Shown: piece after piece, positions 1 through 64,000 of the stretch
Position numbering within the stretch: position 1 is the first letter of the stretch
Layout: every line of letters starts with the position of its first letter
Assembly (NCBI GenBank): GCA_973895155.1
Contig: OZ316891.1
Span: forward strand, 1,665,324 to 1,729,323
Length of the DNA stretch: 64,000 nt
Direction: 5' to 3'
From: Marsupella aquatica
Lineage: Eukaryota; Plantae; Marchantiophyta
Made by a program: the position numbers and the translations under genes
The notes under the pieces: generated by a model
Database searches by the model: none
Told to the model about the DNA's origin: nothing
Seen by the model: the letters and a program-made list of their open reading frames with translations, nothing else

Positions 1-129
1 CCGATTAGGGTGCGAACTTAGAAGTGAGAACTCGACTAGTCCTCACGTTTTGAGCCAGTCATGCAGGAATAACAAGGAGGTATGGAGTAGCACAGGAATA
101 ACAGGTAGGTATGGAGTAGTTTGAATTGA

Positions 130-2050
130 TATCAGAGTTGTTTTCTTGCTCGGGGCAAAACAGATCGACGATGCTTTCCACCTCTAACCTCGCCAGTTAT
201 TACTCCCATTCCGTTGCTCGCCCCATGCACGTTAATGGCCCTTGCAAACGAGCTCCGTGTCGCTGCCGCGCCTGAGGTGAAAAGAACCGTCGATCCTGAG
301 GCGATCGGGATCACCTCCGCCTTTCTCGTTGCCTCGCTTTCGCTCACAACTCTCCCTCCCTCTCTTCTGTCTGCGTTCCGAACGGGAGGGAAAAGGCGAC
401 AAAAGGTGGGGGCTACACACTGGAAGAACACTGAAATGTCGCCCAACACGGCATGAGCAAGTTGTCAGTCAGGGCAGCTCCCCTCCAATTGGAAGGACAG
501 CCCAATCGCAGGAATTGAACCCCTGTCACGACGATAGACCTGTGTCAGATGTGGAGTAAATCGAGCTGCCCAAGTTTCGTTCAATCGTTCTAGTTATCTA
601 ACGGCAACCTTTACTTACATAGTAGAAGAGAACCGCCAGGTGCGAACTTTGCGATACTATTATACCGAGCTATTATTATTATATTACTGCACACGAGAGT
701 TGAACATGACAGGAAGTCCCAGACAACCTGTAGCAGCCTGCTACAGTTTTCCTGCTCGTAATTTTGAGAATGATGTCCACAGTATCCCCTGCTCGTCCTT
801 TGAGAATGATTACTTCCACATCATCCAATTTCCAATGTCCATTCCGCCGCTGAATGATAACCCCACCTCGCCCCGTTTGGCTCCTTCCGGTAGTTCCTCG
901 GAATCCCAATCCATGTAGGGCCATCAGTCCATCACCTAATCATTAACATCGACTTCCTGAGAACGCTTTGTCCCATTGAGGTTGGTTCAAAATTTCAGAG
1001 AGTTATTCATCAGCTCAGCTCTAAACAGTCTCCATTGCGGGCCATCCTGAGCTCACACACAGTTATCCAACACCGTGTCCGACTCCTAAAGATCTCAGTC
1101 CATGCAATTTTTCATTTCTCCACCGCATTATCGACTCCACCCATAGCTCCACCGCCACTCCCACTCCACAGGTATCCTCTCCAGACTCCACCCGGCACCC
1201 CGACTCAACAGAAGCCGAGCCAGCCGAGTTCACCGACACAGGGAGCATGTGGGCCGTCCGATACTGCAGCACAGCTGTCCCCCGTCGTCCACCCGGGGGG
1301 GCCTGCATGATCGCGGACTTAGATTATTAACCAGGGTGGGAACCACGCTCGTACGGACGTTGGTGCATCGAATGATTTCAATGCGGCCACGTCCTCCCAT
1401 GTTGGGTTCTTCCCAATTCCCATGAAACCCGCTTCGCATGAGACCCGGAAGCTTGTCTGTTGAGCCCACTGCCCCCCCCCACCCACTCCACCTCCACTAG
1501 CTCACTCTACTCCACCACACTCGACAAGTCGCGCCGCACCGGCATTGACCCGATAATCATCCCTTCCATAACCTGGGAGGACCACCTTTGGTGTCCTATC
1601 CTGGCGTCAAAGATTCACGGCGGGGCAGCCCCAAAGGAATTGCTGCAACCCATCATTCTCCTCTTACTAGGATTCCTTTCCACAGCACCTAAAAGGCCGG
1701 AAAACGAATTCATTCCGGACCATGTCCTTCAGGACTCCTTTCCGCCACCCTGGTTGAAAAGGAATTTGCTTCAATCCAGCTCCTCCGAAATTCCTTTCCA
1801 CAGCCCCTAGAGCCCATTCAACCAAGGAATGCTTCAGCTCAATGCAGACTGTCTCCTCGTTACTGCATGCAACCCCCGCCAACTAAAAGGAACGCTTCAA
1901 TCCAGCCCAGCCAGTATTCCATAGCACAGCTGCCTGGCAAGAATCCCCTTTCCAGAGCCTTTGCGGTAAATTCGAAAAGATCCATCTAGGAGAGGAGAGA
2001 TACCGATACTTTACAGCCGTAGGTGATACTTCTACCACCAGAATGCAATG
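130..2050 (-). pseudogene. Highly degenerate LTR-retrotransposon gag/protease-like relic
   Basis: Broken minus-strand frames: weak gag-like segment near 1900-2000, Cys-rich remnant near 1230-1290, and TVLFTSGA (ORF 132..449) loosely resembling a retropepsin VLFDSGA motif; order fits gag then pro. Weak evidence. Confidence 0.25.
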
Positions 2051-3544
2051 TGTGGATTTCGTGAATGTGAGCCTTTTTGGCTCTGATGAGTCTTCCTCGT
2101 CAGCGTTGATACCGAGACTTTAGCACAAAGTAATGGAACTGTGGCTAGTGAACACTGGAGATCCTGATGTTTGGTTGCTAGGCCCTTTCTATGTCCCTTT
2201 TAGTTTAACTTCAAAAAGGCGTACAATCAGAGTGCATAGCGCGCACAGACAGTCGCTTCGGATGAATGAATGACTGTAATGCTTTGCCCTTTCGAGTGCT
2301 TTCGACTTAACGACCAAAAGCTTATGTTGTATCCTGTTTCGATTTGAATGAGATATTTCGTTTGATAATTGTCAAAAGAGCTATGGGAGGTGATACCCTT
2401 ACTTTACCACAGTAAAAAGCTATGCCTTTACAATTCAACAATAAAATGTTCGGCTATCTGAAGTACAAGCTACCCTAATTTACAAAAAAGGGGCCCAACA
2501 AAGTAAATTCTAAAGCAAAAGAGGTACACAGCCTACAAACACCAGGGCAAATGCAAACCCCCGAACTTCGAAAGAGTTAAAGGAAACGAAAAGGGTTGAG
2601 TATAATTAAACAAATGGATGAGTGTGAGTCACCAATGAGTCCAACCCAAAACTTTAGCCCAGGAAAAGCTCTACTTTAAAGTGCTACCAGAAAGTCTCAA
2701 ACCCAGCCAGACACTCTTGCAAAAGAGGGATTCAATCGTGTTTTCCATCAAAGATTCATAATGAGTGCTTAAATAACACTGGAGGATAAGGTATGGTATG
2801 ATGCTTGCGGACAAGAATTTTTACTATCGAGGAGAGTATTGCTAGCCAGTCATAGAAATAGTTCTTTAATGCCTTTTAATTTTGGCCTACTTTTTGTATT
2901 TCTAAGACTCCATTTGCCCAGCTCATTTGCTACCACAAGAGGAGTCCCCAAATTGCGTTTTACTAAAAAGTGAGACAAAAGATATTGAAGGACCCAATGA
3001 GAAGTGACTTCCAATACACATGTGGCCATATCAGCATTTTCCATCATAGAGGAGACGTCCATGTTTGCAGCAATACACCAACATGATTGTGTATGTTTGA
3101 CTCAAGGCCTCACTCAAGGTCACCAAATATGATTAAACCCAGAATCCACAAAAACATGTGTGTAAGAACAAACAACAGGGTAAAAACAATACCACGAGAA
3201 TGAGCCATCAAATTCTAGGATGAACAATTGGATCGATGTTGAGGATTAACGGGGAGGGTGTGCACATTGAACTGATGGCACTTATTGTTTATTAAGTGTA
3301 CTTTTTGAGTTTTCAAGGTCTTGTTTTGGTGCTTTGGGGTACATCAGCATCCTGAGTTACATAAAAAAACAAGATCAAAATGGCATTTTAGCAGTAGCTT
3401 GTTGATTGAGAGTCCGTCTAGGCTGAGATTTTTTAAGGTGGTTCCTAGATTGAGGACCTGCTCGTTTCCATTTAGAAGAAAAAAGAAATTCCCAACATTT
3501 TTGAATGACACACATCAAACCAATCAGATGAAAGAGACGGGAAA

Positions 3545-3567
3545 AGAAGAAGAAGAAGAAGAAGAAA
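3545..3567. repeat. (GAA)n microsatellite
   Basis: Direct reading: about 7 GAA units. Confidence 0.9.
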
Positions 3568-5955
3568 GTGGGGTGGGAGTGGGAGAGGAATAAAAGAAAA
3601 CCAATGGATGGCACAGACTAATAGTTTGTGGATTCATTTGAATCCACATAGAATAAATTGAGGGTGGCTTGAATGGATCATGAGTAAAAAGGTGCGTAAG
3701 AGGCAAACAACATCTAACACCTCTCTTCTGCAATTGACACCACTATGAGTCTCACTGTTATTGAGTGGAAAAATTAATGAATCGTTACAGGACATGATAA
3801 CGGATGAGAAAATAATGACTTTGAGAATACAGAATGAGTTTTATGCACGTGTTATGACAAACAATCTCAATGGATATGTTGGAGCAAGCTTTTATCACGG
3901 CCATTGTAAGCCGTTAAGTAATTCTATATATAATCTTGATTATTCCAACGAGTCCGTCATCACAGATCCCACATGAGGTCTACAAACCAAGTTTTGTCTA
4001 GCTAGGGACTAGTCAACCAAGTGGTGTACTACGAGGAAAGCTGAGTATGGTACTGACAGAAATGTTTTTCCTCACAGTCACCAAGAATTTTTTGTCCTGT
4101 TTGGTCTCACGTTACACTACTACCAGGAGTGGTTATAGTTCTAGCTAGATAGCAACATAAAAAAGCTAGACATAGTCAATTTGGTAAAAATATAAACATC
4201 AAGTCAGGGATTGCAGAGATCATTACTTTACATGTTACTGAGATTTAAGTTGCCATATATATATATATATGACTAAATATACTTTTCTGATTTAATTAAT
4301 ACTCTGTTGATATTTTGCTATTTTAATAAATATTGTGGGTTAGCTGAAAGCTGAAAATCCGCTTGATGATAACTTGTGCACACCTACCACCCTCCAACTT
4401 GGGTGTGGGTCTCTTTCTGTCACAAATTAAAGGTGACCAGGAGAAGACTGGTTTGGGCGGGATGACGGCAACAGGGCAAGACTTGCCCTCAAGATGGAGA
4501 GCAGTAGTAGGAGTGGACCACTTAGGATTGAGTGGATTTCCAACTGTTTGATAGAAAGATGCAAGCCAGTGTTTTTTTAGTGGCAAAAATTTGTTAGATT
4601 CCACCTCCCCAAAAATCCTTAGCCACTTTTGGCAAAAATTAGCTATTATTTTGCTGGCTCATTAGCCAGTGTATCATTTAATCCCAGCCCCCATTAGCTA
4701 GAATCTAATGGTCAACCTTAAATCTAGGGAGATCTGACGGTCAAGAAAATAATTAAATAAAGAATCTTTTGAACATCTTCTCCCTCACACACTTTACATT
4801 GGCCACTCCGGCTAAAAAATGAGATCCTTAAAACATAGGCTGGTGCAAGGTGACGCCGTCAGATCATTCTAAGCTAACTTTATTTACATCCCTCACCAAA
4901 TGAGTGGTGAACAAATATGGCTAACTCTGTATTTTTACGGAAAATAAGGTGTCAGTTTGCTATCATGGTGTAGTTATTGCCATAACCAGCATATTTGACA
5001 CGGGCCAAAGCTCAATGCCAGTCATTCCCAACATAATTATGTACGACCGATGTGAATTCAATATTTTGGACAGACAAAACAAAAACGTTGAACGCCATCT
5101 CCAAACATGGCACACCAAAAGCAATAGAATTCTTTTACAAATGACGTAGACAGTCATTACTCACAAGCCATGTGAACCAGCCATCGGATCAACCTCAGTC
5201 TCTTCAACATCTACAGTACCTACCCACTATCACTAGCAACAAAAGCAAAGCCTGCTCTTTATGGGAGTTGCACGGCCTACACTCTTCGGCGGTCGATGTC
5301 TCCTTCCAAATTGCTAAAGAAACAAAATAACGAACCATTTCAACAAATAAATATAAGACAGGATTGTATCAAAGGTGCAGTGCTCAATCGTACCCAATTG
5401 TTTTGCAAATGCTATCTTTTTTTGCCTTGAAACATCAAATCTTGCCATAGAAAGTGAGAACCTGGAACACGTTCATGTTTAGTAAAGCTGCCCATAAATT
5501 ACTGCATGCGTTGTAGAGCCCTGAGCTCAAATGTTATCAATACTCAACCTATAAACTCGTCCCAAAATGTTCGTTGTATGCAAGCATTTCTGACTCGTTT
5601 GTTTTGTTTGTGAGTACTCTCGGTTCATATATATCAGACAAAATACCCAGGGAGAAAACCAGAGAAAAATCCAAGAAATATACATTTTGGACAGGGCTCT
5701 ACACCAGTTGGGTGCATAGACAGTTGAAACTGAAACAGAAAGGTTTGTGCACACACAGGTGTCTTGTCATTCTTCCCAGCGTATGACAATCCCAAGCAAG
5801 CACACGTCAGGATTTAGTCTTTTTCTTTCTCTATGATTTGTTTTGGGGGAAAGACGAAGGGGAACCCTGCCCGAACAAAAGTGCATTGCAACTGGAAAAC
5901 TTATTTGGCAAAAGAACCAACTCTCATTTTGGAGCAAACGAAACAGAGGAAACAG

Positions 5956-6315
5956 CGGGCCAATGAAAGCCAGATCCAGAAATACCAACGAGCGAGATTT
6001 TACAAATTAGTCGCCAGAAATCTGAAAGAGAATGCACAAAATTCTCATCCCCGTCTAATTCTTCGCTAGGAGAGCGGTCGAATGAGGACGGGCCAATGAA
6101 AGCCAGATCCAGAAGTACCAACGAGCGAGACTTAACAGATTAGTCGCCAGAAATCTGAAAGAGAACGCACAAAATTCTCATCCTCGTCTAATTCTCCGCT
6201 ACGCGAGTGGTCGAATAACGACGGGCCAATGAAAGCCAGATCCAGAAGTACCAACGAGCGAGACTTCACAGATTAGTCGCCAGAAATCCGAAAGAGAACG
6301 CACAAAATTCTCATC
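5956..6315. repeat. Tandem repeat, 133-bp unit, about 2.7 copies
   Basis: cgggccaatgaaagccagatccagaa starts at 5956, 6089 and 6222 (period 133). Confidence 0.9.
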
Positions 6316-7224
6316 TTCGCTGGGAGACTGGTCCAATGACGACACTACGACATAAAAGTTTCATCACACGAAAATTGTACGACAGAGACTTAATCGAAAG
6401 AGGGGGCCAAAAAAATGCCTCGAATAGTTGACCGATCTTAATTTCTGTGCCAGCAATCATTGTTGAGAATATTTCCCTAGCATGGCCAATAATTGAAAAG
6501 AAGTCGCCTTTATCATTAGTTTCGGAGTACACAGTTTCAACATGAATTATCGAAGACCATATCACTATTCAAAGAACTCTGCCAAAAACATTTAATGAAA
6601 CCTAGAAGTCGATGTCCACGGAACCTGTAAATACATAGCTTCTACATTCTAGCACGGCACAGACATTCCAATGGCTTCTCCTCAGAAGTCTCTATCTTGT
6701 CCAACTTCGCCGCTGACGATTATTTAAGGATCTCGTGTCGGTACAATGCTTCGCCTCACTGTCTGATCTGCATGACCAAGTTCCCTCGATTACAATGCTC
6801 ACGGTGCTGACGACGTGACCGCTCTTTACTGCGCATCAGAGTCACACTATGACATAAGAGTCACACTATGACTCCAGGTATTCAAATTCAATGCCACCGC
6901 CTGATAAGTGATTGATCAAATTTATGGAAACTGTCATTAATAGATGATGAGTACCTGAAGATTAAAATCTCAAATTGTACGGGAGAGATTGGTAGATGGT
7001 CGCAGATTGATCAGGAAAACGTCACGCATTCAGTTTCAGGATTATAGGGGAAATTAAAAGAAGCTTATGATATTTGCGGTAAGCCCTTATGCATCTTATT
7101 TGGCAGAGCAAAAATCCATGGGTAATAGAGTCATTCCACACCAAACATGCTCGATGAACAATGCAAACGGGCATGCAATGCATCAACTCCTAGAAGTTAT
7201 TATCTGCATTTTACCCACAAGACA

Positions 7225-8115
7225 AATTTTGGTGAATGGAACCATCGCTTTGAAGCGAAGGTTGCCAACCTATCGTCTAGACCATATACCATGGTTTGGC
7301 CTCGAAGATGTTTGTCGGAGAACTCCTGCATGACGAATCCAGCAGAGGTGACTTGGCCCCTTGTCTGTCCCAGGAAATGTCCGTCTGAATTCCACCAGTA
7401 GGCCAATCATGGGTCATGGAGATCACAGACTTGCATCAAAGAGTCCACCAATTTCACATTAGGGCTCTTCAAATGCTCACCTATGGTCTCCATGTACCAT
7501 AGTTGACGGGCGGCTCATGTCTCGCAGTATTCCCACCATCCGCATTTTACCTGCAGGCCATTCGTGGTTTATGGAACCATAGATGTGTAGCAAAGGACTG
7601 CCAACCTATGGTCTCCATGTACCACGGTTGGCCTGGAGGTCATCGCCCGCTGCACATAACGCGAGAATTTGAAGTAGATGGCCCACCGTCTCCAGCGAGA
7701 GAGAATTCCACCTCCATTTATCTGCAGTCCACTCATGGTGTATGGAGCCATAGGTGTGCAGCGAGGACTGTCAACCTATGGTCTCCATGTACCATGGCTG
7801 GTCTGAAGATCATCATTTGTTTTGCACTACCTAACGAATCGAGTCGGAATTGCCCAATTTTCGCCAGGAAACCTCCAGAACAATCATGGTGTATGGAACC
7901 ATAGATTTGCAGCAAAGCATGCCGACCTATGGTCTCCATGTACCACGGCTGGACTGGAGATCATCATTGGTCTTCCACGTACGTAACGAATCGAGTCAAG
8001 ATTGCCCAAATTCTCACCAGAAACCTGCAGGACAATCATGGTGTATGGAACCATAGATTTGCAGCAAAGCATGCCAACCTATGGTCTCCATGTACCACGG
8101 CTGACCTGAAGGTCA
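7225..8115. repeat. Diverged tandem array (6 units, 151-180 bp), each with a hairpin core
   Basis: tggaaccat-like anchor at 7237, 7417, 7572, 7743, 7894, 8046; core catggtgtatggaaccatag...ctatggtctccatgtacca is self-complementary. Confidence 0.85.
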
Positions 8116-9379
8116 TTTCTCCATCATATTTTACAAAGGTAAACCCCAATCTCTCCATCATATTTTACAAAGGTTTACAAAGGTTCTTCGGGATCGTTGC
8201 GGAACTATGGATTGCACCTGCCTAGAATCTTTCAACGACGCAAAGATGAGCTTTCGACATCCGCTAACGACGTACCGTAATGTACTTCAACAACTTGCAG
8301 ACCGAGACCACGACACTGTTACAGCTGCACAGATTAAGTATCGCTGACTCAAGCTGAGAACCTTCATTACAAGACAGGATACAACGTGAATGTGCATAGG
8401 ACAATCCAACATCCAAGGCAACATTCGTGCGCATGTGGTGGTATAAAAATTGTGGGAGCCAGTCAGCCAGTCATGTTCACACCAACAGATCCAAGGCCGT
8501 GCCTGACATCGACAAGGTGCTCAGAATGAGACGAAGCGAAGACAGACGCTGAGGCAAAATGAGAATTGATATGTTTGCAACCAGAGGCTGTGCCTCTTTA
8601 TACATGCATGCCCATCTCGAAAATGTAGATCGCCACCATTGAACACTCCCGAATTCGAAAACAACGAAGTGAAAGGAACCACTGTTTTCTTTAGTGGACA
8701 CGTCAAACAAAAATCAGCCCTTTCAAAAATTTATCGCTACTTCTGGCTGAGCTTTTTTCAGATCTTTTTAACTGGTTTCCACCAAGCCAAAGTGTGGAAT
8801 CGCCCGCCTCAAAATTTCCAGTTAAATTTTAATAATGAGTAGTCCTAGCATTCCTTCTTGACACGAGGTAACATCAGCCATCCTGGCCAATTCAATAACC
8901 CTTAACAATACCATGAAAAGAACAATAAAAGGTCTTAGAGCCACCCCAAAGGGTCACGGGGAGGAATCCTACTACCAATTGCCTCAGTAGGGCGTCTCGA
9001 TCACAACTTTAAAGTTGGGCATGATCACTTGTTGGCCATAAACAAATGGCCATAACTTTTTCACATATCATCTCAAAGGTTGTTTTTGGTTGTTTTTCAC
9101 TGGCCTTTAGAGTGACTTAGGTTCATGGCATATGATCATCTTTATGGCAAAAAGTTACAAACTATAAATTTGGTTTTACTGATCACACTGTGACAGAAAC
9201 GCATATTTTCAATGAATGACCATGAATTCTTTGTATGGGGATAGCATAGTATGTCAGTATTTGATTTGATTTATGCTATGCTATTTCTCCATTGTTTTTC
9301 ATTTACTTCTAAAATTAGTTCAAGAACCACTGGCATGGTTAATTTATGTAAGCTTGATGGAGCTATGAAGTAGTGTAGA

Positions 9380-9750
9380 TTAGAATATATTTGGATATGG
9401 AGATAAGAGGACAAAGGTTAAGGAATTAGTCTAAATGAAGTGGGTTTTAAGGTATTTAATACCCTTTCAATTTCATTGAAGACAAAGAGGAAGTTATTCA
9501 AGATAACAGTTCATGATAAACCATTTCCTCGGAACCTCTATGCTGGCCTCTATGTCCACAGTCCATATTACATTCCATACATCCATGCAAAATGCTCCAC
9601 TATCTATAGTAGACCAAGAGTCTCTTACTTTCCCTTGGTATTCCTCTATACAATCATAGGATTCTAAGGGTTTCCTACATTCCTTTGTTATTCCTCTGTC
9701 CATTGTAGTTTAAGAGACAGTTTCTTATGTTCTCTTGTTACTCCTGTGTC
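9380..9750. repeat. Old dispersed repeat, related to 18120-18480
   Basis: gtgggttttaaggtatttaataccctttcaatttcattgaagacaaagag (about 9440) aligns with gtggattttaaggtggttaggacacattcaatttcattgaagaaaaagag (about 18202); similarity continues on both sides. Confidence 0.6.
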
Positions 9751-12102
9751 CATAGTAGCAAAAGGTTTCTTACATTACCTTGGTAAATGTTATATTAGAT
9801 GAAGAGTTTATTTATACTCATGATTATTTCAAAAATTCAAAGAATTTACCAGAAAACATTGATATGTCAATCACACCAATCCAAAGGATATTTTGTTGTA
9901 CCCCCTTTTTACTCCTTTCTTTGTTACTTTTCCATTTTCCATTATTCTTATTTACAATCATCGCGAATCTATCTTATGGATTCCTTTGCCTTGCTAAACC
10001 CAAATAGTCACATCTGATTAGTCTTGCATCACTATATGTGCTTGTTTGTGACCAATAAAATTAATGTGATTGCACATGTTTGTAGGGATTCTGGAAGGAG
10101 TTTTCCATGGGATTCCATAATAAACAATCCCACAAAACATCATCCTTGGCCCGTGGTCTGGAACTTACAAACTTGACAGGTGGGAGCATATATCCATCAG
10201 TAGTCGATCACCTTCCATGCTTGTCGGGCTTATTATTATAGAAGGGTTAGGAATATATATATATGGTGTTGGCTACTAAGGGATACACGGTCCGTGCACG
10301 AGAGATATATATATAGCACGATACATACAAACAAACACATGGTTATTAATGGGAGGTATATGCTTGATGGACCCCTTGGCTGAAAAACTTGGCTTGATAG
10401 GCCCCCATAGAACTTTTGTTACAAACTAGGCCCCTAATCAGATTTTGCACAATCAGGTCATGTGTTACTGGTGCCTAAGTGTAACATCCACCACGTGTTC
10501 CATGCATAGCCCATTACACTCCATTCCGATATATGGCCACCAACGCAATCTACCACGGCATTACAACTAGGTAACCTATCTGTTTATGCATGAACTCATA
10601 ATGAAATATGGCCACATAATAATTTAGGGCTTAGGGCCTCTGTCACTGTGTGTACAGGGGATTTGATCTATCCGTGTGCAAGTCTTGCAGGTTATTGAGC
10701 TTTTGTCATGATGCAAACATGGATTTGGGCAGAAAGGGGGACATTCGGCACATTTCTCATCACATGCATCAAAGGGGCATTTGCTGCATTTAGGGCTGCA
10801 TTATGGATTACAGGGCGGGGGCAGACTCAATCTATTCATTAAAAGTAAGTTATTATTTGATTTATGAACATTTGGGCAATAGAAAGTGTACATTTGGCTT
10901 TCAAAAAGTGTACATTTGGGCAATAAACAAAGATGATGGGCATCAGACAGACCTCCATGTTCATTCTTTGTAAATGAACTAGGACGAGACTCCTTCTAGT
11001 TTGGATCCCTTTTGCCCCCTCAAGTTTACAATTGACTATTTAGGTGTAGAGTATTGTACTATAATGTACATTTTGGGGTTAAAAAGTGTATATTTAGAGA
11101 CCAAAAAGTGAACATTTAGAGGCCTAAAAGTGAACAGAATAATATACAAGTCTTTTAATGAATAGGGTGACAACTTGGGCGGCCTCCCCACCACTACTGA
11201 CTCAGGTGAATTTTGTATCAAATGCATATTCTTATTATCACCAACTAACATGCACAATCCCATTCATAATATTATCCTTTAAATATTAAATCTAGGAATT
11301 TTGAATTGGTTACTCTCCATCTCTTTTCTCCCTTTCCTTAACGCTGACAGCAATTTTACGTTAGCCCCATACTTAATGCACTTTTCTTGTAATTCCTGCA
11401 GTCCCAAATGGGATGGTAGTTAAGGGATACTGAGTTGCCATATGGCAACAAGAACCCATATACAAGTTATACTGACCCCAATACAAAATGGAGGACAGGT
11501 TAATACTTAATTTAATGTGTTGGGGGGTACATTAATAATATTGGGTAGTTTGGGAGACAAGTTAGTAAAAAGCTGTTTTTTAAGTAATACTTGCATGTAA
11601 ACCAGTTATGCTTGCCATTGATTTGAAGGTGGGGACAAAAGTGAATGTGGATATGAATGTATTCATTGCCTGAGAATTGCTTCTGGCCGCTGTGATGACA
11701 TAGCAAAATTTGAAGACTATGCAGCTACCTGGCTGGTCTCGATCAAAATCAAACGCAGCCACTCATCTGTCCTCCTAAGTTACCCTAAACCCACACATCC
11801 ATGAAGCACACAGGAATAGAACCATGGATAGAGAGACACCCTCCTCTGCATGAACATACGCAGAGTTTGAGTACCACAAGTCAGAAACCATTCCACAAAA
11901 TTGAAGATACAAAATCTGGCAAACATTACCAAGAATATGCTTACCTTGATTTGGTTCCCAAAATTGAGTCTACTAACAGTGTCCCAAGGTGAAAATTAAA
12001 ACATAAGGCAAGACAAAAGCGGGTCAGCCTCATGCAAGAAGGGATATGAAAAAACAACTGTCCCATGCACAAGGACTGAAGAAATGACTAAAAGTGTGCA
12101 TA

Positions 12103-15100
12103 AAACACAGTGACGGACCAAACAAGAAGTGTGACTACACTTCTCGCGGCGAAAAATTTTTCTAAGGCAAAAAAGTCTTGGATACAGAATTAGTATTCCC
12201 CCTAAAAACTAGTTTTTCAAATTTAAAAAATGGGAAAAATCGACACGAATACGAAGATGGGATACGGCGTATCCCATTTCGGATCCAACCGCAGAATTCC
12301 AAAAAAAATTAAAACAAACGCAGTAAAAGTGCCGATATTGGTTTACCCGACAAGAATATTCCCAAACGATTCTTCTCAACGGTAACATTTAACCGACTGC
12401 GATGCAACTGCAGTCAAATACTAACCACGGTCAGAGAGAAAACTATAAATAGGAGATCACCGCTTGAGAATTTTCCGCTCATTTTTTCTCGCTCTGTATC
12501 CTCTTACTCTCGACGAATGCACACCGTCTATACAAACTTGTATTCCCCAAAAATCAGATTTGACTAACAAGTGAGAATCTTCATGGAAATGGCAAGGATG
12601 AATCCCAAATGGGATATGGCGTATCCTGTTTGGGATTCAACCTTCAAATGTCCAGTTTTTGTTTCACTTTAGCTAAAAAAGAAGGTTGGATGCGAAGTGG
12701 GATACGGGGTATCCCATATCGCATCCAACCTCTGAATATGAAGTATCTTAGACTCCAAATGTCAAAACCTCAACGTTGAATGCGAAATGGGATACGACGT
12801 ATCCCATTTGGGATTCACCTTTCAAATGTCCAGTTTTGATTTTTCTTTAGCTAAAAAAGGAGGTTGGATGCGAAGTGGGATACAGGGTATCCCATGTCAC
12901 ACCCAACCTCCGAATATGAAGCATCTTAGACTCCAAATGTCAAAACCTCAACGTTGAATGCAAAATGGGATACGGCATATCCCGTTTGGGATTCAACCTT
13001 CAAATGTCCAATTTTGGTTTCTCTTTAGCTAAAATAGGAGGTTGGATGCAAAGTGGGATACGGGGTATCCCATGTGGTATCTACCTAGAGTTTCCTTGGA
13101 ATGATGCCCAGAAAAGTCTTATGGATTACTGATTGTTTCGAAGACGCAGTTTGACTAAACACACACTGAAGCTCTTGCTGCCGTTCAATGACAGACACCG
13201 ACTCAAGCTTTAGCTTTCCTGGGAAAACAATATTTTCTCTTGTGAGTCTAATGGCGGTCCAGATACGGCGTATCCCATTTGGGGTTCAATCTTCAAAAAT
13301 CCAGTTTGGGTATCATAAACGTGAAAAAATGAAGTTGGATGCGAAGTGGGATACGGGGTATCCCACTTTGCATTCAACCTCTAAATATGAAGCATTTAGG
13401 TGCGAAATGCAAGATTGACTAAGATATGATCAGATTAAGTTGTGGGGTGAAATTTATAAAATTACAAAAACTTAAGTTTGTACCCTCTCACGCTTTGGAA
13501 GCCATATCTTTATCGGTATTTATCCAAATTCCTTATAATTGATACCGTTAGAAAGAAGAGCTTGAGGATTTTTGGCCGCTTTACTCGGCGCTGCAAAAAT
13601 AGAAAAAGAAAAAATCTGAGGTCAGGAAAAATCTTGCGAAAAAATCAGATTGTATTTGTAAAAAGATCACAAATGATCAAAACTTCAAGAGGAATACCAA
13701 GTGGGATACCAAGTATCCCATGTAGTATTCAAACATGTTATTTCACAAATCTAGAAAGGAAAAAGTCATAAAACCTTGTATGAATACCAAGTGGGATCCA
13801 TGGATCCCACATTTGGTATAAGAACATGTTGTTTTATCCCATTTGGTATAAGAACATGTTATTTTACAAATCAAGAACTTTACAAAGTGTGATAATAATT
13901 TTACAAAGACCAAATGAAATCCAATTTTGTATTCAAATGTGAAAATGGATGAGTAACTTGTGACCGAGGGCCAATCCGGGACTTTGAATCTGAGGTGGGA
14001 TCCACAAACCCACTTGGTATTTGCCTCCATTGTTAGGTAGGTCTGTTGATTGGTCCTACATATTTTGAAAGAGTAAAAAATGGATGTGATTGGGGTTGTG
14101 CTGAGCAAGGAAAAATCCAAAATTGTTTTGGAGTCGAATCAACAAATGGGACTCATGGATCCGTGTCGGTATGGATCCGTGTCGGTATTCAAACCTCAAT
14201 ATTGAGGTGCGAGGTGTGGCAATGGCAAATTTTGGCGGGTGAATACCAAATGGGATCCATGGATCCGTGTTGGTATTCAAACCTCAATATCAAGGTGCGA
14301 GGTGCGGCAAGGGCAAATTTTGGGAGGCGAATACCAAATGGGATCCATGGATCCCATTTGGTATTCATCCTTGGTTTTGAGTGGGTTATTTTTGGACTTG
14401 TTCAGAAAAATGGGATACGTGGATCCCTATTGGCATTCCCTGAGTAGTCCATACAAGGGTTTTTTAAAGTGAGAGTCTGTCTTTTCAAGGAATGCTAAAA
14501 TTTAAATTGTATATTTTTGAGGAAGTCGTCGCGGATCCCAGTTGGTCTTCAAACTAGAATATCAAGGTATGCAATGCGAAAAGTTCAAAATATAGAGGTT
14601 GAATACTAGGTGGGATCCATGCCTCCTGTTTTCCTGATGAGTTTTTGGACTTGCGAAAAAAATGGGATCCATGGATCTCAGTTGGTATTCATGTCGAAAG
14701 ATCTCCTGATGCAAAGTTGCAAGTGGAAAACATCGAGGTTGAATACGATAGTGGATACTTGGATCCCATCTCGTATTCATCATGCGTTATGGGCTAAAAA
14801 AATTCCGGAAATATCGTTGGGTTAACTTAACTAACTGTGTGGGTCGACTGTAGTCCGCGGTCAGTTTTTTGCAGTTTTTGGTTTTACCGCAGTTAAAAAT
14901 TCAAATATTTTTAACCCGAAGTTAAATGGAAGCGTCAAGAGAATGATTTGGTGCGGTTTTCGTCCACGTTCAACGGTTGAATCCGAAATGGGATACGCCA
15001 TATCCCATTTTCAGTTTGCCATTTTGATGGCGAAAATGAAATCTTGTGTTTTACTCGTTTTGTTTGACGCTCGGATTTAGCTTTTAGAAGAATCACGTGA

Positions 15101-15356
15101 AAAGCATTGTTTTTCTAGGTTTTGGAATTTGCACTTTTTTTAGATGAAGTGTATCAGAATTCTGGATTGTGACAATTCTTTGTTTTTGTGTCGACAGTAT
15201 CTCGATTTGAAGTCCGATGTTGGATGCGATTTTGGATTCATCCTCAAAACAGCGTTTTTGATCTTAATTTTAGTGATTTTTCGCCGTTTTTCACGAAATC
15301 GAAAACACACTTCTCGTTTGGTGGTCATACTTCTCGTTTGGTCCGTCACTGTGTTT
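12103..15356. mobile_element. Non-autonomous TIR (foldback-like) DNA transposon, about 3.25 kb, superfamily unassigned
   Basis: TIR aaacacagtgacggaccaaacaagaagtgtgac (12103) is inverted at gtcatacttctcgtttggtccgtcactgtgttt (ends 15356); TA on both flanks; inner inverted match about 12253-12292 vs 14973-15012; interior full of palindromes; no transposase ORF. Confidence 0.8.
12595..13080. repeat. 178-bp tandem repeat (about 2.7 copies), two hairpins per unit
   Basis: ttcaaatgtcca at 12643, 12821, 12999; hairpins tgggatacgacgtatccca and aggttggatgcgaagtgggatac...gtatcccatatcgcatccaacct. Confidence 0.9.
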
Positions 15357-18119
15357 TAAGGCTTTAGGGTTTGACAGGGGCAAAATGGCATGCAGAAAGG
15401 TACAAACGAGATGGAGAGTCGACAGTTAAAACTTACATGAACCCAAGAACCAAGTAAATGTAAATATGGTTGAATGGAAAATCAGTACACTTGTGATCTG
15501 TACATGATCCAAAAAGTTGGCCAAATGTCCCCCTCCCTGCCTGAAACCCTGGGGGGTTACATTCACAAAAGTGACACATCAAGTGGAACTAAATATACTT
15601 AGGCCCATTTAAATGGGTGTGTCAAAAAACTTTCACAATTTTGTGGAAGAACACATACTTAGGGCATGATTTATTGATTGGTCGGCTTTAAAAAACACAT
15701 AAGCCTATTTAATTGTAAAAAAATAATTAAAAAAATAATTTAGGGATTTTTATAGTAGAAAATGACAAGATTTAAAGAAAGAAAGGGTTTTGCAAAAAAG
15801 AAAATTCACTTATTAGTTAAGGGGTCAAACCCTAAACCATTGCACATGATGTATGGCCCTCCATATAGTGACCCCCCCCCCCACCCCCCAAGCTGAAACC
15901 ATGGCTGCACAACAAAAGCTTGAAAGCCAATGTGAACTTACTGCATGAGAAAAGATGAAAAATCTCATGTAATGTGGTTGCAGAGGCACCAAATTAACCC
16001 TAAAATGAAATAGACTTGAAAAACTTCATTATGTATTCATGCATAGACAGGTTTGTACCCTAGTTGGAACCTTGTGCTAGACTGCATTGTTGATAGTTGG
16101 AACAGAGGCCGTGGACAATGGTGCGGAATGCACGGTGGACATCATAATTCTAGGCCTCACAAGAACTGACTTTACAACATCTGAGTAAGCTAGGGTGTAC
16201 ACAGTTTGCAACAAAACTAGGAACAAAACATTCAGGGGGCATTGCACCAAGTTTTCCATCCAGGGGGTCCATCAAGGATATACCTCCACAATCACCCCTG
16301 AATCATTTTTAAGTTGGGCCCAAACTTTAAATAAGCTCGTGTTTTTTTAACCAAGATGGTGACTGTACAGTAATATATTCTCAACATCCCTAGAAGCCAG
16401 AATATAGCACCCTTCCCAAGACAATAGACCCATCCTTCCAGGGCATCCTATTGCACTCAACCCTTGCACAATCATACTGCTGGATTTCTCCACTCCTTTC
16501 AAACTTGTTACCAATCTGACCATCCATAGTATTTGTGGAGAGTCCGTATTACAGAACTAGACTTAAAAAACAAGCCAGGCTTTCCTTTATGAAAAGAAAT
16601 TAAATTAAAAAAAACCTTAGTTTTGATACGTTTCCTTACTACACTACAAATCTTAAAATTAAGTGGCTCTCAAGGATCAACTACAACCAAAGCACCAATC
16701 CAAAAATGGATATTTTCATGCTATTTTGATCATAGTGTTGTTAAATGTAGGAGACTCCAAAATTCACTCACATAAACAAAAATAAACAACATTCCTTGTT
16801 AGATCTTCTGTAATGACAGACTGTAGATGGATAATTTAGAAACTCAAAATATGAAAATAAGGTCAACATATACACTAAATTAACCCCCAAGGAGTTAGTG
16901 GCTCTGAAAAAAAGAGTGAGTGCCTTGGAAAGTATTTGATGTTTAAAATATCGGGTTAAAATATACCAAGTTGTACTATATGAAGCTATGAAAATTGAGC
17001 CTGGATGGAAGGAGGGGTTAGCTTTGCCCATCCCCATTGACTATGACACATGCTGCCTCTCTTTACCCCTAAATCACAGAGTGTGAATGGCTGCTTTTGC
17101 AATGATACTTCACTTTTGAAAAGCACACTCGGAGTAGTTTGTCCAGGCGCTTCGGCCAGGCAATTGACAACGGTTGTTTTGGGGCAGACTTGTGCATTGT
17201 ATGGAAAACTTTTGGATGTCATTAAGCTCAAAATTTTCCAGCATATGTTCTCTGATGTCCAATCAATTACCTGAAAATTTTTATATTCTTATGAGATCAT
17301 TGGCTCCATTGCAAATCAAAAAAAATTCTGAGATCATTTGATCCATTGCCAATGCTTTAAATCCAATTATAAGCCAACTGCCAATCACACACACCCCATG
17401 GGGAATCACTTAGCATAAAATCCCTCAAATACGTGAGAACAAAATAATTAAACCAAACAAACCTAAAAGAAAAATTAAAAACCCTTGTCCTCTTTCTTAT
17501 ATGACTGTGAGAAGTTTTTAAATACCTTGTTGAATATAAAAACTAATATTTTTGCCAAAATTGAATTCCTAGAGGGTTCCTAGATGCCTTTAGCACAACT
17601 TCTCGATTATATTAGTAGCCCAACAAGATAGCATTAACCTGTATTTGTTTGCACCTTGCATGCCCTGAGTACTTCGTGCATGAGTAGCAACTTGGGTAGC
17701 AACTTGCCACCTTGGGGGGAGGACACGTTACTTTTGTGAATGAGTAGTCGGGTGAGTAGTTTGTGCATGAGAAACAACATACCATGTACCCCGCCATGTA
17801 CTTAGTTTGGGGAAGTTAAAACACTTTTCACCTTTTTGAGGGACATCCTGAGTAGTTTGTGTATGTGCAACACCTTACCCCTGTGTAAACTAATGGAAAA
17901 TGAGTGACTTCAAATGGTCAAGAGCCCCTTTACAGGTCCCATTTCAGTCAAGGTTGTAAAGAGTGTTATCCAAGCATTTTTTAATACTGTGAGTGAGTCC
18001 ATCCAAGCTTTGGAAACCTTGGGGGCCTTCGTAACAGACCTCACTGTCCATCCAAGCTTCATATTCATGAAGTTAGTTTGAGGACCCCTTGCGGGTGTGC
18101 AACAAGTTGGAGCAATAAA

Positions 18120-18480
18120 GAGTTGGACACTGGAATAGGTTTGAATATGGAGATGAAAGGTCAAAGAATAAATAGAGGATCTGAATTGGTTTCTGGGTGA
18201 AGTGGATTTTAAGGTGGTTAGGACACATTCAATTTCATTGAAGAAAAAGAGTACATTATTCATGGTAACAGTCCATGCAAAATGTTTTTGTGGGAATCCT
18301 ATGTCCATCCCTTCCATGTAACATTCCATAGACTCCATGCAAACATTTAGAGCAGTCAAAGGGTTCTAAAGTTCCCTTGGTGTTTGCCTGACCATAGTAG
18401 CCAACCATTCCCTTGGTACTTCCCTATCTATACTGTCCATGGAGATTATTATGATAACCAAAACCTTCCTTTGCACCATT
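18120..18480. repeat. Old dispersed repeat, related to 9380-9750
   Basis: See partner copy; no intact ORF with recognisable motifs. Confidence 0.55.
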
Positions 18481-19239
18481 GTTATTTCTAAAGTATGCAT
18501 ATTCAATATAAAATCTGAACATTTTATCCAAAAGCATTGATATAGCAATCTTGTGGGTCTCTCTTCTAAGCAAAGAATTTTTTGGAGTCATGCATAAGAA
18601 CCCAAGAATGCATGTACCATCCTTTATCTGCCCAAAATATATATGGATCTTTATTTTTATTTATTTATTCATTTTGGCACCAAATATGGATCTTCAATCA
18701 CCTCAACATCATCAATTTGCTAGAGCATAGTTCATCCCATTCTAGGCCTTTGGCTTGATGGATGCATGATTGTCTAAGAGTATTACTATCTCATCAGTTA
18801 TTAGTCACTTTCATCAGTTAACATGATATCAGTTGCCATGTCATCTCAACAAGGCCATCAATTTTTTCTCTAAAATTTAAGAAGACTTAAATTATGTATA
18901 TATATATATATTTATTTATTTGACTATGGGCCGTTTGTATTGTACGGATACCCCATCTCGGTGAGGTCAACTAAGATGGGCTGCATCCATATGGTATAGA
19001 CATGGAGTTTTGCATTTGTGTGTGGATTTTTGTACCTTTTTTTGGTCCGTAAACCTATCTCAGCAAGGTCAGCCAAGACTGGGTCAATCTCAGCTGCCTA
19101 GCAAAGATGCACAAAGGTGCACAAACCCATCTCAACTACTTAGGTGATATTCACAAAAAGTAAGGGTGAAAGGATTGACAACTGATATTATTATTGTTAA
19201 CTAATGAAGTAGTTGACCCCATTGTCTGAGAAGATGGCT

Positions 19240-19342
19240 GTGCACATAAGACACTCTCCCACCAAGTAACTATGTTCCTTCTCTTCTCATTGTGCACATA
19301 AGACACTCTCCCACCAAGTAACTATGTTCCTTCTCTTCTCAT
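19240..19342. repeat. Tandem duplication of about 52 bp
   Basis: tgtgcacataagacactctcccaccaagtaactatgttccttctcttctcat occurs twice in tandem. Confidence 0.9.
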
Positions 19343-19393
19343 TCTTGCTCCTCTTGCATCTGCCTTTAATTTCAATTCTGCCCCCACTATTGG

Positions 19394-19696
19394 CTCAGGG
19401 GTTTCACTCTCACAAAAATGACATATCACGTGCGACAAAGGATAGAGTCATTTTATTGGTTATAAGAGAAGACTTCAAATTTTCTAAGACAAAAAATAGT
19501 GTTTTTTAATCTAATTTTGAGAATTACAAGTCCATTATCATCTTTTTAGTCAAAATTTGGGAATATTCCAAGAATTTTATTACTTTCTAGGGGTCAAAAA
19601 ATTAAAAACTTCTTACACTTTAGGGGATTTGAGGCCTAAAAACATCACACGTGATGGGGAGGCCTCTATAGGCCTCTATATAGTGAGACCCTCAAG
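19394..19696 (+). mobile_element. MITE family 2 (TIR CTCGGGGGTTTCAC), older copy
   Basis: ctcaggggtttcac...gtgagaccctcaag; body aligns with 21319-21614 and 63057-63352; flanks actattgg/gctgtagg could be a decayed 8-bp TSD. Confidence 0.75.
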
Positions 19697-20506
19697 GCTG
19701 TAGGAGCCAATTTGTCATTTGTGCAAGGCAATGGGCTTGTGTTGCTGAGCTTGCCACCCAAAAACATTTCAGGACATTGCCTGCTGAGCTTGACTGTCTT
19801 CAATCAATAATTCTGCCATTTGCACACTCAAGAGGTTGACCTCAACTTCACATTCAAGTCCATTCAAGCCTCTGTTAGTTGCAAAACTCTCATTGATATT
19901 GCAGTTGGATCATGGTACCCTTTTTGGAACCATAATTAGGACATTACTGTGGTGTATGTTACTTAATAGGTGGGAATGCTCTAAGTTTGGAGAACTAAGG
20001 TCCTCACTTATTTTCTTTCCAGGTTTCTTTCAATCCTGGACCACTCAAAAATTGGTAATTGGATTTTTTACTGGGCTTAGTGGAAGACCTGAAAGCATTG
20101 AAAAAGGAAAATTAGGGGATATTTTAATCAATTTTCAGCTTCACAAGCTGACATATATTTAGGGTTTTTATAAACATTTTTTGAGTGTTCCTACAATGTT
20201 CCAAGAAGATAGATGTATTGAAAAGTATTGAAAATTCACTTCCTTTTTTATTTCTAGGATGTGGATTTGTGACATTGTGAATGGTTTCTAGGGTTCCCTC
20301 TTCCTGTCTATGATCCAAAAGGCTTTGAATGGCCCCAAGATTGGCCTCCTCCCGACTGTGGACCAAAATGCTTTGAACAGCCCCCTTCCAAAAGTGCACC
20401 AAAATGCACTGAATGAACCCTTCCCTACCCAAAAACCCCACCCGATAACTGCACATCCAGGTGCACATCAAAATAGGGGAATATTCATCTATTTTGAATA
20501 TGTCAC

Positions 20507-21950
20507 CTCATTGGCCCTAGAGCTCTTGATGGAGAGGATGGTTCTTTTGTTACTCGGCAGGCTGCCCTGCCGCCTTCTGGCGGTGGCATGGGTATTTACT
20601 TGGCCGTTTCCACTGCCCCTTGCGCGTTCCTTGGGAGTTGGGCACAGGTGGCCCCTACCCTTGTTTCTCGTTTCATTGTGGATTTCCAACCCATACTCTT
20701 TGACCATGTCATGGGGATGGAGGGGGGGGGTCCTTCCTTTCCAGGTTTGCCTTTGCCAGACCCGTTCTCTCCTGCCCGAGGTTGTGCAGGCCGTTGTTCC
20801 TAACTCCATGGAGGTGGTTCTAGAAAGTCTGGATCAAGTTCAGCAGGTGATTTTTGATCGCATGCACCGTCACACCCTTTCCAATATGCTCTTGGACCCA
20901 CCTTCCGACTTGGTTTGGGCTCGCCTCCTTTCTTGTGCGGGAACGGGTTCTGGAGCTTGGTTGTTTGCTAGTCCTTTGTGGGCCCCTTTTCGTATGAGCT
21001 CCTTTCTCTTTACCACGTCACTGCAGCTTAGGTTAGGACTTCCTCACCCTTGCCTTCTGGACCAACCCACGTGTGTTGTGGGGCATCGTTGGATTCGTTG
21101 GGAGTTCATATTCTCAGGTGCGGCCATGGGAGCAAGAGGACAGCCACCCATGATGACATTCGAGATGTGGTGGCTGCCATTGCCCGGGACTCTGGTTACC
21201 ATGTTGCCATGGAGCAGCGACATGTTCTTTCCCCTTGGGATGGTCTTCCTGACCGGTGACGGGCGAATCTGGTCTTTTTTAGGGCTGGGGTTCGTGCTCT
21301 TGGGATGTGGTTGTTGCTCTCGGGGGTTTTATTTCCACAAAAATGGCACATCACATGCGACGAAACATAGGGTCATTTTATTGGTTTGAAGGGAAGACTT
21401 AAGAATTGTCTAAGAAGAACAATAGGGTCTTTTAAATCCAATATTGAGACTTATAAGAACATTAGTGTCCTTATAACCAAATTTTTGGAATATTCCAAGA
21501 ATATTCTAACTTTATAGGAGTTGAAAAATAAATTTTTTTCTTACATTTTAGGGGGTCCGAGGCCTAAGAATGTCACAGGTGATGAGGAGGCATCCATATA
21601 GTGAAACCCCCGAGTTGTTGCTGATCCTATCGATGAGAGCCATGTCGTGGTTTTCGCCCATGTGCCTGGCAATGTTGCGGCCAAGGCAGCCCAGCTCAAG
21701 GAGGAGGCCTATGCTGTTCTCTACCCAAAGGATCTTTTCTACCCCTTTGCCCTTGAGGTCTTTGGTGTTCTCCACCCTACCTTCGCCCAGTTCCTGCGGG
21801 CTTGTGCAATTTTTTGTATTGAGAGGAGATCTTTCCCCCATGTTTATGTCATCAACGCCTTTTTTTGGCAACGGGTGTCTGTGGCTCATCAGTAGGCTCA
21901 TACATTCACCCTCCTTCATAGGGCAAAGGCAATTGGGTTTAGGGCCTCCC
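20507..21950 (+). mobile_element. 5'-truncated CRE-like non-LTR retrotransposon (post-RT region, zinc knuckle, restriction-like endonuclease), degenerate
   Basis: QAALPPSGGGMG motif; CGASLDSLGVHILRC zinc knuckle followed by THDDIRD; RADL...WDVVVA|DP; AAQLKEEAY; FYPFALEVFG; QRVSVA. These are the RLE-type non-LTR C-terminal motifs. Stops and frameshifts present. Confidence 0.8.
21319..21614 (+). mobile_element. MITE family 2 with perfect 8-bp TSD, inserted in the CRE-like endonuclease domain
   Basis: ttgttgct|ctcgggggtttt...gtgaaacccccgag|ttgttgct (TSD 21311-21318 and 21615-21622). Confidence 0.9.
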
Positions 21951-23389
21951 AGCAGGTGTGACCCTCTCTACCAGGCTTTTCAGTTCTCCACTCAGTAGGG
22001 TGTTTGTCTTCATGGCTCCTTTGTTGGTTACTTTTTGGTTCTTTGCTCCTTTGTTAGCTGTTGGTTGGGGACCCCCTCGCTTGTTTTTCTTGGGGCCCTT
22101 TCCCCTCTTTTCCTCCCCTTCATTGGGTTGTTTTGCCTTTGGAATCATGGCTCCAGGTTGAGCCTTTTTTGCCCTTGGGCAGTGTGAGATATACTTGTGA
22201 AGTAAAATGAGACTAGGTGTGAACGGACTTGTTCGATAAGTTCCCAAAGAGGAGCCCAACATAATGCTTCCAAATGAGGAAAGTACAATCTGGTCCTGTG
22301 GAATCCCAATGGCGGCTATGTAGTATGTATATGGATAGTGACCAAAGCCAACGAAAAAGTTAGTCATGGTTACCCAATACAATGCAACACTTTCTACAGT
22401 TGAATTGTCTGTACGTAAAAATCCTTCATATGCATCATATCAAGGTCATCAACTCATCTGGAAGCTACCTTCGGAAGCAAACCTCATAAACGTTTCACGT
22501 GCAGTAGATCGGGCAGCCTTTCTCACATCCCTGTCAAACATACTGTCCAGATAGATCAGCAGCCACCCACAAAGTGAAACACAATCCATAGAGAGAGGAA
22601 GCTGCAACCACCAACCAATCGCTTTAGAGGACCATTTCCATGCATGCAATGAGAACTCAGCCACAGCTCCCTTTTGAATTGTTTTTTGTATGGACGTGAA
22701 CTGGTCATCGGCTTGCGTGTTAAAGTAGCCTTTTCAAATAATCGGCAAAGCTTAAAGCAGATCAGAGCGGGTTTATTGGGCATCCATGAGCTTCCTTTAA
22801 TGGCCACTAGGACGCCAGCCTAGGGACTTATCACCTTTTCCTATCGATGTGGACCAATGGTGTTGAAACACCCGGAGTGCCATGCAATGATATGAGGTGA
22901 TTAAGGTGGAGCTCTCTCAAAGCGAGTTATTGCAGTCGTCGCATTGGCGGATTGGGTCAAGGGATGACGTTGCAGGTAGAACTCCAAAATATCGGCTCCT
23001 CAGTCTATCCTTTCCAGCTTCCAATCATGATGATCATCATGATGGCCACGAAGTCCTACTGTCCCAATTTCTTGCTGCCCTAAATGACTGTAGTCATGCT
23101 TTTCCAAGGAAAGAAAAGTGAGGCGCCTTTATGGGACATCAAATTTTTAAATAGCAATTTGGTCGATATGGAGGGTAAGAAACTACCGTACTTGAGTTAA
23201 CTGTCATCATCGCTTCAGGCAGTTCACTCTAAAATTAGAAAAGCGCCATCGTAATTATTCTTTCTGAGTCACTTTTGGAATCACTTTTGAACCGTACCAT
23301 TTAAAACCCAGTTTGGACTTGCCCGGCAAATAGGCCGTTTTAAGGCCGTCAACCGGCAAGCCGACACCCGGTCTCTCCCGGTCGGCATC

Positions 23390-23760
23390 ATCCGGTCCCG
23401 GCCCGAGTAAATCCGGTCCCGGCCTGAGTACTCCCGGTCCTCTTCCCTCCCGGCCCCGGACCCCGGATCCTTCATCCTCCCGACCCCGGACCCTAAACCT
23501 CCCCCGGCCCGGACCCTAAAGCCCCCCCCCCCCCTCTCCCGGCCCGGACCCTAAAGCCCCCCCCTCCCGGCCCGGACCCTAAAGCCCCCCCCCCCCCTCC
23601 CGGCCCGGACCCTAAAGCCCCCCCCCCCCCTCCCGGCCCGGACCCTAAAGCCCCCCCTCCCGGCCCGGACCGTAAAGCCGCTCCCCCGCCCCCCCGCCCC
23701 AGTCCCTAAAGCCCCGCCCCGGTCCCTAAAGCCCCCCCCGGCCCGGCCCACCCCCGCCCG
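23390..23760. repeat. Left GC-rich subterminal array of the hAT (cccggcccggaccctaaagcccc units)
   Basis: About 8 CCCTAAA-containing units read directly. Confidence 0.9.
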
Positions 23761-23896
23761 ACCCGGTCGCTCATGGCCGGGCCGGGGGGGACTTTAGGGT
23801 TAGGTCACGCGAGAGGAGGGCAGCCGCCGGGGGGGATCGGGCTCGGCCACCTGGGGTCGGCTCGCGAGGTGGGGGGGGGCAGACCGGGACCGGGCC

Positions 23897-23902
23897 TATA
23901 AA
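23897..23902 (+). promoter_or_regulatory. Candidate TATA box for the cargo transcript
   Basis: cctataaag just inside the GC-rich end, followed by a CT-rich leader, a GTAAGT donor at 23980 and AG acceptors at 24584 and 26529 just upstream of the cargo ATGs. Confidence 0.5.
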
Positions 23903-24109
23903 GTGAGGAGGTCTCCTCACTTTCTCTCATTAGTCACTTCTCATTACTAAGTTTGCTTGTTTTGTAGGAGAGACCTTTGGTAAGTTTTTCTTGCTTTTGC
24001 TTATGTTTTGCTTTGTTTTGAGTTTAGTTCATTCGTTTTTGAATTGTTTTCGGTCTTTTTTTTGGCTATGCTTTGTCATGTATGACTTTAACATTTAGTT
24101 TTAATTTGG

Positions 24110-24540
24110 AGGGATATTAGTGTTCTCACGTATGCGCATGCTTGGAGCTTATGCTTGGCATGTGGTATTTCGTATGAGAGAACCTAATATCGCCTTAACA
24201 GTTTAGTGTGATTTGTGAATTGAGTGGAGTATTTTTTAGGATAGAGATTTTCATGTACGCATGCTTGGAGTTTCCGCTCGGCATGTGGTATTTTGCATGG
24301 ATATCTCGATTCCTTGTAAATATTCTCACAACATTTACAAATGACATCTAAACTATAGGTTTCACATAGATTGGAATAGGAATGTAACAACTTGATGAAA
24401 AAGACATCTTTTGTGCGCATGCTTGGAGTTTCGGCTTGGCATGTGGTATTTCATATAGTTGTCTTTCCCCTCATCGTTGTTACTTTCAAAGTACTAAACA
24501 AACGAATAAAAAATTGAACAAATATTAAAATTTCATTGCT
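24110..24540. repeat. Left copy of internal diverged inverted repeat (partner 31495-31890)
   Basis: gcgcatgcttggag...ggcatgtggtattt motif three times (about 24130, 24255, 24413); inverted motif aatatcacatgtc...ctccaaacatgcg three times (about 31571, 31731, 31854). Confidence 0.75.
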
Positions 24541-24697
24541 TGGGTATTATTGATACCAGCACAAAGTGTGAAATGATATTTCAGGATTCTTGATCCAGCT
24601 TTATTGTACTTGCATCATCCATACCCTCGGCAAGCAGCCAACACACTCCGTAAGCGCCTTTTCTTTGTCCTACAACTTGTTGTGGTTACTTGAGAAC

Positions 24698-26356
24698 ATG
24701 GCCGCTGCAAATGTGAGTGTAGAGTATATGAAACTTTTTGAGGCAATGAAGACCATGCTAAACGAGGGATACCAACCAGATCCTCATGCTCTCAATGCTC
24801 TAAGGAATGCTCACAAAACCTTAGAAATTTGTAAACATGGTAAAACCTTAGGGAAACGGAAACATAGAGGAGGAGCAATTGGTGCTGCATTGAAAGAGAG
24901 AAGGCAACATGTGTTAGTTGTGATTTGGAAAAAGATTCTATATCCCTACACTTTGCCAGCACAGTATGAGCAGGATGGCTTTGAGAGGAAATATGCTATG
25001 CATGGAGCAGAGGGTTACAAAAACCTTTTAAATGACATGGGACGTTGCATGTGTGAGACTGTGGAGAAAGAAGAGGACATGACCCGAGATGAAATTGCTT
25101 CCTTAATAAGTGATTTTGAGAAGCCGGGTGGATTTGTTGAACATTTGGCGTTGAATTTTGCGGTGAATCTTTGGGACAAGTTGGAATCCAATTTGGATGA
25201 GGCTGGGGCCGTCATGCTTGGAGTTCCTGGGCTATACACACATAGAAAAGATTTTCTAGCTAAATGGAGCAAAGAGTTAGCAATGGCCAAATCGGAGAAT
25301 AATGTCAAATATGCGAGCAAGGTCGTGCAGTTTGGAGAGATTGGCGTGGAGGTTGTAGATAGAGGAACGCGTCCATCACGAGTTGTTCCCATGGTCAGGA
25401 GTATTCATTTCTTGAGGAGGGAGCAAGTATCGAATTTGCATCGCATTGGAAGCGGCATCCAAGGACATGTGTTCATATGTCATATATTGGATTGCCCATT
25501 GATTCCTCGAAATGCAACACTGGTTGCAAAACGATTTAAGGATGGAGACCGGCACAAGAGACGAACAGATGCTTTACAAGAAGTGCTCATGGGAGGTTTG
25601 AATCACAAAGGAATAATTGGGGCCTTGGCAATGACTATCGAAGATCCACCGAAACTTATCTATGACCATTACAATGGAGGTGACTTGGGAAGTTTCATAG
25701 ATAAGTGTGGGAAATGGAGTAAGAGCAAAGGGAAGACACAATCCACTTTTGAGGTTGATGTGACATTCATATCCGAAAAGAAACTCTTTTTGGAACATCG
25801 TTTGGGGATTGCTATGGCTCTATTGGAGATCTTGCAATATTTGCATGCACATGACCGTTTCTATTGTGATCTTCATTTTGGGAACATCCTTCTTCACTTT
25901 GATCACGAGGATGATTTGGCAATTAGAGTTTATGTAGGAATATGTGATTTTGGGTTGTCCAAACACAAGTCACAATGCACATTACCACAAAATCGAATGT
26001 GGCCCACCCCTACAGAGAAAGCAGTTGCGTATCAAAAACAATATCCACAATTGGCGCCTGAGCTAGTTCATTCCGATCCAGAAGAGTACAGTCAAGCAAC
26101 TGACGTATATGCTTTGGGCAATGTCTTTGAGACATTACTCACAGAAAATTGGGATGGAATGACCCCAATGACACGATATTTGAATAGGGGTTGGAATGCT
26201 AGAGAGCATGGCCCTAAATTGGATATTATGATACGTGACATGATGGCCATTGATGTCAAGAAAAGAATGGATTGTGTTCATTGGAGTTTGAGAATGATGA
26301 GGACATTCCAAGATTGTAGATTAGTTCAGCACAATAGTCCTTATCTAAGAGATTAG
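24698..26356 (+). CDS. Protein kinase (TKL-like fold) with unknown N-terminal domain, hAT cargo
   Basis: Uninterrupted ORF (552 aa from ATG 24698): GSGIQGHV glycine loop, VAKRF lysine, alphaC glutamate (LQEVL), YCDLHFGN catalytic loop, DFG, APE, DVYALG. Confidence 0.9.
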   Translation: MAAANVSVEYMKLFEAMKTMLNEGYQPDPHALNALRNAHKTLEICKHGKTLGKRKHRGGAIGAALKERRQHVLVVIWKKILYPYTLPAQYEQDGFERKYAMHGAEGYKNLLNDMGRCMCETVEKEEDMTRDEIASLISDFEKPGGFVEHLALNFAVNLWDKLESNLDEAGAVMLGVPGLYTHRKDFLAKWSKELAMAKSENNVKYASKVVQFGEIGVEVVDRGTRPSRVVPMVRSIHFLRREQVSNLHRIGSGIQGHVFICHILDCPLIPRNATLVAKRFKDGDRHKRRTDALQEVLMGGLNHKGIIGALAMTIEDPPKLIYDHYNGGDLGSFIDKCGKWSKSKGKTQSTFEVDVTFISEKKLFLEHRLGIAMALLEILQYLHAHDRFYCDLHFGNILLHFDHEDDLAIRVYVGICDFGLSKHKSQCTLPQNRMWPTPTEKAVAYQKQYPQLAPELVHSDPEEYSQATDVYALGNVFETLLTENWDGMTPMTRYLNRGWNAREHGPKLDIMIRDMMAIDVKKRMDCVHWSLRMMRTFQDCRLVQHNSPYLRD

Positions 26357-26540
26357 GGATTTCATAGTTTCATCGTGAATGATAATGATAGATGTCATGA
26401 ACTATTGTCTATTTAATCATGTCATATGAATTAAATGTATTACTCATTTTGCTTCATTGTATTTTGTTATCAATTTTATCTTGAAGGGTGTATGGTGAAT
26501 GAATGCTAAAAATGTTTTTGTTATTGTAGAATCTGCAAGG

Positions 26541-28466
26541 ATGGGAAAATGGGATTTGGAATCCGACGAGGAGGAAAAACCTAAAAAGATTCCATATTTA
26601 TATTTGCAACCTGCTCAGGATTTACACCTTTGGTCTCAGGATCAATACGCTGAAGAAGATTCTCAACCCATAGACGAGGACATTGGAATGAGTAGCAATC
26701 ATGCAGGGCAAAGCATAACCAAAATGGATGAGGACACCAAGGATGTTGAATGGAATATCACAATGCCAAATGTGAAACCTCCTCACAATGAATGGCCCAT
26801 CAACGCCAAAGAATTGGAGATATTGATGCCACTTGTGGAGTTCCAAAAATGGATGAAAATCATTTTTGATGATGAAAATTTATGGGCCACAAGGTCTTGG
26901 ATGCAAGAGAAGTACACAATGTCCAAGGTAACACATGTGGAAATTGGCAAGCATTGGTAACAAAGATTTCAAGAGTATGCTCCAAAGAAAGCGCAAGGCA
27001 AAACAAGCTCGGTTTATCCTCCTTTTCTTCGACTCCTAATTGCTGAATTTGTTCTCAAGTGGAAGGTGGATTACCGTTGGGAAACAGAAGAGGGCAAGAT
27101 GACTCACTCTGTGCATCAGTCTGTCCTGGACATTGCAGGTTTGAAGAACAACAAAAATACTACAAAAGATATGTCGAGTCAAGCAACCAACAAAGGGTCA
27201 AAAAGAAAGATACATGATGTGCAAGACATTCATGCACATCAGAAAGATAAGCCGACTGCACTGGAACGACTCTTCACTAATTCTAAAAGTTTCAGCGCAC
27301 CAAAACATGTTGACAAAACATCAAACATTGCAGCATCTACAAGTAACAATTTACCAAGAAAGTTCACTGGTGTTTTGGATCCAAAGAAAGAATCATTGAA
27401 CATGGAGATTGTGTGCAAGAGTTTGGGCACAGAGATTGGTCATTTGATCGAGAACAATCTCCGCACAAAGTTTGGTCTTGACCTTTGTGAAGCTGGCAGC
27501 ATTGACTACTACAAGTCAAAGTTGCAAGATAATCTTTTGAAGATGAAAGCAATGGAAAAAATGCCCATTCAAAGTGCAACTACTTCGGAGGTGAAGGAAT
27601 ACAAGGTGCAACTGTACGACAAGATGGAGGAGATCGCAAAGCTCAACAAACAACTTGCCCAAAAGGATGGTCAATGTAGTCAAATGAAACAAGTTCAAGA
27701 GGCAGATAGAGTCATTCAGGATTTGAAGAATCAGGTTGCATCACAAGAGGTGATCATAAACAATCTGCAAGAGGAGATCGAGCAAATGAACACTGCTGAG
27801 GTGGATGGTCAGTCAGACAAGGAAAAATCAAGATGCAAGAACTACAATTATATGAACTTGCAAATGATTGATCCTACGGGAGAATCTCATCTTTTTCCGG
27901 ATGTGGAGGAGGATCCAGAAGATGTAGAGAAATTTTTTGACAAGTGGAAGACCGATGAAAGTATGGCCCAATTTGTTCGAGAAAAGGATGGAAGATGTAC
28001 TTGGTGCTTGTATCCATGGGGTCCTGAATCTGTTTCCATTTTGGGAACATGCGGTCACTTATGGCATCATGCTTGCTTATTTCGGTGGATGAAGAAGAGC
28101 CAAAAATATTGGTGTCGGAAACCATTTCATAAACGAGAGTATGAGCAACGAGGTTTGTTGAAACAAATGCCACCAATGGAGACACAGCAAGACACTGAAG
28201 ACATGACTCAAGAGAGTATTGCAATGGCACAGATCGATTCAAGGCCCATTGACAACTTCACAGTTAATGAATACAACTTGTCAGATGGTGACTTTGACAA
28301 TTTGTTATTCAGTGGTAGATTCCAACAGTGGAAGGAATATGCCATGGCCAATCGACCAACAACAGATGAGAAAAACATGCAGCGATCTATTCGTCGCCAT
28401 CGTCGTTGTCAGCAACTGGCAGAGGTGAAAGTAGAAGTGCAAGACAATGAGAACCGAAATGAGTAG
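26541..28466 (+). pseudogene. Coiled-coil plus RING-H2 protein (putative E3 ligase), one in-frame stop, hAT cargo
   Basis: ORFs 26499..26960 and 27066..28466 are in one frame separated by a single TAA (26958-26960); coiled-coil region; CTWC-x14-CGHLWHHAC-x9-YWC RING-H2 pattern with the seventh ligand Tyr (TAT, plausibly from TGT). Confidence 0.8.
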
Positions 28467-28578
28467 ATTGCACACTCAATGTTTAGTATAGCATATTTTA
28501 TTGCATAGGACATGCACAATCCGGCATAGTATATCATAGTTTGTCGTATAGTACTAGCATGTAATACCTAAACAGATG

Positions 28579-31437
28579 TCAAGGTTGTGACGAAAAGTGC
28601 CTTGTGTTATTGTTCTCATTTTCTTGCAACTGTCGATCAAATTGAAATTGTCTTGTTATCCATTGGACCGGATCTGCGCTATGATATTCTTGAAATGCCC
28701 CAACACGGGCATGTATGCTTGATGTGTATGGATTTGTCATGTTCTGCCTTTCATACATATTTTGTGCTGGAGAAGCATGTTGTCCCCACTGTGCATCATC
28801 AGGTTGCGCAAACAAAGTTGGTGTTGTTCTCTCAGGACAGAGCTCCGATGCAGCACCTCGTCGTTGAAATAGGTACAAAGTACTTGCTTGGACATCATTT
28901 TGTACATTCAATGTTGGGTATGTGAAGGATGGGGTTAGTTGGGAAGACACTACAAAGTTTGCATCAAATGAGTAGTCCTCGTCATCCTGAATTTGAGACT
29001 CATCGATTGTAGGGAACATCATTAAATCCATTTCATCTTCCCATTCTCCGACATCACTTATTTCAGTATCTGGTGGAATACGAGTCAACATGTGACTATC
29101 ATTGTGTAATGATAATCCTTGCAAAGCCTCATCTGCGTCATCAATTGTATCAAAATCCTCCACATCATCCTCTCCAAGAGCCGCACATGTAACACCATGT
29201 TGTTCAGTGTGACATCCTTCTATGGAAGTAGGCCTCGGGCCATCATTTGTTGCTGTTCTTTCTTCATATCATCTATACATAGACGTATGAGGGTTTCTCA
29301 CCTTCGTGAGCCCTTTTTGCACCCTCGAATTTGTGAATACAAAAACCAAATCTTTTGCCCGATCATTGGTCAACCTATTACGGCTTTTTGAATGGATAAA
29401 GCCGTATGAACTCCAATTTCGTTTGCATGAAGATGCACACATTTGTTGATGTGTGATTCTTCTCGCCATCAATCTTAGGTCCGCGTAATCAGCTCCATAC
29501 AAATGCCACCACTCTCCTGGACTTAATTTCCCAATATTCGATTGTGCTCCTCTAATTGCAACCGATGAATTTGGCAATTTTTTTTGAGCCTCGAATGCCT
29601 GCATTTGGATGTCAGAAATAAGTGTCGTCACATCTCGATCATGGTTGATTCCTGCCTTCATCTTGTGTTCTGCATATCTACGAACGTAATCATTGAAGCC
29701 TCTATACAGTTCTGCATCTCCTGCCACATCTTCATCTTCATCGAAGAAAAATTGAGGATTCAGATATGCTGCTGCTAACATGAAATCAGTAGTAAGTGAT
29801 TTTCGTCGATCCATATACACTTTCATTATCTTTGGTTTTAAGTAATCTGTTACTAATGTACAACCCTCCATGCTCGCCTCCAGTTTAGCTATTCTTTTTT
29901 TCAAGCTCCAATATAGCCAAGGAGACTGTGGTGAAACTCCATCGAATTCTCGCAACATCTTCACCAACGGCAGGAAAAAAGCAACTATAGATTTTACTTG
30001 AGCCCAAAATGTATCTTGCTGTATCCACGATTTAAGTTCGTCTGCCTTTCCCCTCGTCATATGCCCCTGTGACTTTGGTCGAACTGGCAGGCGATCACGA
30101 TAGGATTGCCACTTGTCATCAATGACCATTTATTGTAAAGCTCCTCTTAGCTCCAATGCTCTCTGCGCCATTAAAAAATTTGCTGCAAATCTCGTTGCAT
30201 TTGGATTTAACAACTTCCTGTCCCCAGATTTCCTCACAAATATTGCAGACAACTTTTATGATGATGTAACTGCTTTAACTATCCATCTCAAGTGCTTAAA
30301 AATCATTTTGAATGGATTTTTTTTCCGCTCATCTAGCACTACATTCTTGTGGCCACACATGTCTTCTAGCAACAAATTAAAAACGTGAGCAGCACACCAA
30401 CTCCATGTCACATGCGGATATTTTTTCATAACTATCTCTTCACCTGCTACACGATTTGCAGGCGCCCCATCAATAACAATTTGTATGATGTGATCGGCAC
30501 CAATATCATCTATGTATTTTAACCACATGTCACCAAGATACTTCCCATCTTTCTTGTCGGCTTGTGCAGCGTTCCAACTATCCAAAAAGAAATCTCCTTT
30601 TGAACTCAACAACATGACATTCATCAAAGGTTCCCTTCGGATATTTTCCCATCCATCGGATGAAAGGGAATATCCAAAAGGTTTTGCCTCCTTCATTGTT
30701 TTTGTCATGTCCTTTGTAAGATCAACTCTAGCCTCCTCCAATAATTTTATTCTCAAATTTCGCATACCCGGAAGAGAATATCCATTTACAATCCCTTTCG
30801 AGGTTTCTGTGACTACTTCACGGAAGAAAGGATTCTCCGACACATTGAATGGAATACCACTTGAATAAAAAGCTTTGGCCCACAGCTTATCCAAATGAGC
30901 TCTATTTGGAATTTGATAAGCATCCATGATTGGGTTTGAAAAATTTGATGCTCTACTTCGATGACTCATATTTCCATCCTCATCGAGGTCAACAAAATTT
31001 GAGTCTCGAGTTGATGCTTGCGAATTGGAAGATGGGTTATATGACCTACGACCTCTCATGGATAACAGAACATGACTTCCATCACTTCGTTTGTACTTTA
31101 TGGATGGGTCAACCTTTATGACATTGTACATTCTATTGATGTCATCTAAGTCAACAACTCCATACAAGCCTGTGCAAGGTGGCGCATCTCCTTTGTGTAT
31201 GTTTCCCATCAAATGTGCTTTTGCTCGTGTTGCATGATGCATTGTATATTTCTTGCAAAATTTGCATCTTTGATATATACGATTAATATCATTACACGCT
31301 GATGGCGTATCACATCGTTCAAAATATTTCCACACTGGGGAAAATTTTGCACTACAATCTTGATTGTGATTTCCACCGTGCCTAACAAGAGTAGAATGAG
31401 CTGATGAGTTGCCCGACTCATCTTCTTTGGAAGACAT
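28579..31437 (-). pseudogene. hAT transposase (BED finger, DUF659-type core, dimerisation domain, acidic tail), three in-frame stops
   Basis: PVWKYF...CKFC...H...HL BED finger; SSDGW; VIDGA; CAAH; NATRFA; ASSCKRNWS...HSKSRNRL. ORFs 30256..31464, 29269..30129 and 28579..29163 are all in one frame, broken by TAA, TAA and TGA; the usual catalytic E of CERNWS reads K. Confidence 0.93.
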
Positions 31438-31494
31438 GATCGAAAACAAGAACTTTACACACAAAGTATCTTCTTATACGTCGCTAAACATAGT

Positions 31495-31890
31495 CACTTA
31501 ATAAAAATTGAATGATTATTTGTTAGTCTTTTGAAGTAACAACAATAAAACGAGAAAAAAAAACTACTGTGAAATATCACATGTCGAGTCAAACTCCAAA
31601 CATGCGCACACGGTTCTCTTTTGTTTTCTGGTTGTTAACATTCCTATCCGACGTATGTGATATCTATAATTTAATGAGCATTTGCCGACATTGTGAAAAC
31701 ATATGAGACAATTAGTGATAATCATGTAAAATATCACATGTCAAGCTTTAGCTCCAAACATGCGTACATGAATGTCAACATTGTCAAAATTTGTTTCACA
31801 ATACCCACAAGTACCACTAAATGTTAAGGGATAAGAAAAAAGTTATTATGCGGATTACCACATGCCGAGTAAAACCTCCAAGCACGCGCG
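31495..31890. repeat. Right copy of internal diverged inverted repeat (partner 24110-24540)
   Basis: See partner; lies directly upstream of the transposase ATG. Confidence 0.75.
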
Positions 31891-32096
31891 CACAAAAGTC
31901 TTTTCTATCTCTTTACATAGAGTGCTCTACTTTTAGTGAAGTGTGTCTAATGAGAAAAACTCAAAGTTTTATACAATTTAGAATGGAAAAACATTCTATA
32001 TTTAGCGGGGTTGAAATACTAGATAGGCGAGAAATCGTCACAACCCCAAATTAGCAGATATGGCTTATCTCAATTGAGTTTATCCATAACTCTAAA

Positions 32097-32900
32097 ACCC
32101 GGGCTTATCTTCCCTTAACCCAGGCCGGGCCTCCCTCCTCCCTCCTCTCACCCCTCCCTTCACCCGGGCCGGGCCTCCCTCCTCCCCCCCACCCGGGCCT
32201 CCCTCCACCCTGGCCGGGCCTCCTTCCCCCCCCACCCGGGCCTGCTCCCCCCGGGCCTCCCTCCACCCGGGCCGGCCCTCCTCCCTTCCCCCACCCGGGC
32301 CTCGTCCTCCTCCCCACCCGGCCTCCTCCCCCCCCCTCCCCGGGCCCCCCTCCACCCGGGCCAGGCCTCCTCCCTCCCCCCACCCGGGCCTCCTCCTCCT
32401 CCACCCGGGCCTCGTCCTCCTCCTCCCCACCCGGGCCTCCTCCCCACCCGGGCCTCCTTCCCCCCGGGCCGGCCCTCCTCCCTCCCCCCACCCGGGCCTC
32501 GTCCTCCTCCCGACCCGGTCTCCTCCCCCCCCCACCCGGGCCCCCTCACCCCTCCACCCGGGCCGGGCCTCCTCCCTTCCCCCACCCGGGCCTCCTCACC
32601 CCCCCCCACCCGGGCCGGGCCTCCTCCCTTCCCCCACCCGGGCCTCCTCACCCCCCCACCCGGGCCCCCCTCCACCCGGGCTGGGCCTCCTCCCTCCCCC
32701 CACCCGGGCCTCCTCCCCCCCCCACCCGGGCCCCCCTCCACCCGGGCCGGGCCTCCTCCCTCCCCCCACCCGGGCCTCCTCCCCCCCCCACCCGGGCCGG
32801 GCCTCCTCCCTCCCCCCACCCGGGCCTCCTCCCCCCCCCACCCGGGCCGGGCCTCCTCCCTCCCCCCACCCAGGCCTTCCTCCACCCGGGCCGGGCCGGG
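32097..32900. repeat. Right GC-rich subterminal array of the hAT (ccacccgggcctcctccccc units)
   Basis: Dozens of cccgggcc-centred units; explains the spurious Gly/Arg/Pro-rich ORFs. Confidence 0.92.
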
Positions 32901-33980
32901 ATTTAAAGCCGGGGCGTAAAGCCGGGGCCGGGTGACGAGAGGTAGGGGGGGCCGGGCCGGGTCCGGGAAGAGGCCGGGAGGAGTTCAGGCCGGGCCGGGA
33001 GAAGTTCGAGTCGAGCCGGGGAATAAAGACAAATATGCGTCAAATGAGAGCATTTCAGGCCGGCAAATGCCGAGTTTACGTGCCGGGCAACTCGGCAAGT
33101 TGCCCGTCACATCAAACCGGGATTTAAAAAGATCTGTGTCCTTATATTGCGCTCACTTTATCGATATTGACGAAGACAGTATATCTTTCCCACGCCCAGT
33201 GCCAAGTTATTAGTAAAGTTACCGTCTGGGTCCCGTGTCCTCCTCTTCTGACGATTCGCGGTTGTCCAAGCATTGACTTGCTACAACTCATGGGAGACCT
33301 AGAATGTAATGAGACAAAAATGGAGGGTGCTCCTGGTTCCTTTAATTTCTGAGACACATCTCTGCGGTCAAATGATCCTTATCAACGCAGCGGCCTTTCA
33401 AGACTGTTTGGGCACAACATGTGCGATCTGGCACCTCTATAAGGGCTTCTGAATCCTCAGGCTTTGGTAATTTAAATTTCCGGACTGTTTGCTATAACAG
33501 GCTGGTAGTGTACTACTGTACTGATGAGGAAAGGACAAAATACAATGCAATAAAAGGAAAGAAAAGAAAAAGAAGTCCTGACATGACGAACTACCATGGG
33601 GCAAGCCTCTGCTAGAGATCTATGATGGACCTTTCAGGTTTGAGCACCCTTTAGCATTACCAAAATCCATTAACTGAAGTGCATAGTGAAAACAAATGGT
33701 GATGATCTTGAGGAAATAGCCTATCCCCAAACATCGGAGCTGCCATCCACGGAGCCATCAACTTAAAGACGGAGTCTCCCAAGGTCAATAGTATGGGGAG
33801 AAAGCTATTTTATGAGATGTGTTACATATTTCTCCTCTCTTCCCATTGTGATGTTACTATGCCCCTGATGCCCTGACACAAATGGTTAGCTACCAAACAT
33901 CAGTCTACATACACGTGTCATCTCATACCTTTGTAACATCATTACATAGTCTTGATAGCAGATGACAAGGCCAATTTAGC

Positions 33981-34311
33981 CCCACTTAAGCTGACGGGAA
34001 AGTTGTCGGCTTGCCGGGCACGTAAAACCGTCAAATGACGACCCCAAAATGGCCAATTTGACATATATTCCTTGCTATTCTCCCAAACTCCCCCGGCCTC
34101 CCGAACCCCTCCCAGACCCCTCCCGAACCCCTCCCCAGCCTCCCAAACCCCTCCCAAACCCCTCCCCAGCCTCCCAGATCCTCCCGAACGCCTCCCCAGC
34201 CTCCTGGGTCCCTCCTCACACCCGGACCGACCCCGATTCTGGGAGACCGGGTTTCAGGTTTTTGGTTTGATGCCCCAAAAAGCCCAGTTTGACAGGCAAG
34301 GTCAAACCGGG
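33981..34311. mobile_element. hAT MITE related to the 9.8-kb element
   Basis: Perfect 8-bp TSD AATTTAGC (33973-33980, 34312-34319); right end caaaccggg identical to the large element; C-rich internal repeats. Confidence 0.85.
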
Positions 34312-34639
34312 AATTTAGCACCACATCCTAACTCACCTGGATCAAAGGCCCAACAATGACCTGGATAGTAACACCATGAACCCTAAACCCTAAAGTCAAT
34401 GACGATGCGTGGATAGTTATGGCCTCACAACAATTTGAATATACCTATACTGTCACTTATCAGTCAGGTTCACAAGTCAACTAATATCAATTGCCATGTC
34501 ATCTCAAAGAGACAGCCCATATATTATGACAATATTTTTGGAAATTTTTAAAATCTGAAATTGATGAAAAATAAATTGCAAACTTTTGGGGTCATATACT
34601 AAGTCCATACAGCACGGACTCTCATCTCAGTGTGACAGG

Positions 34640-34850
34640 CAAATTTAAGCCTTCCCCGCCCGCCCTTTCTTAAAGAAAGAATCTGGGCTTTGTTTGCATT
34701 AGATGCCTCTTTGAAGGGCCTCTTTGAAGGTACTTTGTAGCTAAGGGTGAAGGCGTGCATGCTGAGGTCAACCTGAAGATAAACAGGGTCAAGGGACAAT
34801 AAATCCTTAAAGGAAGGTAATACAGCTCGTATGAAGACTGCACCTCCCAC
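34640..34850 (-). mobile_element. Short CRE-like fragment
   Basis: LPSFKDLLSLDPVYLQVDLSMHAFTL...AQILSLRKGG matches LPSFQEFLSLDPVRLQVDLGQHAFTL...ARILSSGGKG of ORF 41045..41290. Confidence 0.75.
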
Positions 34851-37028
34851 ATCTGAACTTGTACAAACCCAAACAACCCACAAATATGAAGAGAGAACTA
34901 TTGTCAAAATCCAATAAATGATAGTAGAAACCCGGAATTTAAAAGTGAAACAAACGCTTTTTCAATCATTCATAGGTGCATGCAAGTCCTCCGCAGGTGG
35001 GCTATGTCTTGGCATCTCAAAAGCATCCAAAACATGACACAGAAGTGTTAGCTAGCTTAGATAGCAAAGCAGCAACTGCTATAAACGATGAGCAAAAAGT
35101 ATCAGTACCTACATTAGTGAACCTAATAACCAATTAAAGTCTTTTTGCTGGATATAAGAACCTGAATGGAAGCTCTACATGTGAGGGTAACTGTGAAGGA
35201 CTCCACTCGCACTGCTCTTCACCGGTTAAACTTGTAACCCAAGCATTGCAAATTGTGCTTAAAAAGTGACAATTATATCAAGTGGACAGTCAATGATGTG
35301 GGTGTCATATATTTGAAAAGGATGTGAACATTGGAATGTACATGGATCATTCTTTTCTCTTTTAATTTAGATATTTATTTATATTTTATCTTTCCAAAAT
35401 GGCTAGTCTCAATTGTAATTGTGCACCGTGCACAACCATTTGAAATGAATCTTGACTGCTGACTCCAATCCCCTATCCGATCCCATCCCATCGTATAACA
35501 GGGTCACGAAAAATTCTCTGCATGTTGTGGATGGGACCCTTTTCAAAAGATTTATATAGTTTTAAACGAGGATCCAGGTTTGACAACCGACATGGTGGAG
35601 ATTTCCAATCATAGCCACTCTTCTGTTTCTCTCACGCTGTGCGCTTCGTTTACTTTTATTCCAAAAACTTGTGTCTGTATCTGGGAAAACGAATTGGGCT
35701 GTGCTAAGACTTGGAGTGAGATTGACTCTTGAATCAAAATCATGATGGCACTCTTAGGCCCAACGTGCATGTGCAAGGTCCTTCAAAATGGGGCCCTCAA
35801 CTGGAGTAGTTTGAGTATGTATATTACCAACACTTTTCCGGCAGCACCCCTCATGCCCCAGGTTTGGCAGTGGAGATATTGGGGTCCCAAGGGCAACAAC
35901 CGGAAACTTTCTGGCCCTTGCAGGTCCCGACCTTTAACATTCAAATAAAACAAACTCAGAACTGTTTATTTGTAGATAGTTCAAGCACAATAGTGGCACG
36001 AGCTGCCATGCAAGCTGCCCAACATTGCACTTGATAAGAACAGAGATCTCGGTTTTGCCTAAGATCTCATTGCGGCTAAGAGCTGCATTTCTGAGGACCC
36101 ACACATGCAAGGTGGACTTTAACCTGAGCGGGTGTAAGATTTTGTATGTAGCACCAATGAGGCTCCAGCTTGTGGCTGCAATTGTCTGAGATTTCTATAG
36201 TAGATCTAAGGATTATGGATTATGGATTCGCGGTCAAGGATTGACAGGAAGCAAATTGTCACTAGGCTGCAAATTGAAAAGATGCAAATTGTCTTTCTTG
36301 CACCTTGGTTGAGCATTACATGTCTGTACTGCATCAATTTAACTTGTCATATAAACACCAGCGTTCTCTGCCTCAGTCTCTGAAGCCTGCAGTGTCAAGG
36401 TACTAGAGCTATGATCCAAAATAAAGCTGCCAACCATTTGCCTCTAGCTTAGCCCACATCTAAGATAATAACTAATGAATGTTATTACAAGAACTTTGTT
36501 GCAGCTCATACACAAAAATAATCAATTGACTTTCTATTCCTACTTCTGATGATACTTATAGAGCCTTATTGGATGCAACAGAGGTTTCTGCACTGCTTGG
36601 ATTCTCTAGTGGGGTTTCCCTTCATGGTGTTTCCAATTTGTTTTCCTTTCCCTAGTACAAATACAAACATCATGATAAAATATCTAGGGAGGAGCCCTTT
36701 TCACTGAGTTGTGAATGTGTAAAGTTATAGCGTCATCATCGCTACTCTCCGGGTTCCAGAAAGGGTTGAAGAGTGAATAAATATGGACTATCGAGAGTTG
36801 CTAGTCCAGCTGCACGATTTGGGGCAAGTCTTCTTCATTGCGTAATGGAGGACTTGGAGGGTATCTCAGACACGTAGGGTTCACTCATCGCTCTACCACG
36901 ACCATTATAGATCCTAGGCCCCCCTAACTAATCAATGTAAGATGGCACTGTTATCGAAACTGTTCCACGGCTGTCCATCTATCGGTAGCTTAACCTGCCA
37001 GAATGGCAAAGAAATTTGTGCAAATAGG

Positions 37029-37511
37029 ACCGGCAAGAGAGATATCTCACAAATGGACAGACCGGCAAGAGAGATATCTCACAAATGGACAGCCAGTTAA
37101 GGTATCTTTCTGAACTGAAGGTCAACTGATGGACAGCCAATTAGAGGTGCTGCATCCAAGGTACAACTTATCCTACAATGATGAGGGCACTCAAAGGTGC
37201 ATCAAAAGTGAGACACAAATGATTTCGGTTGTCTACTTCTTTTCAGAGAAATAATGATATGATCATCCACCAGTACACAGGTTTGATTACGTGGTGGTTC
37301 TATGAGAGGTTGGCCGCAGTTGTGATGTTTTGCCCACCAAACAAACTGGAGAACGACTTCTTGTTGCAAAAATAGATTCTGGACTATATAAATAGAACTT
37401 TTGAAATGAACTTCATATGAATGCAAATCCCTTGAATGAAGGAAAATTCAAATGAATGCAACCCTTGAATGAAGGAAACTACAAATGAATGCAAATCCCT
37501 TGAATGAAGGA
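37029..37511. repeat. Two short tandem repeats (about 32 bp x2 near 37029-37094; about 33 bp x3 near 37418-37511)
   Basis: accggcaagagagatatctcacaaatggacag twice; gaatgcaaatcccttgaatgaagga three times. Confidence 0.8.
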
Positions 37512-38010
37512 CCAAAGTTTGCAAATGTTTTCCCCTTTGGAGGTAGTCTATAATTCTTGACAAAATAAACATTCCACATCAGCATACACTTTTCTCTACA
37601 ATTAGCCATGTAGGATAGGTAAACACCATACATGATGAATGGGCCCCAGTTTTAATAAGGCCACACATGATGAAGACAATGCCCCCACATATGGTAAAGC
37701 CACCCGCAAAGCCATCCTTCAGTCATCCCTCTGAATGACATGCAGTAAGGGACAATTGTTTTGCATTGTTATGCTTGCGGGTCCTAATGACAAAGTCAAC
37801 AATCACAGAGAGCTGGTGGAGAGGTTCAAAGGACCAGTGCTCTTGTGACTCATTTGCACTTTATTTGTTTTTTGCAATTACTTCAGCTTAAGGCAACATT
37901 CCAGATGGCAAACTATGGCTTTCCATCCTCTTCTTTACCTCACAATTTGGCACATAATGATCTTAAACCTCCAAAAATGATCACTTAGAATTTTAGAACA
38001 ATGGTTAAAT

Positions 38011-38608
38011 CTGGGTTTGTACTTGTTGGACAAATAGGGCCATTTGGGGTGACAAATGAATATGTCGCCCTGGTCGATCCCGGCCGAGTGACAGATCAGG
38101 CCGGGAGAAGGGTCGGGGGTTTGGCCGGGTCGGGCCAGGGGATCGGCTAGGGGGGGTGGCGGGTGTCGGGCCGCGCGGTCGGGGGGAAGAGCCAGGCCGG
38201 GCCGGGCTGGGAAATAGCCGGGCCAGGAAGGTTTAGGAGGAGTTCGGGACCGGGCCGGGAGGGTTCAGGAAAGTCTGGGCCGGGGGGGAGGGTCGGGGGT
38301 GTCGGGCTGGTCGGGGGGAGAGCCGGGCCGGGAAAGAGCCGGGCCGGGAAGGGAAGGGAAGGGAGGCCAGACCGGGACAACACAGCCGGGACGGGAATAG
38401 GCAGCCGGGCCGGGAAGGTTTAGGAGGAGTCCGGACCGGGCTGGGAGGGTTCGGGAAAGTCTGTGACCGGGCCGGGGATGGGTCAGGAAGTTTTGGTCCT
38501 GACCGAGGAATATAAGGGAATATTGGACAAATAGGCCATTTTTGCGCAGACAAATTGTCATTTGTAGTGTCGGAAAAGTAGGCATCTTGTCCGACAGTGA
38601 AAACTCGG
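38011..38608. mobile_element. hAT MITE related to the 9.8-kb element
   Basis: Perfect 8-bp TSD GGTTAAAT (38003-38010, 38609-38616); ends ctgggttt / aaactcgg; internal gccgggccggg arrays. Confidence 0.85.
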
Positions 38609-40282
38609 GGTTAAATTGTTCACAGCAATAAGCTTGTCCATTCTCCTCTTGGCCAGAACTGACACAACATGCAGTAGCAGCCGATGACACCTGAATGCTC
38701 TATCTATAACCTCAAGTCATCAAGCATATGGAGGACCGTATGAACTGCGCATCATTGTTTGCTGCGCTGCAATAGGAGTACCGCCAAACAGAGCTTTAAA
38801 TAGACTGCACATGTTCTTGAAGTTGATGAGCTTCAAGGTGAAAGAGGGTTTAGGACCACATCAATGACTTTGACAACCTTGTAGTTGACTTGTAGACTTT
38901 CTAGGAGGAATTGAATGATGAAAGGAAGAACCATTACCTTCTTAGGTAGATTTTTCCCATCTTTGTACTAGTTAGTCTTACCCACATGCTATTTCATCGT
39001 GATAGGACGACCATCATATAGTGAGGTGGTGAGTGCTTTGTGGATTGGTGATTGCCTTGTTGATTGGTGATGTGTAAAAAATTGACTCAGTCCTCACAAC
39101 CATCAACATCGCCTGGCGCTGTCTCAATGTGCATTGTGATGGATCCCAATGACAAACAAAATGGACAAAAGTAAATCAATTCAGGACCAAATTCCATTAC
39201 AGGGGAAAGTCAATAAGGAGGTCAATGGTTTCTTGGATATGTCACAAGCCTGCTCACATTGAGAAGGATTGTCCAGGAGATAAGGAAACTAACCACAAAA
39301 TCAGCTTCTTCACCAAATGTGGCATCCGCTGAAGCAAAATCTAATTTACTCATGATGCAAAGAGTGGGCCTCGTGCACTTTATATATGGGAGGAGATGAG
39401 TGAATTCTCAACTGTGCTCATTCTTATCATATTTTATTTAGTATTTGTGAATTTTTCCGCTGCATTAGGTTTGAGGGAGTCCCATATCATGCGCAAAGTG
39501 TGTGGGTAACAAACACCTTAAAACAAGAAGAAATAAGTCTCATTTACCCCTAAATTAAAATTAATATTAGAACCTCTATAATTCATATAAAAAAATTGGA
39601 TTAAACATCCCTCATGTTCAATTTTTTGACAAAACTTTTGAAGTAATTTCACGCAATCAAATTAACAAACTTCTAACTTGTTTGCGCACGATGGGTCAGA
39701 AGAAAATAAGTGAGAACCTTGAAGCATCAACTAGTTCAATTTTGATGGGGTTGATTATCATTGTTAGATTGTGAGAATTGGATCTAGGATGAAGATTTAA
39801 ATGTTTGATGATGCTGTGCATAGAGTGCCGGTGCAAGCATATTCATAACAGTGTGAATTTTATTTCTCTTGAAATTTTGGGTGAAACTCGTGTGCTCGCG
39901 TCGTGTCATGAGAAACAATGATTTTTAAAAGGAGCAGACAAAAGATGCATGCGTCATAGGCATTACTATGTGTAAAGAATAATGTTTCTAAATATCAGGA
40001 AACACAACAAGGAAAAAGATTTACCAGGCCAAAATATGATGAGAAAATGGTTTACATGGAGTATCATAACTAAATGTGAGCTAATAAAAAACATATACAT
40101 ACTATTTACAGAAAAGGGCCAAACAGAGTACAAAAGAAAAAACAAGAGAGGTCCCAAGTGGACATAACCAAACTCAAAAGAAGGGAGCAAATGGATTCAA
40201 CCCCTAAAAACCAAGAAAGAGGAACTAAAACTATTGCAAATGGACCAAGGTCCTCATCATTCCTAGCAAATGTGGCAAAAAG

Positions 40283-43200
40283 CTAATGGTCTACATCAAG
40301 TGTCAAAACAAAATCGTCAAGTGGGACTGGAATGTCCTCTAGGGGGGCTAGCCGATGCGGAGTCACACTAGCACCCATTGTCAGAGATCGACAATAGATG
40401 GCCCGAGCTTGAGCACACTGTAAGGTGACTGAAATGCGTTGGCAAAAGTGCATGATCAAAACAGATAGCTGGGGTCCGGTAGGACCCATCCGGCCATGAA
40501 CATCCCGAGCAGCTTGCCAAAGAAGCCCGTCAAACTGATGATGGAGACGCCCAAATATCTCAAGAGCAAGGGGGAGGAAGCTATCAGATGAAGCTTGTGC
40601 AACATATTTGGCCTCCTTCGTTATTGCTGCTCGTGATGCTGCTGCCCCTGCCGTTGTTGCCGCTGTCCCAATGATGTCTTGGCGCAATGGGTTTGCCACC
40701 ACTACATCTGCCAAAGTACGTTGACGCTCACAAATCATGGTAGGATCCACCCGTAACCACTGTGATGGAGGACTGGGTAACTCAAGCACCACCTCCCACT
40801 GCGCACAGACCAAAGAGCCAGAGAGAACTTGAGCAGTCGCATCTCTCACAACATCGTGAACAAAAATGGTTTCACCTCCCAAACTTTACCGAAGAAGATG
40901 GACACCTGTGGCATCACAAGGCTTCCCACAAGTGCAAGAAGGAGGTAAACCAGCAAGAAGTGGGTGGGGTAAGCCCATACAAAGACGCATGGCTATCGCA
41001 AACTCTGCTGAAGATATCCGCAGGTGAGGAATGATTGGATTGGCCTAAAGCCATCCTCCTGCTCCCTTCCCTCCAGAAGAAAGAATCCGAGCTTGGCCCA
41101 TGTCAGGTGCCTTGGTGAGGATGTTGGAGAGGGTGAAAGCGTGTTGTCCGAGGTCTACTTGAAGACGGACGGGGTCCAAGGATAAAAACTCCTGAAATGA
41201 AGGTAATGCAACTAAGACAGGATCTGGTAATGATGACCGCGCCGCGCGCAAATGAACCTGAAATGGGATGGAACCCTCCTCTACCTCCATGAGAGACGAA
41301 AGTAAAAAAGGTCAATCCTCAGTAAGGAAACGATCTGCCAACAATGAGAAGGCGGCCACCCACGCGCCCAAAAGGCCAAAGGTGCAAGGCGCTCAGTGGA
41401 AGTAAGCCCAAAACCACCCTGAGAAATATGAAGACTGAGCTGTCGACGAAGCCATGAAGATGAGAGCAAAGTACCTAGCCCTAAAAGCGAGGCCACAGTC
41501 TCACGAATGGAGACATCAAACGCTCGGAGGTGTAGATAAAGATCCTTGGTAGGGGGATGTGCTTGAGCCAAATAGGACGCGAGGGGGTGGACGCATCTCA
41601 ACAACAACCCAAATGTTGCCTGAGAATCTGCTAACTTAGGGAGCATAGGAGTAGGGGCTAAGGCAGCCTGTAGAGCGTCAGCAATGAAAGATGAGCAAAA
41701 TGAGACAATCCCGACTGGAGAGCCAAGGACCCAAAGACCGTCGATTGGACGTAAGAAACAAGGGGGAAGCGCAAGATCAGAGGGTAACCCAGCTGGACTC
41801 TATGCACGACTCTTCATAGGCTGAACCCGTAAACCAAGGCCCAACAAATGGGTGAAAAGGGTGGTGAGGGCAAAAGTAACCACAACGGGTGGACCAATGA
41901 TATCGGTGTCATCTGAAAGGAAGGGGAAGATACACAGGGGGTGGGCCGCGGAGGCTTCCCGTAAAGCTGTAAAATGGGCAATGGCAAAAAGAGGCCCACC
42001 CAAAGGGTCACCCTGACGTGTACCTTCTGTAGAGAAAGAGTGGTATACACTCCTATAGAGGTGTGATGACTATAGAAGAGGGGGGCCTTGAGTCCATAAA
42101 AACAACGGACAAAGGGGATAAGGGACTGGATGTCTAGATCCGCCGCCCTCAAACCACAAAAAATTGCTGCCCAAGAAACCGTATTGAAAGCATTAGAGAC
42201 ATCAACCTGGAGGACAACGCAATCAATTAGGTGGAGGTCCAAGGTAGCACGAATACCCACAATAATTGTCTCACAACCGCCAAGAACGCCCACTTCAAAT
42301 TGATGTGGAGAGAGATGATCCGATAGTGCAGAGCAATACTGCGATGAAAGTGTGCAAGACACAAGCCGAAGAAAAACCTCTCCTATAGCTATGGGCCAAA
42401 TACCCGGTGAAGACTTAGCCATGGCCAATAAACGAGAGGCAAACAGCCGGCTGCAATATACTGGCAAAAGGAGAAGAAAACTGGAAAACTAGACTGAGGA
42501 TCCTCGGGGAGGATTAAATCATAAAAATGCTCAAAGACATAGCCAGAGGGACCACCAGCCGTGCAACGCGGGGCATGGAGGAAAGCATAGGTGAAGTGGT
42601 CCCTACTAAACTGAAGATCCTCCTCAGGCTTAAAATCCTCCACGAACAAAGGGAGCTGATCATAGGGTTGCGGATGAAGATCCTGAACGGCCGTCAAGGT
42701 GACCTCGCCAGGGGGGCTGGTTGTTAAGGATTGCTCTTAGTCTTGTGACTCAAAGGTTATGACTCAAGGTTAGTCGTGTATGACCTTGCATATACCACGG
42801 CTAGTGTAAGCCGCTGGTATGTGGTGTTTGCTCATTGTAATAGAGCAACTTGAGGAAGAGAGAGAGCTTGTGTGTTCGACTACTCTGAAGTAAAGTTGGA
42901 GTGTTTGTGTGGACGTAGCCTTGGAGAAGAGGTGAACCACATATGGATTGTGTCGGCTACATGTGCATGGTATGAGTTATGATTGTATCATGATGAAGGA
43001 AGATGTTATACTTCAACACTGGTGTGGTGGGAGAAAGGGCCTGGACAGCACAATGATATTCACCAGCCTGGGGTAAATGACAAGAGCGATGAAGGCATCT
43101 ATGCTCTGGAGGATGAGAGTGGCGAGCTGGGTTAGACAAAGCACGGGCGGTAAAGGAACAGGCTTGAAGAAAGTACTCTTCCTGAAGCTGTTCCCAATCT

Positions 43201-43440
43201 CCCCGCAGAAAATGATGGATACGAGAGGCAGTCTCACGGTGACCCACGCAACCACCATGACTAGGGAGGGTAAGAGTCCACTATGTAAAAAACATGTCTT
43301 GAGTAAAGACCAGTAAGAGACCTCTATAGGATGCGCCAAGATAAGCTGCATGAGTTACAACAAGGATGACCAAACTGTTGGGCGCAACGCTAGTGGGATG
43401 TGGTTATAAAGGCGAGGTCTAATGTGAGCTAATGATCCAT
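40283..43440 (-). mobile_element. CRE-like non-LTR retrotransposon (RT plus RLE), degenerate
   Basis: GIWPIAIGEVFLRL, PHQFEVG...GGCE, LQVDVSNAFN, GTRQGDPLG, SDD (decayed YxDD), LHISQGGFGL, HDVVRD, ADVVVANP, KEAKY, FLPLALEIFG; multiple frameshifts and stops. Confidence 0.9.
42722..43018. mobile_element. Solo LTR (297 bp, copia-like) nested in the CRE-like element
   Basis: ctggt|TGTTAAG...CTTCAACA|ctggt: TG...CA ends, short inverted termini, perfect 5-bp TSD; gtggacgtagcc...gtgaaccac motif common in plant copia LTRs. Confidence 0.85.
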
Positions 43441-46226
43441 ATCTAAAATAGTAACCAAGCTTGAACTTATGATCCGCACCAAGTCTTGTAACTATGTCTC
43501 CTAGTGGGACACTCGGTGGGACATGGATTCCTCTAGGAGGTAAAGTTTGAATTTACAGGTTAATTTGTTTCACTATCATTCCTCTAAAGTTAAGTATGCT
43601 CATGGCATGTGATCACTCTTAGGTTGTGACTTCATTATAACTGAATTAGTATACATATGTTGTATTAAATTTGTGTAAAAAGTGCCAAACTTTGGAACCA
43701 CCCAACAAAAGTCACCAGCAAAAAACAGAAAGTAGTAGGGCAAAAGTTATGGAGTATGAATGTGTTAGTGGTTTTCAGGGATTTGAGTTTTGAGGTTTGA
43801 GACCCCCTATTGAATCATGCCCGTGAGCTCTATGGTAAAAAGTTGATGGATGCAACTTTTTGATGGAAAGTTCTTCCCCATTGTAAAGTCACATCCTGCA
43901 GTAAAGGTGAAGAGGTTGAAGCCAGCCCACCTTCCAATTCAAAGAGGACTGGGGACCTGGAAATTTGTTTTGCACATGGAGCCTGACATGGAGTAGGGGT
44001 CTCAAGTATGAGACTGCGGACGTGTATGGCTTGCCCGGGACAGGGCCGAAATGGACTTCCGCAAAAGCGTGCAAGATTCTGAATCTGATCGAGTCAATTG
44101 TTTCCGTGACCGTTTTGGTGTGTGAGTGAACCCGACAACATTCGCTTCTCAAGAAGCCCGACACTGCACAAGTGTCCGACTCCCCGATTTCAAAAACTTT
44201 CCTTTGGGGTGGGCCGGTTCAAATACTCAACTTGTTTACTTGCGGAGTCCATACATGGTGACTGGGCACACATAGCGGACCCAGGGCTATTCTAGTTTCC
44301 TCCATAAGTTGCAGCAAATTTGACTCCCATTAAAAAAACCAAAAACAACGCACTGTCACACTTTGTAGATTGCACGATAGTCACACTTTGTAGATTGCAC
44401 GATCACAGACTGTACAGTGCATATTTCTTCATGGTCCACAGAATCAAACGGCCAGGCTATCATTATTGCCATGGGAAGGGACAGAGACCATTGATTAACG
44501 TCCACTGATTCCCAAGACCACTGATTCCTTGTATCGTGCAAATAGGCAGTCTCAAAGTTGACAAGTTCAATGACCTGAAATCCCGAATCTCAAGTAATGG
44601 ACACACAAAGTTAGAGACTACAAAATTCTTAGTCCATAACTTTGTGCCATAAGGACTGGTTGTGTGTCATTACCATCAGTCAAGGTAGAGGAAGAAAAAA
44701 AAAAAAAATTCTGGAAACTTGTGAAAAAGTTATGACCAGTCCTTTATGGTCAAACAATGTCATCATGCGTAATTCTGAAGAAGCTTTGAGATACCCTAAT
44801 GTAGCATCTTGAGGATAGTGGCTTTTGTCGTCAAAAGTTGGCAATCTATTGATAGATTGCATGCTAAACTAAAGGGTATTCTGTAGCCCGAGTTGGGGAG
44901 CAACCCTGCTCGGGCTTGGATTCTATTTCGTTCCCAAAAAAACAGAAGCGAAAAAGTCTGCGTATTGCTTACATTGATGGAGGTGAGAATTCTCATGTGG
45001 AACGAATTCTGCGCTTTTCATCTATCTTTTCGGGAATTCTAAGCAAAAGTTTCAGCAGTTACATTCGTGAGTTGGACTTCCCTGTACTTTCCAGATGGAA
45101 AGCTACAGTATATCATTCTCGAGCCAGGTCGGTGAACGAGAATATGAAGGAAAGCGCAACCCGTGGTAAATTGACAACTGAATTGCAGCTGTTTTGAGTG
45201 TAACGTTTATGTCTCACCTCACCTCAGTTGAACACGTACCAAGGGAAGAGATTGTCCAAGGATGTGCCTTCGCTGGCGGTTATGTGGGTCCTGGGCAGCA
45301 AAAAGTGTTCTGAAGTATGAAAAACAGATTTCGAATAAGAAAATTAATATTTCAAGTGTGGTGAACCCACGTAAATTCTCCACCCAAAAATTAGACCGAC
45401 ACACTCAGTGAAATGAGCTTTAAAGTTGTTTCTTTTATCCCCACTTTTATTTGTTTAGTCTGAGAAAATGTGAATCTCTCTATAAAGAGGGAAACGACAA
45501 TTGTGTGTGGAGGCTACTCGTGCCAGGTCGATGAGGAAGGTAAGGATAGGGAGGCAAAACCCTAAATTGCAGGATTGGCAAGGAATGTATCCACGTAATT
45601 CATTACCTAAGAAACGGATATCGTTGTTTGTCCTCCCAAGTCGACCCGGTGCCATCAATTATTTGATTTATTTCTCTTGTTGTTTCTGGTTCCACAATGA
45701 TTATGAGTTTTGCTGTACATTACTAACGTACACTACGTCACTTTTCTAAAGATGCTGTAGATCTTTGGATTACTTTGGCAAATTGGTAAAAAACTTCATC
45801 TGCGTATTAGTAAACATTTTATTTTGTAAAAGCTTTCGCCATCCCCTTCAGGCGGGCTTTCCCTTGTGCGGGCCCCCTGTATGTCGTATGTCGTTATAAT
45901 GAATGGAATTCAAAGTTATCTTTGAAAACTTGCGCCAGAGCACATAATTTTTTATCAAAAGTACCATATACTAACTATGAGACTGAATGAGACCTTTGGA
46001 AGGAATCTTTCCAAATTTCTGAGACAAGAGTTCGCACTGTGACACCGCAGACTTGCATGCATAATTATGGTGAGTAGAAGATTCGAAGACGAGAGATAGG
46101 CTAGTAAAAACGAATAATTAGATAGGGTAGGACAAAATGGTTTCCCTTAGCAGCCGGACACGATACAGTCCTGAGCCATGTTTTCTTCACGACGGAATTT
46201 GCTAAACCAATGCACGAACCTGTACT

Positions 46227-46811
46227 TAACCATGTTACAGGTTTTTACTAAACTATCTCCCAAACTGATGGTTGTTACTTTTTTATTTAAATTTTTGTTT
46301 ACTACGTTGTTACTAACACCCCCCATCCAACTAAATTATTTATTAAATTACCCCCCAAATAATATTGTGTTACTTTAAACCCAAATACTTGACCACACTG
46401 CATTCCCATTGGCTGTCAAGCAACCAGAGTTCATGACCTAAGGTGAAGCTAACCCGCATCCACTTTCACACAGTCCATAGCCTTGTTGGGGCCTGAGGTG
46501 CAGTGCAACTTCAGGGCCCCACTTGGACCTAAGTACGACCGGGGCCCAAGTCGCAGCCCTTGTTTTCTTTGGAAAACAGCACCAGAATTTTGGCTTTTTT
46601 TTTTAGGTGTAAGAGTTCTGGCCCGAACATCGAATGTGAAGGGCCGGCAATGGAAGAGAGGGATCGGGGCAACTCTGGTTGCTTGACAGCCAAAGTAGTT
46701 GAGTTAGAAGCCACAGGATACACTCCTTTTTTTGTGTGGGGGGGGGGGCAGGTTTGTAATAAGGATCAGTTTGGGGGGGGGGGTAGTTTAGTAAAGAGCT
46801 GAACTAGGTTA
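46227..46811. mobile_element. Degenerate MITE-like element with about 50-bp TIRs and internal hairpins
   Basis: taaccatgttacaggtttttactaaactatctcccaaactgat is inverted at atcagtttggggggggggtagtttagtaaagagctgaactaggtta; GC hairpins near 46488-46551. Confidence 0.55.
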
Positions 46812-47264
46812 TGCCAATTGACTTGAAGTACATTTGTTAAACTTTCATTGCTCCTGTTTTGCTCTATCTACTGTATTTCCTGTCCTACTCATTTGTGCCT
46901 CTAGTCAATACTGTTTTTGTTTGGCTTGGAAATCACTGCCCTGATTATTGTACAATTATACACTTCTGCACGACGTGTAGTTGTAGCGTGCGAGCAGCAA
47001 GTAAAAACTTCATGATACAGGGCCTCGCAACCTCATAGGAGGAAAAAACCCTAAACATAAACCATTTCACTAGCAAACTTAATTCCTAGCTACCCAGAAC
47101 CTTATTTTGAACTATCTTGAGTTTTGTGTCATTTTTTTGTACAGCCCAATTAGCGGGCCAATTAGGGACAACTTTTTGGCTGGCCAAATCAATAGCCAGA
47201 GGAAAGTGAATCCCGGATGGATTGCCATGTTGGACAAAGTTGCTCCCGTGGATCACATTTTGGC

Positions 47265-47439
47265 TGTCGTGATATATAGTATTGAAGCCATAGTGTATCG
47301 AAAACATACAGTCACCGGCAAGGCATATGTGCAAGCTGCTAGCAACCAACATGCATAGAAAAAGTCCAATCACATTCACAAGTGCCAAAAAAAAGCAAAT
47401 GAAGTGGTATGTACGTAGTGGAGGTGTAAACCTCTGTAT
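47265..47439 (-). repeat. Terminal repeat a2 (175 bp)
   Basis: Matches 47801-47975 with about 4 substitutions by eye. Confidence 0.95.
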
Positions 47440-47798
47440 AATAAAAGGCATAAGAGAAACAAGCGTACTGAAATCGAATCAAAAACCGGCGGGATGCCAA
47501 GATTGGCCGGAGGCATCTAACGAATCACTGTGTGAATCTCGTGTACGGAACCGACGAGCACTGTCTGAGCTCTGTCAACAGCGATTCAAGAAGAACTAAA
47601 AACCAACAAAGAAAGACATGCCCTAAGCAAGCAAAGTCCTGGCGTCACACTAACAAGCACATTTGCTTCAAGAACGGCCTAGACTTGCTACAAGAACATG
47701 TCGCTAACTCAGGTAGTACACTAGCCCTAACTACATACCTAGCGGGCATGAGAGGGACATGCCGATGTGCATAAGAGGCACTGTCCCTCGGCATGACA
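47440..47798 (-). repeat. Repeat b2 (359 bp)
   Basis: Matches 56863-57221 with about 14 substitutions by eye, mostly transitions. Confidence 0.95.
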
Positions 47799-47800
47799 AC

Positions 47801-47975
47801 TGTCGTGACATATAGTATCGAAGCCATAGTGTATCAAAAACATACAGTCACCGGCAAGGCATATGTGCAAGCTGCTAGCAACCAACATGCATAGAAAAAG
47901 TCCAATCACATTCACAAGTGCCAAGAAAAAGCAAATGAAGTGGTATGTACGTAGTGGAGGTGTAAACCTCTGTAT
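47801..47975 (-). repeat. Internal repeat a1 (175 bp), preceded on the element strand by a G7 tract
   Basis: Copy of 47265-47439; ccccccc at 47976-47982 is a PPT-like run on the minus strand. Confidence 0.95.
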
Positions 47976-48014
47976 CCCCCCCAGACCACAGCCAAAAGGA
48001 GGGCTGAAGAAAAT

Positions 48015-49614
48015 TCAGGTAGCACGTGGAGCACAGGAAGGGCAAAACCATAACCCTTCTGGCACCTGGGTAAGTTCAGGCCGAAGGCAGAAAAGATGGT
48101 ACCCTCCATTGCAATTGTCACACAGCAGCATCTGGTCAGCATCATCAATTTGCAAACACACCTTGCAAGGGTAGTCCATAGGTGGAATCCAAGTAGAAGT
48201 CACAATGGTGGGATCTAGGTTAGGCAGATGACAAGGGGCGCAATTCTTGGCATTGTCAGCAATTGTGCGCCCATCTGCCCCTTGTAACTCTAGCACTCCA
48301 GACGATCGAATAGCTTTAACCCTGAGAATAGTACGATTGGTAGAGGTGTCCAGGGTGTCGTTAGCTTGCCGCTGCAAGTACACAAAATCTCCCACATCAA
48401 ACTTCCTGACCTTGGGCTGAAAAGTGCCCCCTTGTGTGTGTGCATAACGCAGTGTGTCCCTGTGTTGTGCAATGGCCAAATTCTCCATGGCCACGGGCAT
48501 AACCCTCCTGAATAGGGCAGCCCTCTCAGAGATCACATCAGACCAAGTCACAGCTGAATCCAAGTCCACCACCTGAAGTATGTGAGAAGCAATAGCAGAA
48601 GGTGGAACTGGGTGACGACCAAACAACAAGAAGTAGGGAGAAAAGTTAGACAATGATGCATGTCTAGACATCCTATACCCCATGGCAATGTAGGGTAAGG
48701 CCAGGTCCCAATCCTCCTTGTTTTTGTTGAGGCAAATCTTCCGGAGACCCTTCTTGCATGTCTGAACCATGCGCTCTGCCAAGCCATCTGCCTGTGGGTG
48801 ATCTTGTGATGTCCGGCGATGATCAATGAGGGCCTGATCAAGCAGCTCCTAGAACTCTCCATTAAACTCTGAGCCCTGGTCAGTGAGACATTCTGCACAA
48901 GCTCCAAAGCGGCTGAACTTGTTGCAGGAATGCCTGGCTGGTGCTACGGGAGGTCTTATCCGGCAATGCCACAAGTTCTATCCACTTGGAGAAATGCTCT
49001 ATCATGATCATGATGTAGAGATTACCCCAAGACGTGAGGGGTAATTCTCCAGCCAAATCACATGACCAGCGATAAAACATGCCCTGAATAGGGAGTGGAT
49101 GAAGCGGGGGATGAAGTGTGGGTTGTCGAGATGTGAAGGAAGTCCTCCCCCTATCACACTGTTCACACCGGGCAATAACATCTCGAACCTGGCCATGCAT
49201 GCCTCTCCAATGATAATGAGGGACCAAGAGGTTGTAAGTCCTCTTAACACCAAAATGACCAAGCTCAGAATGTACCTTACGGATAAGGCCAACCCTCTCA
49301 TGAATAGGTGGAACCACCACTTCCCTGTCTGGCAAGCAGCGCACGAGATGATCTCCCTTCCACAAGTAGCGCTTGGACCTTTGCTGAATTCGGTCTCTCT
49401 GGGCAGCAGTAACATGTGTGGGGTACTCCCCATACTGTAGAAATCTCAGAGTGTCGCTGTCCTCCCATATGTCCACCACAGGTTGGTCAATAATATAGCA
49501 TGGCAGCAAAGCAAGATAGGTCGATGCATGAAATGTAGGCAGGATAGAAACCTGGTCAAAATCTTGTCGTGCATTTGAGGAATCATCAGAGGTAATCAAA
49601 GGGCTGTGGGACAT
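48015..49614 (-). pseudogene. Gypsy DDE integrase (frameshifted near 48900)
   Basis: HSELGH...CEQC zinc finger; WSCDLAG; IEHFSKW; LTDQGSEF; HPQADGLAER; SPYFLLFGR. Confidence 0.92.
48033..48167 (-). CDS. PHD finger at the C-terminus of integrase
   Basis: CKVCLQIDDADQMLLCDNCNGGYHLFCLRPELTQVPEGLWFCPSC is a complete C4HC3 PHD in ORF 48015..48782. Confidence 0.95.
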
Positions 49615-49686
49615 AGTGTCAGCATTCTAATGTGTCACACCAGGCCTATGAATTACCTCAAAATCATACTCCTGGAGTATGAGCGC

Positions 49687-51000
49687 TCAACGAGGAAGCT
49701 TGCCAGTAAGCTTGTTGTTGGTCATCAACCACTTCAAGGGCTGGTGGTCGGTGTAGAGAACAAACCTGGTCCCATAGAGGTAGGGCCTGTAATGTATGAC
49801 AGCCCACACAACAGCAAGGCATTCACCCTCATAAGAAGAACAATGACTCTCTGCCTGATTGTTGCTCCTGGATGCATAGGCAATGACGTACTCTTTACCT
49901 TCCTCATCATGCTGGCCCAGAATGGCACCAATCCCAAGGGCACTCCAATCTGTGTGTAGCACAAAGACCTTGTTGAAATCAGGTCTTCTCAGCACCGGGT
50001 ATTCTGAGAGCTTCTCCTTCAAAGTGGCAAATGCTGCCTCAGCATCTGTACTCCATGTCCAAGTCACATTCTTTTTCAACAAAGCATACAATGGGTGTGC
50101 AATGGTACTGAAATCTTTGATGTAGATCCGGTAGTAATTGCACAACCCAATAAAACTCCTCAAAGTGTGAACATCGGTAGGAGTGGGCATTTCCAAGATG
50201 GATACCACCTTGGCCCAGTGAGCCATGGTTCCATTTGGAAGAATGCGATGCCCAAGATATACTACTGATCTGACAGCAAATTCACACTTCTTGGGGTGTA
50301 TCTTTAGGTTCACCTTCTTAAGCCTCATGAATAGCTCCTCAAGGTCAAGTAGATGCTGGTCAAATCCTTTGCTGTGGACCAACACATCATCAATGTAGCA
50401 TTTCAGAAACTCAGCACCTTGAAGAACCTGGTCCATGACTCTTTGAAAGAATATGGGCGCATTCTTCAAGCCAAATGGCATCACCAACCACTCCCATAGT
50501 TGGTTACTACCATGGAAAGCTGTTTTCTTGCGGTCCTTTGCAAGCAGCAAAATCTGGTTAAAGCCTTGCCTTAGATCCACAAGAGTGAAGATGTCTGAGT
50601 CTCCAATGCTGTCAAATAGCTCCTCTGGCCGTGGCATGGGGTACCTGTCCTGGGGTGTGACCAGGTTTAGTGGCCTGTAGTCCCCACACATGCGCTTCTC
50701 TGTCCACAATCTACTGGAATCCTTCTTTGCTGGCATCACTGTAGCTGCTGCAAAATCTGATGTAGATGGCTGAACAAGACCAGCTTCATAGAGCTCTTGG
50801 CATCTCTCATCCACCAGCTGCCACTCATGCTTACTCAAACGGTGTCTCCGCCTGAAGATAGGTGTTTCATCAGCCAACTCAATGGAGAACTGCATAGTCT
50901 TGCACTTACCCAAGTCCTTCATAGAGAAAGCAAACACATTCTCATGCTTGAGGAGCAAATTCAGCAGCTGGTCCTTCTGTCTTTTACTCAGGTGGTTGCC
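49687..51000 (-). pseudogene. Reverse transcriptase and RNase H
   Basis: KRMCGDYRPLN, DLRQGFNQI, KKTAF, MPFGLKNAP, YIDD, LRSFIGLCNYYR; RNase H HTDWS, YEGECLAVV, YTDHQPL; in-frame TGA at 49687. Confidence 0.95.
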
Positions 51001-51359
51001 CATGATGAATGTGTAGTTGGCAACACTAGGAATAGGACCTGATGTACTCGTGCTTGAAGAGCCAGAAGTGCCAGCCTCTCCACTGTCCAAGCTGCTAGCA
51101 TGCTGCTGATAAGGTGATGAGGCCTCTCCAAGGCCTGTTGTATCTGTTGCTCTGGTCTGATCCACACCATGAAACTCAGAAATAATGTCAGCCACATTAC
51201 AAGGGACCTCCTCCCCCCCCCCAACACTTGGACTGAAGTGGTGAGTGTTGGACAGAGGTAAGTGCACCTGGTTTGGATGCCATGTAGCAGCACCATGGAG
51301 TGGTAGGGCTGGAACTCCTGATGCTGGATGAATGTACATCTGAAAAAGGATGCAAGTGA

Positions 51360-52300
51360 CCAGAAGCCAAGTGAGAGCATTAAGATCCATTACCCTGCCA
51401 AGTAAAGCATTTCTGGCTAGCCTGGTGATTTTGGTGTGACATGTAGTACCGGGTTGGAAGCCCATAGCCCGTTCTCTCTCCTCAGGACTAGGTTCATCCC
51501 ATGTACCGGTAGAATGTCGATAAACCAGGCCAGGACCATCACCCTGAAAAGCATGTGCACCTGGAAAGGACACAAATGTAGGCCAAGCAGCACGGGGCTG
51601 TCCAATGGTATTAGCTGGATACCAAGGTGCTGGCTCTTGCCGTGTAACTGGTTGGCAAGAACTGTCAGGATCCAAAATCTGGTCCACTGTGAGGTTAGTG
51701 TCCCTGGATGTGTGCTGAAGAGCTAACTCCAACAAGGAAGGTGGTGCAAGGTTAGTCCAAAAGTTACGAAGACGATGTGCATAAGAACCACAGTGCACTG
51801 CATCAATGAGAAGGGGTGGTCCCAAGTAGTGCTGGACCACATTGAAATCCTCTTTGACCTATGGACGCTGGTCAAACTGAGATGGAGTATTCTCAATGAT
51901 ATAACCAACAGCAGGATAAAGGGATTGAGCCCAGGTGAGAATCTGAACCAATGCTGTGAAAAGGCCAGAATGAGAATCATGCAGTCCAACACCGTGACCA
52001 GTAGCTGAAAACCCTTGGCATTCCCAACCAGCTATGATCAAATCAAGGGAGCCAAGAAGGGTTAAGTGCCGGTGTTGGACAAGCTGGATATCTGGAGGGA
52101 AGAAAGAAAATGCAAACTTCCATGCACTGTGTGGAAACTGCTGGGGAAATCGCTCTGAAAATTCCAGCAGACGGGATTTAGCCACTTGCCTTGCACCTGG
52201 ATCAATGTCCACGTAGATGTACTGCTTCACCACCATGCCAGACTGTAGGAGAGCTTCCAGGCCTGTAGAAATGCCACCAAAAAGCTCAAGCAATGTAAGG
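51360..52300 (-). pseudogene. DNMT3-like C5 cytosine methyltransferase domain within pol (one in-frame TAG at 51859-51861)
   Basis: Motif I LLELFGGISTG, II YVDID, IV DLIIAGWECQGFS, SGLF, VI IIEN, VIII IDAVHCGSYAHRLRNFWTNL, IX ERERAMGF, X LLGRVM; same order and wording as DNMT3 catalytic domains; in frame with RT. Confidence 0.9.
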
Positions 52301-52544
52301 CCATCTGAAGGAGGAGTCCATGTAACTGGTGCGCTCAAGATTGGGGCTATTGGCTGTCCATTGTGCTGCCCAAGGTCTTCAAACTTGCGCAATGCAGCCA
52401 CCAAAGGTCCATGGGCTGCTTGGAGCCGTTGTACCACCTCTGGTTGATGATCCACGTTGCTGGAAAGTGCTGCTATACGTGCAGTAGCCACCTCATCATC
52501 ATCCTCCTCAATCCAATCCTGCAATGGGTGGTTGACATAGGCAG

Positions 52545-53417
52545 CTATGTGCACTGCTTGCAACACACAATGGTGAGCCATAGGTGTATGGGCACCATGC
52601 AAATCAAGTGGAATGTAGCCCAAGTGTGAGCCATCCGTATGCCAATCAACTCTGTAGTATGCATGCTCATGCCAGTTGTCAATGGTAAAACCTGGTGGGA
52701 ACAAAGCCTCCTGGCCAATGAGCACATCATACGTAGTGGCATTGGTAACCAAACATCTGACTGGGAATGCAATCCCTGATCTGTACCTCCATTAAAAGTG
52801 AGAGTAAGTAAAGTAGAACTCTCACCCAACACATCCTCCACAGTGCCACTAGCAGTCCGAATGTGCCACCTGGATTGCTGTAAATGATCAGTCAGCAGTC
52901 CCATCTTCTTGGCAAACTAAATGCCCAATATCATTGGTTGAGCGCCTGTGTCCAGCATGACCACTTGAGGAGTGTGACCCTCCAACTTGACCGCTGAATT
53001 CCTATTGTCAACAATGGCAATGGTGGTGGAAACTGAAGTCCTATCGCTAGGCACCACTTTTGGCAAATGATGAGGTACCTTGTGAAGGGAGTTAGTGTCC
53101 ACGGTCTTTCCACTCAACAGCATAGTCAGGAAAGATGGAGCAGCATGACCAGAATCCAGTGTAGCTCTAGTCACACAATCTGCAGCAATACTGTCATCTC
53201 TACCACTGGAAATTGGTGCTGGGATAGCCAAACCAGTGGAAGCATGTAATGGAGAAGAAGAAGGTCCAGTATGTACATGAGATTGGACCTCCAAAACTGG
53301 TGTCACAGGGGCTGATGAAGAATGCAGTGAGCCCTCTAGCGCTCTGATGATAGCTCTAGCATCCAGCTGTAAATCATGGCAACTGAAAAGTGGAGTGGTA
53401 AGAATCCTTTGTGCCAT
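52545..53417 (-). pseudogene. Aspartic protease region of pol (stop and frameshift)
   Basis: VMLDTGAQ active site; IRTASG flap; YDVLIG closing motif in the next frame. Confidence 0.85.
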
Positions 53418-54937
53418 ACCGGAGGTGAAATGCTCAAGCAGCTAAGGAGAAACAACTCCCTATGAAATGTCAGTAGCACCTGGTGGTGGAATGGATGTAG
53501 CTGCAGCTCTCTCCCCCCTCGCCAACAAGGTGCGCTCTTCAGCAAGGGTAAGGGTAGAGGGGCTGAACTGTCAGTGGTGCCGATGGGTTGCACGTGACCA
53601 GCCGGTTGAGAAGGACTAGCAGAGGCAGGTGACTTGCCTTTGATGTGGGCAAGTTGGGCACGTAGGGACTCAACCTCATGAGTCAAAGACTGGAGTTGAG
53701 TTGCCTGTTCGTTGTGAGCCTCCTTCTGAGCTGGTTGCTTCTGTTGCTGCTTGGGCGATTTGTTGGCACCAAGTGCTTTGCCATTGGAAGGAGGAGCAAC
53801 TGAGGCAATAGGAGCCCTCCTAGCTGGTGGGGGAGTGGAAGCAGGAGCAGGATGAGGGGCCTGCTGGCGTAGCTGCTTCCTCTCTGGGAATTTTGCAAAA
53901 CAAACTGCCTCCAAGTGACCCACTTTCCCGCAAAAATCACAAGACAGATCCTCAGCAACAATATCACATTTATTAGCCTTGTGATTGGGGTTACCACAGT
54001 AGTTGCAAGATGGCAGCATGAAAGCAACATGGGCTGGCTTGGTCTTGGAAGCATACTGTGGCACACGGGAAGGAGTGGCCAGTGTAGGGGCAGCAGCCTG
54101 GTACCTAGATTGCGGTGGACATGCAATACTGGCCTCATAATGTGCATGGGCCAACTCAAGTTTCTTAGCAGTGTCATAGACATTGAGCAGGGTGTAGCTG
54201 TCTCCAAACTCTGAGAATACTTGCTGCAACACTTGCAAATGGAGAGCTGGTGTGCCCTCCAATGCGCAAAGATAGCGATGAGCAGCTTCCAGGTCAGTGA
54301 TGCTTTGGGTGTCCTCCTTCAGCTTGAGAAGTCGGCGATACATCATCTTCAATGTTTCATCGCGCTGCCTCACAAAGGTGGCCAATTGCATGATTTTGTC
54401 AGCACTCTTGATTGGGAATTCCAATTCAACAACCTGGAAAAACTCAGCGACTGGATCAGCAAAGGCAGGAGAATCAATAGTGGGAGAAATGCCTGATGTA
54501 GCCTGTGCCAAGACAGTGGGAGTAACTGGCGCAGTGGTAGGAACTGGAGTAGGAGGGGAAGTGGCAGGAGCAGCAGCATGGGCTGTAATGGCATTCTGTA
54601 AGGCCAATTGTGAGGCTGCCACAATTGCACTGGCATAGGTAGGGTTAGGCAACTGTGTGACAGCAAGCAGCCGTTGAGAGTGCTGCTCATACACATCCAA
54701 AGCCTCATAGTGCACATACCTGGCTAGTTGCTTGAATGCAAAAGCATTGGTGAAATTGCTGCCGTACTTCAACTCCAATTTGTAAATGACAGTGTAGAAA
54801 GTGGATTTGAACTCACGCAAAGAAATAGTGCCTGGCCGCCCGCTGAAGCGCTCAATGCGGCCAGATGAGTGGCTAGCATCCATGCTGTATGTCGGTGAAG
54901 CTGGAACAACCACTAATGCAGAAGGGGTAAATGGCAA
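53336..54937 (-). CDS. Gag with two CCHC zinc knuckles
   Basis: RIERFSG N-terminal motif; CNYCGNPNHKANKC and CDFCGKVGHLEAVC; the C-terminus probably shifts frame at the G-run near 53515. Confidence 0.9.
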   Translation of the reverse strand: MPFTPSALVVVPASPTYSMDASHSSGRIERFSGRPGTISLREFKSTFYTVIYKLELKYGSNFTNAFAFKQLARYVHYEALDVYEQHSQRLLAVTQLPNPTYASAIVAASQLALQNAITAHAAAPATSPPTPVPTTAPVTPTVLAQATSGISPTIDSPAFADPVAEFFQVVELEFPIKSADKIMQLATFVRQRDETLKMMYRRLLKLKEDTQSITDLEAAHRYLCALEGTPALHLQVLQQVFSEFGDSYTLLNVYDTAKKLELAHAHYEASIACPPQSRYQAAAPTLATPSRVPQYASKTKPAHVAFMLPSCNYCGNPNHKANKCDIVAEDLSCDFCGKVGHLEAVCFAKFPERKQLRQQAPHPAPASTPPPARRAPIASVAPPSNGKALGANKSPKQQQKQPAQKEAHNEQATQLQSLTHEVESLRAQLAHIKGKSPASASPSQPAGHVQPIGTTDSSAPLPLPLLKSAPCWRGGRELQLHPFHHQVLLTFHRELFLLSCLSISPPVWHKGFLPLHFSVAMIYSWMLELSSER

Positions 54938-56862
54938 GGAAGTGATAGCAGGCTTCGGGGTAGTGGTGAAGCGACCGCCAAATTGAGCAGAAGGATTGCA
55001 TGGTGTGGGTGCTGTTGCTGTCTGCGGACGTTGTCAAAATTGCTGAGACTCCAATGAAATTGGCACCAACGGTCGTGGATCACTCCGTAAGTGGTACCGG
55101 GGTGTCGGTGGCGATGAGCTGCTACGACTCGGCTCCTCTGCTGACATGCTGCATGCTCACCTGGGGTGCCAATGGAAAAGAAACTGACAAGAAAAATAAA
55201 TGGCAGCCTCAAGGCTAGAAAATTAACCTACAATGAAGCAACGGCGTGAGGCAAAAATGCCGTGGCCTCGATGTGCATACCCGAGCGTGTAGCCCTATGC
55301 GGATTACCCGGCGGTTACCAAATGTCCGGGACCAAATGTCAGCGACTGTGAAGAAATATAATGAAATGGACCCCCTTAAGTGTATACATCGGGGCCCCCT
55401 GTAATTATGCATTGGGCCCGATGTGGACCCGGGAACTGACGGAAGGCGCACATCGACGGAAAAGAAAAATCAGGTGGGGACCGGCAACCGAGCGAGTGTG
55501 CATACACACTCGGGCACGGTGCCCTATGCAGTCGAAGGGAGGTTCTCGCGCGGCGTTTGAGGCAAGTCGACGCCTTGCCGGCTACAACCCACGGATTGCA
55601 GGTCGCGGCAGCTGGGCTGGAAAATGGAAAAATGGGTCTGCAAAATGCGAACGGGGCCCAATGTATATACACATCGGCCCTATGTGGACCTGAGAAATGA
55701 CAGCAGGTCGATCGTCGCGCGGCGAAAAAGTGAGAATGGCCGAAAAAGGGGAAAACGGGACCCAAGGCGAGGCGAGGAAAAAAAACAGAAGAAGCAGAAG
55801 TGGGCCTTAATTGCGCAAGCCCTGCATAGGGCTTCGCGCCGCCCCCTCCTTAAGTCCTTACGAGCTCCCGAAGGGAAGCTACGAGTTCCCCCTTCCCCTC
55901 CTTAATGATTCCTGGTGGGCCTCGTGCCCTGCAGAAGTGTGACTCCCAAGAGGAGGGAGTCTAATTGAATTCCCCCTCCCCTCTTTAATTCAGCATAGGG
56001 CCTCGTGCCCACTCCTTGCGCTGCTGCCTCGGGTCTGTCTCCCCCCTCCTTTAATGCTGCTAAATGTGCTTCGTGCCCTGCAGGACTCCTGAGAAGGGAG
56101 TCGTATGTATTCCCCCTCTCCCCCTCTTTTAATTCCTCATAGGGCTTCGTGCCCTCCTTTCGCTTCCCCCTCTCCTGCGTGGCTGGTGCGCGGCTCCCCA
56201 CTCCCTCCTCTTTAATGCTGAAATGGGGCCTGGCAGCATGACTCCAGAGAGAGAGAGAGAGAGTCGTATGTACTCCCCCCTCCTTACTGCTTCAGAGGCG
56301 CGAAGCTGGCTCGGCAGCCGTGGCCGGGAGAGACAAAAAAAAACGTTTGAGGGGCCCCGAAGGGTCGATGCGAGCGGGGGCTCAGCTCCCTATGTACAGA
56401 CTGCGAAGAGCCGGGGGTGGTAGCAAAAAATGGGCACACGGCCCTATACACTGACAGTCGGGAGGTGGCAGGGAGGGACCACGGCCGGAAACTGCAATAA
56501 TCGGGCCCCAATCGTTGCGCTACGGCCGGGGCAAGTTCACCAGCAGTGTGTGGCCGGGAAAATACCGAAAATGGCCCGAAAAGGTCAAACGTGCACGAGG
56601 GCGCAGTGCCCTATGCAGCAGCCGGAAGCAAGTTTGCAACAGCAGGTCGGCAATCGACGGAGGGGTCGTGGATACACCCGGGAAGGAAAAACTGGGTTCC
56701 AATAGAAGCGTTATGTGTATACATAACGTGACATTAAACCCATAATTTCAACCAGTCCCTGCTCAAAGAAATGGCATCGACTTCGATGGGAATTGTCTGA
56801 ACCAACACGAGCAGCTAAGAAGCACGTCTCCGATTTCCTTCCCCTTACCACAATTCTTCTTG

Positions 56863-57221
56863 AATAAAAGGCGTAAGAGAAACAAGCGTACTGAAATTGA
56901 ATCGAAAACTGGCAGGATGCCAAGATTGGCCGGGAGCATCTAACGAATCACTGTGTGAATCCCGTGTACAGAACCGACGAGCACTATCTGAGCTCTGTCA
57001 ACAGCGATTCAAGAAGAACTAAAAACCAACAAAGAAAGACATGCCCTAAGCAAGCAAAGTCCTGGCGTCACACTAACAAGCACATTTTCTTCAAGAACGA
57101 CCCAGACTTGCTACAAGAACATGTCGCTAACTCAGGTAGTACACTAGCCCTAACTACATACCTAGCGGGCATGAGAGGGACATGCCGATGTGCATAAGAG
57201 GCAATGTCCCTCGGCATGACA
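56863..57221 (-). repeat. Terminal repeat b1 (359 bp), 5' end of the element
   Basis: Copy of 47440-47798; no a-type sequence on either side. Confidence 0.95.
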
Positions 57222-58899
57222 TGGCGGCCCATGGGAGTTTTAAGCTTATAAGTTGTTAATTGTGAGTGTGAAGATCATTTTTAGTTGCCCCTGCAAGACA
57301 ACTAGAGAAGCAGGAGACTTGAAAAAACACAACCTCAAACACAAGCTTGCCTAATATTCCATATTAACACTGAGAATGAAAAAATCTAATAGATTTTAAT
57401 TACCCCTTGGCATACCATGATGAATAACTCAAATAATAATGGCTAAAACTTCAGTGTCACTTTGATGGAAGTGTGGCTTCCCTACTCCTCTAGCACATAC
57501 TCAAAACTAAAAAATATTTGAATTTATGAACATTAAGTTATCCGGGGTAAGTTATTACAATTAAACTCAAATTCTTGGAAATGCGGTCTATGGGGGTTTT
57601 CAAAGACCAACGTTTTGGTCCATGGGAGCATCATTTTCATATTCAGATGGAGCCTAAAAGATGCAATAGAAATATCAAATTTAGCAAAAATCATAAGACA
57701 TTAAGAACCACTCTTGTGATTCTTTAACAATGAATACTCTCCTTGCTAGCAAAAATTCCTACCTATTTGCATCATACAATACCTCCTGCACACCCCAATT
57801 GTTCTCTGAATCAAAGTTTCATCCCTCTCCAGTTGTTGAGGTTGTCCCTCCAGTGTCTACAATTGTGCCTTACATTTGCCCCCATTATACATCTTGGGGG
57901 TAGATATGAAGTTCCAAGTTTTGCTACTAGTGACTTCAGGCTTCATGGCAGAATTATGGCAAGCTCGACCCCAAGCACAAGGCCATGCCTGGACAAGTAT
58001 CACTGCACTTTCAGTGACCCTTAATGTATTCTAAAGTTTTCTGGCATCTGAGACTAGCTAGCTCTAGATGTCCTCCCATCTTGGAGAATAAGACCTTTCA
58101 CTTCAGGAACAATAATAGCAAAGGTGGAAACTGGATTCAGGACAAGTTGGTTACAGGTGGCTGACCAGGATCCACTCCTTGTCCTAAGAGCATCTCCACC
58201 GGGTCCAGCAAATAGCCCTGTAACCTCCATTTAGGCATATGGCGATTCCACATATGCGGGCAGGATGTCCCACTGGCACCCTGCAACCCCTAAACTGATG
58301 GCAGCCCACCGAAAAGTTGCAGACCCTGACCGCCAGATTCATATGCGTTGGCGGTCAGAGAATGTGCCCCCATTTTGACTCCCAGAAGGATCGATGATTG
58401 AATGTGTACACTGGGGTGCAATCTGGCTCAAGCTTGAGTTCCCGCTTGGAGAGTTTCCCGCACTCGACAAATTTTTTTGTGCAAATTTTGCGGGGTGCAG
58501 GTGGGGGTCAGCGAGGAGGGTCTCGGGCCAGCATCCTTCAGACCTGAACAAATATGAGGCAAATTTTTGGGATAGGGGCCACGAGTGCCCGAACGGGTGG
58601 AGATGCTCTAAGATGGTAATTGGTGATCCTCGTACAAGGCTGGTGGGTGGTTTCCGGACCTGCCCTTTGGTTGTCGTGTGCTTGGGCAATATCTCTGTCA
58701 AAAAGAAAGGAAGAAAATATATAGTTCTTATGGACCTAAGTTTGCTCATGTATCACTGCATGCATGCATTGTATGTCTTTAAATAACTAACTGCCTGCAA
58801 ATCTAAATATACACACTTATGTGGAGAAGTTGCTTGTAAGGGCGTGCATAGTAGGCAAGAGAGTCAAGCTGATGGATTATTGATTACTCTATTGATTGT

Positions 58900-59690
58900 T
58901 TAACCTCTGTTTGTCTTCAGGCTGACCTAGGTGCGCGTATGCATGGTTTAACCTATCTGACATCCTTGCCAAGGCATTTGTAACAGACCAAGTTTGGATT
59001 CTTTCATTAGGAGGGAAGGGTGGCTTCAGGCCTGGCTTCAGGTCACTCGTTTCAGGGTCTCCCTATAAGGACCCCCCTACATCACTTACAATGTTTTAGG
59101 TTGCGTACACCCTAAACTTTAGAATTTTTTGGGGGATATTTTACCCTTATCGATTTGGAGTATTCCAAAATTTGGTGTTTTGAAAGCCCATCTTATAATT
59201 CTCAAATTGGATTTCAAATACCGTAATTGTCTTAGACAGTTTTTAAGGGCTTCGCTTATAGCCAAAAAACCAACTATATGTTAATTTCTTTGCATGTGAT
59301 TTGTCATTTTTGCTGAAATGTGACCCATGAGGCCAACCCCACCATTCTTCATTTGCAGATGTTTTTAAAGGAGTTCCCAATAGCCATGCATCTTTGTATG
59401 GGGTTAGCCCGCTCACTTCTTGTAGGCTCAACTAGTTCTTGCACATGTGGGGAACCTGGTGATGCCACATAAATCCATCTTCTTTGGTGCTGCACAGGTG
59501 GAGAGACCATAGTTGTTTGTGATCCTAAGAGGGATACTAATTCGTAGCTTCTCGTCGGGACTTTGGTGCATGAGCAGCAGGAGGCGATGTTCAATTGGCC
59601 TGGTCTTCCACCATAGGGATTCAGTGTTGACCTTACTGTCCATGATAGCCAGTGTACCTTGCCTGATTTTGATGTGGTGAACCCTTTATT
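58900..59690 (+). mobile_element. Degenerate CRE-like fragment interrupted by a MITE
   Basis: 59332-59420 is the reverse complement of about 40955-41045; 58900-59030 resembles the LQVDL and ILSxGGKG segments of the 40-43 kb copy. Confidence 0.65.
59050..59331 (-). mobile_element. MITE family 2, old inverted copy
   Basis: Reverse complement aligns with 19394-19696 (tattccaaaatttgg, attctcaaattggattt, tgtcatttttg); TSD decayed. Confidence 0.65.
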
Positions 59691-61697
59691 TCCTGTTTAT
59701 CTCTCTTTTGTTTTGGTGGATAGTTTTCTATCGCTGGATGTACAAACTTAACTTGAGACTTTGCATGCACGGAGGTCTAATTTGGGAAGGAGATCTACTC
59801 TAGGCAACAGGTAGCTTGGATGCCAGATACAGGCTTGTGGCCCAGGATGACTACCACTCACTTGCCCTACCAGTGCCACCTCTCCCATTGCATGAGCCGC
59901 AAGTGAGGGGGTTTACAAATCAGAGACCGGTCACTTCCAAGATAGTGCTTTCAAAATTTGGTCACAACCATCAAGTGATTAACTGTCCATTTTGGCTTTA
60001 TCCAAAATTGAGAGGTCACTTATACAAGAAATCTGGCAATCCTACTTTGCATGGATTGGAATGGGTCCCCCAAAATGATTATGTGGATAGTGTAGTTCTG
60101 GCCAAAGTTTAGACCACCCCTTTGGGTGGTATTTTCGTATTCTTATCAGTACTCTATTAAAGATTGTTTGACCACCTTTTTTTGTCCTAAATGGAACTTG
60201 GATAAGGTATGGTAAAACACAAGTGAGAGTTAGCTTTTGTCCGCTCGTTTGTCGGCAGCCCTCATTAGAAGGGTATTTTAAAGGTTTCTCCTTTTCTGGA
60301 AGGGTGGAGACTGTCACCATGTGTGAATCTGTAAGCATTGTCCTTACTCAATTTTCCAAAACTAAGTTCTGATAATCAGATCTCACTAGATTTAAGGATG
60401 ACCATCAGATTCTGGCGCTTGTGACTAGGTTGGGAATTGCCTAATTTAAAAAAAAGCATGTGTAGAAATTTTGCAAAAAGTGGTGAGATGAAATTTGACA
60501 ATTTTTGCCACGAAAAGTGTCCCACTTCGTAGGGTCCCTCAAACTAGCTCATTCCATGAAGTTTTCTTTGACCAAAATTTTGCGGCAGGGTACCAAAAGA
60601 ATCTGCTTTTCCCCACATGAATCTGCTTTTCCCACAAAATGTGGCTATCAGAGGTGGTCAGCGCTGGTACCTTCACCAAAAATTGCGCTATGTTATATGT
60701 GTTGGCACCCCTCAAGAATTATTGGTGCCCATTTGACCTGCAGGAGCATGTTGAAACCAGTCTCGAAGGGAACACATAGAATACATTTCTCACAGCGCCT
60801 TACTGAAAAATACTGAAAAGAACCAGGATAGAGCAGGTTTGCAATCCCTTAGTGTATGAGAGATATCCATCGCTAGACTGTCTAGAGAGAAGTTTGGTTA
60901 GATTCACCTTGTGCCAGATATTGATTATCCAATCCTATCGGTATGAGATCTACAATCAGGACCGGGAATGATTATCTCATGATCAGAAACCACTCAAGTG
61001 GGCTAGATCCACGCACAGGCCATAATATCTAATCTCACAGCTACAATCAACAGAATGATTATCGCATGATCAGAAGTTCCGCAAGTGGGTTAGATTCACC
61101 CTGTGGAGAGGTTATAATTATCTAGTTCAATCTGGATCCATTCCGTTGGAAAAGATCTACACTGAACGAAATGATGGCCTCTGATCTGCCGAAACATCTA
61201 CACTGTGACCTAAAGAGATTGTACACCAGGAGTTCTCGAAAATGTAGAAGAAAAGGGAAGGTACTGTAGCTAAAGGGCAGCGCCAAGATTTGAAAATCTT
61301 CGATGATTGTTCAGCTTTTGCCCTTGGATGTGTTTTCCAACTGGTCTCGTGTACTCCACAGAATGGACATTTGTGGAAGATTTACTGTTTGGAAAAGCGT
61401 ACTGCATCACAAGCAATCTTAACATACTAAATTTACCCATTGCTGTTTGCAACGCGGATCAGGCCCCACTTTTAATGGCCCATTGGATGGGATCACCGAC
61501 TCCCCTAGAACTGTCCTTCGATGCGTTCACCGAGTCTGTGACTACCATCGATTTCAAGCACCCCTAATCGCCTCTACCCTACAGAGCTTTCTGAGTTACA
61601 AGTAAAGGTTACCAGGTAGCATATTTCAATTTTTTCTTAGGTTCGGCTCCGCACTTTAGAGCATTCACCATTTCAGGTTTTCACCTCTATGGACCGG

Positions 61698-61771
61698 ACC
61701 GGGCAGAACAAACAAACAGACGAAACCGGGCAGAACAAACAAACAGAAAAATCCGGGCAGAACAAACAAAC
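61698..61771. repeat. Tandem repeat of about 27 bp x3
   Basis: ccgggcagaacaaacaaac three times. Confidence 0.9.
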
Positions 61772-62921
61772 GTTCTACTGTTGTTCTGCAGCGCACGCGA
61801 ATTAATGCAGGGCTAATCATTATCCAATGAGTGCCGGAATGCTAGCAGGCCCGTGGCCCCAGATCAAGGGTGTCAACTGAACTACCGAAGTTTCGCTACG
61901 AGCTTCCTCGTTCAGGACAGCATTGATTGGGCACGAGCATGAGCTTTTCGTCCTGTAGTTTGCTCCAAAGCATCGGGTTGAAAGGGGCCATGATTAAAAT
62001 ACAACCGTCGTCAACTTTATTTAAAAAATCAAAACGAAAAAAGGGACGAGAGCTACGAAACTTCGGTGAAGCCGACTCTCACCTTATGTGACCTAAGGTT
62101 GAAGAGTGTAAAATGCGTATCGTCCGTTTGTTGTGATCTGTGTGTATGTGAGAGTGACAGCATACAGTTCGTTGTGAACTTTATTGGGTTTGGGTTGGTT
62201 TGCCTGAGCACGATCCCGTGGCTCTGGTTGTTATAATTTTTATTTTTAGTGTTTCTACTTAGTGAGTTGACGGGCGCACCAAACACATTGTTACTGTTTA
62301 GGAGAGGCCAAGTGTCAATCAAACACATTGATAGACATAAGGGGCATGTTCATTTTACTTATAAAGTGTCAATTATAAGCTAGAGTTGGTACCTAGGTTT
62401 CTAGAGTTAAATCTCTAGACCATAACTCCATGTCTCATCATGTGGATGAGAAAATTCACGAGTATGATGTATGTCAATTGATAATCATGCATAGTTTTTA
62501 TCATCATTTTTATTTATATTGAAAATGAGCTCTATCGCCCACCATATGAAATGGGCATAGAAAGAGAAATGTGCATAGAAAAAAATAGAATATGTAATGT
62601 ATGATTATTAAAATGATCACATACATGATTATTTTTTTATCATTTCATTAACCTTCAAAAAATGTGAATAGGAAATATATTTTGGTTATAGTTTTATTGT
62701 ACTCCCTGTTATTCACATTCAAAGAACGGGTAGGCGAGGATAGTTGATATGAAAGAACCAACCAATTAAAATACCACTGGGCATATAAAAGGAGGAGTGT
62801 CCAAAAATTCTCAATTTTTCACTTTTCTCTCATCAGTGGGTAAATTCAATCAGACCACCTTGAGACTTTGCTCCACAATTTTGGGAAAAAATACTAAAAA
62901 TGGTGAAATATGTGTAACCAT

Positions 62922-62927
<6 letters not shown>

Positions 62928-62960
<33 letters not shown>
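62928..62960. repeat. (GA)n microsatellite
   Basis: About 16 GA units. Confidence 0.95.
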
Positions 62961-62965
<5 letters not shown>

Positions 62966-63056
62966 GAGTCCTGGCCAGTTTGAGCAGTTGTTGCTGGATT
63001 TCACTTTCTTTGTCCCCCAACAGAGAAGAAAATTAACCAAATGAACGATTTCACAT

Positions 63057-63352
63057 CTTGGGGGTTTCACTTCCACAAAAATGACATATCATGTGCGACG
63101 AAGTATATGATCATTTTATTGATTTGAAGGGAAAACTTAAAAATTTTCTGAGAAGAACAATAGGGTCTTTTAAATTCAATTTTGAGATTCATAAGAACAT
63201 TAGGGACCTTATAACCAAATTTTTGGAATATTCCAAAATATTCTAACTTTATAAAGGTTGAAAAATAATATTTTTTTCTTACATTTTAGGGGGTCTGAGG
63301 CCTAAAAACATCGTAGGTGATGGGGAGACATCCATATAGTGAGAGCCCCGAG
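63057..63352 (+). mobile_element. MITE family 2, nested in the long-TIR element
   Basis: tttcacat|cttgggggtttcac...gtgagagccccgag|cttcacat (7/8 TSD); body closely matches 21319-21614. Confidence 0.88.
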
Positions 63353-64000
63353 CTTCACATTGTAAGTTCAGTGGTATATTTCTGGAGCCTATAGGTCATA
63401 ATGTATCTGAGAACCTAGGAGAATTCTAGGGATCAAGTGGATTCATGAATTCACTAGTGTCAATGCCCTCGCAGTGTACAAATTAAATTTTGTCATTCAA
63501 GAATAAGTGATGTTGGGCTCAAAAGTGGCAGAACATAAATGACATGGTCAGGAAGTGGATTTGTGCGGGGAGTTGGTGAGTTTGTCTCACAACTCGATTT
63601 CAAGGAGTGTGCGTCTAGATGGAGGGAGTTATGTTGGGTTGGGTGAGTAAAAAATGGTTATGAAAAAATGTCAACATTGAACAGCTAGGGAGGCTTCCCA
63701 CCACAATGACATTTCATAAACAAACTATGATAAAACAAGAGCACGATTGAATATTCTAGTGTTACTTACCATTCATGACATGTACTAGAGCATGGACTGT
63801 AGACGATAAATTAACAAAGGGCCTCCACTTTAAAGAGGCACTAGCCATCGCAAAAACATGGTCATGCACAGATTTCACCATTTTTTAGTACTTTTCTTCT
63901 GAAATTGTGGAGCAAAGTCTCAAGGTAGTGGAGAGAGTAATGTGAAAAAGGAAGAAATCATGGACAGTTCTCCCTTTTATATGGCCAGTGGTGGTTTAAA

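Follow-up and report, generated by a model that had tools for sequence, protein, structure and literature searches.

The window, the whole 64-kb stretch of DNA that was analysed, carries a hAT element of 9.8 kb at positions 23307–33121, flanked by an 8-bp target-site duplication (TSD) and ending in 9-bp terminal inverted repeats (TIRs). A transposase gene lies on its minus strand, and genes for a protein kinase and for a protein with a RING-H2-like finger (ORF2) lie on its plus strand. This arrangement, proposed in an earlier sequence-only reading, was confirmed by the ORF and Pfam scans, and the convergent stop codons, estimated there to be about 110 bp apart, are separated by 112 bp (Table 1).

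The proposal of a single TSD-bounded unit was likewise borne out, as both ends are matched by other copies with different flanks. At the left end, a contig of run X5 aligns from exactly 23307 and is preceded by 33 foreign letters. At the right end, 6, 8, 10 and 11 contigs (runs X1–X4) exit the window past 33121, and their flanks beyond this point are dissimilar to it (agreement 0.41–0.52). The TIR pair CCCAGTTTG / CCCGGTTTG agrees at 8 of 9 positions; the TSD word ATTTAAAA occurs six times within the 64-kb window. The palindromic TTTAAA flank was rejected as part of a longer TIR because other copies lose the match at 23307 and 33121. With a DDE transposase with dimerisation domain, an 8-bp TSD (this copy) and short TIRs, the element shows the features of hAT membership.

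Read depth is high along the full length of the element. Summed contig depth, which is not a copy number, was 550–5,731 (X1) and 513–31,923 (X2) inside the element and 0–22 (X1) and 58–141 (X2) in three unique flank bins. A second copy, about 96% alike, is tiled in X5 by contigs covering 23307–26668, 26668–28044, 28044–28777 and 28777–29090, which bridge the TIR, the kinase and the start of ORF2 as well as the ORF2/transposase junction. The element is a member of a multi-copy family, whose other copies are known here as partial contigs.

Table 1 Features of the hAT element and its immediate flanks (window coordinates)
Feature	Position	Strand	Basis or remark
Left target-site duplication ATTTAAAA	23299..23306	.	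Sequence repeat
Left TIR CCCAGTTTG	23307..23315	+	Another copy (run X5) aligns from exactly 23307
Left GC-rich subterminal repeat array, CCGGCCCGGACCCTAAAG units	23480..23753	+	Repeat families D2, D9
TATA-like box, predicted promoter of kinase/RING unit	23897..23902	+	Prediction
Predicted splice donor GTAAGT, first leader intron	23980..23985	+	Prediction
Conserved bulged hairpin K1	24135..24164	+	Fold and covariation
Conserved bulged hairpin K2	24258..24287	+	Fold and covariation
Conserved bulged hairpin K3	24416..24445	+	Fold and covariation
Predicted splice donor GTAAGC, 48 nt 5' of kinase ATG	24650..24655	+	Same hexamer and distance in L001
552-aa non-RD protein kinase, TKL/TK-like type, N-terminal helical domain	24698..26356	+	Open frame, Pkinase E 2e-14
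Predicted splice acceptor TGTAG, 11 nt 5' of ORF2 ATG	26525..26529	+	Same spacing in L002
ORF2, 641 codons: N-terminal domain (predicted folded), coiled coil, RING-H2-like finger	26541..28466	+	Homologue starts
RING-H2-like finger C-x2-C-x14-C-x-H-x2-H-x2-C-x10-[C in family, Y here]-x-C	27996..28115	+	Pfam, homologue alignment
hAT transposase, DUF659 and hAT dimerisation domain, long acidic C-terminal tail, 952 codons	28579..31437	-	One frame, three in-frame stops
Conserved bulged hairpin T3	31578..31606	-	Fold and covariation
Conserved bulged hairpin T2	31735..31764	-	Fold and covariation
Conserved bulged hairpin T1	31859..31888	-	Fold and covariation
Right GC-rich subterminal repeat array, CCACCCGGGCC units	32098..32917	+	Repeat families D1, D3, D5
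Right TIR CCCGGTTTG on minus strand	33113..33121	-	Other copies end at 33121
Right target-site duplication ATTTAAAA	33122..33129	.	Sequence repeat

The transposase matched DUF659 (E = 3e-28) and Dimer_Tnp_hAT (E = 7e-9), both over the Pfam cut-off, and contains the motifs SDGW (260), IDGA (322), CAAH (348) and SSCKRNW (669). About 230 residues with conserved acidic, S/T-rich motifs lie past the dimerisation domain. In this copy, the frame is interrupted at codons 394, 436 and 723, and the last glutamate position, E in homologues, is occupied by K. With these three stops, one stop in the RING gene and one RING cysteine lost, the copy at 23307–33121 is decayed. As the transposase decays alongside the cargo, this is ordinary post-insertion ageing. 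Of 40 listed sequence differences, 29 are coding; the synonymous fractions among these (kinase 4/10, ORF2 1/4, transposase 7/15) rest on too few changes in a pre-selected set.

The earlier statement that the kinase holds all core motifs was correct insofar as every motif is present (GxGxxG 251, VAK 276, E294, YCDLHFGN 389, DFG 417 and APE 453), and with them the residues of eukaryotic protein kinases, namely the Gly loop, the VAIK lysine, the helix-C glutamate, the catalytic Asp and Asn, DFG and APE. However, the catalytic loop reads YCDLHFGN instead of HRDLKxxN, with its Lys replaced by His. Relatives in the family carry HCD or HAD at this site, with the Tyr peculiar to the window copy (25862 T>C in 2829/2829 depth, run X1). 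The nearest solved structures are Roco4, DDR1 and Trk. Eight homologues were found at 44–71% identity, with full-length members of 540–636 aa, and the family forms one clade (9 rows, SH-like 100) distant from RD kinases. The L002 kinase and a Calypogeia protein appear damaged or truncated. No match to the kinase was found in prokaryote genomes; one metagenome scan yielded 3 loci out of 235 candidates, of which L003 was dropped as an unrelated bacterial kinase. The dN/dS was 0.17 (window–L002) and 0.165 (L001–L002), values that derive from two fragments, one with two stops, and that describe long-term selection which could partly predate capture; the window–L001 pair was saturated (pS 0.80 versus pN 0.34). 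By these sequence comparisons, the kinase appears to be under purifying selection, with a dN/dS of about 0.17. AlphaFold models of the kinase and ORF2 were poor (pLDDT 55 and 51).

The true start of ORF2 is at 26541, matching the starts of its homologues, and an in-frame TAA at 26958–26960 (codon 140) breaks the gene in this copy. A 455-aa protein beginning at 27099 was rejected because homologues read through the stop position. The six homologues share 38–63% identity, and full-length members have 624–643 aa. Of the coiled-coil/RING-H2 protein described previously, the coiled coil and a RING-like domain stood, but the zf-RING_2 match (E = 3e-5) is under the curated Pfam cut-off and the seventh ligand is Tyr in this copy, leaving 7 of 8 ligands. 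All five homologues spanning the site have Cys there and thus all eight ligands, with a final pair that is CxC and not the canonical CxxC. The best PDB matches to the finger were HRD1, RNF165 and Arkadia (E 6e-4 to 0.02). Given the score under the Pfam cut-off and the CxC pair, E3 activity of the RING protein is uncertain. Residues 74–208 form an N-terminal domain modelled at a pLDDT of mostly 60–88, with neither a Pfam match nor a usable Atlas match; fold searches with ORF2 returned coiled coils or nothing.

A bulged hairpin, always in sense orientation, is present in three copies ahead of the kinase and in three ahead of the transposase; a distant relative has it too. The sense strands of all eight copies take up a similar fold at −12.7 to −19.7 kcal/mol, against −3.8 to −11.5 for the antisense strands, 95 of the 96 alignment cells pair, and the hairpin covaries with compensatory changes, 4 of 12 pairs having changed on both sides. 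The covariation score was reached by 1 of 500 shuffles, with the structure derived from the same eight related sequences and kinship ignored, and single-copy z-scores were modest (−0.7 to −2.6). No further strong match was found in the 81.6 kb scanned, and the Rfam matches were two weak ones to mir-4433 in the GC-rich end, far under the gathering score, with the hairpin itself unmatched. The triplet ahead of the transposase lies inside a 380-nt region that is 71% alike to the kinase leader. The shared triplet and the similar leaders suggest that the kinase and transposase units have a common history and a common control element.

The cargo had been described as two long intron-free ORFs. The coding sequences are indeed intron-free, but the RING gene is broken by its TAA and the leader carries conserved splice signals. 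Between GTAAGC and the kinase ATG there is no intervening ATG in either the window or L001. In L002, TGTAG stands 11 nt before the next ATG, as in the window, and the peptide downstream of the kinase resembles ORF2 weakly (E 0.072). Based on the conserved donor before the kinase ATG and the acceptor before the RING ATG, the kinase gene likely lies inside an optional intron. A plus-strand promoter near 23897 would then give a single pre-mRNA for kinase and RING protein. Joining the donor at 24650 to the acceptor at 26529 would remove the whole kinase gene (1880 nt) and produce the RING-protein mRNA, while an unused donor would leave the kinase mRNA. The transposase mRNA would come from a minus-strand promoter, and the three hairpins per leader could allow one RNA-binding factor to co-regulate both units.

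On a single metagenome contig, L001, the hairpin-kinase module is located ahead of an unrelated transposase-like gene (DUF6729 E 2e-11; Atlas 0.95; Mutator and ISL3 transposase leads at 0.80). The hairpins are kept, and no ORF2 was seen between the two genes. This arrangement could also have arisen by nested insertion or as a chimera.

Most hAT ends begin with CA or TA. The element resembles the DUF659-type hATs of green plants (PF04937 + PF05699) in its transposase domains, short TIRs, 8-bp TSD, GC-rich subterminal arrays and non-autonomous relatives with common ends, and differs from them in its length of 9.8 kb, the two additional conserved genes on the opposite strand, the hairpin triplets in both leaders and ends beginning with CCC (PMC3985635). 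The view that a transposase is all that hATs encode has published exceptions in hAT7 with TET/JBP (PMC12730594) and in a hAT with histone H3 (PMC6710886). Three-gene DNA transposons with a kinase are also already known, namely TBE (bioRxiv 10.1101/2025.03.17.643836) and IS3EU (PMC12730594). According to the accessible part of the former report, the Oxytricha TBE (Tc1/mariner) encodes a 42-kDa transposase, a 22-kDa ORF and a 57-kDa zinc-finger/kinase. By that description, it too is a DNA transposon of three genes, one of which encodes an accessory kinase of unsettled role that is subject to purifying selection, but it belongs to another superfamily and kingdom, has the zinc finger fused to the kinase, has no RING protein reported there and serves programmed genome rearrangement. 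Fungal hAT7 shares with our element the combination of a hAT with an accessory enzyme gene, and IS3EU an alpha-kinase gene opposite to the transposase; both differ in being fungal and in carrying a dioxygenase or an alpha-kinase instead of a TKL-like kinase plus a RING protein, and hAT7 has 7-bp TSDs (PMC12730594). VANDAL elements (MULEs) with VANC are plant DNA transposons with accessory genes and repeated non-coding motifs, but VANC binds the non-coding regions of its own elements, whereas the motif of our element behaves like a hairpin in RNA and the cargo would be enzymatic, judging by its domains (PMC10398659). Pfam scans gave no VANC-like domain. A hAT of Pseudocercospora fijiensis carries and amplifies a whole gene, histone H3, but there the cargo has its counterpart in a host gene and every copy has been inactivated (PMC6710886), whereas here the cargo is conserved over long distances and no close host gene was found. 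Consistent with the earlier remark that no description of this architecture was known, our literature search, with Repbase, most subscription journals and supplements outside its scope, found no published kinase-plus-RING plant hAT.

The sequence-only reading had favoured dedicated accessory genes over a one-off captured fragment, a view to be abandoned if the cargo were present in this copy only, matched a nearly identical host gene or evolved neutrally. A Pack-type capture, in which host kinase and RING genes were picked up, passively amplified and left to decay neutrally like histone H3 in the fungal hAT, is already weakened and in our view very improbable. There is precedent for a hAT taking a whole host gene (PMC6710886), ORF2 and the transposase are broken in this copy, and signs of damage or truncation are seen in the L002 kinase and the Calypogeia protein. 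However, the cargo sits in a multi-copy family, and no near-identical or otherwise close host gene was found among 5.8 billion proteins and 1.84 billion cluster representatives, with the host's own genome outside this search. The best matches reach 71% for the kinase and 63% for ORF2, mostly on short contigs, and the genes are full-length. Homologues at ~45–50% identity retain full-length open frames and catalytic residues, the kinase dN/dS is far from neutral, and the decay extends to the transposase. The multi-copy family, the long-range conservation of the cargo and the selection on the kinase thus support dedicated accessory genes. The expected repeated co-occurrence was obtained in part: kinase and ORF2 proteins pair twice on contigs of the same size (7429, P0017 and P0030; 5391, P0005 and P0011), from which we infer that the two genes co-occur in at least two other lineages. 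In viral contigs, no match was found to the hairpin pattern, to a transposase homologue or to the alignments of kinase and ORF2.

We favour, with a probability of roughly 60%, the reading that the element in the window is a decayed member of a hAT family with three genes and many copies. The conserved kinase and RING genes of this family are likely dedicated helpers, predicted to be expressed alternatively from a single transcript, and the predicted kinase and predicted E3 would likely act on host proteins by phosphorylation and ubiquitination and thereby enable the expression and mobility of the element. A host target is preferred over the transposase because the hairpin-kinase module also precedes the DUF6729 gene in L001. 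Helpers acting on the element itself, with kinase and RING protein tuning or destroying the transposase (e.g., via its acidic tail) or ORF2 binding the hairpins, would limit transposition and spare the host. The conserved motifs of the tail, the hairpins in both leaders, the well-predicted ORF2 domain outside known families and the TBE accessory proteins, proposed to act during transposition, are consistent with such a role. Nevertheless, we consider it unlikely, since a module that accompanies the DUF6729 gene with no RING gene between them ill fits a hAT-transposase-specific substrate, and since the hairpins are retained in L001, where ORF2 was not seen. Less probable still is a reading in which the hairpin-kinase(-RING) block leads a selfish existence of its own, as a separate module or nested element riding along in various transposons, and is of little use to its hAT carrier. 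The block accompanies transposases of two unrelated types (in the window and in L001), distant non-RD kinases of similar build are numerous on similar short contigs, and passive cargo transfer between transposon superfamilies has been described for TET/JBP (PMC12730594). Yet inside the element no TIR, TSD or LTR pair was seen to border the block, the transposase leader has the same hairpin triplet, and selection on cargo in a mobile element requires a benefit to the carrier.

Beyond helpers that modify host proteins in one family, we tentatively entertain a wider scheme, although the odds are against it. In this scheme, bryophyte DNA transposons would share a portable cassette (promoter, triple hairpin and non-RD kinase in an optional intron) swapped between unrelated superfamilies, and in this hAT family splicing would switch between kinase and RING E3, which would jointly rewire host silencing or cell-cycle proteins. 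If true, the numerous distant non-RD kinases of bryophyte-type contigs would represent a large, overlooked family of transposon effectors.

To our knowledge, VANDAL/VANC is the main known case of plant DNA transposons equipped with dedicated counter-defence genes. A selected kinase with an E3-like protein, a hairpin common to both units and a predicted splice switch would point to a different strategy, the modification of host proteins by phosphorylation and ubiquitination. As intact natural homologues exist (P0015, P0028 and P0182/P0183), the role of a transposon-borne kinase can be put to the test in Marchantia or Physcomitrium. Transposon cargo may also account for some of the lineage-specific kinase and RING "gene families" annotated in bryophytes.

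The element at 23307-33121 is a real, new variety of accessory-gene DNA transposon: a hAT that carries a protein kinase gene and a second cargo gene, ORF2, beside its transposase. A sequence-only reading had recognised this outline, which is correct, though the copy is decayed. The minus-strand transposase frame contains DUF659 and hAT dimerisation domains (Pfam), the former being a hAT transposase domain mostly of green plants (PMC3985635). It is stopped at codons 394, 436 and 723; codon 436 is sense in other copies, and the frame is open in two homologues (905 and 934 aa). Of the two cargo frames read as long intron-free ORFs, only the kinase is open. As proposed, it keeps all core motifs (Gly loop, VAK lysine, helix-C Glu, catalytic Asp and Asn, DFG and APE). 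In the catalytic loop this copy has YCDLHFGN where the family has HCD or HAD; by sequence, the kinase is classed as non-RD, with Roco4 and receptor tyrosine kinases as closest solved structures. ORF2, whose start at 26541 matches its homologues, has one in-frame stop at codon 140. Its description as a coiled-coil/RING-H2 protein stands for the coiled coil and a RING-like finger, preceded by a predicted folded N-terminal domain with no family match in Pfam or Atlas. The finger is RING-H2-like: all eight ligands and a final CxC occur in 5/5 homologues covering it, the seventh ligand is Tyr in this copy, and Pfam RING scores fall below curated cut-offs. The ORF2 and transposase stop codons, estimated at about 110 bp apart, are separated by 112 bp.

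Because the palindromic TTTAAA could cause the ends to be misread, we cross-checked them against other copies among contigs from public sequencing runs (X1-X5). At the left, another copy's contig matches from exactly 23307, preceded by 33 foreign letters (X5 record 15). At the right, 6, 8, 10 and 11 contigs from four runs depart after 33121 into unrelated flanks, and read depth drops from thousands to 6-330 immediately beyond. The TSD-bounded unit was thus confirmed at both ends. GC-rich repeat arrays lie just inside both of them. One X4 contig (record 32) matches the right flank 33122-33200 from 33122 without the element end, and may represent an empty insertion site.

Summed contig depth, which does not equal copy number, was 550-5,731 (X1) and 513-31,923 (X2) in all bins within the element; three unique flank bins gave 0-22 and 58-141, respectively. 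This contrast spans kinase, ORF2 and transposase equally. Nor is the cargo confined to one copy. Run X5 contains a second, ~96% alike, with a different left flank and tiled by abutting contigs that link TIR, kinase and ORF2 start (3273 bases) and also cover the ORF2/transposase junction. The last 62 bp (33060-33121) are common to far more contigs than the interior, and the inner sequence of those contigs differs; depth near the right end reaches 16,900 (X1) and 80,400 (X2) versus 680-910 at 33000. As many contigs match the terminal ~60 bases alone, abundant non-autonomous relatives of this hAT family are likely, probably MITE-like families sharing 33060-33121 and mobilised by the element's transposase.

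Features of the window and of metagenome contig L001
Feature	Coordinates	Strand	Remarks
Target-site duplication ATTTAAAA	23299-23306 and 33122-33129		both flanks of 23307-33121
Terminal inverted repeats CCCAGTTTG / CCCGGTTTG	two ends of 23307-33121		
Kinase	24698-26356		
Transposase	31437-28579	minus	
Ty3/Gypsy-type LTR retrotransposon	47440-57221	minus	terminal repeats 47440-47798 and 56863-57221, 96% alike; left boundary provisional
Direct repeat, 176 nt, 98% alike	47264-47439 and 47800-47975		flanks left LTR copy on both sides
Nested inverted-repeat pairs	10352/16247, 10538/16025, 12101/15321		within 10352-16287
Dispersed repeat family, three copies (D16, D17, D20)	19503-21614 and 63056-63352		left of hAT insertion
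DUF6729 gene	L001:2527-5521		directly downstream of kinase homologue; likely intron near 3476-3617; DDE-like motifs

Protein-database searches returned eight kinase homologues (44-71% identity), six of ORF2 (38-63%) and, among proteins of 689-2000 aa, two long transposases (59-62%). Almost all lie on short metagenome or Logan contigs, as expected for repeats. The closest matches with a species name are a Calypogeia fissa protein, 49% identical to ORF2, and a distant Riccia sorocarpa kinase, which makes a bryophyte host probable. Kinase P0017 and ORF2 protein P0030 have source contigs of exactly 7429, and P0005 and P0011 of exactly 5391; from these equal lengths we infer that each kinase-ORF2 pair shares one contig. 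No member of the transposase cluster shared either length. In a FastTree analysis of rows picked by length from the kinase search matches, the family formed a single clade (9/69 rows, SH-like 100) adjoining several further non-RD groups whose loops read HND or HCD. Several distant non-RD groups (P0063-P0159; HNDL or HCDL loops, N-terminal extensions, 440-680 aa) come from short contigs in seven of the eight cases looked up and from R. sorocarpa in one; other bryophyte transposons may carry these kinases.

The 380-nt region upstream of the kinase is 71% alike, inverted, to that upstream of the transposase. Each contains three copies of a two-part motif, always sense to its own gene, with no further match in the window or in any of 10 simulated ones. 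L001 carries two full copies and one partial upstream of a 46%-identical kinase. All 8/8 full copies share a sense-strand hairpin in which a UG bulge separates an 8-bp stem from a 3-4-bp stem with a short loop (-12.7 to -19.7 kcal/mol, versus -3.8 to -11.5 on the opposite strand). Pairing is kept in 95/96 cells, with both-sided changes in 4/12 pairs; the covariation score, computed on the same eight related sequences from which the structure was derived, was reached by 1/500 shuffles. Single-copy z-scores were modest (-0.7 to -2.6). One U-G pair is invariant, and therefore an RNA hairpin would fit better than a palindromic DNA site. The hairpin had no Rfam match, and across 81.6 kb its model recovered only the eight training copies and one weak match.

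The leader also suggests a splice switch. In the window and L001, GTAAGC lies 48 nt upstream of the kinase ATG, with no intervening ATG. As 48 nt is too short for a plant intron ending before that ATG, splicing from here should take the kinase start out of the transcript. The ORF2 ATG, which is 184 nt beyond the kinase stop, is preceded by TGTAG at a distance of 11 nt; TGTAG has the same spacing to the first post-kinase ATG of a second metagenome contig, L002, whose 33 post-kinase residues weakly resemble ORF2 (E 0.072). In the simplest reading, a single pre-mRNA would contain the kinase gene as a 1880-nt optional intron.

Accessory genes have precedents. Besides their transposase, Oxytricha TBE elements have genes for a 22-kDa protein and for a 57-kDa zinc-finger/kinase under purifying selection (bioRxiv 10.1101/2025.03.17.643836). 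TET/JBP is the cargo of fungal hAT7 elements and an alpha-kinase, opposite the transposase, that of IS3EU elements; such cargo transfers between superfamilies (PMC12730594). A fungal hAT has amplified histone H3 (PMC6710886), and VANC proteins bind VANDAL non-coding regions (PMC10398659). In line with the supposition that the present architecture is undescribed, searches of openly accessible papers, a scope apart from Repbase and closed journals, yielded no kinase-plus-RING hAT, no such leader hairpin and no kinase within an optional transposon intron.

We favour, at a probability of about 0.6, that kinase and ORF2 are dedicated helper genes that would act on host proteins, their enzyme activity and targets being predicted. 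Neutral capture is very improbable: dN/dS, obtained for the kinase only, was 0.17 between window and L002 (421 codons) and 0.165 between L001 and L002 (415 codons); the window-L001 comparison was saturated (pS 0.80, pN 0.34), and the L002 frame is interrupted by two stops. Moreover, no near-identical host gene for kinase or ORF2 was found among database proteins, a search separate from the host genome. Within that scope, none of the three outcomes that would have told against the sequence-only reading was seen: cargo in this copy alone, a nearly identical host gene, or neutral evolution across copies.

The remaining alternatives turn on L001, where hairpins, donor and kinase are followed by a DUF6729 gene (Pfam E 2e-11) in place of ORF2. 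In the Atlas this gene lies next to DUF6729 proteins (0.95), and Mutator and ISL3 transposases follow as leads at 0.80. Its acidic motifs we take to be MULE/KDZ-like; the term DUF6729 was absent from the five papers checked for it. If L001 is one element, the kinase module moves between superfamilies and a single specific transposase is unlikely as its target. That the cargo instead controls the transposase or leader of its own element is an unlikely reading, and a hitch-hiking kinase block is less likely still. L001 could also be a nested insertion or chimera.

Elsewhere in the window, the 10352-16287 region holds an array of palindromic GGGATAC..GTATCCC units (period about 88-90 bp) and is probably a non-autonomous element of the foldback or MULE-like type. 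A 359-aa ORF at 20310, with no Pfam match, looks spurious. The Ty3/Gypsy element carries, between protease and reverse transcriptase, a C5 DNA-methyltransferase-like domain (ELFGG, GWECQGFS and ENT motifs; PF00145 E 4.5e-5, at cut-off). Downstream of integrase it has a PHD finger (PF00628 E 4e-12). DNMT-bearing retrotransposons have been described in Klebsormidium and Symbiodinium, with no PHD mentioned in the passages on them (PMC5890265), and our literature search found none reported in bryophytes; the element merits separate study.

Follow-up and report, generated by a model that had tools for sequence, protein, structure and literature searches.

The Gypsy-type element in the 64-kb stretch of Marsupella aquatica DNA analysed here (the window) carries split direct repeats in place of two complete long terminal repeats (LTRs); this layout is a trait of its family, and what is new about it appears to concern how the element integrates rather than how it is reverse-transcribed. 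The element is a decayed copy of a multi-copy retrotransposon with a cytosine methyltransferase domain. Its minus-strand order is b1 - gag/pol - G7 - a1 - GT - b2 - a2 (Table 1), and both the coordinates and the repeat comparison agree with the initial annotation, which had proposed it. Neither in the window nor in related loci is the inserted element bounded by two complete LTRs, and no further copies of a or b occur within the 64 kb. The two b copies differ at 14 of 359 positions and the two a copies at 4 of 175, in both cases without gaps, and transitions make up 16 of these 18 differences. The termini are TG...CA and are flanked, as first described, by a TGGC target-site duplication (TSD) of 4 bp, not 5, so that the TG...CA ends and 4-6 bp TSD of canonical LTR elements are both present. 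The proposal that the unit inserted in its present form is supported, and given the TSD, the DDE integrase is the likely agent.

Table 1 Features of the element and its insertion site, in window coordinates
Feature	Position	Strand	Evidence
TSD TGGC, left copy	47261..47264	+	sequence
a2, 175 bp, CA at element 3' end	47265..47439	-	repeat comparison
b2; joint with a2 at 47440/47439	47440..47798	-	repeat comparison and contigs
Two-base spacer GT within CA-GT-TG	47799..47800	-	sequence
a1, 175 bp, begins ATACA immediately 3' of purine tract	47801..47975	-	sequence
G7 polypurine tract	47976..47982	-	sequence
PHD finger, integrase C-terminus	48033..48167	-	PF00628, E 5e-12
Integrase: H2C2 zinc finger and DDE core (SCDL, TDQG, AERM)	48213..49500	-	Pfam and motifs
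Reverse transcriptase and RNase H, stop codon after	49690..51030	-	Pfam, PDB comparison
C5 cytosine methyltransferase domain	51340..52308	-	PF00145 above cutoff
Aspartic protease region (DTG motif), frameshifted	52600..53040	-	Pfam in homologues P0001, P0128
Gag-like frame, Cys/His knuckles, kept in related loci	53340..55033	-	reading frame, comparison
Long leader, GC-rich degenerate subrepeats (55895-56283)	55034..56851	-	sequence
Predicted self-priming primer-binding site, immediately 3' of b1	56852..56863	-	complementarity
b1, 359 bp, TG at element 5' end	56863..57221	-	sequence
12-base complement of priming site, inside b1; predicted transcript 5' end	57009..57020	-	complementarity
TSD TGGC, right copy	57222..57225	+	sequence

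At the left insertion junction, contigs from two studies' runs reach 49 letters into the element, and no sign of misassembly was seen at the locus; the right junction is crossed, also in runs of two studies, with 30 letters inside, one below the 31 that the tool requires. None of the contigs listed spans the whole element, and its internal order here is unphased by reads. In contigs of all four sequencing runs used the b/a joint is one base shorter than in the window, and in those from three of the four a run of eight G adjoins a, where the window has seven. The exact abutment of a and b claimed at 47439/47440 holds in that there is no gap, but the window joint probably has one surplus base, 47440; the priming site probably begins with what is counted here as the final base of b, which would make b 358 bp. 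Depth in one run (X1) was about 1e5 over the element but 136 over the flank to its left, which hints at many copies without giving a count.

The coding region has the domain order of Ty3/Gypsy elements, protease - reverse transcriptase (RT) - RNase H - integrase, with the C5 methyltransferase domain situated within pol. The named PDB chain closest to the RT is Ty3 Gag-Pol; the two top matches have E values of 3e-63 and 7e-63 (the named one being Ty3-G Gag-Pol), compared with 1e-23 for retroviral RTs. The integrase is of the DDE type, as initially annotated, although a frameshift near 48917 disrupts its reading frame and leaves the rve match under the curated cutoff, and none of the 13 element frames compared with Pfam matched a tyrosine recombinase. 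No chromodomain was found in the element, which has the PHD finger and methyltransferase domain instead. An in-frame stop at 51859-51861 interrupts the methyltransferase domain, whose named homologues come from Calypogeia fissa and Sphagnum and include no named Klebsormidium nitens sequence. The window's protease frame had no Pfam match, while its homologues do match; the gag-like frame had none either.

A census of repeat order was made in a related family (66-79% amino acid identity), using the best 80 of 474 loci in metagenome contigs; it thus describes relatives and not the window's own family, with possible assembly bias. Neither a, b nor the leader of the window had a BLASTN match among these 80 loci, an exact 20-base pattern from the window's a had no match in the metagenome contigs, and in these non-coding parts the related family has only terminal motifs in common with the window. 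Among 33 loci with 3' ends, three of which were dropped for lack of room (L028, L076, L077), a G run followed by ATACA was found in 29 of the 30 usable ends, and b never abuts the tract; a purine tract abutting the TG start of a 3' LTR was seen neither in the window nor in these ends. The a-b-a arrangement occurs at 14 of 24 distinct sites, so that the b...a-b-a order is borne out by many independent insertions, and the siblings with two full LTRs that would have spoken against it were not seen: a full LTR, with a beside the 5' b, was present at none of 22 distinct 5' sites. For 5' ends, 16 of 44 gag-bearing loci were dropped (eight with <1 kb upstream, three with an inverted 5' part, four without detectable b, and L074 at a contig edge). 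An exact 4-bp TSD flanks six of nine complete sites and is absent at two, possibly chimeric contigs (L046, L066 and L068 were excluded from this tally). All of these counts refer to the best 80 of 474 loci, as does that of a short form, b-internal-a, at 7 of 24 sites. The short form might be taken as proof of insertion from a 1-LTR circle, but it is ambiguous: the long L019 and the short L057 have both flanks in common, and the short form can therefore arise through recombination or assembly collapse. Elsewhere, no relatives were found in viral contigs or, by the bryophyte alignment, in genome contigs; the algal-type alignment gave three genome contigs, one of them useful. In a distant GC-rich relative, whose RT is 40% identical, the same terminal CACGACA-GC-TG is found, at a distance of about 115 bases from a preceding G7.

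The two junctions between a and b behave differently in the related family. All 21 loci have a spacer of exactly 2 bases in the a-b direction, which reads GC in 12, giving the palindrome CAGCTG (the window has GT), whereas the b/a joint has its exact length at only 8 of 17 sites, the others being offset by -2 (three), -1 (one) or +1 (two), or showing large joint-anchored deletions (two) or unrelated sequence (one). Anchored deletions were noted at L014, L031 and L072, the last with a broken integrase gene fused to the first base of a, and L034 has unrelated sequence after b2. The -2 and +1 variants recur across subfamilies, and exact and -2 joints coexist within one. This raggedness favours end-joining over a templated junction, and the motif CA-spacer-TG is a candidate integrase cut site. 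Where an element has a rare non-deamination variant, its two repeat copies share it in 8 of 13 cases (a) and 14 of 17 cases (b), compared with chance expectations of 1/27 and 1/15.

The RNA 5' end is predicted to be complementary to the site that follows b, which suggests Tf1-type self-priming. In the related family a 12-mer within b pairs with this site at 11-12 of 12 bases at 16 of 21 sites (L036 was left out of the test), a score attained by random internal 25-mers in only 2/300 and 1/300 controls, and the equivalent 12-mer lies 32 bases after a TATA box at 19 of 21 sites; in the window, no TATA box could be found in b. The window preserves the pairing with two compensatory changes relative to the related family. 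The leader of the element is little shared with sibling copies. The RNA of L004 folds into the priming duplex (z -3.49), but in the window the duplex is predicted (p 0.91-0.94) only for RNA that stops no more than 5 bases beyond the site, and longer folds do not keep it (p 0.02 or less); in two of six related copies it is lost or weak at +200 bases. The purine tract lies where a begins and the predicted self-priming site where b ends, which suggests ordinary LTR-type reverse transcription. Their positions disfavour the transcript end within a2 that the initial annotation had predicted and, together with the ragged joint, its idea of reverse transcription guided by split repeats.

That the LTR is a-GC-b and is cut at an internal site is probable, and this much is common to two readings. 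In the one that we prefer, whose chances we put at about even, a-GC-b cDNA is end-joined into a circle and integrase cuts it at CA^GC^TG of the upstream LTR, giving split repeats. Transcription would begin inside b1 and terminate inside b2; the first 12 RNA bases, judging from their complementarity, would pair with the site after b1 and start minus-strand synthesis in the manner of Tf1, and the G tract would start plus-strand synthesis, with the first base of a as its first base. Following the established pathway, the product would be a-GC-b, internal region, a-GC-b, with ends other than TG...CA. Host end-joining would ligate its right end (b) to its left end (a), and integrase, cutting CAGCTG in a staggered way just after the CA of each strand, would leave two recessed CA ends with two-base overhangs, which are the usual integrase substrate. 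Insertion of the cut circle would produce b-internal-a-GC-b-a with a 4-bp duplication, as seen; a2 would derive from the 5' LTR of the cDNA, and the b2/a2 joint would be the end-joined cDNA junction.

The missing TATA box, the length-dependent fold of the window copy and the TSDs lacking at two of nine sites weigh against the preferred reading. So does the lack of a mirror product: a circle would offer integrase the same cut site twice, but b-a-GC-b at the 5' end was found at 0 of 22 sites; we conjecture that the upstream LTR becomes double-stranded first and captures the integrase. Such a choice between sites becomes unnecessary if there is no circle and integrase acts on linear cDNA, cutting it at the upstream junction and inserting the two processed ends, with host repair then sealing the break between b and a. 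This route, which we regard as possible but unlikely, also accounts for the ragged joint, the anchored deletions and the unrelated sequence at L034, and TSD loss at two of nine sites would match failed repair. However, it demands the resealing of a chromosome break at each insertion, when 14 of 17 joints lie within 2 bases of exact, and the missing TSDs may reflect chimeric contigs.

We consider it improbable that replication is templated as in PAT and Ngaro, with the RNA extending into a2, the b/a junction being copied and strand jumps rebuilding b1 and a2 before DDE integration. The A1-B1-A2-B2 layout does equal that of PAT and Ngaro (PMC4157794), a single orientation is what such replication yields, consistent with the lack of mirror forms, and the exact joints fit it too; but the -2 and +1 joints are scattered over subfamilies, unlike the invariant spacer and purine-tract joint, and self-priming at the end of b with a purine tract at the start of a makes a-GC-b the copied repeat. 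It is hardly credible that the copy is a normal element, with b+a LTRs, altered by a one-off rearrangement, by autointegration or by misassembly, and this reading is largely refuted: although no listed contig or long read spans the copy, the normal order was found in none of the 30 usable 3' ends and in none of the 21 complete copies of the 5' b in the related family (best 80 of 474 loci), in the window's own family contigs place the G run beside a, and a like layout is stated for Klebsormidium (legend in PMC5890265).

The layout itself is already on record. In KnitGypsy-Dnmt3 of Klebsormidium nitens (de Mendoza et al. 2018), the repeats are called DIRS-like in the legend to Fig. 4c, and the likeness to the window element extends to Gypsy domains, a methyltransferase inside pol and, by that legend, the repeat layout; in the parts consulted, neither a TSD nor a priming site, junction or mechanism is described for it (PMC5890265). 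No mechanism for this layout was found in print, in a search that excluded subscription papers, Repbase entries and theses. The predicted self-priming site after the 5' repeat recalls Tf1, but Tf1/Sushi and plant Tcn1, as described in the consulted parts of PMC7175516 and PMC6317226, insert with both LTRs complete and with LTR ends that are those of the cDNA, and the window element has a PHD finger and methyltransferase domain and no detected chromodomain. With PAT, TOC and Ngaro it shares the A1-ORFs-B1-A2-B2 repeats (PMC4157794). Both would also carry their own recombination junction internally. The window element differs from them in its DDE integrase, protease, purine tract, TG...CA ends and 4-bp TSD and in the lack of a tyrosine recombinase; PAT, TOC and Ngaro are not known to have an integrase-type TSD. 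Chlamydomonas Gypsy-7a_cRei was rejected as a parallel: its LTRs have subparts, but its legend has two nearly full LTRs (PMC9940879). Integrases of foamy virus and HIV-1 cleave the palindromic junction of 2-LTR circles to give processed ends, and there, in the sections consulted, the cut site is the ligation joint and the route auxiliary (PMC1180852, PMC4372172). Unlike in these viruses, the proposed cut site would be encoded by the LTR, and the ligated joint would be retained within the inserted element.

The textbook LTR cycle has integrase use the very ends that reverse transcription creates, and it treats 2-LTR circles as dead ends or a minor reserve. In this successful multi-copy family, reverse-transcription ends and integrase ends appear to be uncoupled. 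Whether a methyltransferase Gypsy clade reaching from algae to mosses and liverworts has mid-LTR CA-GC-TG attachment sites, with obligatory end-joining and cutting at the internal junction, seems to us evenly poised. Searches for two full LTRs (for example, the survey in PMC6317226) would likely miss or mis-trim such bryophyte and algal elements. The family offers a natural system for testing integrase cleavage of an internal palindromic junction and its dependence on host end-joining, and it suggests a route from an ordinary LTR to split direct repeats, by circular permutation.

On the minus strand, the retroelement running from 57221 to 47265 reads b1, a long leader, gag/pol, G7, a1, GT, b2 and a2, where a (175 bp) and b (359 bp) are the two parts of a split terminal repeat; this layout had been proposed in the initial annotation and is present, as are the TG...CA ends and the TGGC flanking both sides. 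The absence of a tyrosine recombinase likewise held in a Pfam scan of the element frames, which matched C5 cytosine methyltransferase, reverse transcriptase (RT), RNase H, integrase (H2C2 and core) and a PHD finger and returned no match for seven further frames; the nearest solved structure to the RT is Ty3. The element proteins are Gypsy, but the inserted structure does not have the two LTRs of a canonical LTR retrotransposon, and the element belongs to neither PAT nor Ngaro. The layout is already known from one remark, the legend to Fig. 4c of PMC5890265, which describes KnitGypsy-Dnmt3 as having Gypsy domains and repeats structured as in a DIRS element; streptophyte Gypsy-DNMT3 is also mentioned in a 2026 preprint, in a passage in which repeats do not figure. 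The literature searched, to which the figure and main supplement of PMC5890265 may add, offered no description of how Gypsy-DNMT3-type elements are primed or integrated or of their junction, and what we consider new is the integration route inferred here.

The window copy is dead, with stops and frameshifts disrupting gag/protease, methyltransferase, the RNase H-integrase link and integrase. Its two b copies are mismatched at 14 of 359 bases and its two a copies at 4 of 175, transitions predominating. The pol region is poor in CpG, with an observed/expected ratio of 0.17-0.31 in the three 2-kb bins that cover 48001-54000, versus 0.12-0.84 window-wide, which is consistent with past methylation. 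Named homologues of the methyltransferase occur in Calypogeia fissa, in Sphagnum and in Hariotina, a green alga, which makes a bryophyte or similar plant the probable host. In a second, more distant homologue group (about 40% identity), the methyltransferase is placed after RNase H, whereas in the window's group it precedes RT; its catalytic motif, in which PC is usual, is GWECQ in both groups. Part of the element was present in 13 sequencing runs, and in the four whose contigs were aligned to it, depth over the element body was far above that of the flank. The left insertion junction was properly crossed by contigs from two studies, and the right by contigs with 30 letters inside the element, one below the acceptance rule. 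G8 immediately adjoined a in contigs from three of the four runs, and all four yielded a b|a joint (the b2-a2 boundary) one base shorter than in the window. None of the contigs listed from these runs spanned the whole element, and the internal order of the window copy is hence unphased. Other features of the window are collected in the table; the long inverted repeats and the frames that they flank are possibly one hAT element with cargo genes.

Coordinates of the methyltransferase and of other features in the window
Feature	Position	Context
Non-LTR-type reverse transcriptase element fragments	20292-21389; 40283-42488	Weak RVT_1 match (E 0.0014) at 41817-42488
Long imperfect inverted repeats (71% over 381 bp)	24134-31889	Flank three coding frames
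Protein kinase frame	24572-26356	Inside the long inverted repeats
RING-finger frame	26961-28466	Inside the long inverted repeats
hAT transposase	29269-31473	Inside the long inverted repeats; strand opposite to kinase and RING frames
Low-complexity GC-rich repeat	32055-32984	Gives proline/glycine-rich frames
Nested inverted repeats, MITE-like	46238-46801	Immediately left of the element insertion; includes perfect 23-bp pair 46409-46431 / 46671-46693
Methyltransferase	51340-52308	Protein homologues compared: P0003, P0005, P0007, P0134-P0147

The expectation that many insertions would carry b...a-b-a was borne out as a family trait. A scan of metagenome contigs gave 598 matches and 474 confirmed relatives, and the census covers the best 80 of these 474, a related family whose a and b sequences differ from those of the window but whose terminal motifs are identical. 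Among 33 loci with an integrase end, 30 had downstream room, and the G run was followed directly by a in 29, by b in none and was interrupted in one; collapsed to 24 sites, these ends were a-b-a (14), a-b with a remnant or other sequence (2), a only (7) and interrupted (1). At the other end, 44 loci bore gag and 5' b was visible in 28 of them (22 sites), none of which had a before or after it. Both ends were intact at nine sites, with an exact 4-bp duplication at six, three of four bases at one and no duplication at two. We caution that b-internal-a, the short form, can be read in more than one way, since the loci L019 and L057 carry long and short forms at one shared site. At L025:17632-18111, a solo copy of b-a that is bounded by TG...CA and has a CAAT duplication would pass as an ordinary solo LTR, and in L010, L023 and L066 (about 4268-4804 in the latter two) b and the leader are inverted relative to the coding region.

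In LTR elements the purine tract sets the start of the copied repeat; here it adjoins the first base of a, so the copied repeat starts there, and this joint was exact in 29/29 related-family 3' ends. Inspection revealed no tRNA-type priming site after b. Instead, the 12 bases after b paired with a 12-mer within b in the related family (12/12 at 9 of 21 sites, 11 at 7, 10 at 2, 9 at 2 and 7 at 1), the partner lying 32 bases past a TATA box at 19/21 sites, and random internal sequence seldom paired so well (2/300 and 1/300). The fold of one related locus, L004, contains this duplex (z -3.49). The window copy has its own version of the pairing with two compensatory changes; counting against self-priming, its duplex is predicted for short fragments only, and no TATA box was found in its b. 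The arrangement agrees with that described for self-priming in Tf1 (PMC7175516). On these sequence features, the cDNA LTRs would be a-GC-b, with ends other than TG...CA.

Rare variants were common to both copies within one element along the whole of a and b (8/13 for a, 14/17 for b), which argues that, as in LTRs, a single template renews both pairs. The a/b spacer was two bases in 21/21 loci (GC 12, AC 5, GT 4, with both GC and GT at one shared site), variants consistent with a CAGCTG decayed through deamination. The b|a joint, in contrast, was of exact length at only 8/17 sites, the rest having small losses, gains or large deletions anchored at the joint, and in L072 a truncated integrase gene directly abuts the first base of a; judged from sequence, this is the pattern expected if free cDNA ends were end-joined. 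We therefore propose a route in which the free ends of an a-GC-b...a-GC-b molecule would be joined, before or after insertion, and cutting after CA on both strands of CAGCTG would leave two recessed CA ends with two-base overhangs, a normal integrase substrate. Opened at its upstream junction, the joined molecule would give exactly b-internal-a-GC-b-a. In foamy virus and HIV-1, integrase is reported to cleave circle junctions that are palindromic (PMC1180852, PMC4372172).

A cut at the downstream junction should yield the mirror form, b-a-GC-b at the 5' end, which occurred at 0/22 related-family sites and which the model leaves unexplained. One idea is that the upstream LTR may be completed first in reverse transcription and so capture integrase; alternatively, one site may be marked by the methyltransferase that the element encodes. 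The proposed junction itself extends beyond the family. A eukaryote-like Gypsy-methyltransferase element on a 10-kb GC-rich contig (L081:1-10362), with an RT only 40% identical, lies within a bacterial MAG record, where it is probably a binning contaminant. The contig terminates in CACGACA-GC-TG about 115 bases past G7, the b part being off the contig, and since so distant a relative has the same sequence, the junction appears to be old.

Follow-up and report, generated by a model that had tools for sequence, protein, structure and literature searches.

A probable Ty3/Gypsy-type retrotransposon with a DNMT3-like methyltransferase domain, a PHD finger and split terminal repeats in the liverwort Marsupella aquatica

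Introduction

KnitGypsy-Dnmt3, from the alga Klebsormidium nitens, carries a DNMT3-related domain under purifying selection within its Gypsy Pol, and its repeats combine a DIRS-type layout with Gypsy domains (de Mendoza et al., 2018; PMC5890265). According to the available text of the same paper, its domain gave no methylation in yeast, a result that the authors regard as inconclusive; the domains of SymbioDIRS-Dnmt3, which also has a DNMT3 in Pol and for which methylation of the cDNA was proposed, methylate CG in yeast (PMC5890265). PHD fingers receive 0 mentions in the main text and three supplementary files, and the available text mentions neither a target duplication, nor a self-priming site, nor a junction model (PMC5890265). 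The idea of a writer-plus-reader retrotransposon is already in print in the form of the EpiLTRs, which the available part of the preprint presents as LTR retrotransposons with a DNA methyltransferase and a histone reader and sets apart from the streptophyte Gypsy-DNMT3 elements (bioRxiv 10.64898/2026.05.21.726589).

Here we describe an element of the liverwort Marsupella aquatica that resembles KnitGypsy-Dnmt3, as far as the latter is described, in having a DNMT3 within a Gypsy Pol and DIRS-like A-coding-B-A-B repeats; the preliminary description of this DNA was right to cite this precedent (de Mendoza et al., 2018; PMC5890265). The two differ in their hosts, an alga for KnitGypsy-Dnmt3 and land plants for elements of the present type. 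A Ka/Ks of the DNMT below 0.2 serves as a mark of the KnitGypsy-Dnmt3 kind, and the corresponding value here is 0.10, near saturation. A-coding-B-A-B repeats are also found in SymbioDIRS-Dnmt3, DIRS, PAT and Ngaro elements, but these are described as using a tyrosine recombinase (PMC5890265), whereas in ours a DDE integrase goes together with TG...CA ends and a 4-bp duplication. Where the EpiLTRs are reported to have DAM, a DNMT4-sister enzyme and a chromodomain, it has a DNMT3-like domain and a PHD finger. It shares a Gypsy polyprotein with a PHD finger with Gypsy-7a_cRei and REM1 of Chlamydomonas, for which an insertion bias was proposed, but Gypsy-7a_cRei has near-complete LTRs on both sides and no DNMT in the available report (PMC9940879).

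Results

The stretch of DNA analysed (64,000 nucleotides of contig OZ316891.1; hereafter the window) very probably holds, at 47265-57221 on the minus strand, a Ty3/Gypsy-type retrotransposon that belongs to the KnitGypsy-Dnmt3 kind and is present as a decayed copy. This 9957-bp unit has TG...CA ends and the layout A1-coding-B1-A2-B2, and a single target-site duplication of 4 bp brackets it entirely, the upstream copy (57222-57225) being identical to the downstream one (47261-47264). The contigs of run X2 span both element junctions with zero differences. The span first described, 48033-52300, is a real coding part, but it is a fraction of the 9957-bp element and misses the split terminal repeats.

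The domains are encoded on the minus strand in the order gag-protease-DNMT-RT-RNaseH-integrase-PHD, which contains the Ty3/Gypsy order gag-PR-RT-RH-INT. A long GC- and CpG-rich 5' leader (54884-56853), with low contig depth and little shared with other copies, is followed by gag (53552-54883), which has two CX2CX4HX4C knuckles (53966-54007 and 53900-53941) and no match in a Pfam scan, and by a gag-pol linker with an aspartic protease (52767-53552; motif at 52941-52961), which has three stops and a frameshift at each end. The DNMT domain (51334-52317) precedes the reverse transcriptase (50203-50760; YIDD at 50386-50397; Pfam RVT_1, E 2.6e-28), whose best PDB match is the Ty3 RT (E 2e-63), ahead of caulimovirus-type (E 2e-46) and retroviral (E 1e-23) enzymes, all of these being statements of similarity only. 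RNase H (49690-50040), with stops beyond it at 49687-49689 and 49627-49629, is followed by an integrase with an HHCC finger and a DDE core (48300-49326; frameshift near 48914, stop at 48849-48851), which ends in the C4HC3 PHD finger announced in the preliminary description (48033-48167; Pfam PHD, E 5e-12); the pol stop lies at 48015-48017. The rve integrase with its D, D and E motifs, the TG...CA ends and the 4-bp duplication are those of Ty3/Gypsy elements (4-6 bp). The internal region is not flanked by two complete LTRs, and the A-coding-B-A-B arrangement in their place makes the structure non-canonical for Ty3/Gypsy. Membership of DIRS, PAT or Ngaro fits the split direct repeats but was rejected on the DDE integrase and the lack of a tyrosine recombinase. 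The element is not a chromovirus, since the Pfam scan gave no chromodomain and the PHD finger occupies the post-integrase place, nor a Troyka element, which requires CG...CG ends and a 3-bp duplication.

The window copy is dead. It holds seven stops, one of them within the DNMT, and three frameshifts (near 53552, 52765 and 48914). DNMT, RT and RNase H share a single frame, but because of the frameshifts the DNMT is out of frame with both the protease and the PHD finger, so that its supposed in-frame position between protease and RT holds on the RT side only. Nor is the domain "full" in this copy, as had been stated, because a stop codon at 51859-51861 interrupts it. This stop is private: every counted contig has a different base there (runs X2, n=1, and X4, n=5; runs X6-X13, with small shares, were left out of contig comparisons).

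Repeat A1 (56863-57221, minus strand) is 359 bp long, starts with TG and is 96.1% identical to A2 (47440-47798, minus strand). B1 (47801-47975, minus strand) ends in CA and is 97.7% identical to B2 (47265-47439, minus strand), which also ends in CA and is joined flush to A2; in most copies the position of this joint agrees to the base. A polypurine tract, G7 (47976-47982, minus strand), abuts B1 and is the same in sibling loci. The internal B1/A2 junction (47792-47807, minus strand), composed of a right end, a 2-base spacer (47799-47800) and a left end, is a candidate integrase attachment site; its spacer is GC in eight, AC in five, GT in three and AT in one of 17 cases, and the distant loci L092, L093 and L094 have the same junction. 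The complete DIRS-type layout was found in the window and in six loci. Among 26 loci with enough 3' sequence, B is duplicated in 13 and present once or not at all in the other 13, and in 0 of 24 loci does a B precede the upstream A. An exact 4-bp duplication accompanies five of the eight distinct insertions with both ends readable and is absent in three.

Twelve bases within A1 (57007-57018, minus strand) are complementary to the A1 end at the primer-binding-site position (56854-56865, minus strand), a length reached by 0 of 200 shuffles. Judging from this complementarity, 57007-57018 is likely the 5' end of the transcript, used as a self-primer. A complement of at least 10 bases exists in 12 of 30 A copies, and the sequences concerned differ between the window, the loci and L092 yet still pair in each. 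The pair is absent from the minimum-energy RNA fold of the region (z -1.2).

The C5 cytosine methyltransferase domain is DNMT3-like, as first described, with motifs I-X (52290-51385) in unrearranged order and a DNMT3 fold: motif I lies at 52273-52290, motif IV (GWEC) at 52012-52029, motif VI at 51886-51897, motif VIII at 51757-51777 and motif X at 51385-51405. The Pfam models named in the preliminary description detect both domains, DNA_methylase at E 5.9e-5, just over the cut-off; an NCBIfam search gave dcm alone, below the cut-off. DNMT3A is the top solved-structure match by sequence (E 3.3e-7). For the 66% identical homologue P0108, a structure model (pLDDT 80) placed DNMT3A/3B first in Foldseek (E 2e-17), with Z 28.1, rmsd 2.7 and 273 aligned, vs Z 23.7 for M.HhaI. 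The animal DNMT3A/3B catalytic domain (PDB 6f57, 5yx2, 6kda) has the same fold, motif order and Cys, Glu and Arg residues, but identity is ~23%, Glu-Cys stands for Pro-Cys, and PWWP and ADD are lacking in the window domain. Across 158 homologues, counted wherever they cover the position, the catalytic Cys is kept in 104 of 106, the Glu of motif VI in 104 of 109 and the two Arg of motif VIII (Arg-x-Arg) in 90 of 106 and 84 of 107; the SAM-binding motif I is also kept. Motif IV most often reads GWEC (44 of 106), GWPC (29) or SWEC (17). Glu-Cys replaces Pro-Cys in the element copy and 66 of the 106 homologues, and the Pro-Cys position variant occurs in 34, one of them without the Cys.

Comparison of the window with 72 loci gave a dN/dS of 0.10 for the DNMT, 0.05 for RT, 0.08 for integrase and 0.23 for the linker, values that are rough because synonymous sites are almost saturated (pS 0.72); the PHD finger, being saturated, has no dN/dS value. 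Among the loci themselves the DNMT value is 0.42, and one locus of the 72 has a stop-free DNMT. By this measure the DNMT is under purifying selection; it does not show the neutral evolution that the preliminary description had named as fatal to its proposal. In P0002 and P0003 the DNMT domain lies in a Gypsy Pol ORF that is unbroken across the joints. In the family as a whole, the methyltransferase is probably active.

The PHD finger is fused to the integrase, with RT, RNase H and integrase between it and the DNMT. Two residues before the His, 110 complete fingers have Gly (102), Ala (6) or Pro (2) and never Trp, which we take to be the cage feature of H3K4me3-reading fingers at this position; with the cage Trp in 0 of 110, that type was rejected. 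Asp after Cys3 (103 of 110) and a Pro-x-Gly pocket before the late Trp (101 of 110) are, we assume, features of fingers that read unmethylated H3. The nearest structures are those of CHD4, WSTF, EHD3, ATXR5, BAZ2B and KDM5. The finger is thus a predicted histone reader that resembles readers of unmethylated H3K4, and we consider it reasonably probable that it acts as an integration tether.

Relatives of the element form 613 clusters at 50% identity (E up to 1e-30) and include the liverworts Calypogeia, 85% identical in integrase-PHD, and Marchantia, the peat moss Sphagnum and the chlorophyte Haematococcus. The hosts of this kind of element, previously known from one green alga, now include further green algae as well as peat mosses and liverworts, and the extension to land plants anticipated in the preliminary description is real. 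Sibling copies also share the architecture: the PHD finger lies downstream of the DNMT in 29 of the 31 loci long enough, RT downstream in 54 of 56 and protease upstream in 60 of 63, and across dozens of loci neither the position nor the frame of the DNMT changes. In Haematococcus the DNMT follows RNase H and precedes integrase. Of 58 proteins that contain both RNase H and integrase, 23, of chlorophyte type, have it directly before integrase-PHD, as do L093 and L094; in L092 DNMT and PHD are in different ORFs with a stop codon between. The DNMT has moved or been gained twice, and the PHD finger stays on the integrase. Integrase-PHD proteins from Klebsormidium show 50-55% identity and, in a quick tree, belong to the same integrase group as the window; no named Klebsormidium DNMT is among the matches listed. 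In the DNMT tree, row P0286 is wrongly labelled owing to a spurious protease motif, and the 150 representatives listed include no sequence identified as a host DNMT3 outgroup. The literature covered, which takes in only a minority of subscription papers, Repbase reports and theses, yielded neither such an element for bryophytes or chlorophytes nor the internal-junction model. A viral origin was rejected: a single-query search of viral contigs gave no relative, and an alignment query gave weak methyltransferase matches only (11 loci, E 3e-6 or weaker). So was a prokaryotic one, the eight loci in prokaryote genomes being five weak matches and three contigs of retrotransposons contained in MAG records.

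At the codon boundaries of the coding region, CpG o/e is 0.17 vs 0.46 in other transposon ORFs in the window (p 4e-4), a depletion that host methylation can explain. The ratio is 0.77 in repeat A, 0.82 in the leader (55200-56860) and 0.82 in the intact-looking L092; since CpG is undepleted in all three, blanket self-methylation is not visible.

Discussion

The explanation of the whole that we favour, with a probability of roughly 55%, is that in active relatives the methyltransferase acts on the element's own cDNA, the PHD finger steers the integrase and integration proceeds through a circle. The transcript would start inside A1 and, annealed to the 12 bases at the A1 end, serve as primer for its own reverse transcription. 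If the plus strand begins at the polypurine tract, the true LTR would be B-spacer-A, and end-to-end joining of a two-LTR cDNA would produce the flush A2/B2 joint. The internal CA-GC-TG junction that adjoins the primer site would then be nicked by the integrase after CA on both strands, yielding ordinary recessed CA ends and the permuted layout observed. Two-LTR circles are usually regarded as dead ends. At the circle junctions of IS3 and IS30 a DDE enzyme acts on two abutted ends with a short spacer; these are bacterial DNA transposons, whereas the circle proposed here would stem from reverse transcription. The junction and repeat sequences tip the balance slightly towards integration by a circle or an internal junction. 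Inside the particle, the protease may free the DNMT, which would methylate cytosines of the cDNA, probably in CG as a DNMT3, letting the cDNA pass for host-like DNA or persist until it is integrated; we lean, by a little, towards the cDNA as substrate. The PHD finger would travel with the integrase as a module targeting it to unmethylated-H3K4 chromatin, not as a substitute for ADD.

The preliminary description had seen here a self-contained writer plus reader. Both domains stand, and the PHD finger resembles readers of unmethylated H3K4, but as one unit the pair is only partly supported because the finger is fused to the integrase, not to the DNMT. The two might nonetheless stay in one complex in which the finger directs methylation to the insertion or to unmethylated-H3K4 chromatin, like the animal ADD; the features of the finger fit this, and a single DNMT-integrase-PHD product is possible in the chlorophyte-type proteins, L093 and L094, because there the DNMT adjoins integrase-PHD. 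We think it unlikely: a polyprotein holding both should be cut by its protease, RT and RNase H separate them in the window lineage and a stop codon in L092, the DNMT changed place or was gained twice without the finger leaving the integrase, and the ADD analogy is an animal one, the domain being missing from land-plant and algal DNMT3s. PHD fingers moreover occur in Gypsy-7a_cRei (PMC9940879), CR1 and Chlamys elements, for which the available reports give no DNMT. Less likely again is that the DNMT is conserved for binding, as a shield of cDNA or junction or a decoy for host methylation factors, not for methyl transfer. Its Glu-Cys in 66 of 106 homologues, the inactivity of the Klebsormidium domain in yeast, as reported, and the absence of CpG loss in repeats, leader and L092 speak for it; retention of the Cys, Glu and motif VIII Arg residues across distant relatives, a conserved motif I and the reported activity of related retrotransposon DNMT3 domains speak against it.

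The ends might also arise without a free circle, from linear two-LTR cDNA cut at the internal junction and joined by the host, or from DIRS-like copying. The final sequence would be identical, single-B forms exist, and such a route could explain why one junction only is used: as no B precedes the upstream A, circle integration demands that the integrase pick one of two identical junctions. A flush A2/B2 joint that most copies place at identical bases is less expected from post-insertion repair, and we hold this route possible but the less probable one. That a neutral host DNMT3 fragment or nested insertion was captured by chance, with tandem or nested insertions making the ends, would suit the broken state of the window copy and nearly all loci. 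It is contradicted by the presence of the domain in sibling loci at the same position and frame, by 613 clusters, by a dN/dS of 0.10 and by the one target duplication around the whole unit, and is highly improbable.

The known hosts of DNMT3-bearing Gypsy elements, formerly a single alga, thus include land plants and chlorophytes, with hundreds of distant clusters, and this wider host range makes the question of why a transposon carries a silencing enzyme testable in Marchantia, Sphagnum and Haematococcus. Finders that rely on LTR pairs would likely miss such elements, since they lack two flanking LTRs. More tentatively, they may form a green-lineage-wide clade characterised by self-priming, a two-LTR circle that its own DNMT3 methylates and a PHD-guided DDE integrase acting at a conserved palindromic CA-GC-TG within the LTR. 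If true, use of the internal junction by a DDE integrase would be a different integration route, the circle would be a real integration substrate of an LTR element, and the carriage of a methyltransferase would go hand in hand with circular intermediates, as it does in DIRS elements.

A dead copy of an epigenetically equipped retrotransposon

Our analysis showed that the element at 47265-57221 (minus strand) belongs to the Gypsy-DNMT3 class, of which it is a bryophyte-type copy, now dead. Its broken gag-pol, encoded on the minus strand between 54883 and 48015, comprises, in order, a gag carrying two zinc knuckles, the motif of an aspartic protease, a C5 cytosine methyltransferase domain (DNMT), reverse transcriptase (RT), RNase H, an integrase of the DDE type and, last, a C4HC3 PHD finger. 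Pfam matches in the window were DNA_methylase (E 5.9e-5), RVT_1 (E 2.6e-28), RNase H (E 1.5e-31), the integrase zinc finger (E 7.7e-14) and PHD (E 5e-12), the last confirming the C4HC3 finger that had been proposed after the integrase. Compared with unbroken relatives, the window copy is interrupted by three frameshifts (near 53552, 52765 and 48914) and seven stops, one of them within the DNMT (51859-51861). The preliminary description of a Gypsy polyprotein with DNMT and PHD is thus correct for the family but overstated for this copy.

The DNMT3-like identity proposed for the methyltransferase held: among solved structures, the best sequence match was DNMT3A (E 3.3e-7), followed by 3C, 3B and M.HhaI (E 0.1), and DNMT3A/3B were the top structural matches to a predicted model of the homologous protein P0108 (not of the broken window copy). 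The retention of the catalytic Cys, described as lying in GWEC instead of PC, was also confirmed. Among 158 homologues, the Cys is present in 104 of the 106 that cover the site, and the motif VI Glu in 104/109. In motif IV, Glu-Cys outnumbers Pro-Cys (66 vs 34 with Pro, among the 106), so GWEC reads as an old variant and not as damage. The proposed dN/dS check, run for the window against 72 loci with synonymous sites near saturation, gave 0.10 for the DNMT, 0.05 for RT, 0.08 for integrase, 0.12 for gag and 0.23 for the linker; among the loci themselves the value was 0.42, and only one (L004) has a stop-free DNMT. Coding CpG o/e is 0.17 in the element vs 0.46 in the other transposon ORFs of the window. 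CpG depletion served as a test for self-methylation in the accessible text of de Mendoza et al. (2018; PMC5890265), but it is absent here from repeat A, from the leader between A1 and gag, and from the related locus L092, making this evidence ambiguous. The methyltransferase is probably active in living copies of the family.

Relatives and two architectures

The precedent cited for such an element, a DNMT3-bearing Gypsy in Klebsormidium, is KnitGypsy-Dnmt3, which, in the same accessible text (PMC5890265), resembles the window element in its DNMT3 within Pol, DIRS-type repeats and purifying selection, and whose DNMT showed no activity in yeast. It is referred to as streptophyte in the available parts of Sarre et al. 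(2025) and a 2026 preprint (bioRxiv 10.64898/2026.05.21.726589); since the latter reports EpiLTRs, a writer plus reader within one retrotransposon is already in print. The accessible part of Neumann et al. (2019) makes no mention of PHD or methyltransferase, and members of the class in bryophytes or chlorophytes did not turn up in our literature search.

The best named matches were in Calypogeia fissa (integrase-PHD 85% over 273 residues; DNMT 69%), Sphagnum compactum (60%), S. magellanicum (58%, with PHD), Marchantia polymorpha (41%) and Closterium, and the integrase homologues included Klebsormidium (50-55%, PHD present) and the chlorophyte Haematococcus. The suggested extension of the class to land plants is therefore well supported by named records from Calypogeia, Sphagnum and Marchantia. 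By the same matches, the host of the window copy is likely a liverwort or a moss. The DNMT is also present in sibling copies: in the 80 metagenome loci kept out of 333 confirmed matches, protease lies 5' of it in 60/63, RT 3' of it in 54/56 and PHD 3' of it in 29/31 of the sufficiently long loci.

A profile search yielded 613 clusters at 50% identity (E up to 1e-30). The relatives fall into two architectures, with the DNMT either before RT or between RNase H and integrase. A quick integrase tree of 133 rows separated (SH-aLRT 99) 41 rows, comprising every named streptophyte and all four DNMT-before-RT proteins, from 92 with the named chlorophytes and all 53 proteins of the other architecture. 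A FastTree of 154 DNMT domains gave the same split except for one mislabelled row. On these outgroup-free trees, there may have been one capture with relocation or two captures, both being compatible. Of the 58 proteins that carry both RNase H and integrase, 23 have the DNMT between the two and 2 have it before RT; no DNMT is seen in the other 33, most of which begin a short way before RT and may have a DNMT in an upstream ORF, like L092. This locus (L092:3-6632) has a gag-protease-DNMT ORF and an RT-RNaseH-integrase-PHD ORF in the same frame with one stop between, read-through of which would give DNMT at gag-level abundance; a further 15 proteins were matched by their DNMT alone, and most of them have the size of the first ORF of L092. 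L092, L093, L094 and the protein P0136 are eukaryotic retrotransposon contigs within bacterial MAG records, likely through binning contamination.

The cage Trp typifies PHD readers of H3K4me3, and the Asp after Cys3 and the Pro-x-Gly pocket are features of readers of unmethylated H3. In the 110 complete fingers out of 120 homologues, these features occur in 0, 103 and 101, respectively, and the nearest structures to the element's PHD are the CHD4, WSTF, EHD3, ATXR5, BAZ2B and KDM5 fingers. Because the PHD is attached to integrase in both architectures, and PHD fingers are described, in the literature available in part, as widespread in retrotransposons and likely guides of insertion, we read it as a putative integration tether. 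Of the self-contained writer plus reader first envisaged, both domains exist in elements of the family; their coupling is doubtful in the window lineage, where the PHD stays on integrase.

Abundance and decay

The family is genuine and was abundant in the recent past. Contig depth in sequencing run X2, which does not equal copy number, was 16-26 for single-copy flanks and ~1200-1330 for element contigs, and every contig counted (one in X2, five in X4) has a different base at the DNMT stop position. The leader (55332-56867, with internal repeats at 55895-56283) has a depth far below the rest of the element in X1-X3, so it seems restricted to a subfamily. We classed 43 differences between the window and siblings (high-depth contigs), 32 among 40 listed in one comparison (674 further ones being unlisted) and 11 of 19 in another, leaving out minority or duplicate rows and those in the low-depth leader. 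Among these listed differences, 33/43 are losses of the C-to-T type on the window side (CHG 19, CG 8, CHH 6). The excess in CHG context (p 5e-6) is consistent with decay caused by methylation in a plant host. Between the copies of the repeat pairs A1/A2 and B1/B2 of the window, 18/534 bases differ.

Other features of the window

A hAT-like unit at 24134-31889, flanked by inverted repeats of ~380 bp (71% alike), has transposase pieces (DUF659, hAT dimerisation) on the minus strand and a 594-aa protein kinase ORF and a 501-aa RING-finger ORF on the plus strand, and is possibly a DNA transposon carrying kinase and ubiquitin-ligase cargo. GC-rich tandem arrays surround it at 23480-23753 (plant-telomere-like CCCTAAA units), 32098-32917, 34100-34250 and 38100-38490. 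Decayed non-LTR retrotransposon-like ORFs lie at 40283-42488 (weak RVT_1, E 0.0014), a foldback-like element of nested inverted repeats around palindromic tandem arrays of 178 bp and 88 bp at 10352-16287, and a dispersed repeat of ~280-300 bp (77-88% alike) at 19394-19670, 21318-21614 and 63056-63352.

Repeat ends and integration

The element, whose ends are absent from the preliminary description, starts with TG and finishes with CA between 4-bp duplications, and the direct repeats are laid out A1-coding-B1-A2-B2. This layout is complete in six loci, and two B copies occur in 13/26 loci with sufficient 3' sequence. Of eight distinct insertions that could be read at either end, five have an exact 4-bp duplication (window, L004, L014/L053, L047, L051), L046 matches at three of four bases, and L013 and L040 lack the duplication; L037 and L077, each missing one end, stand outside this count. 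In the window, a polypurine tract adjoins B1 and the end of A1 is complementary to 12 bases inside A (0/200 shuffles). Complements of at least 10 bases occur in 12/30 A copies, with 13 bases in L092 and none at the end of A in L094, and would correspond to the self-priming signature described in the literature. From the tract and the self-complement, we infer that the reverse-transcription LTR is B-spacer-A, with the inserted ends falling within it.

The spacer of the CA-NN-TG junction is GC in 8, AC in 5, GT in 3 and AT in 1 of 17 cases, some being the same insertion counted twice, and the last three are the products that methyl-C decay of GC would be expected to give. L092 has the same junction, as do L093 and L094, which are of the chlorophyte type. 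The A2|B2 joint is flush. A two-LTR circle opened at this junction by staggered cuts after CA would generate the observed end sequence; the opposite opening (A-B-A-coding-B) was found in 0 of 24 loci. Single-B forms may result from recombination or assembly collapse, as in L053 vs L014. These two and L024 are three contigs over one insertion site, L014 ending B-A-B and L053 with one B2-like B. Our literature search found no report of a junction integration model. Integration through the circle junction is the likely route on this sequence evidence, and is the most interesting point of the element.
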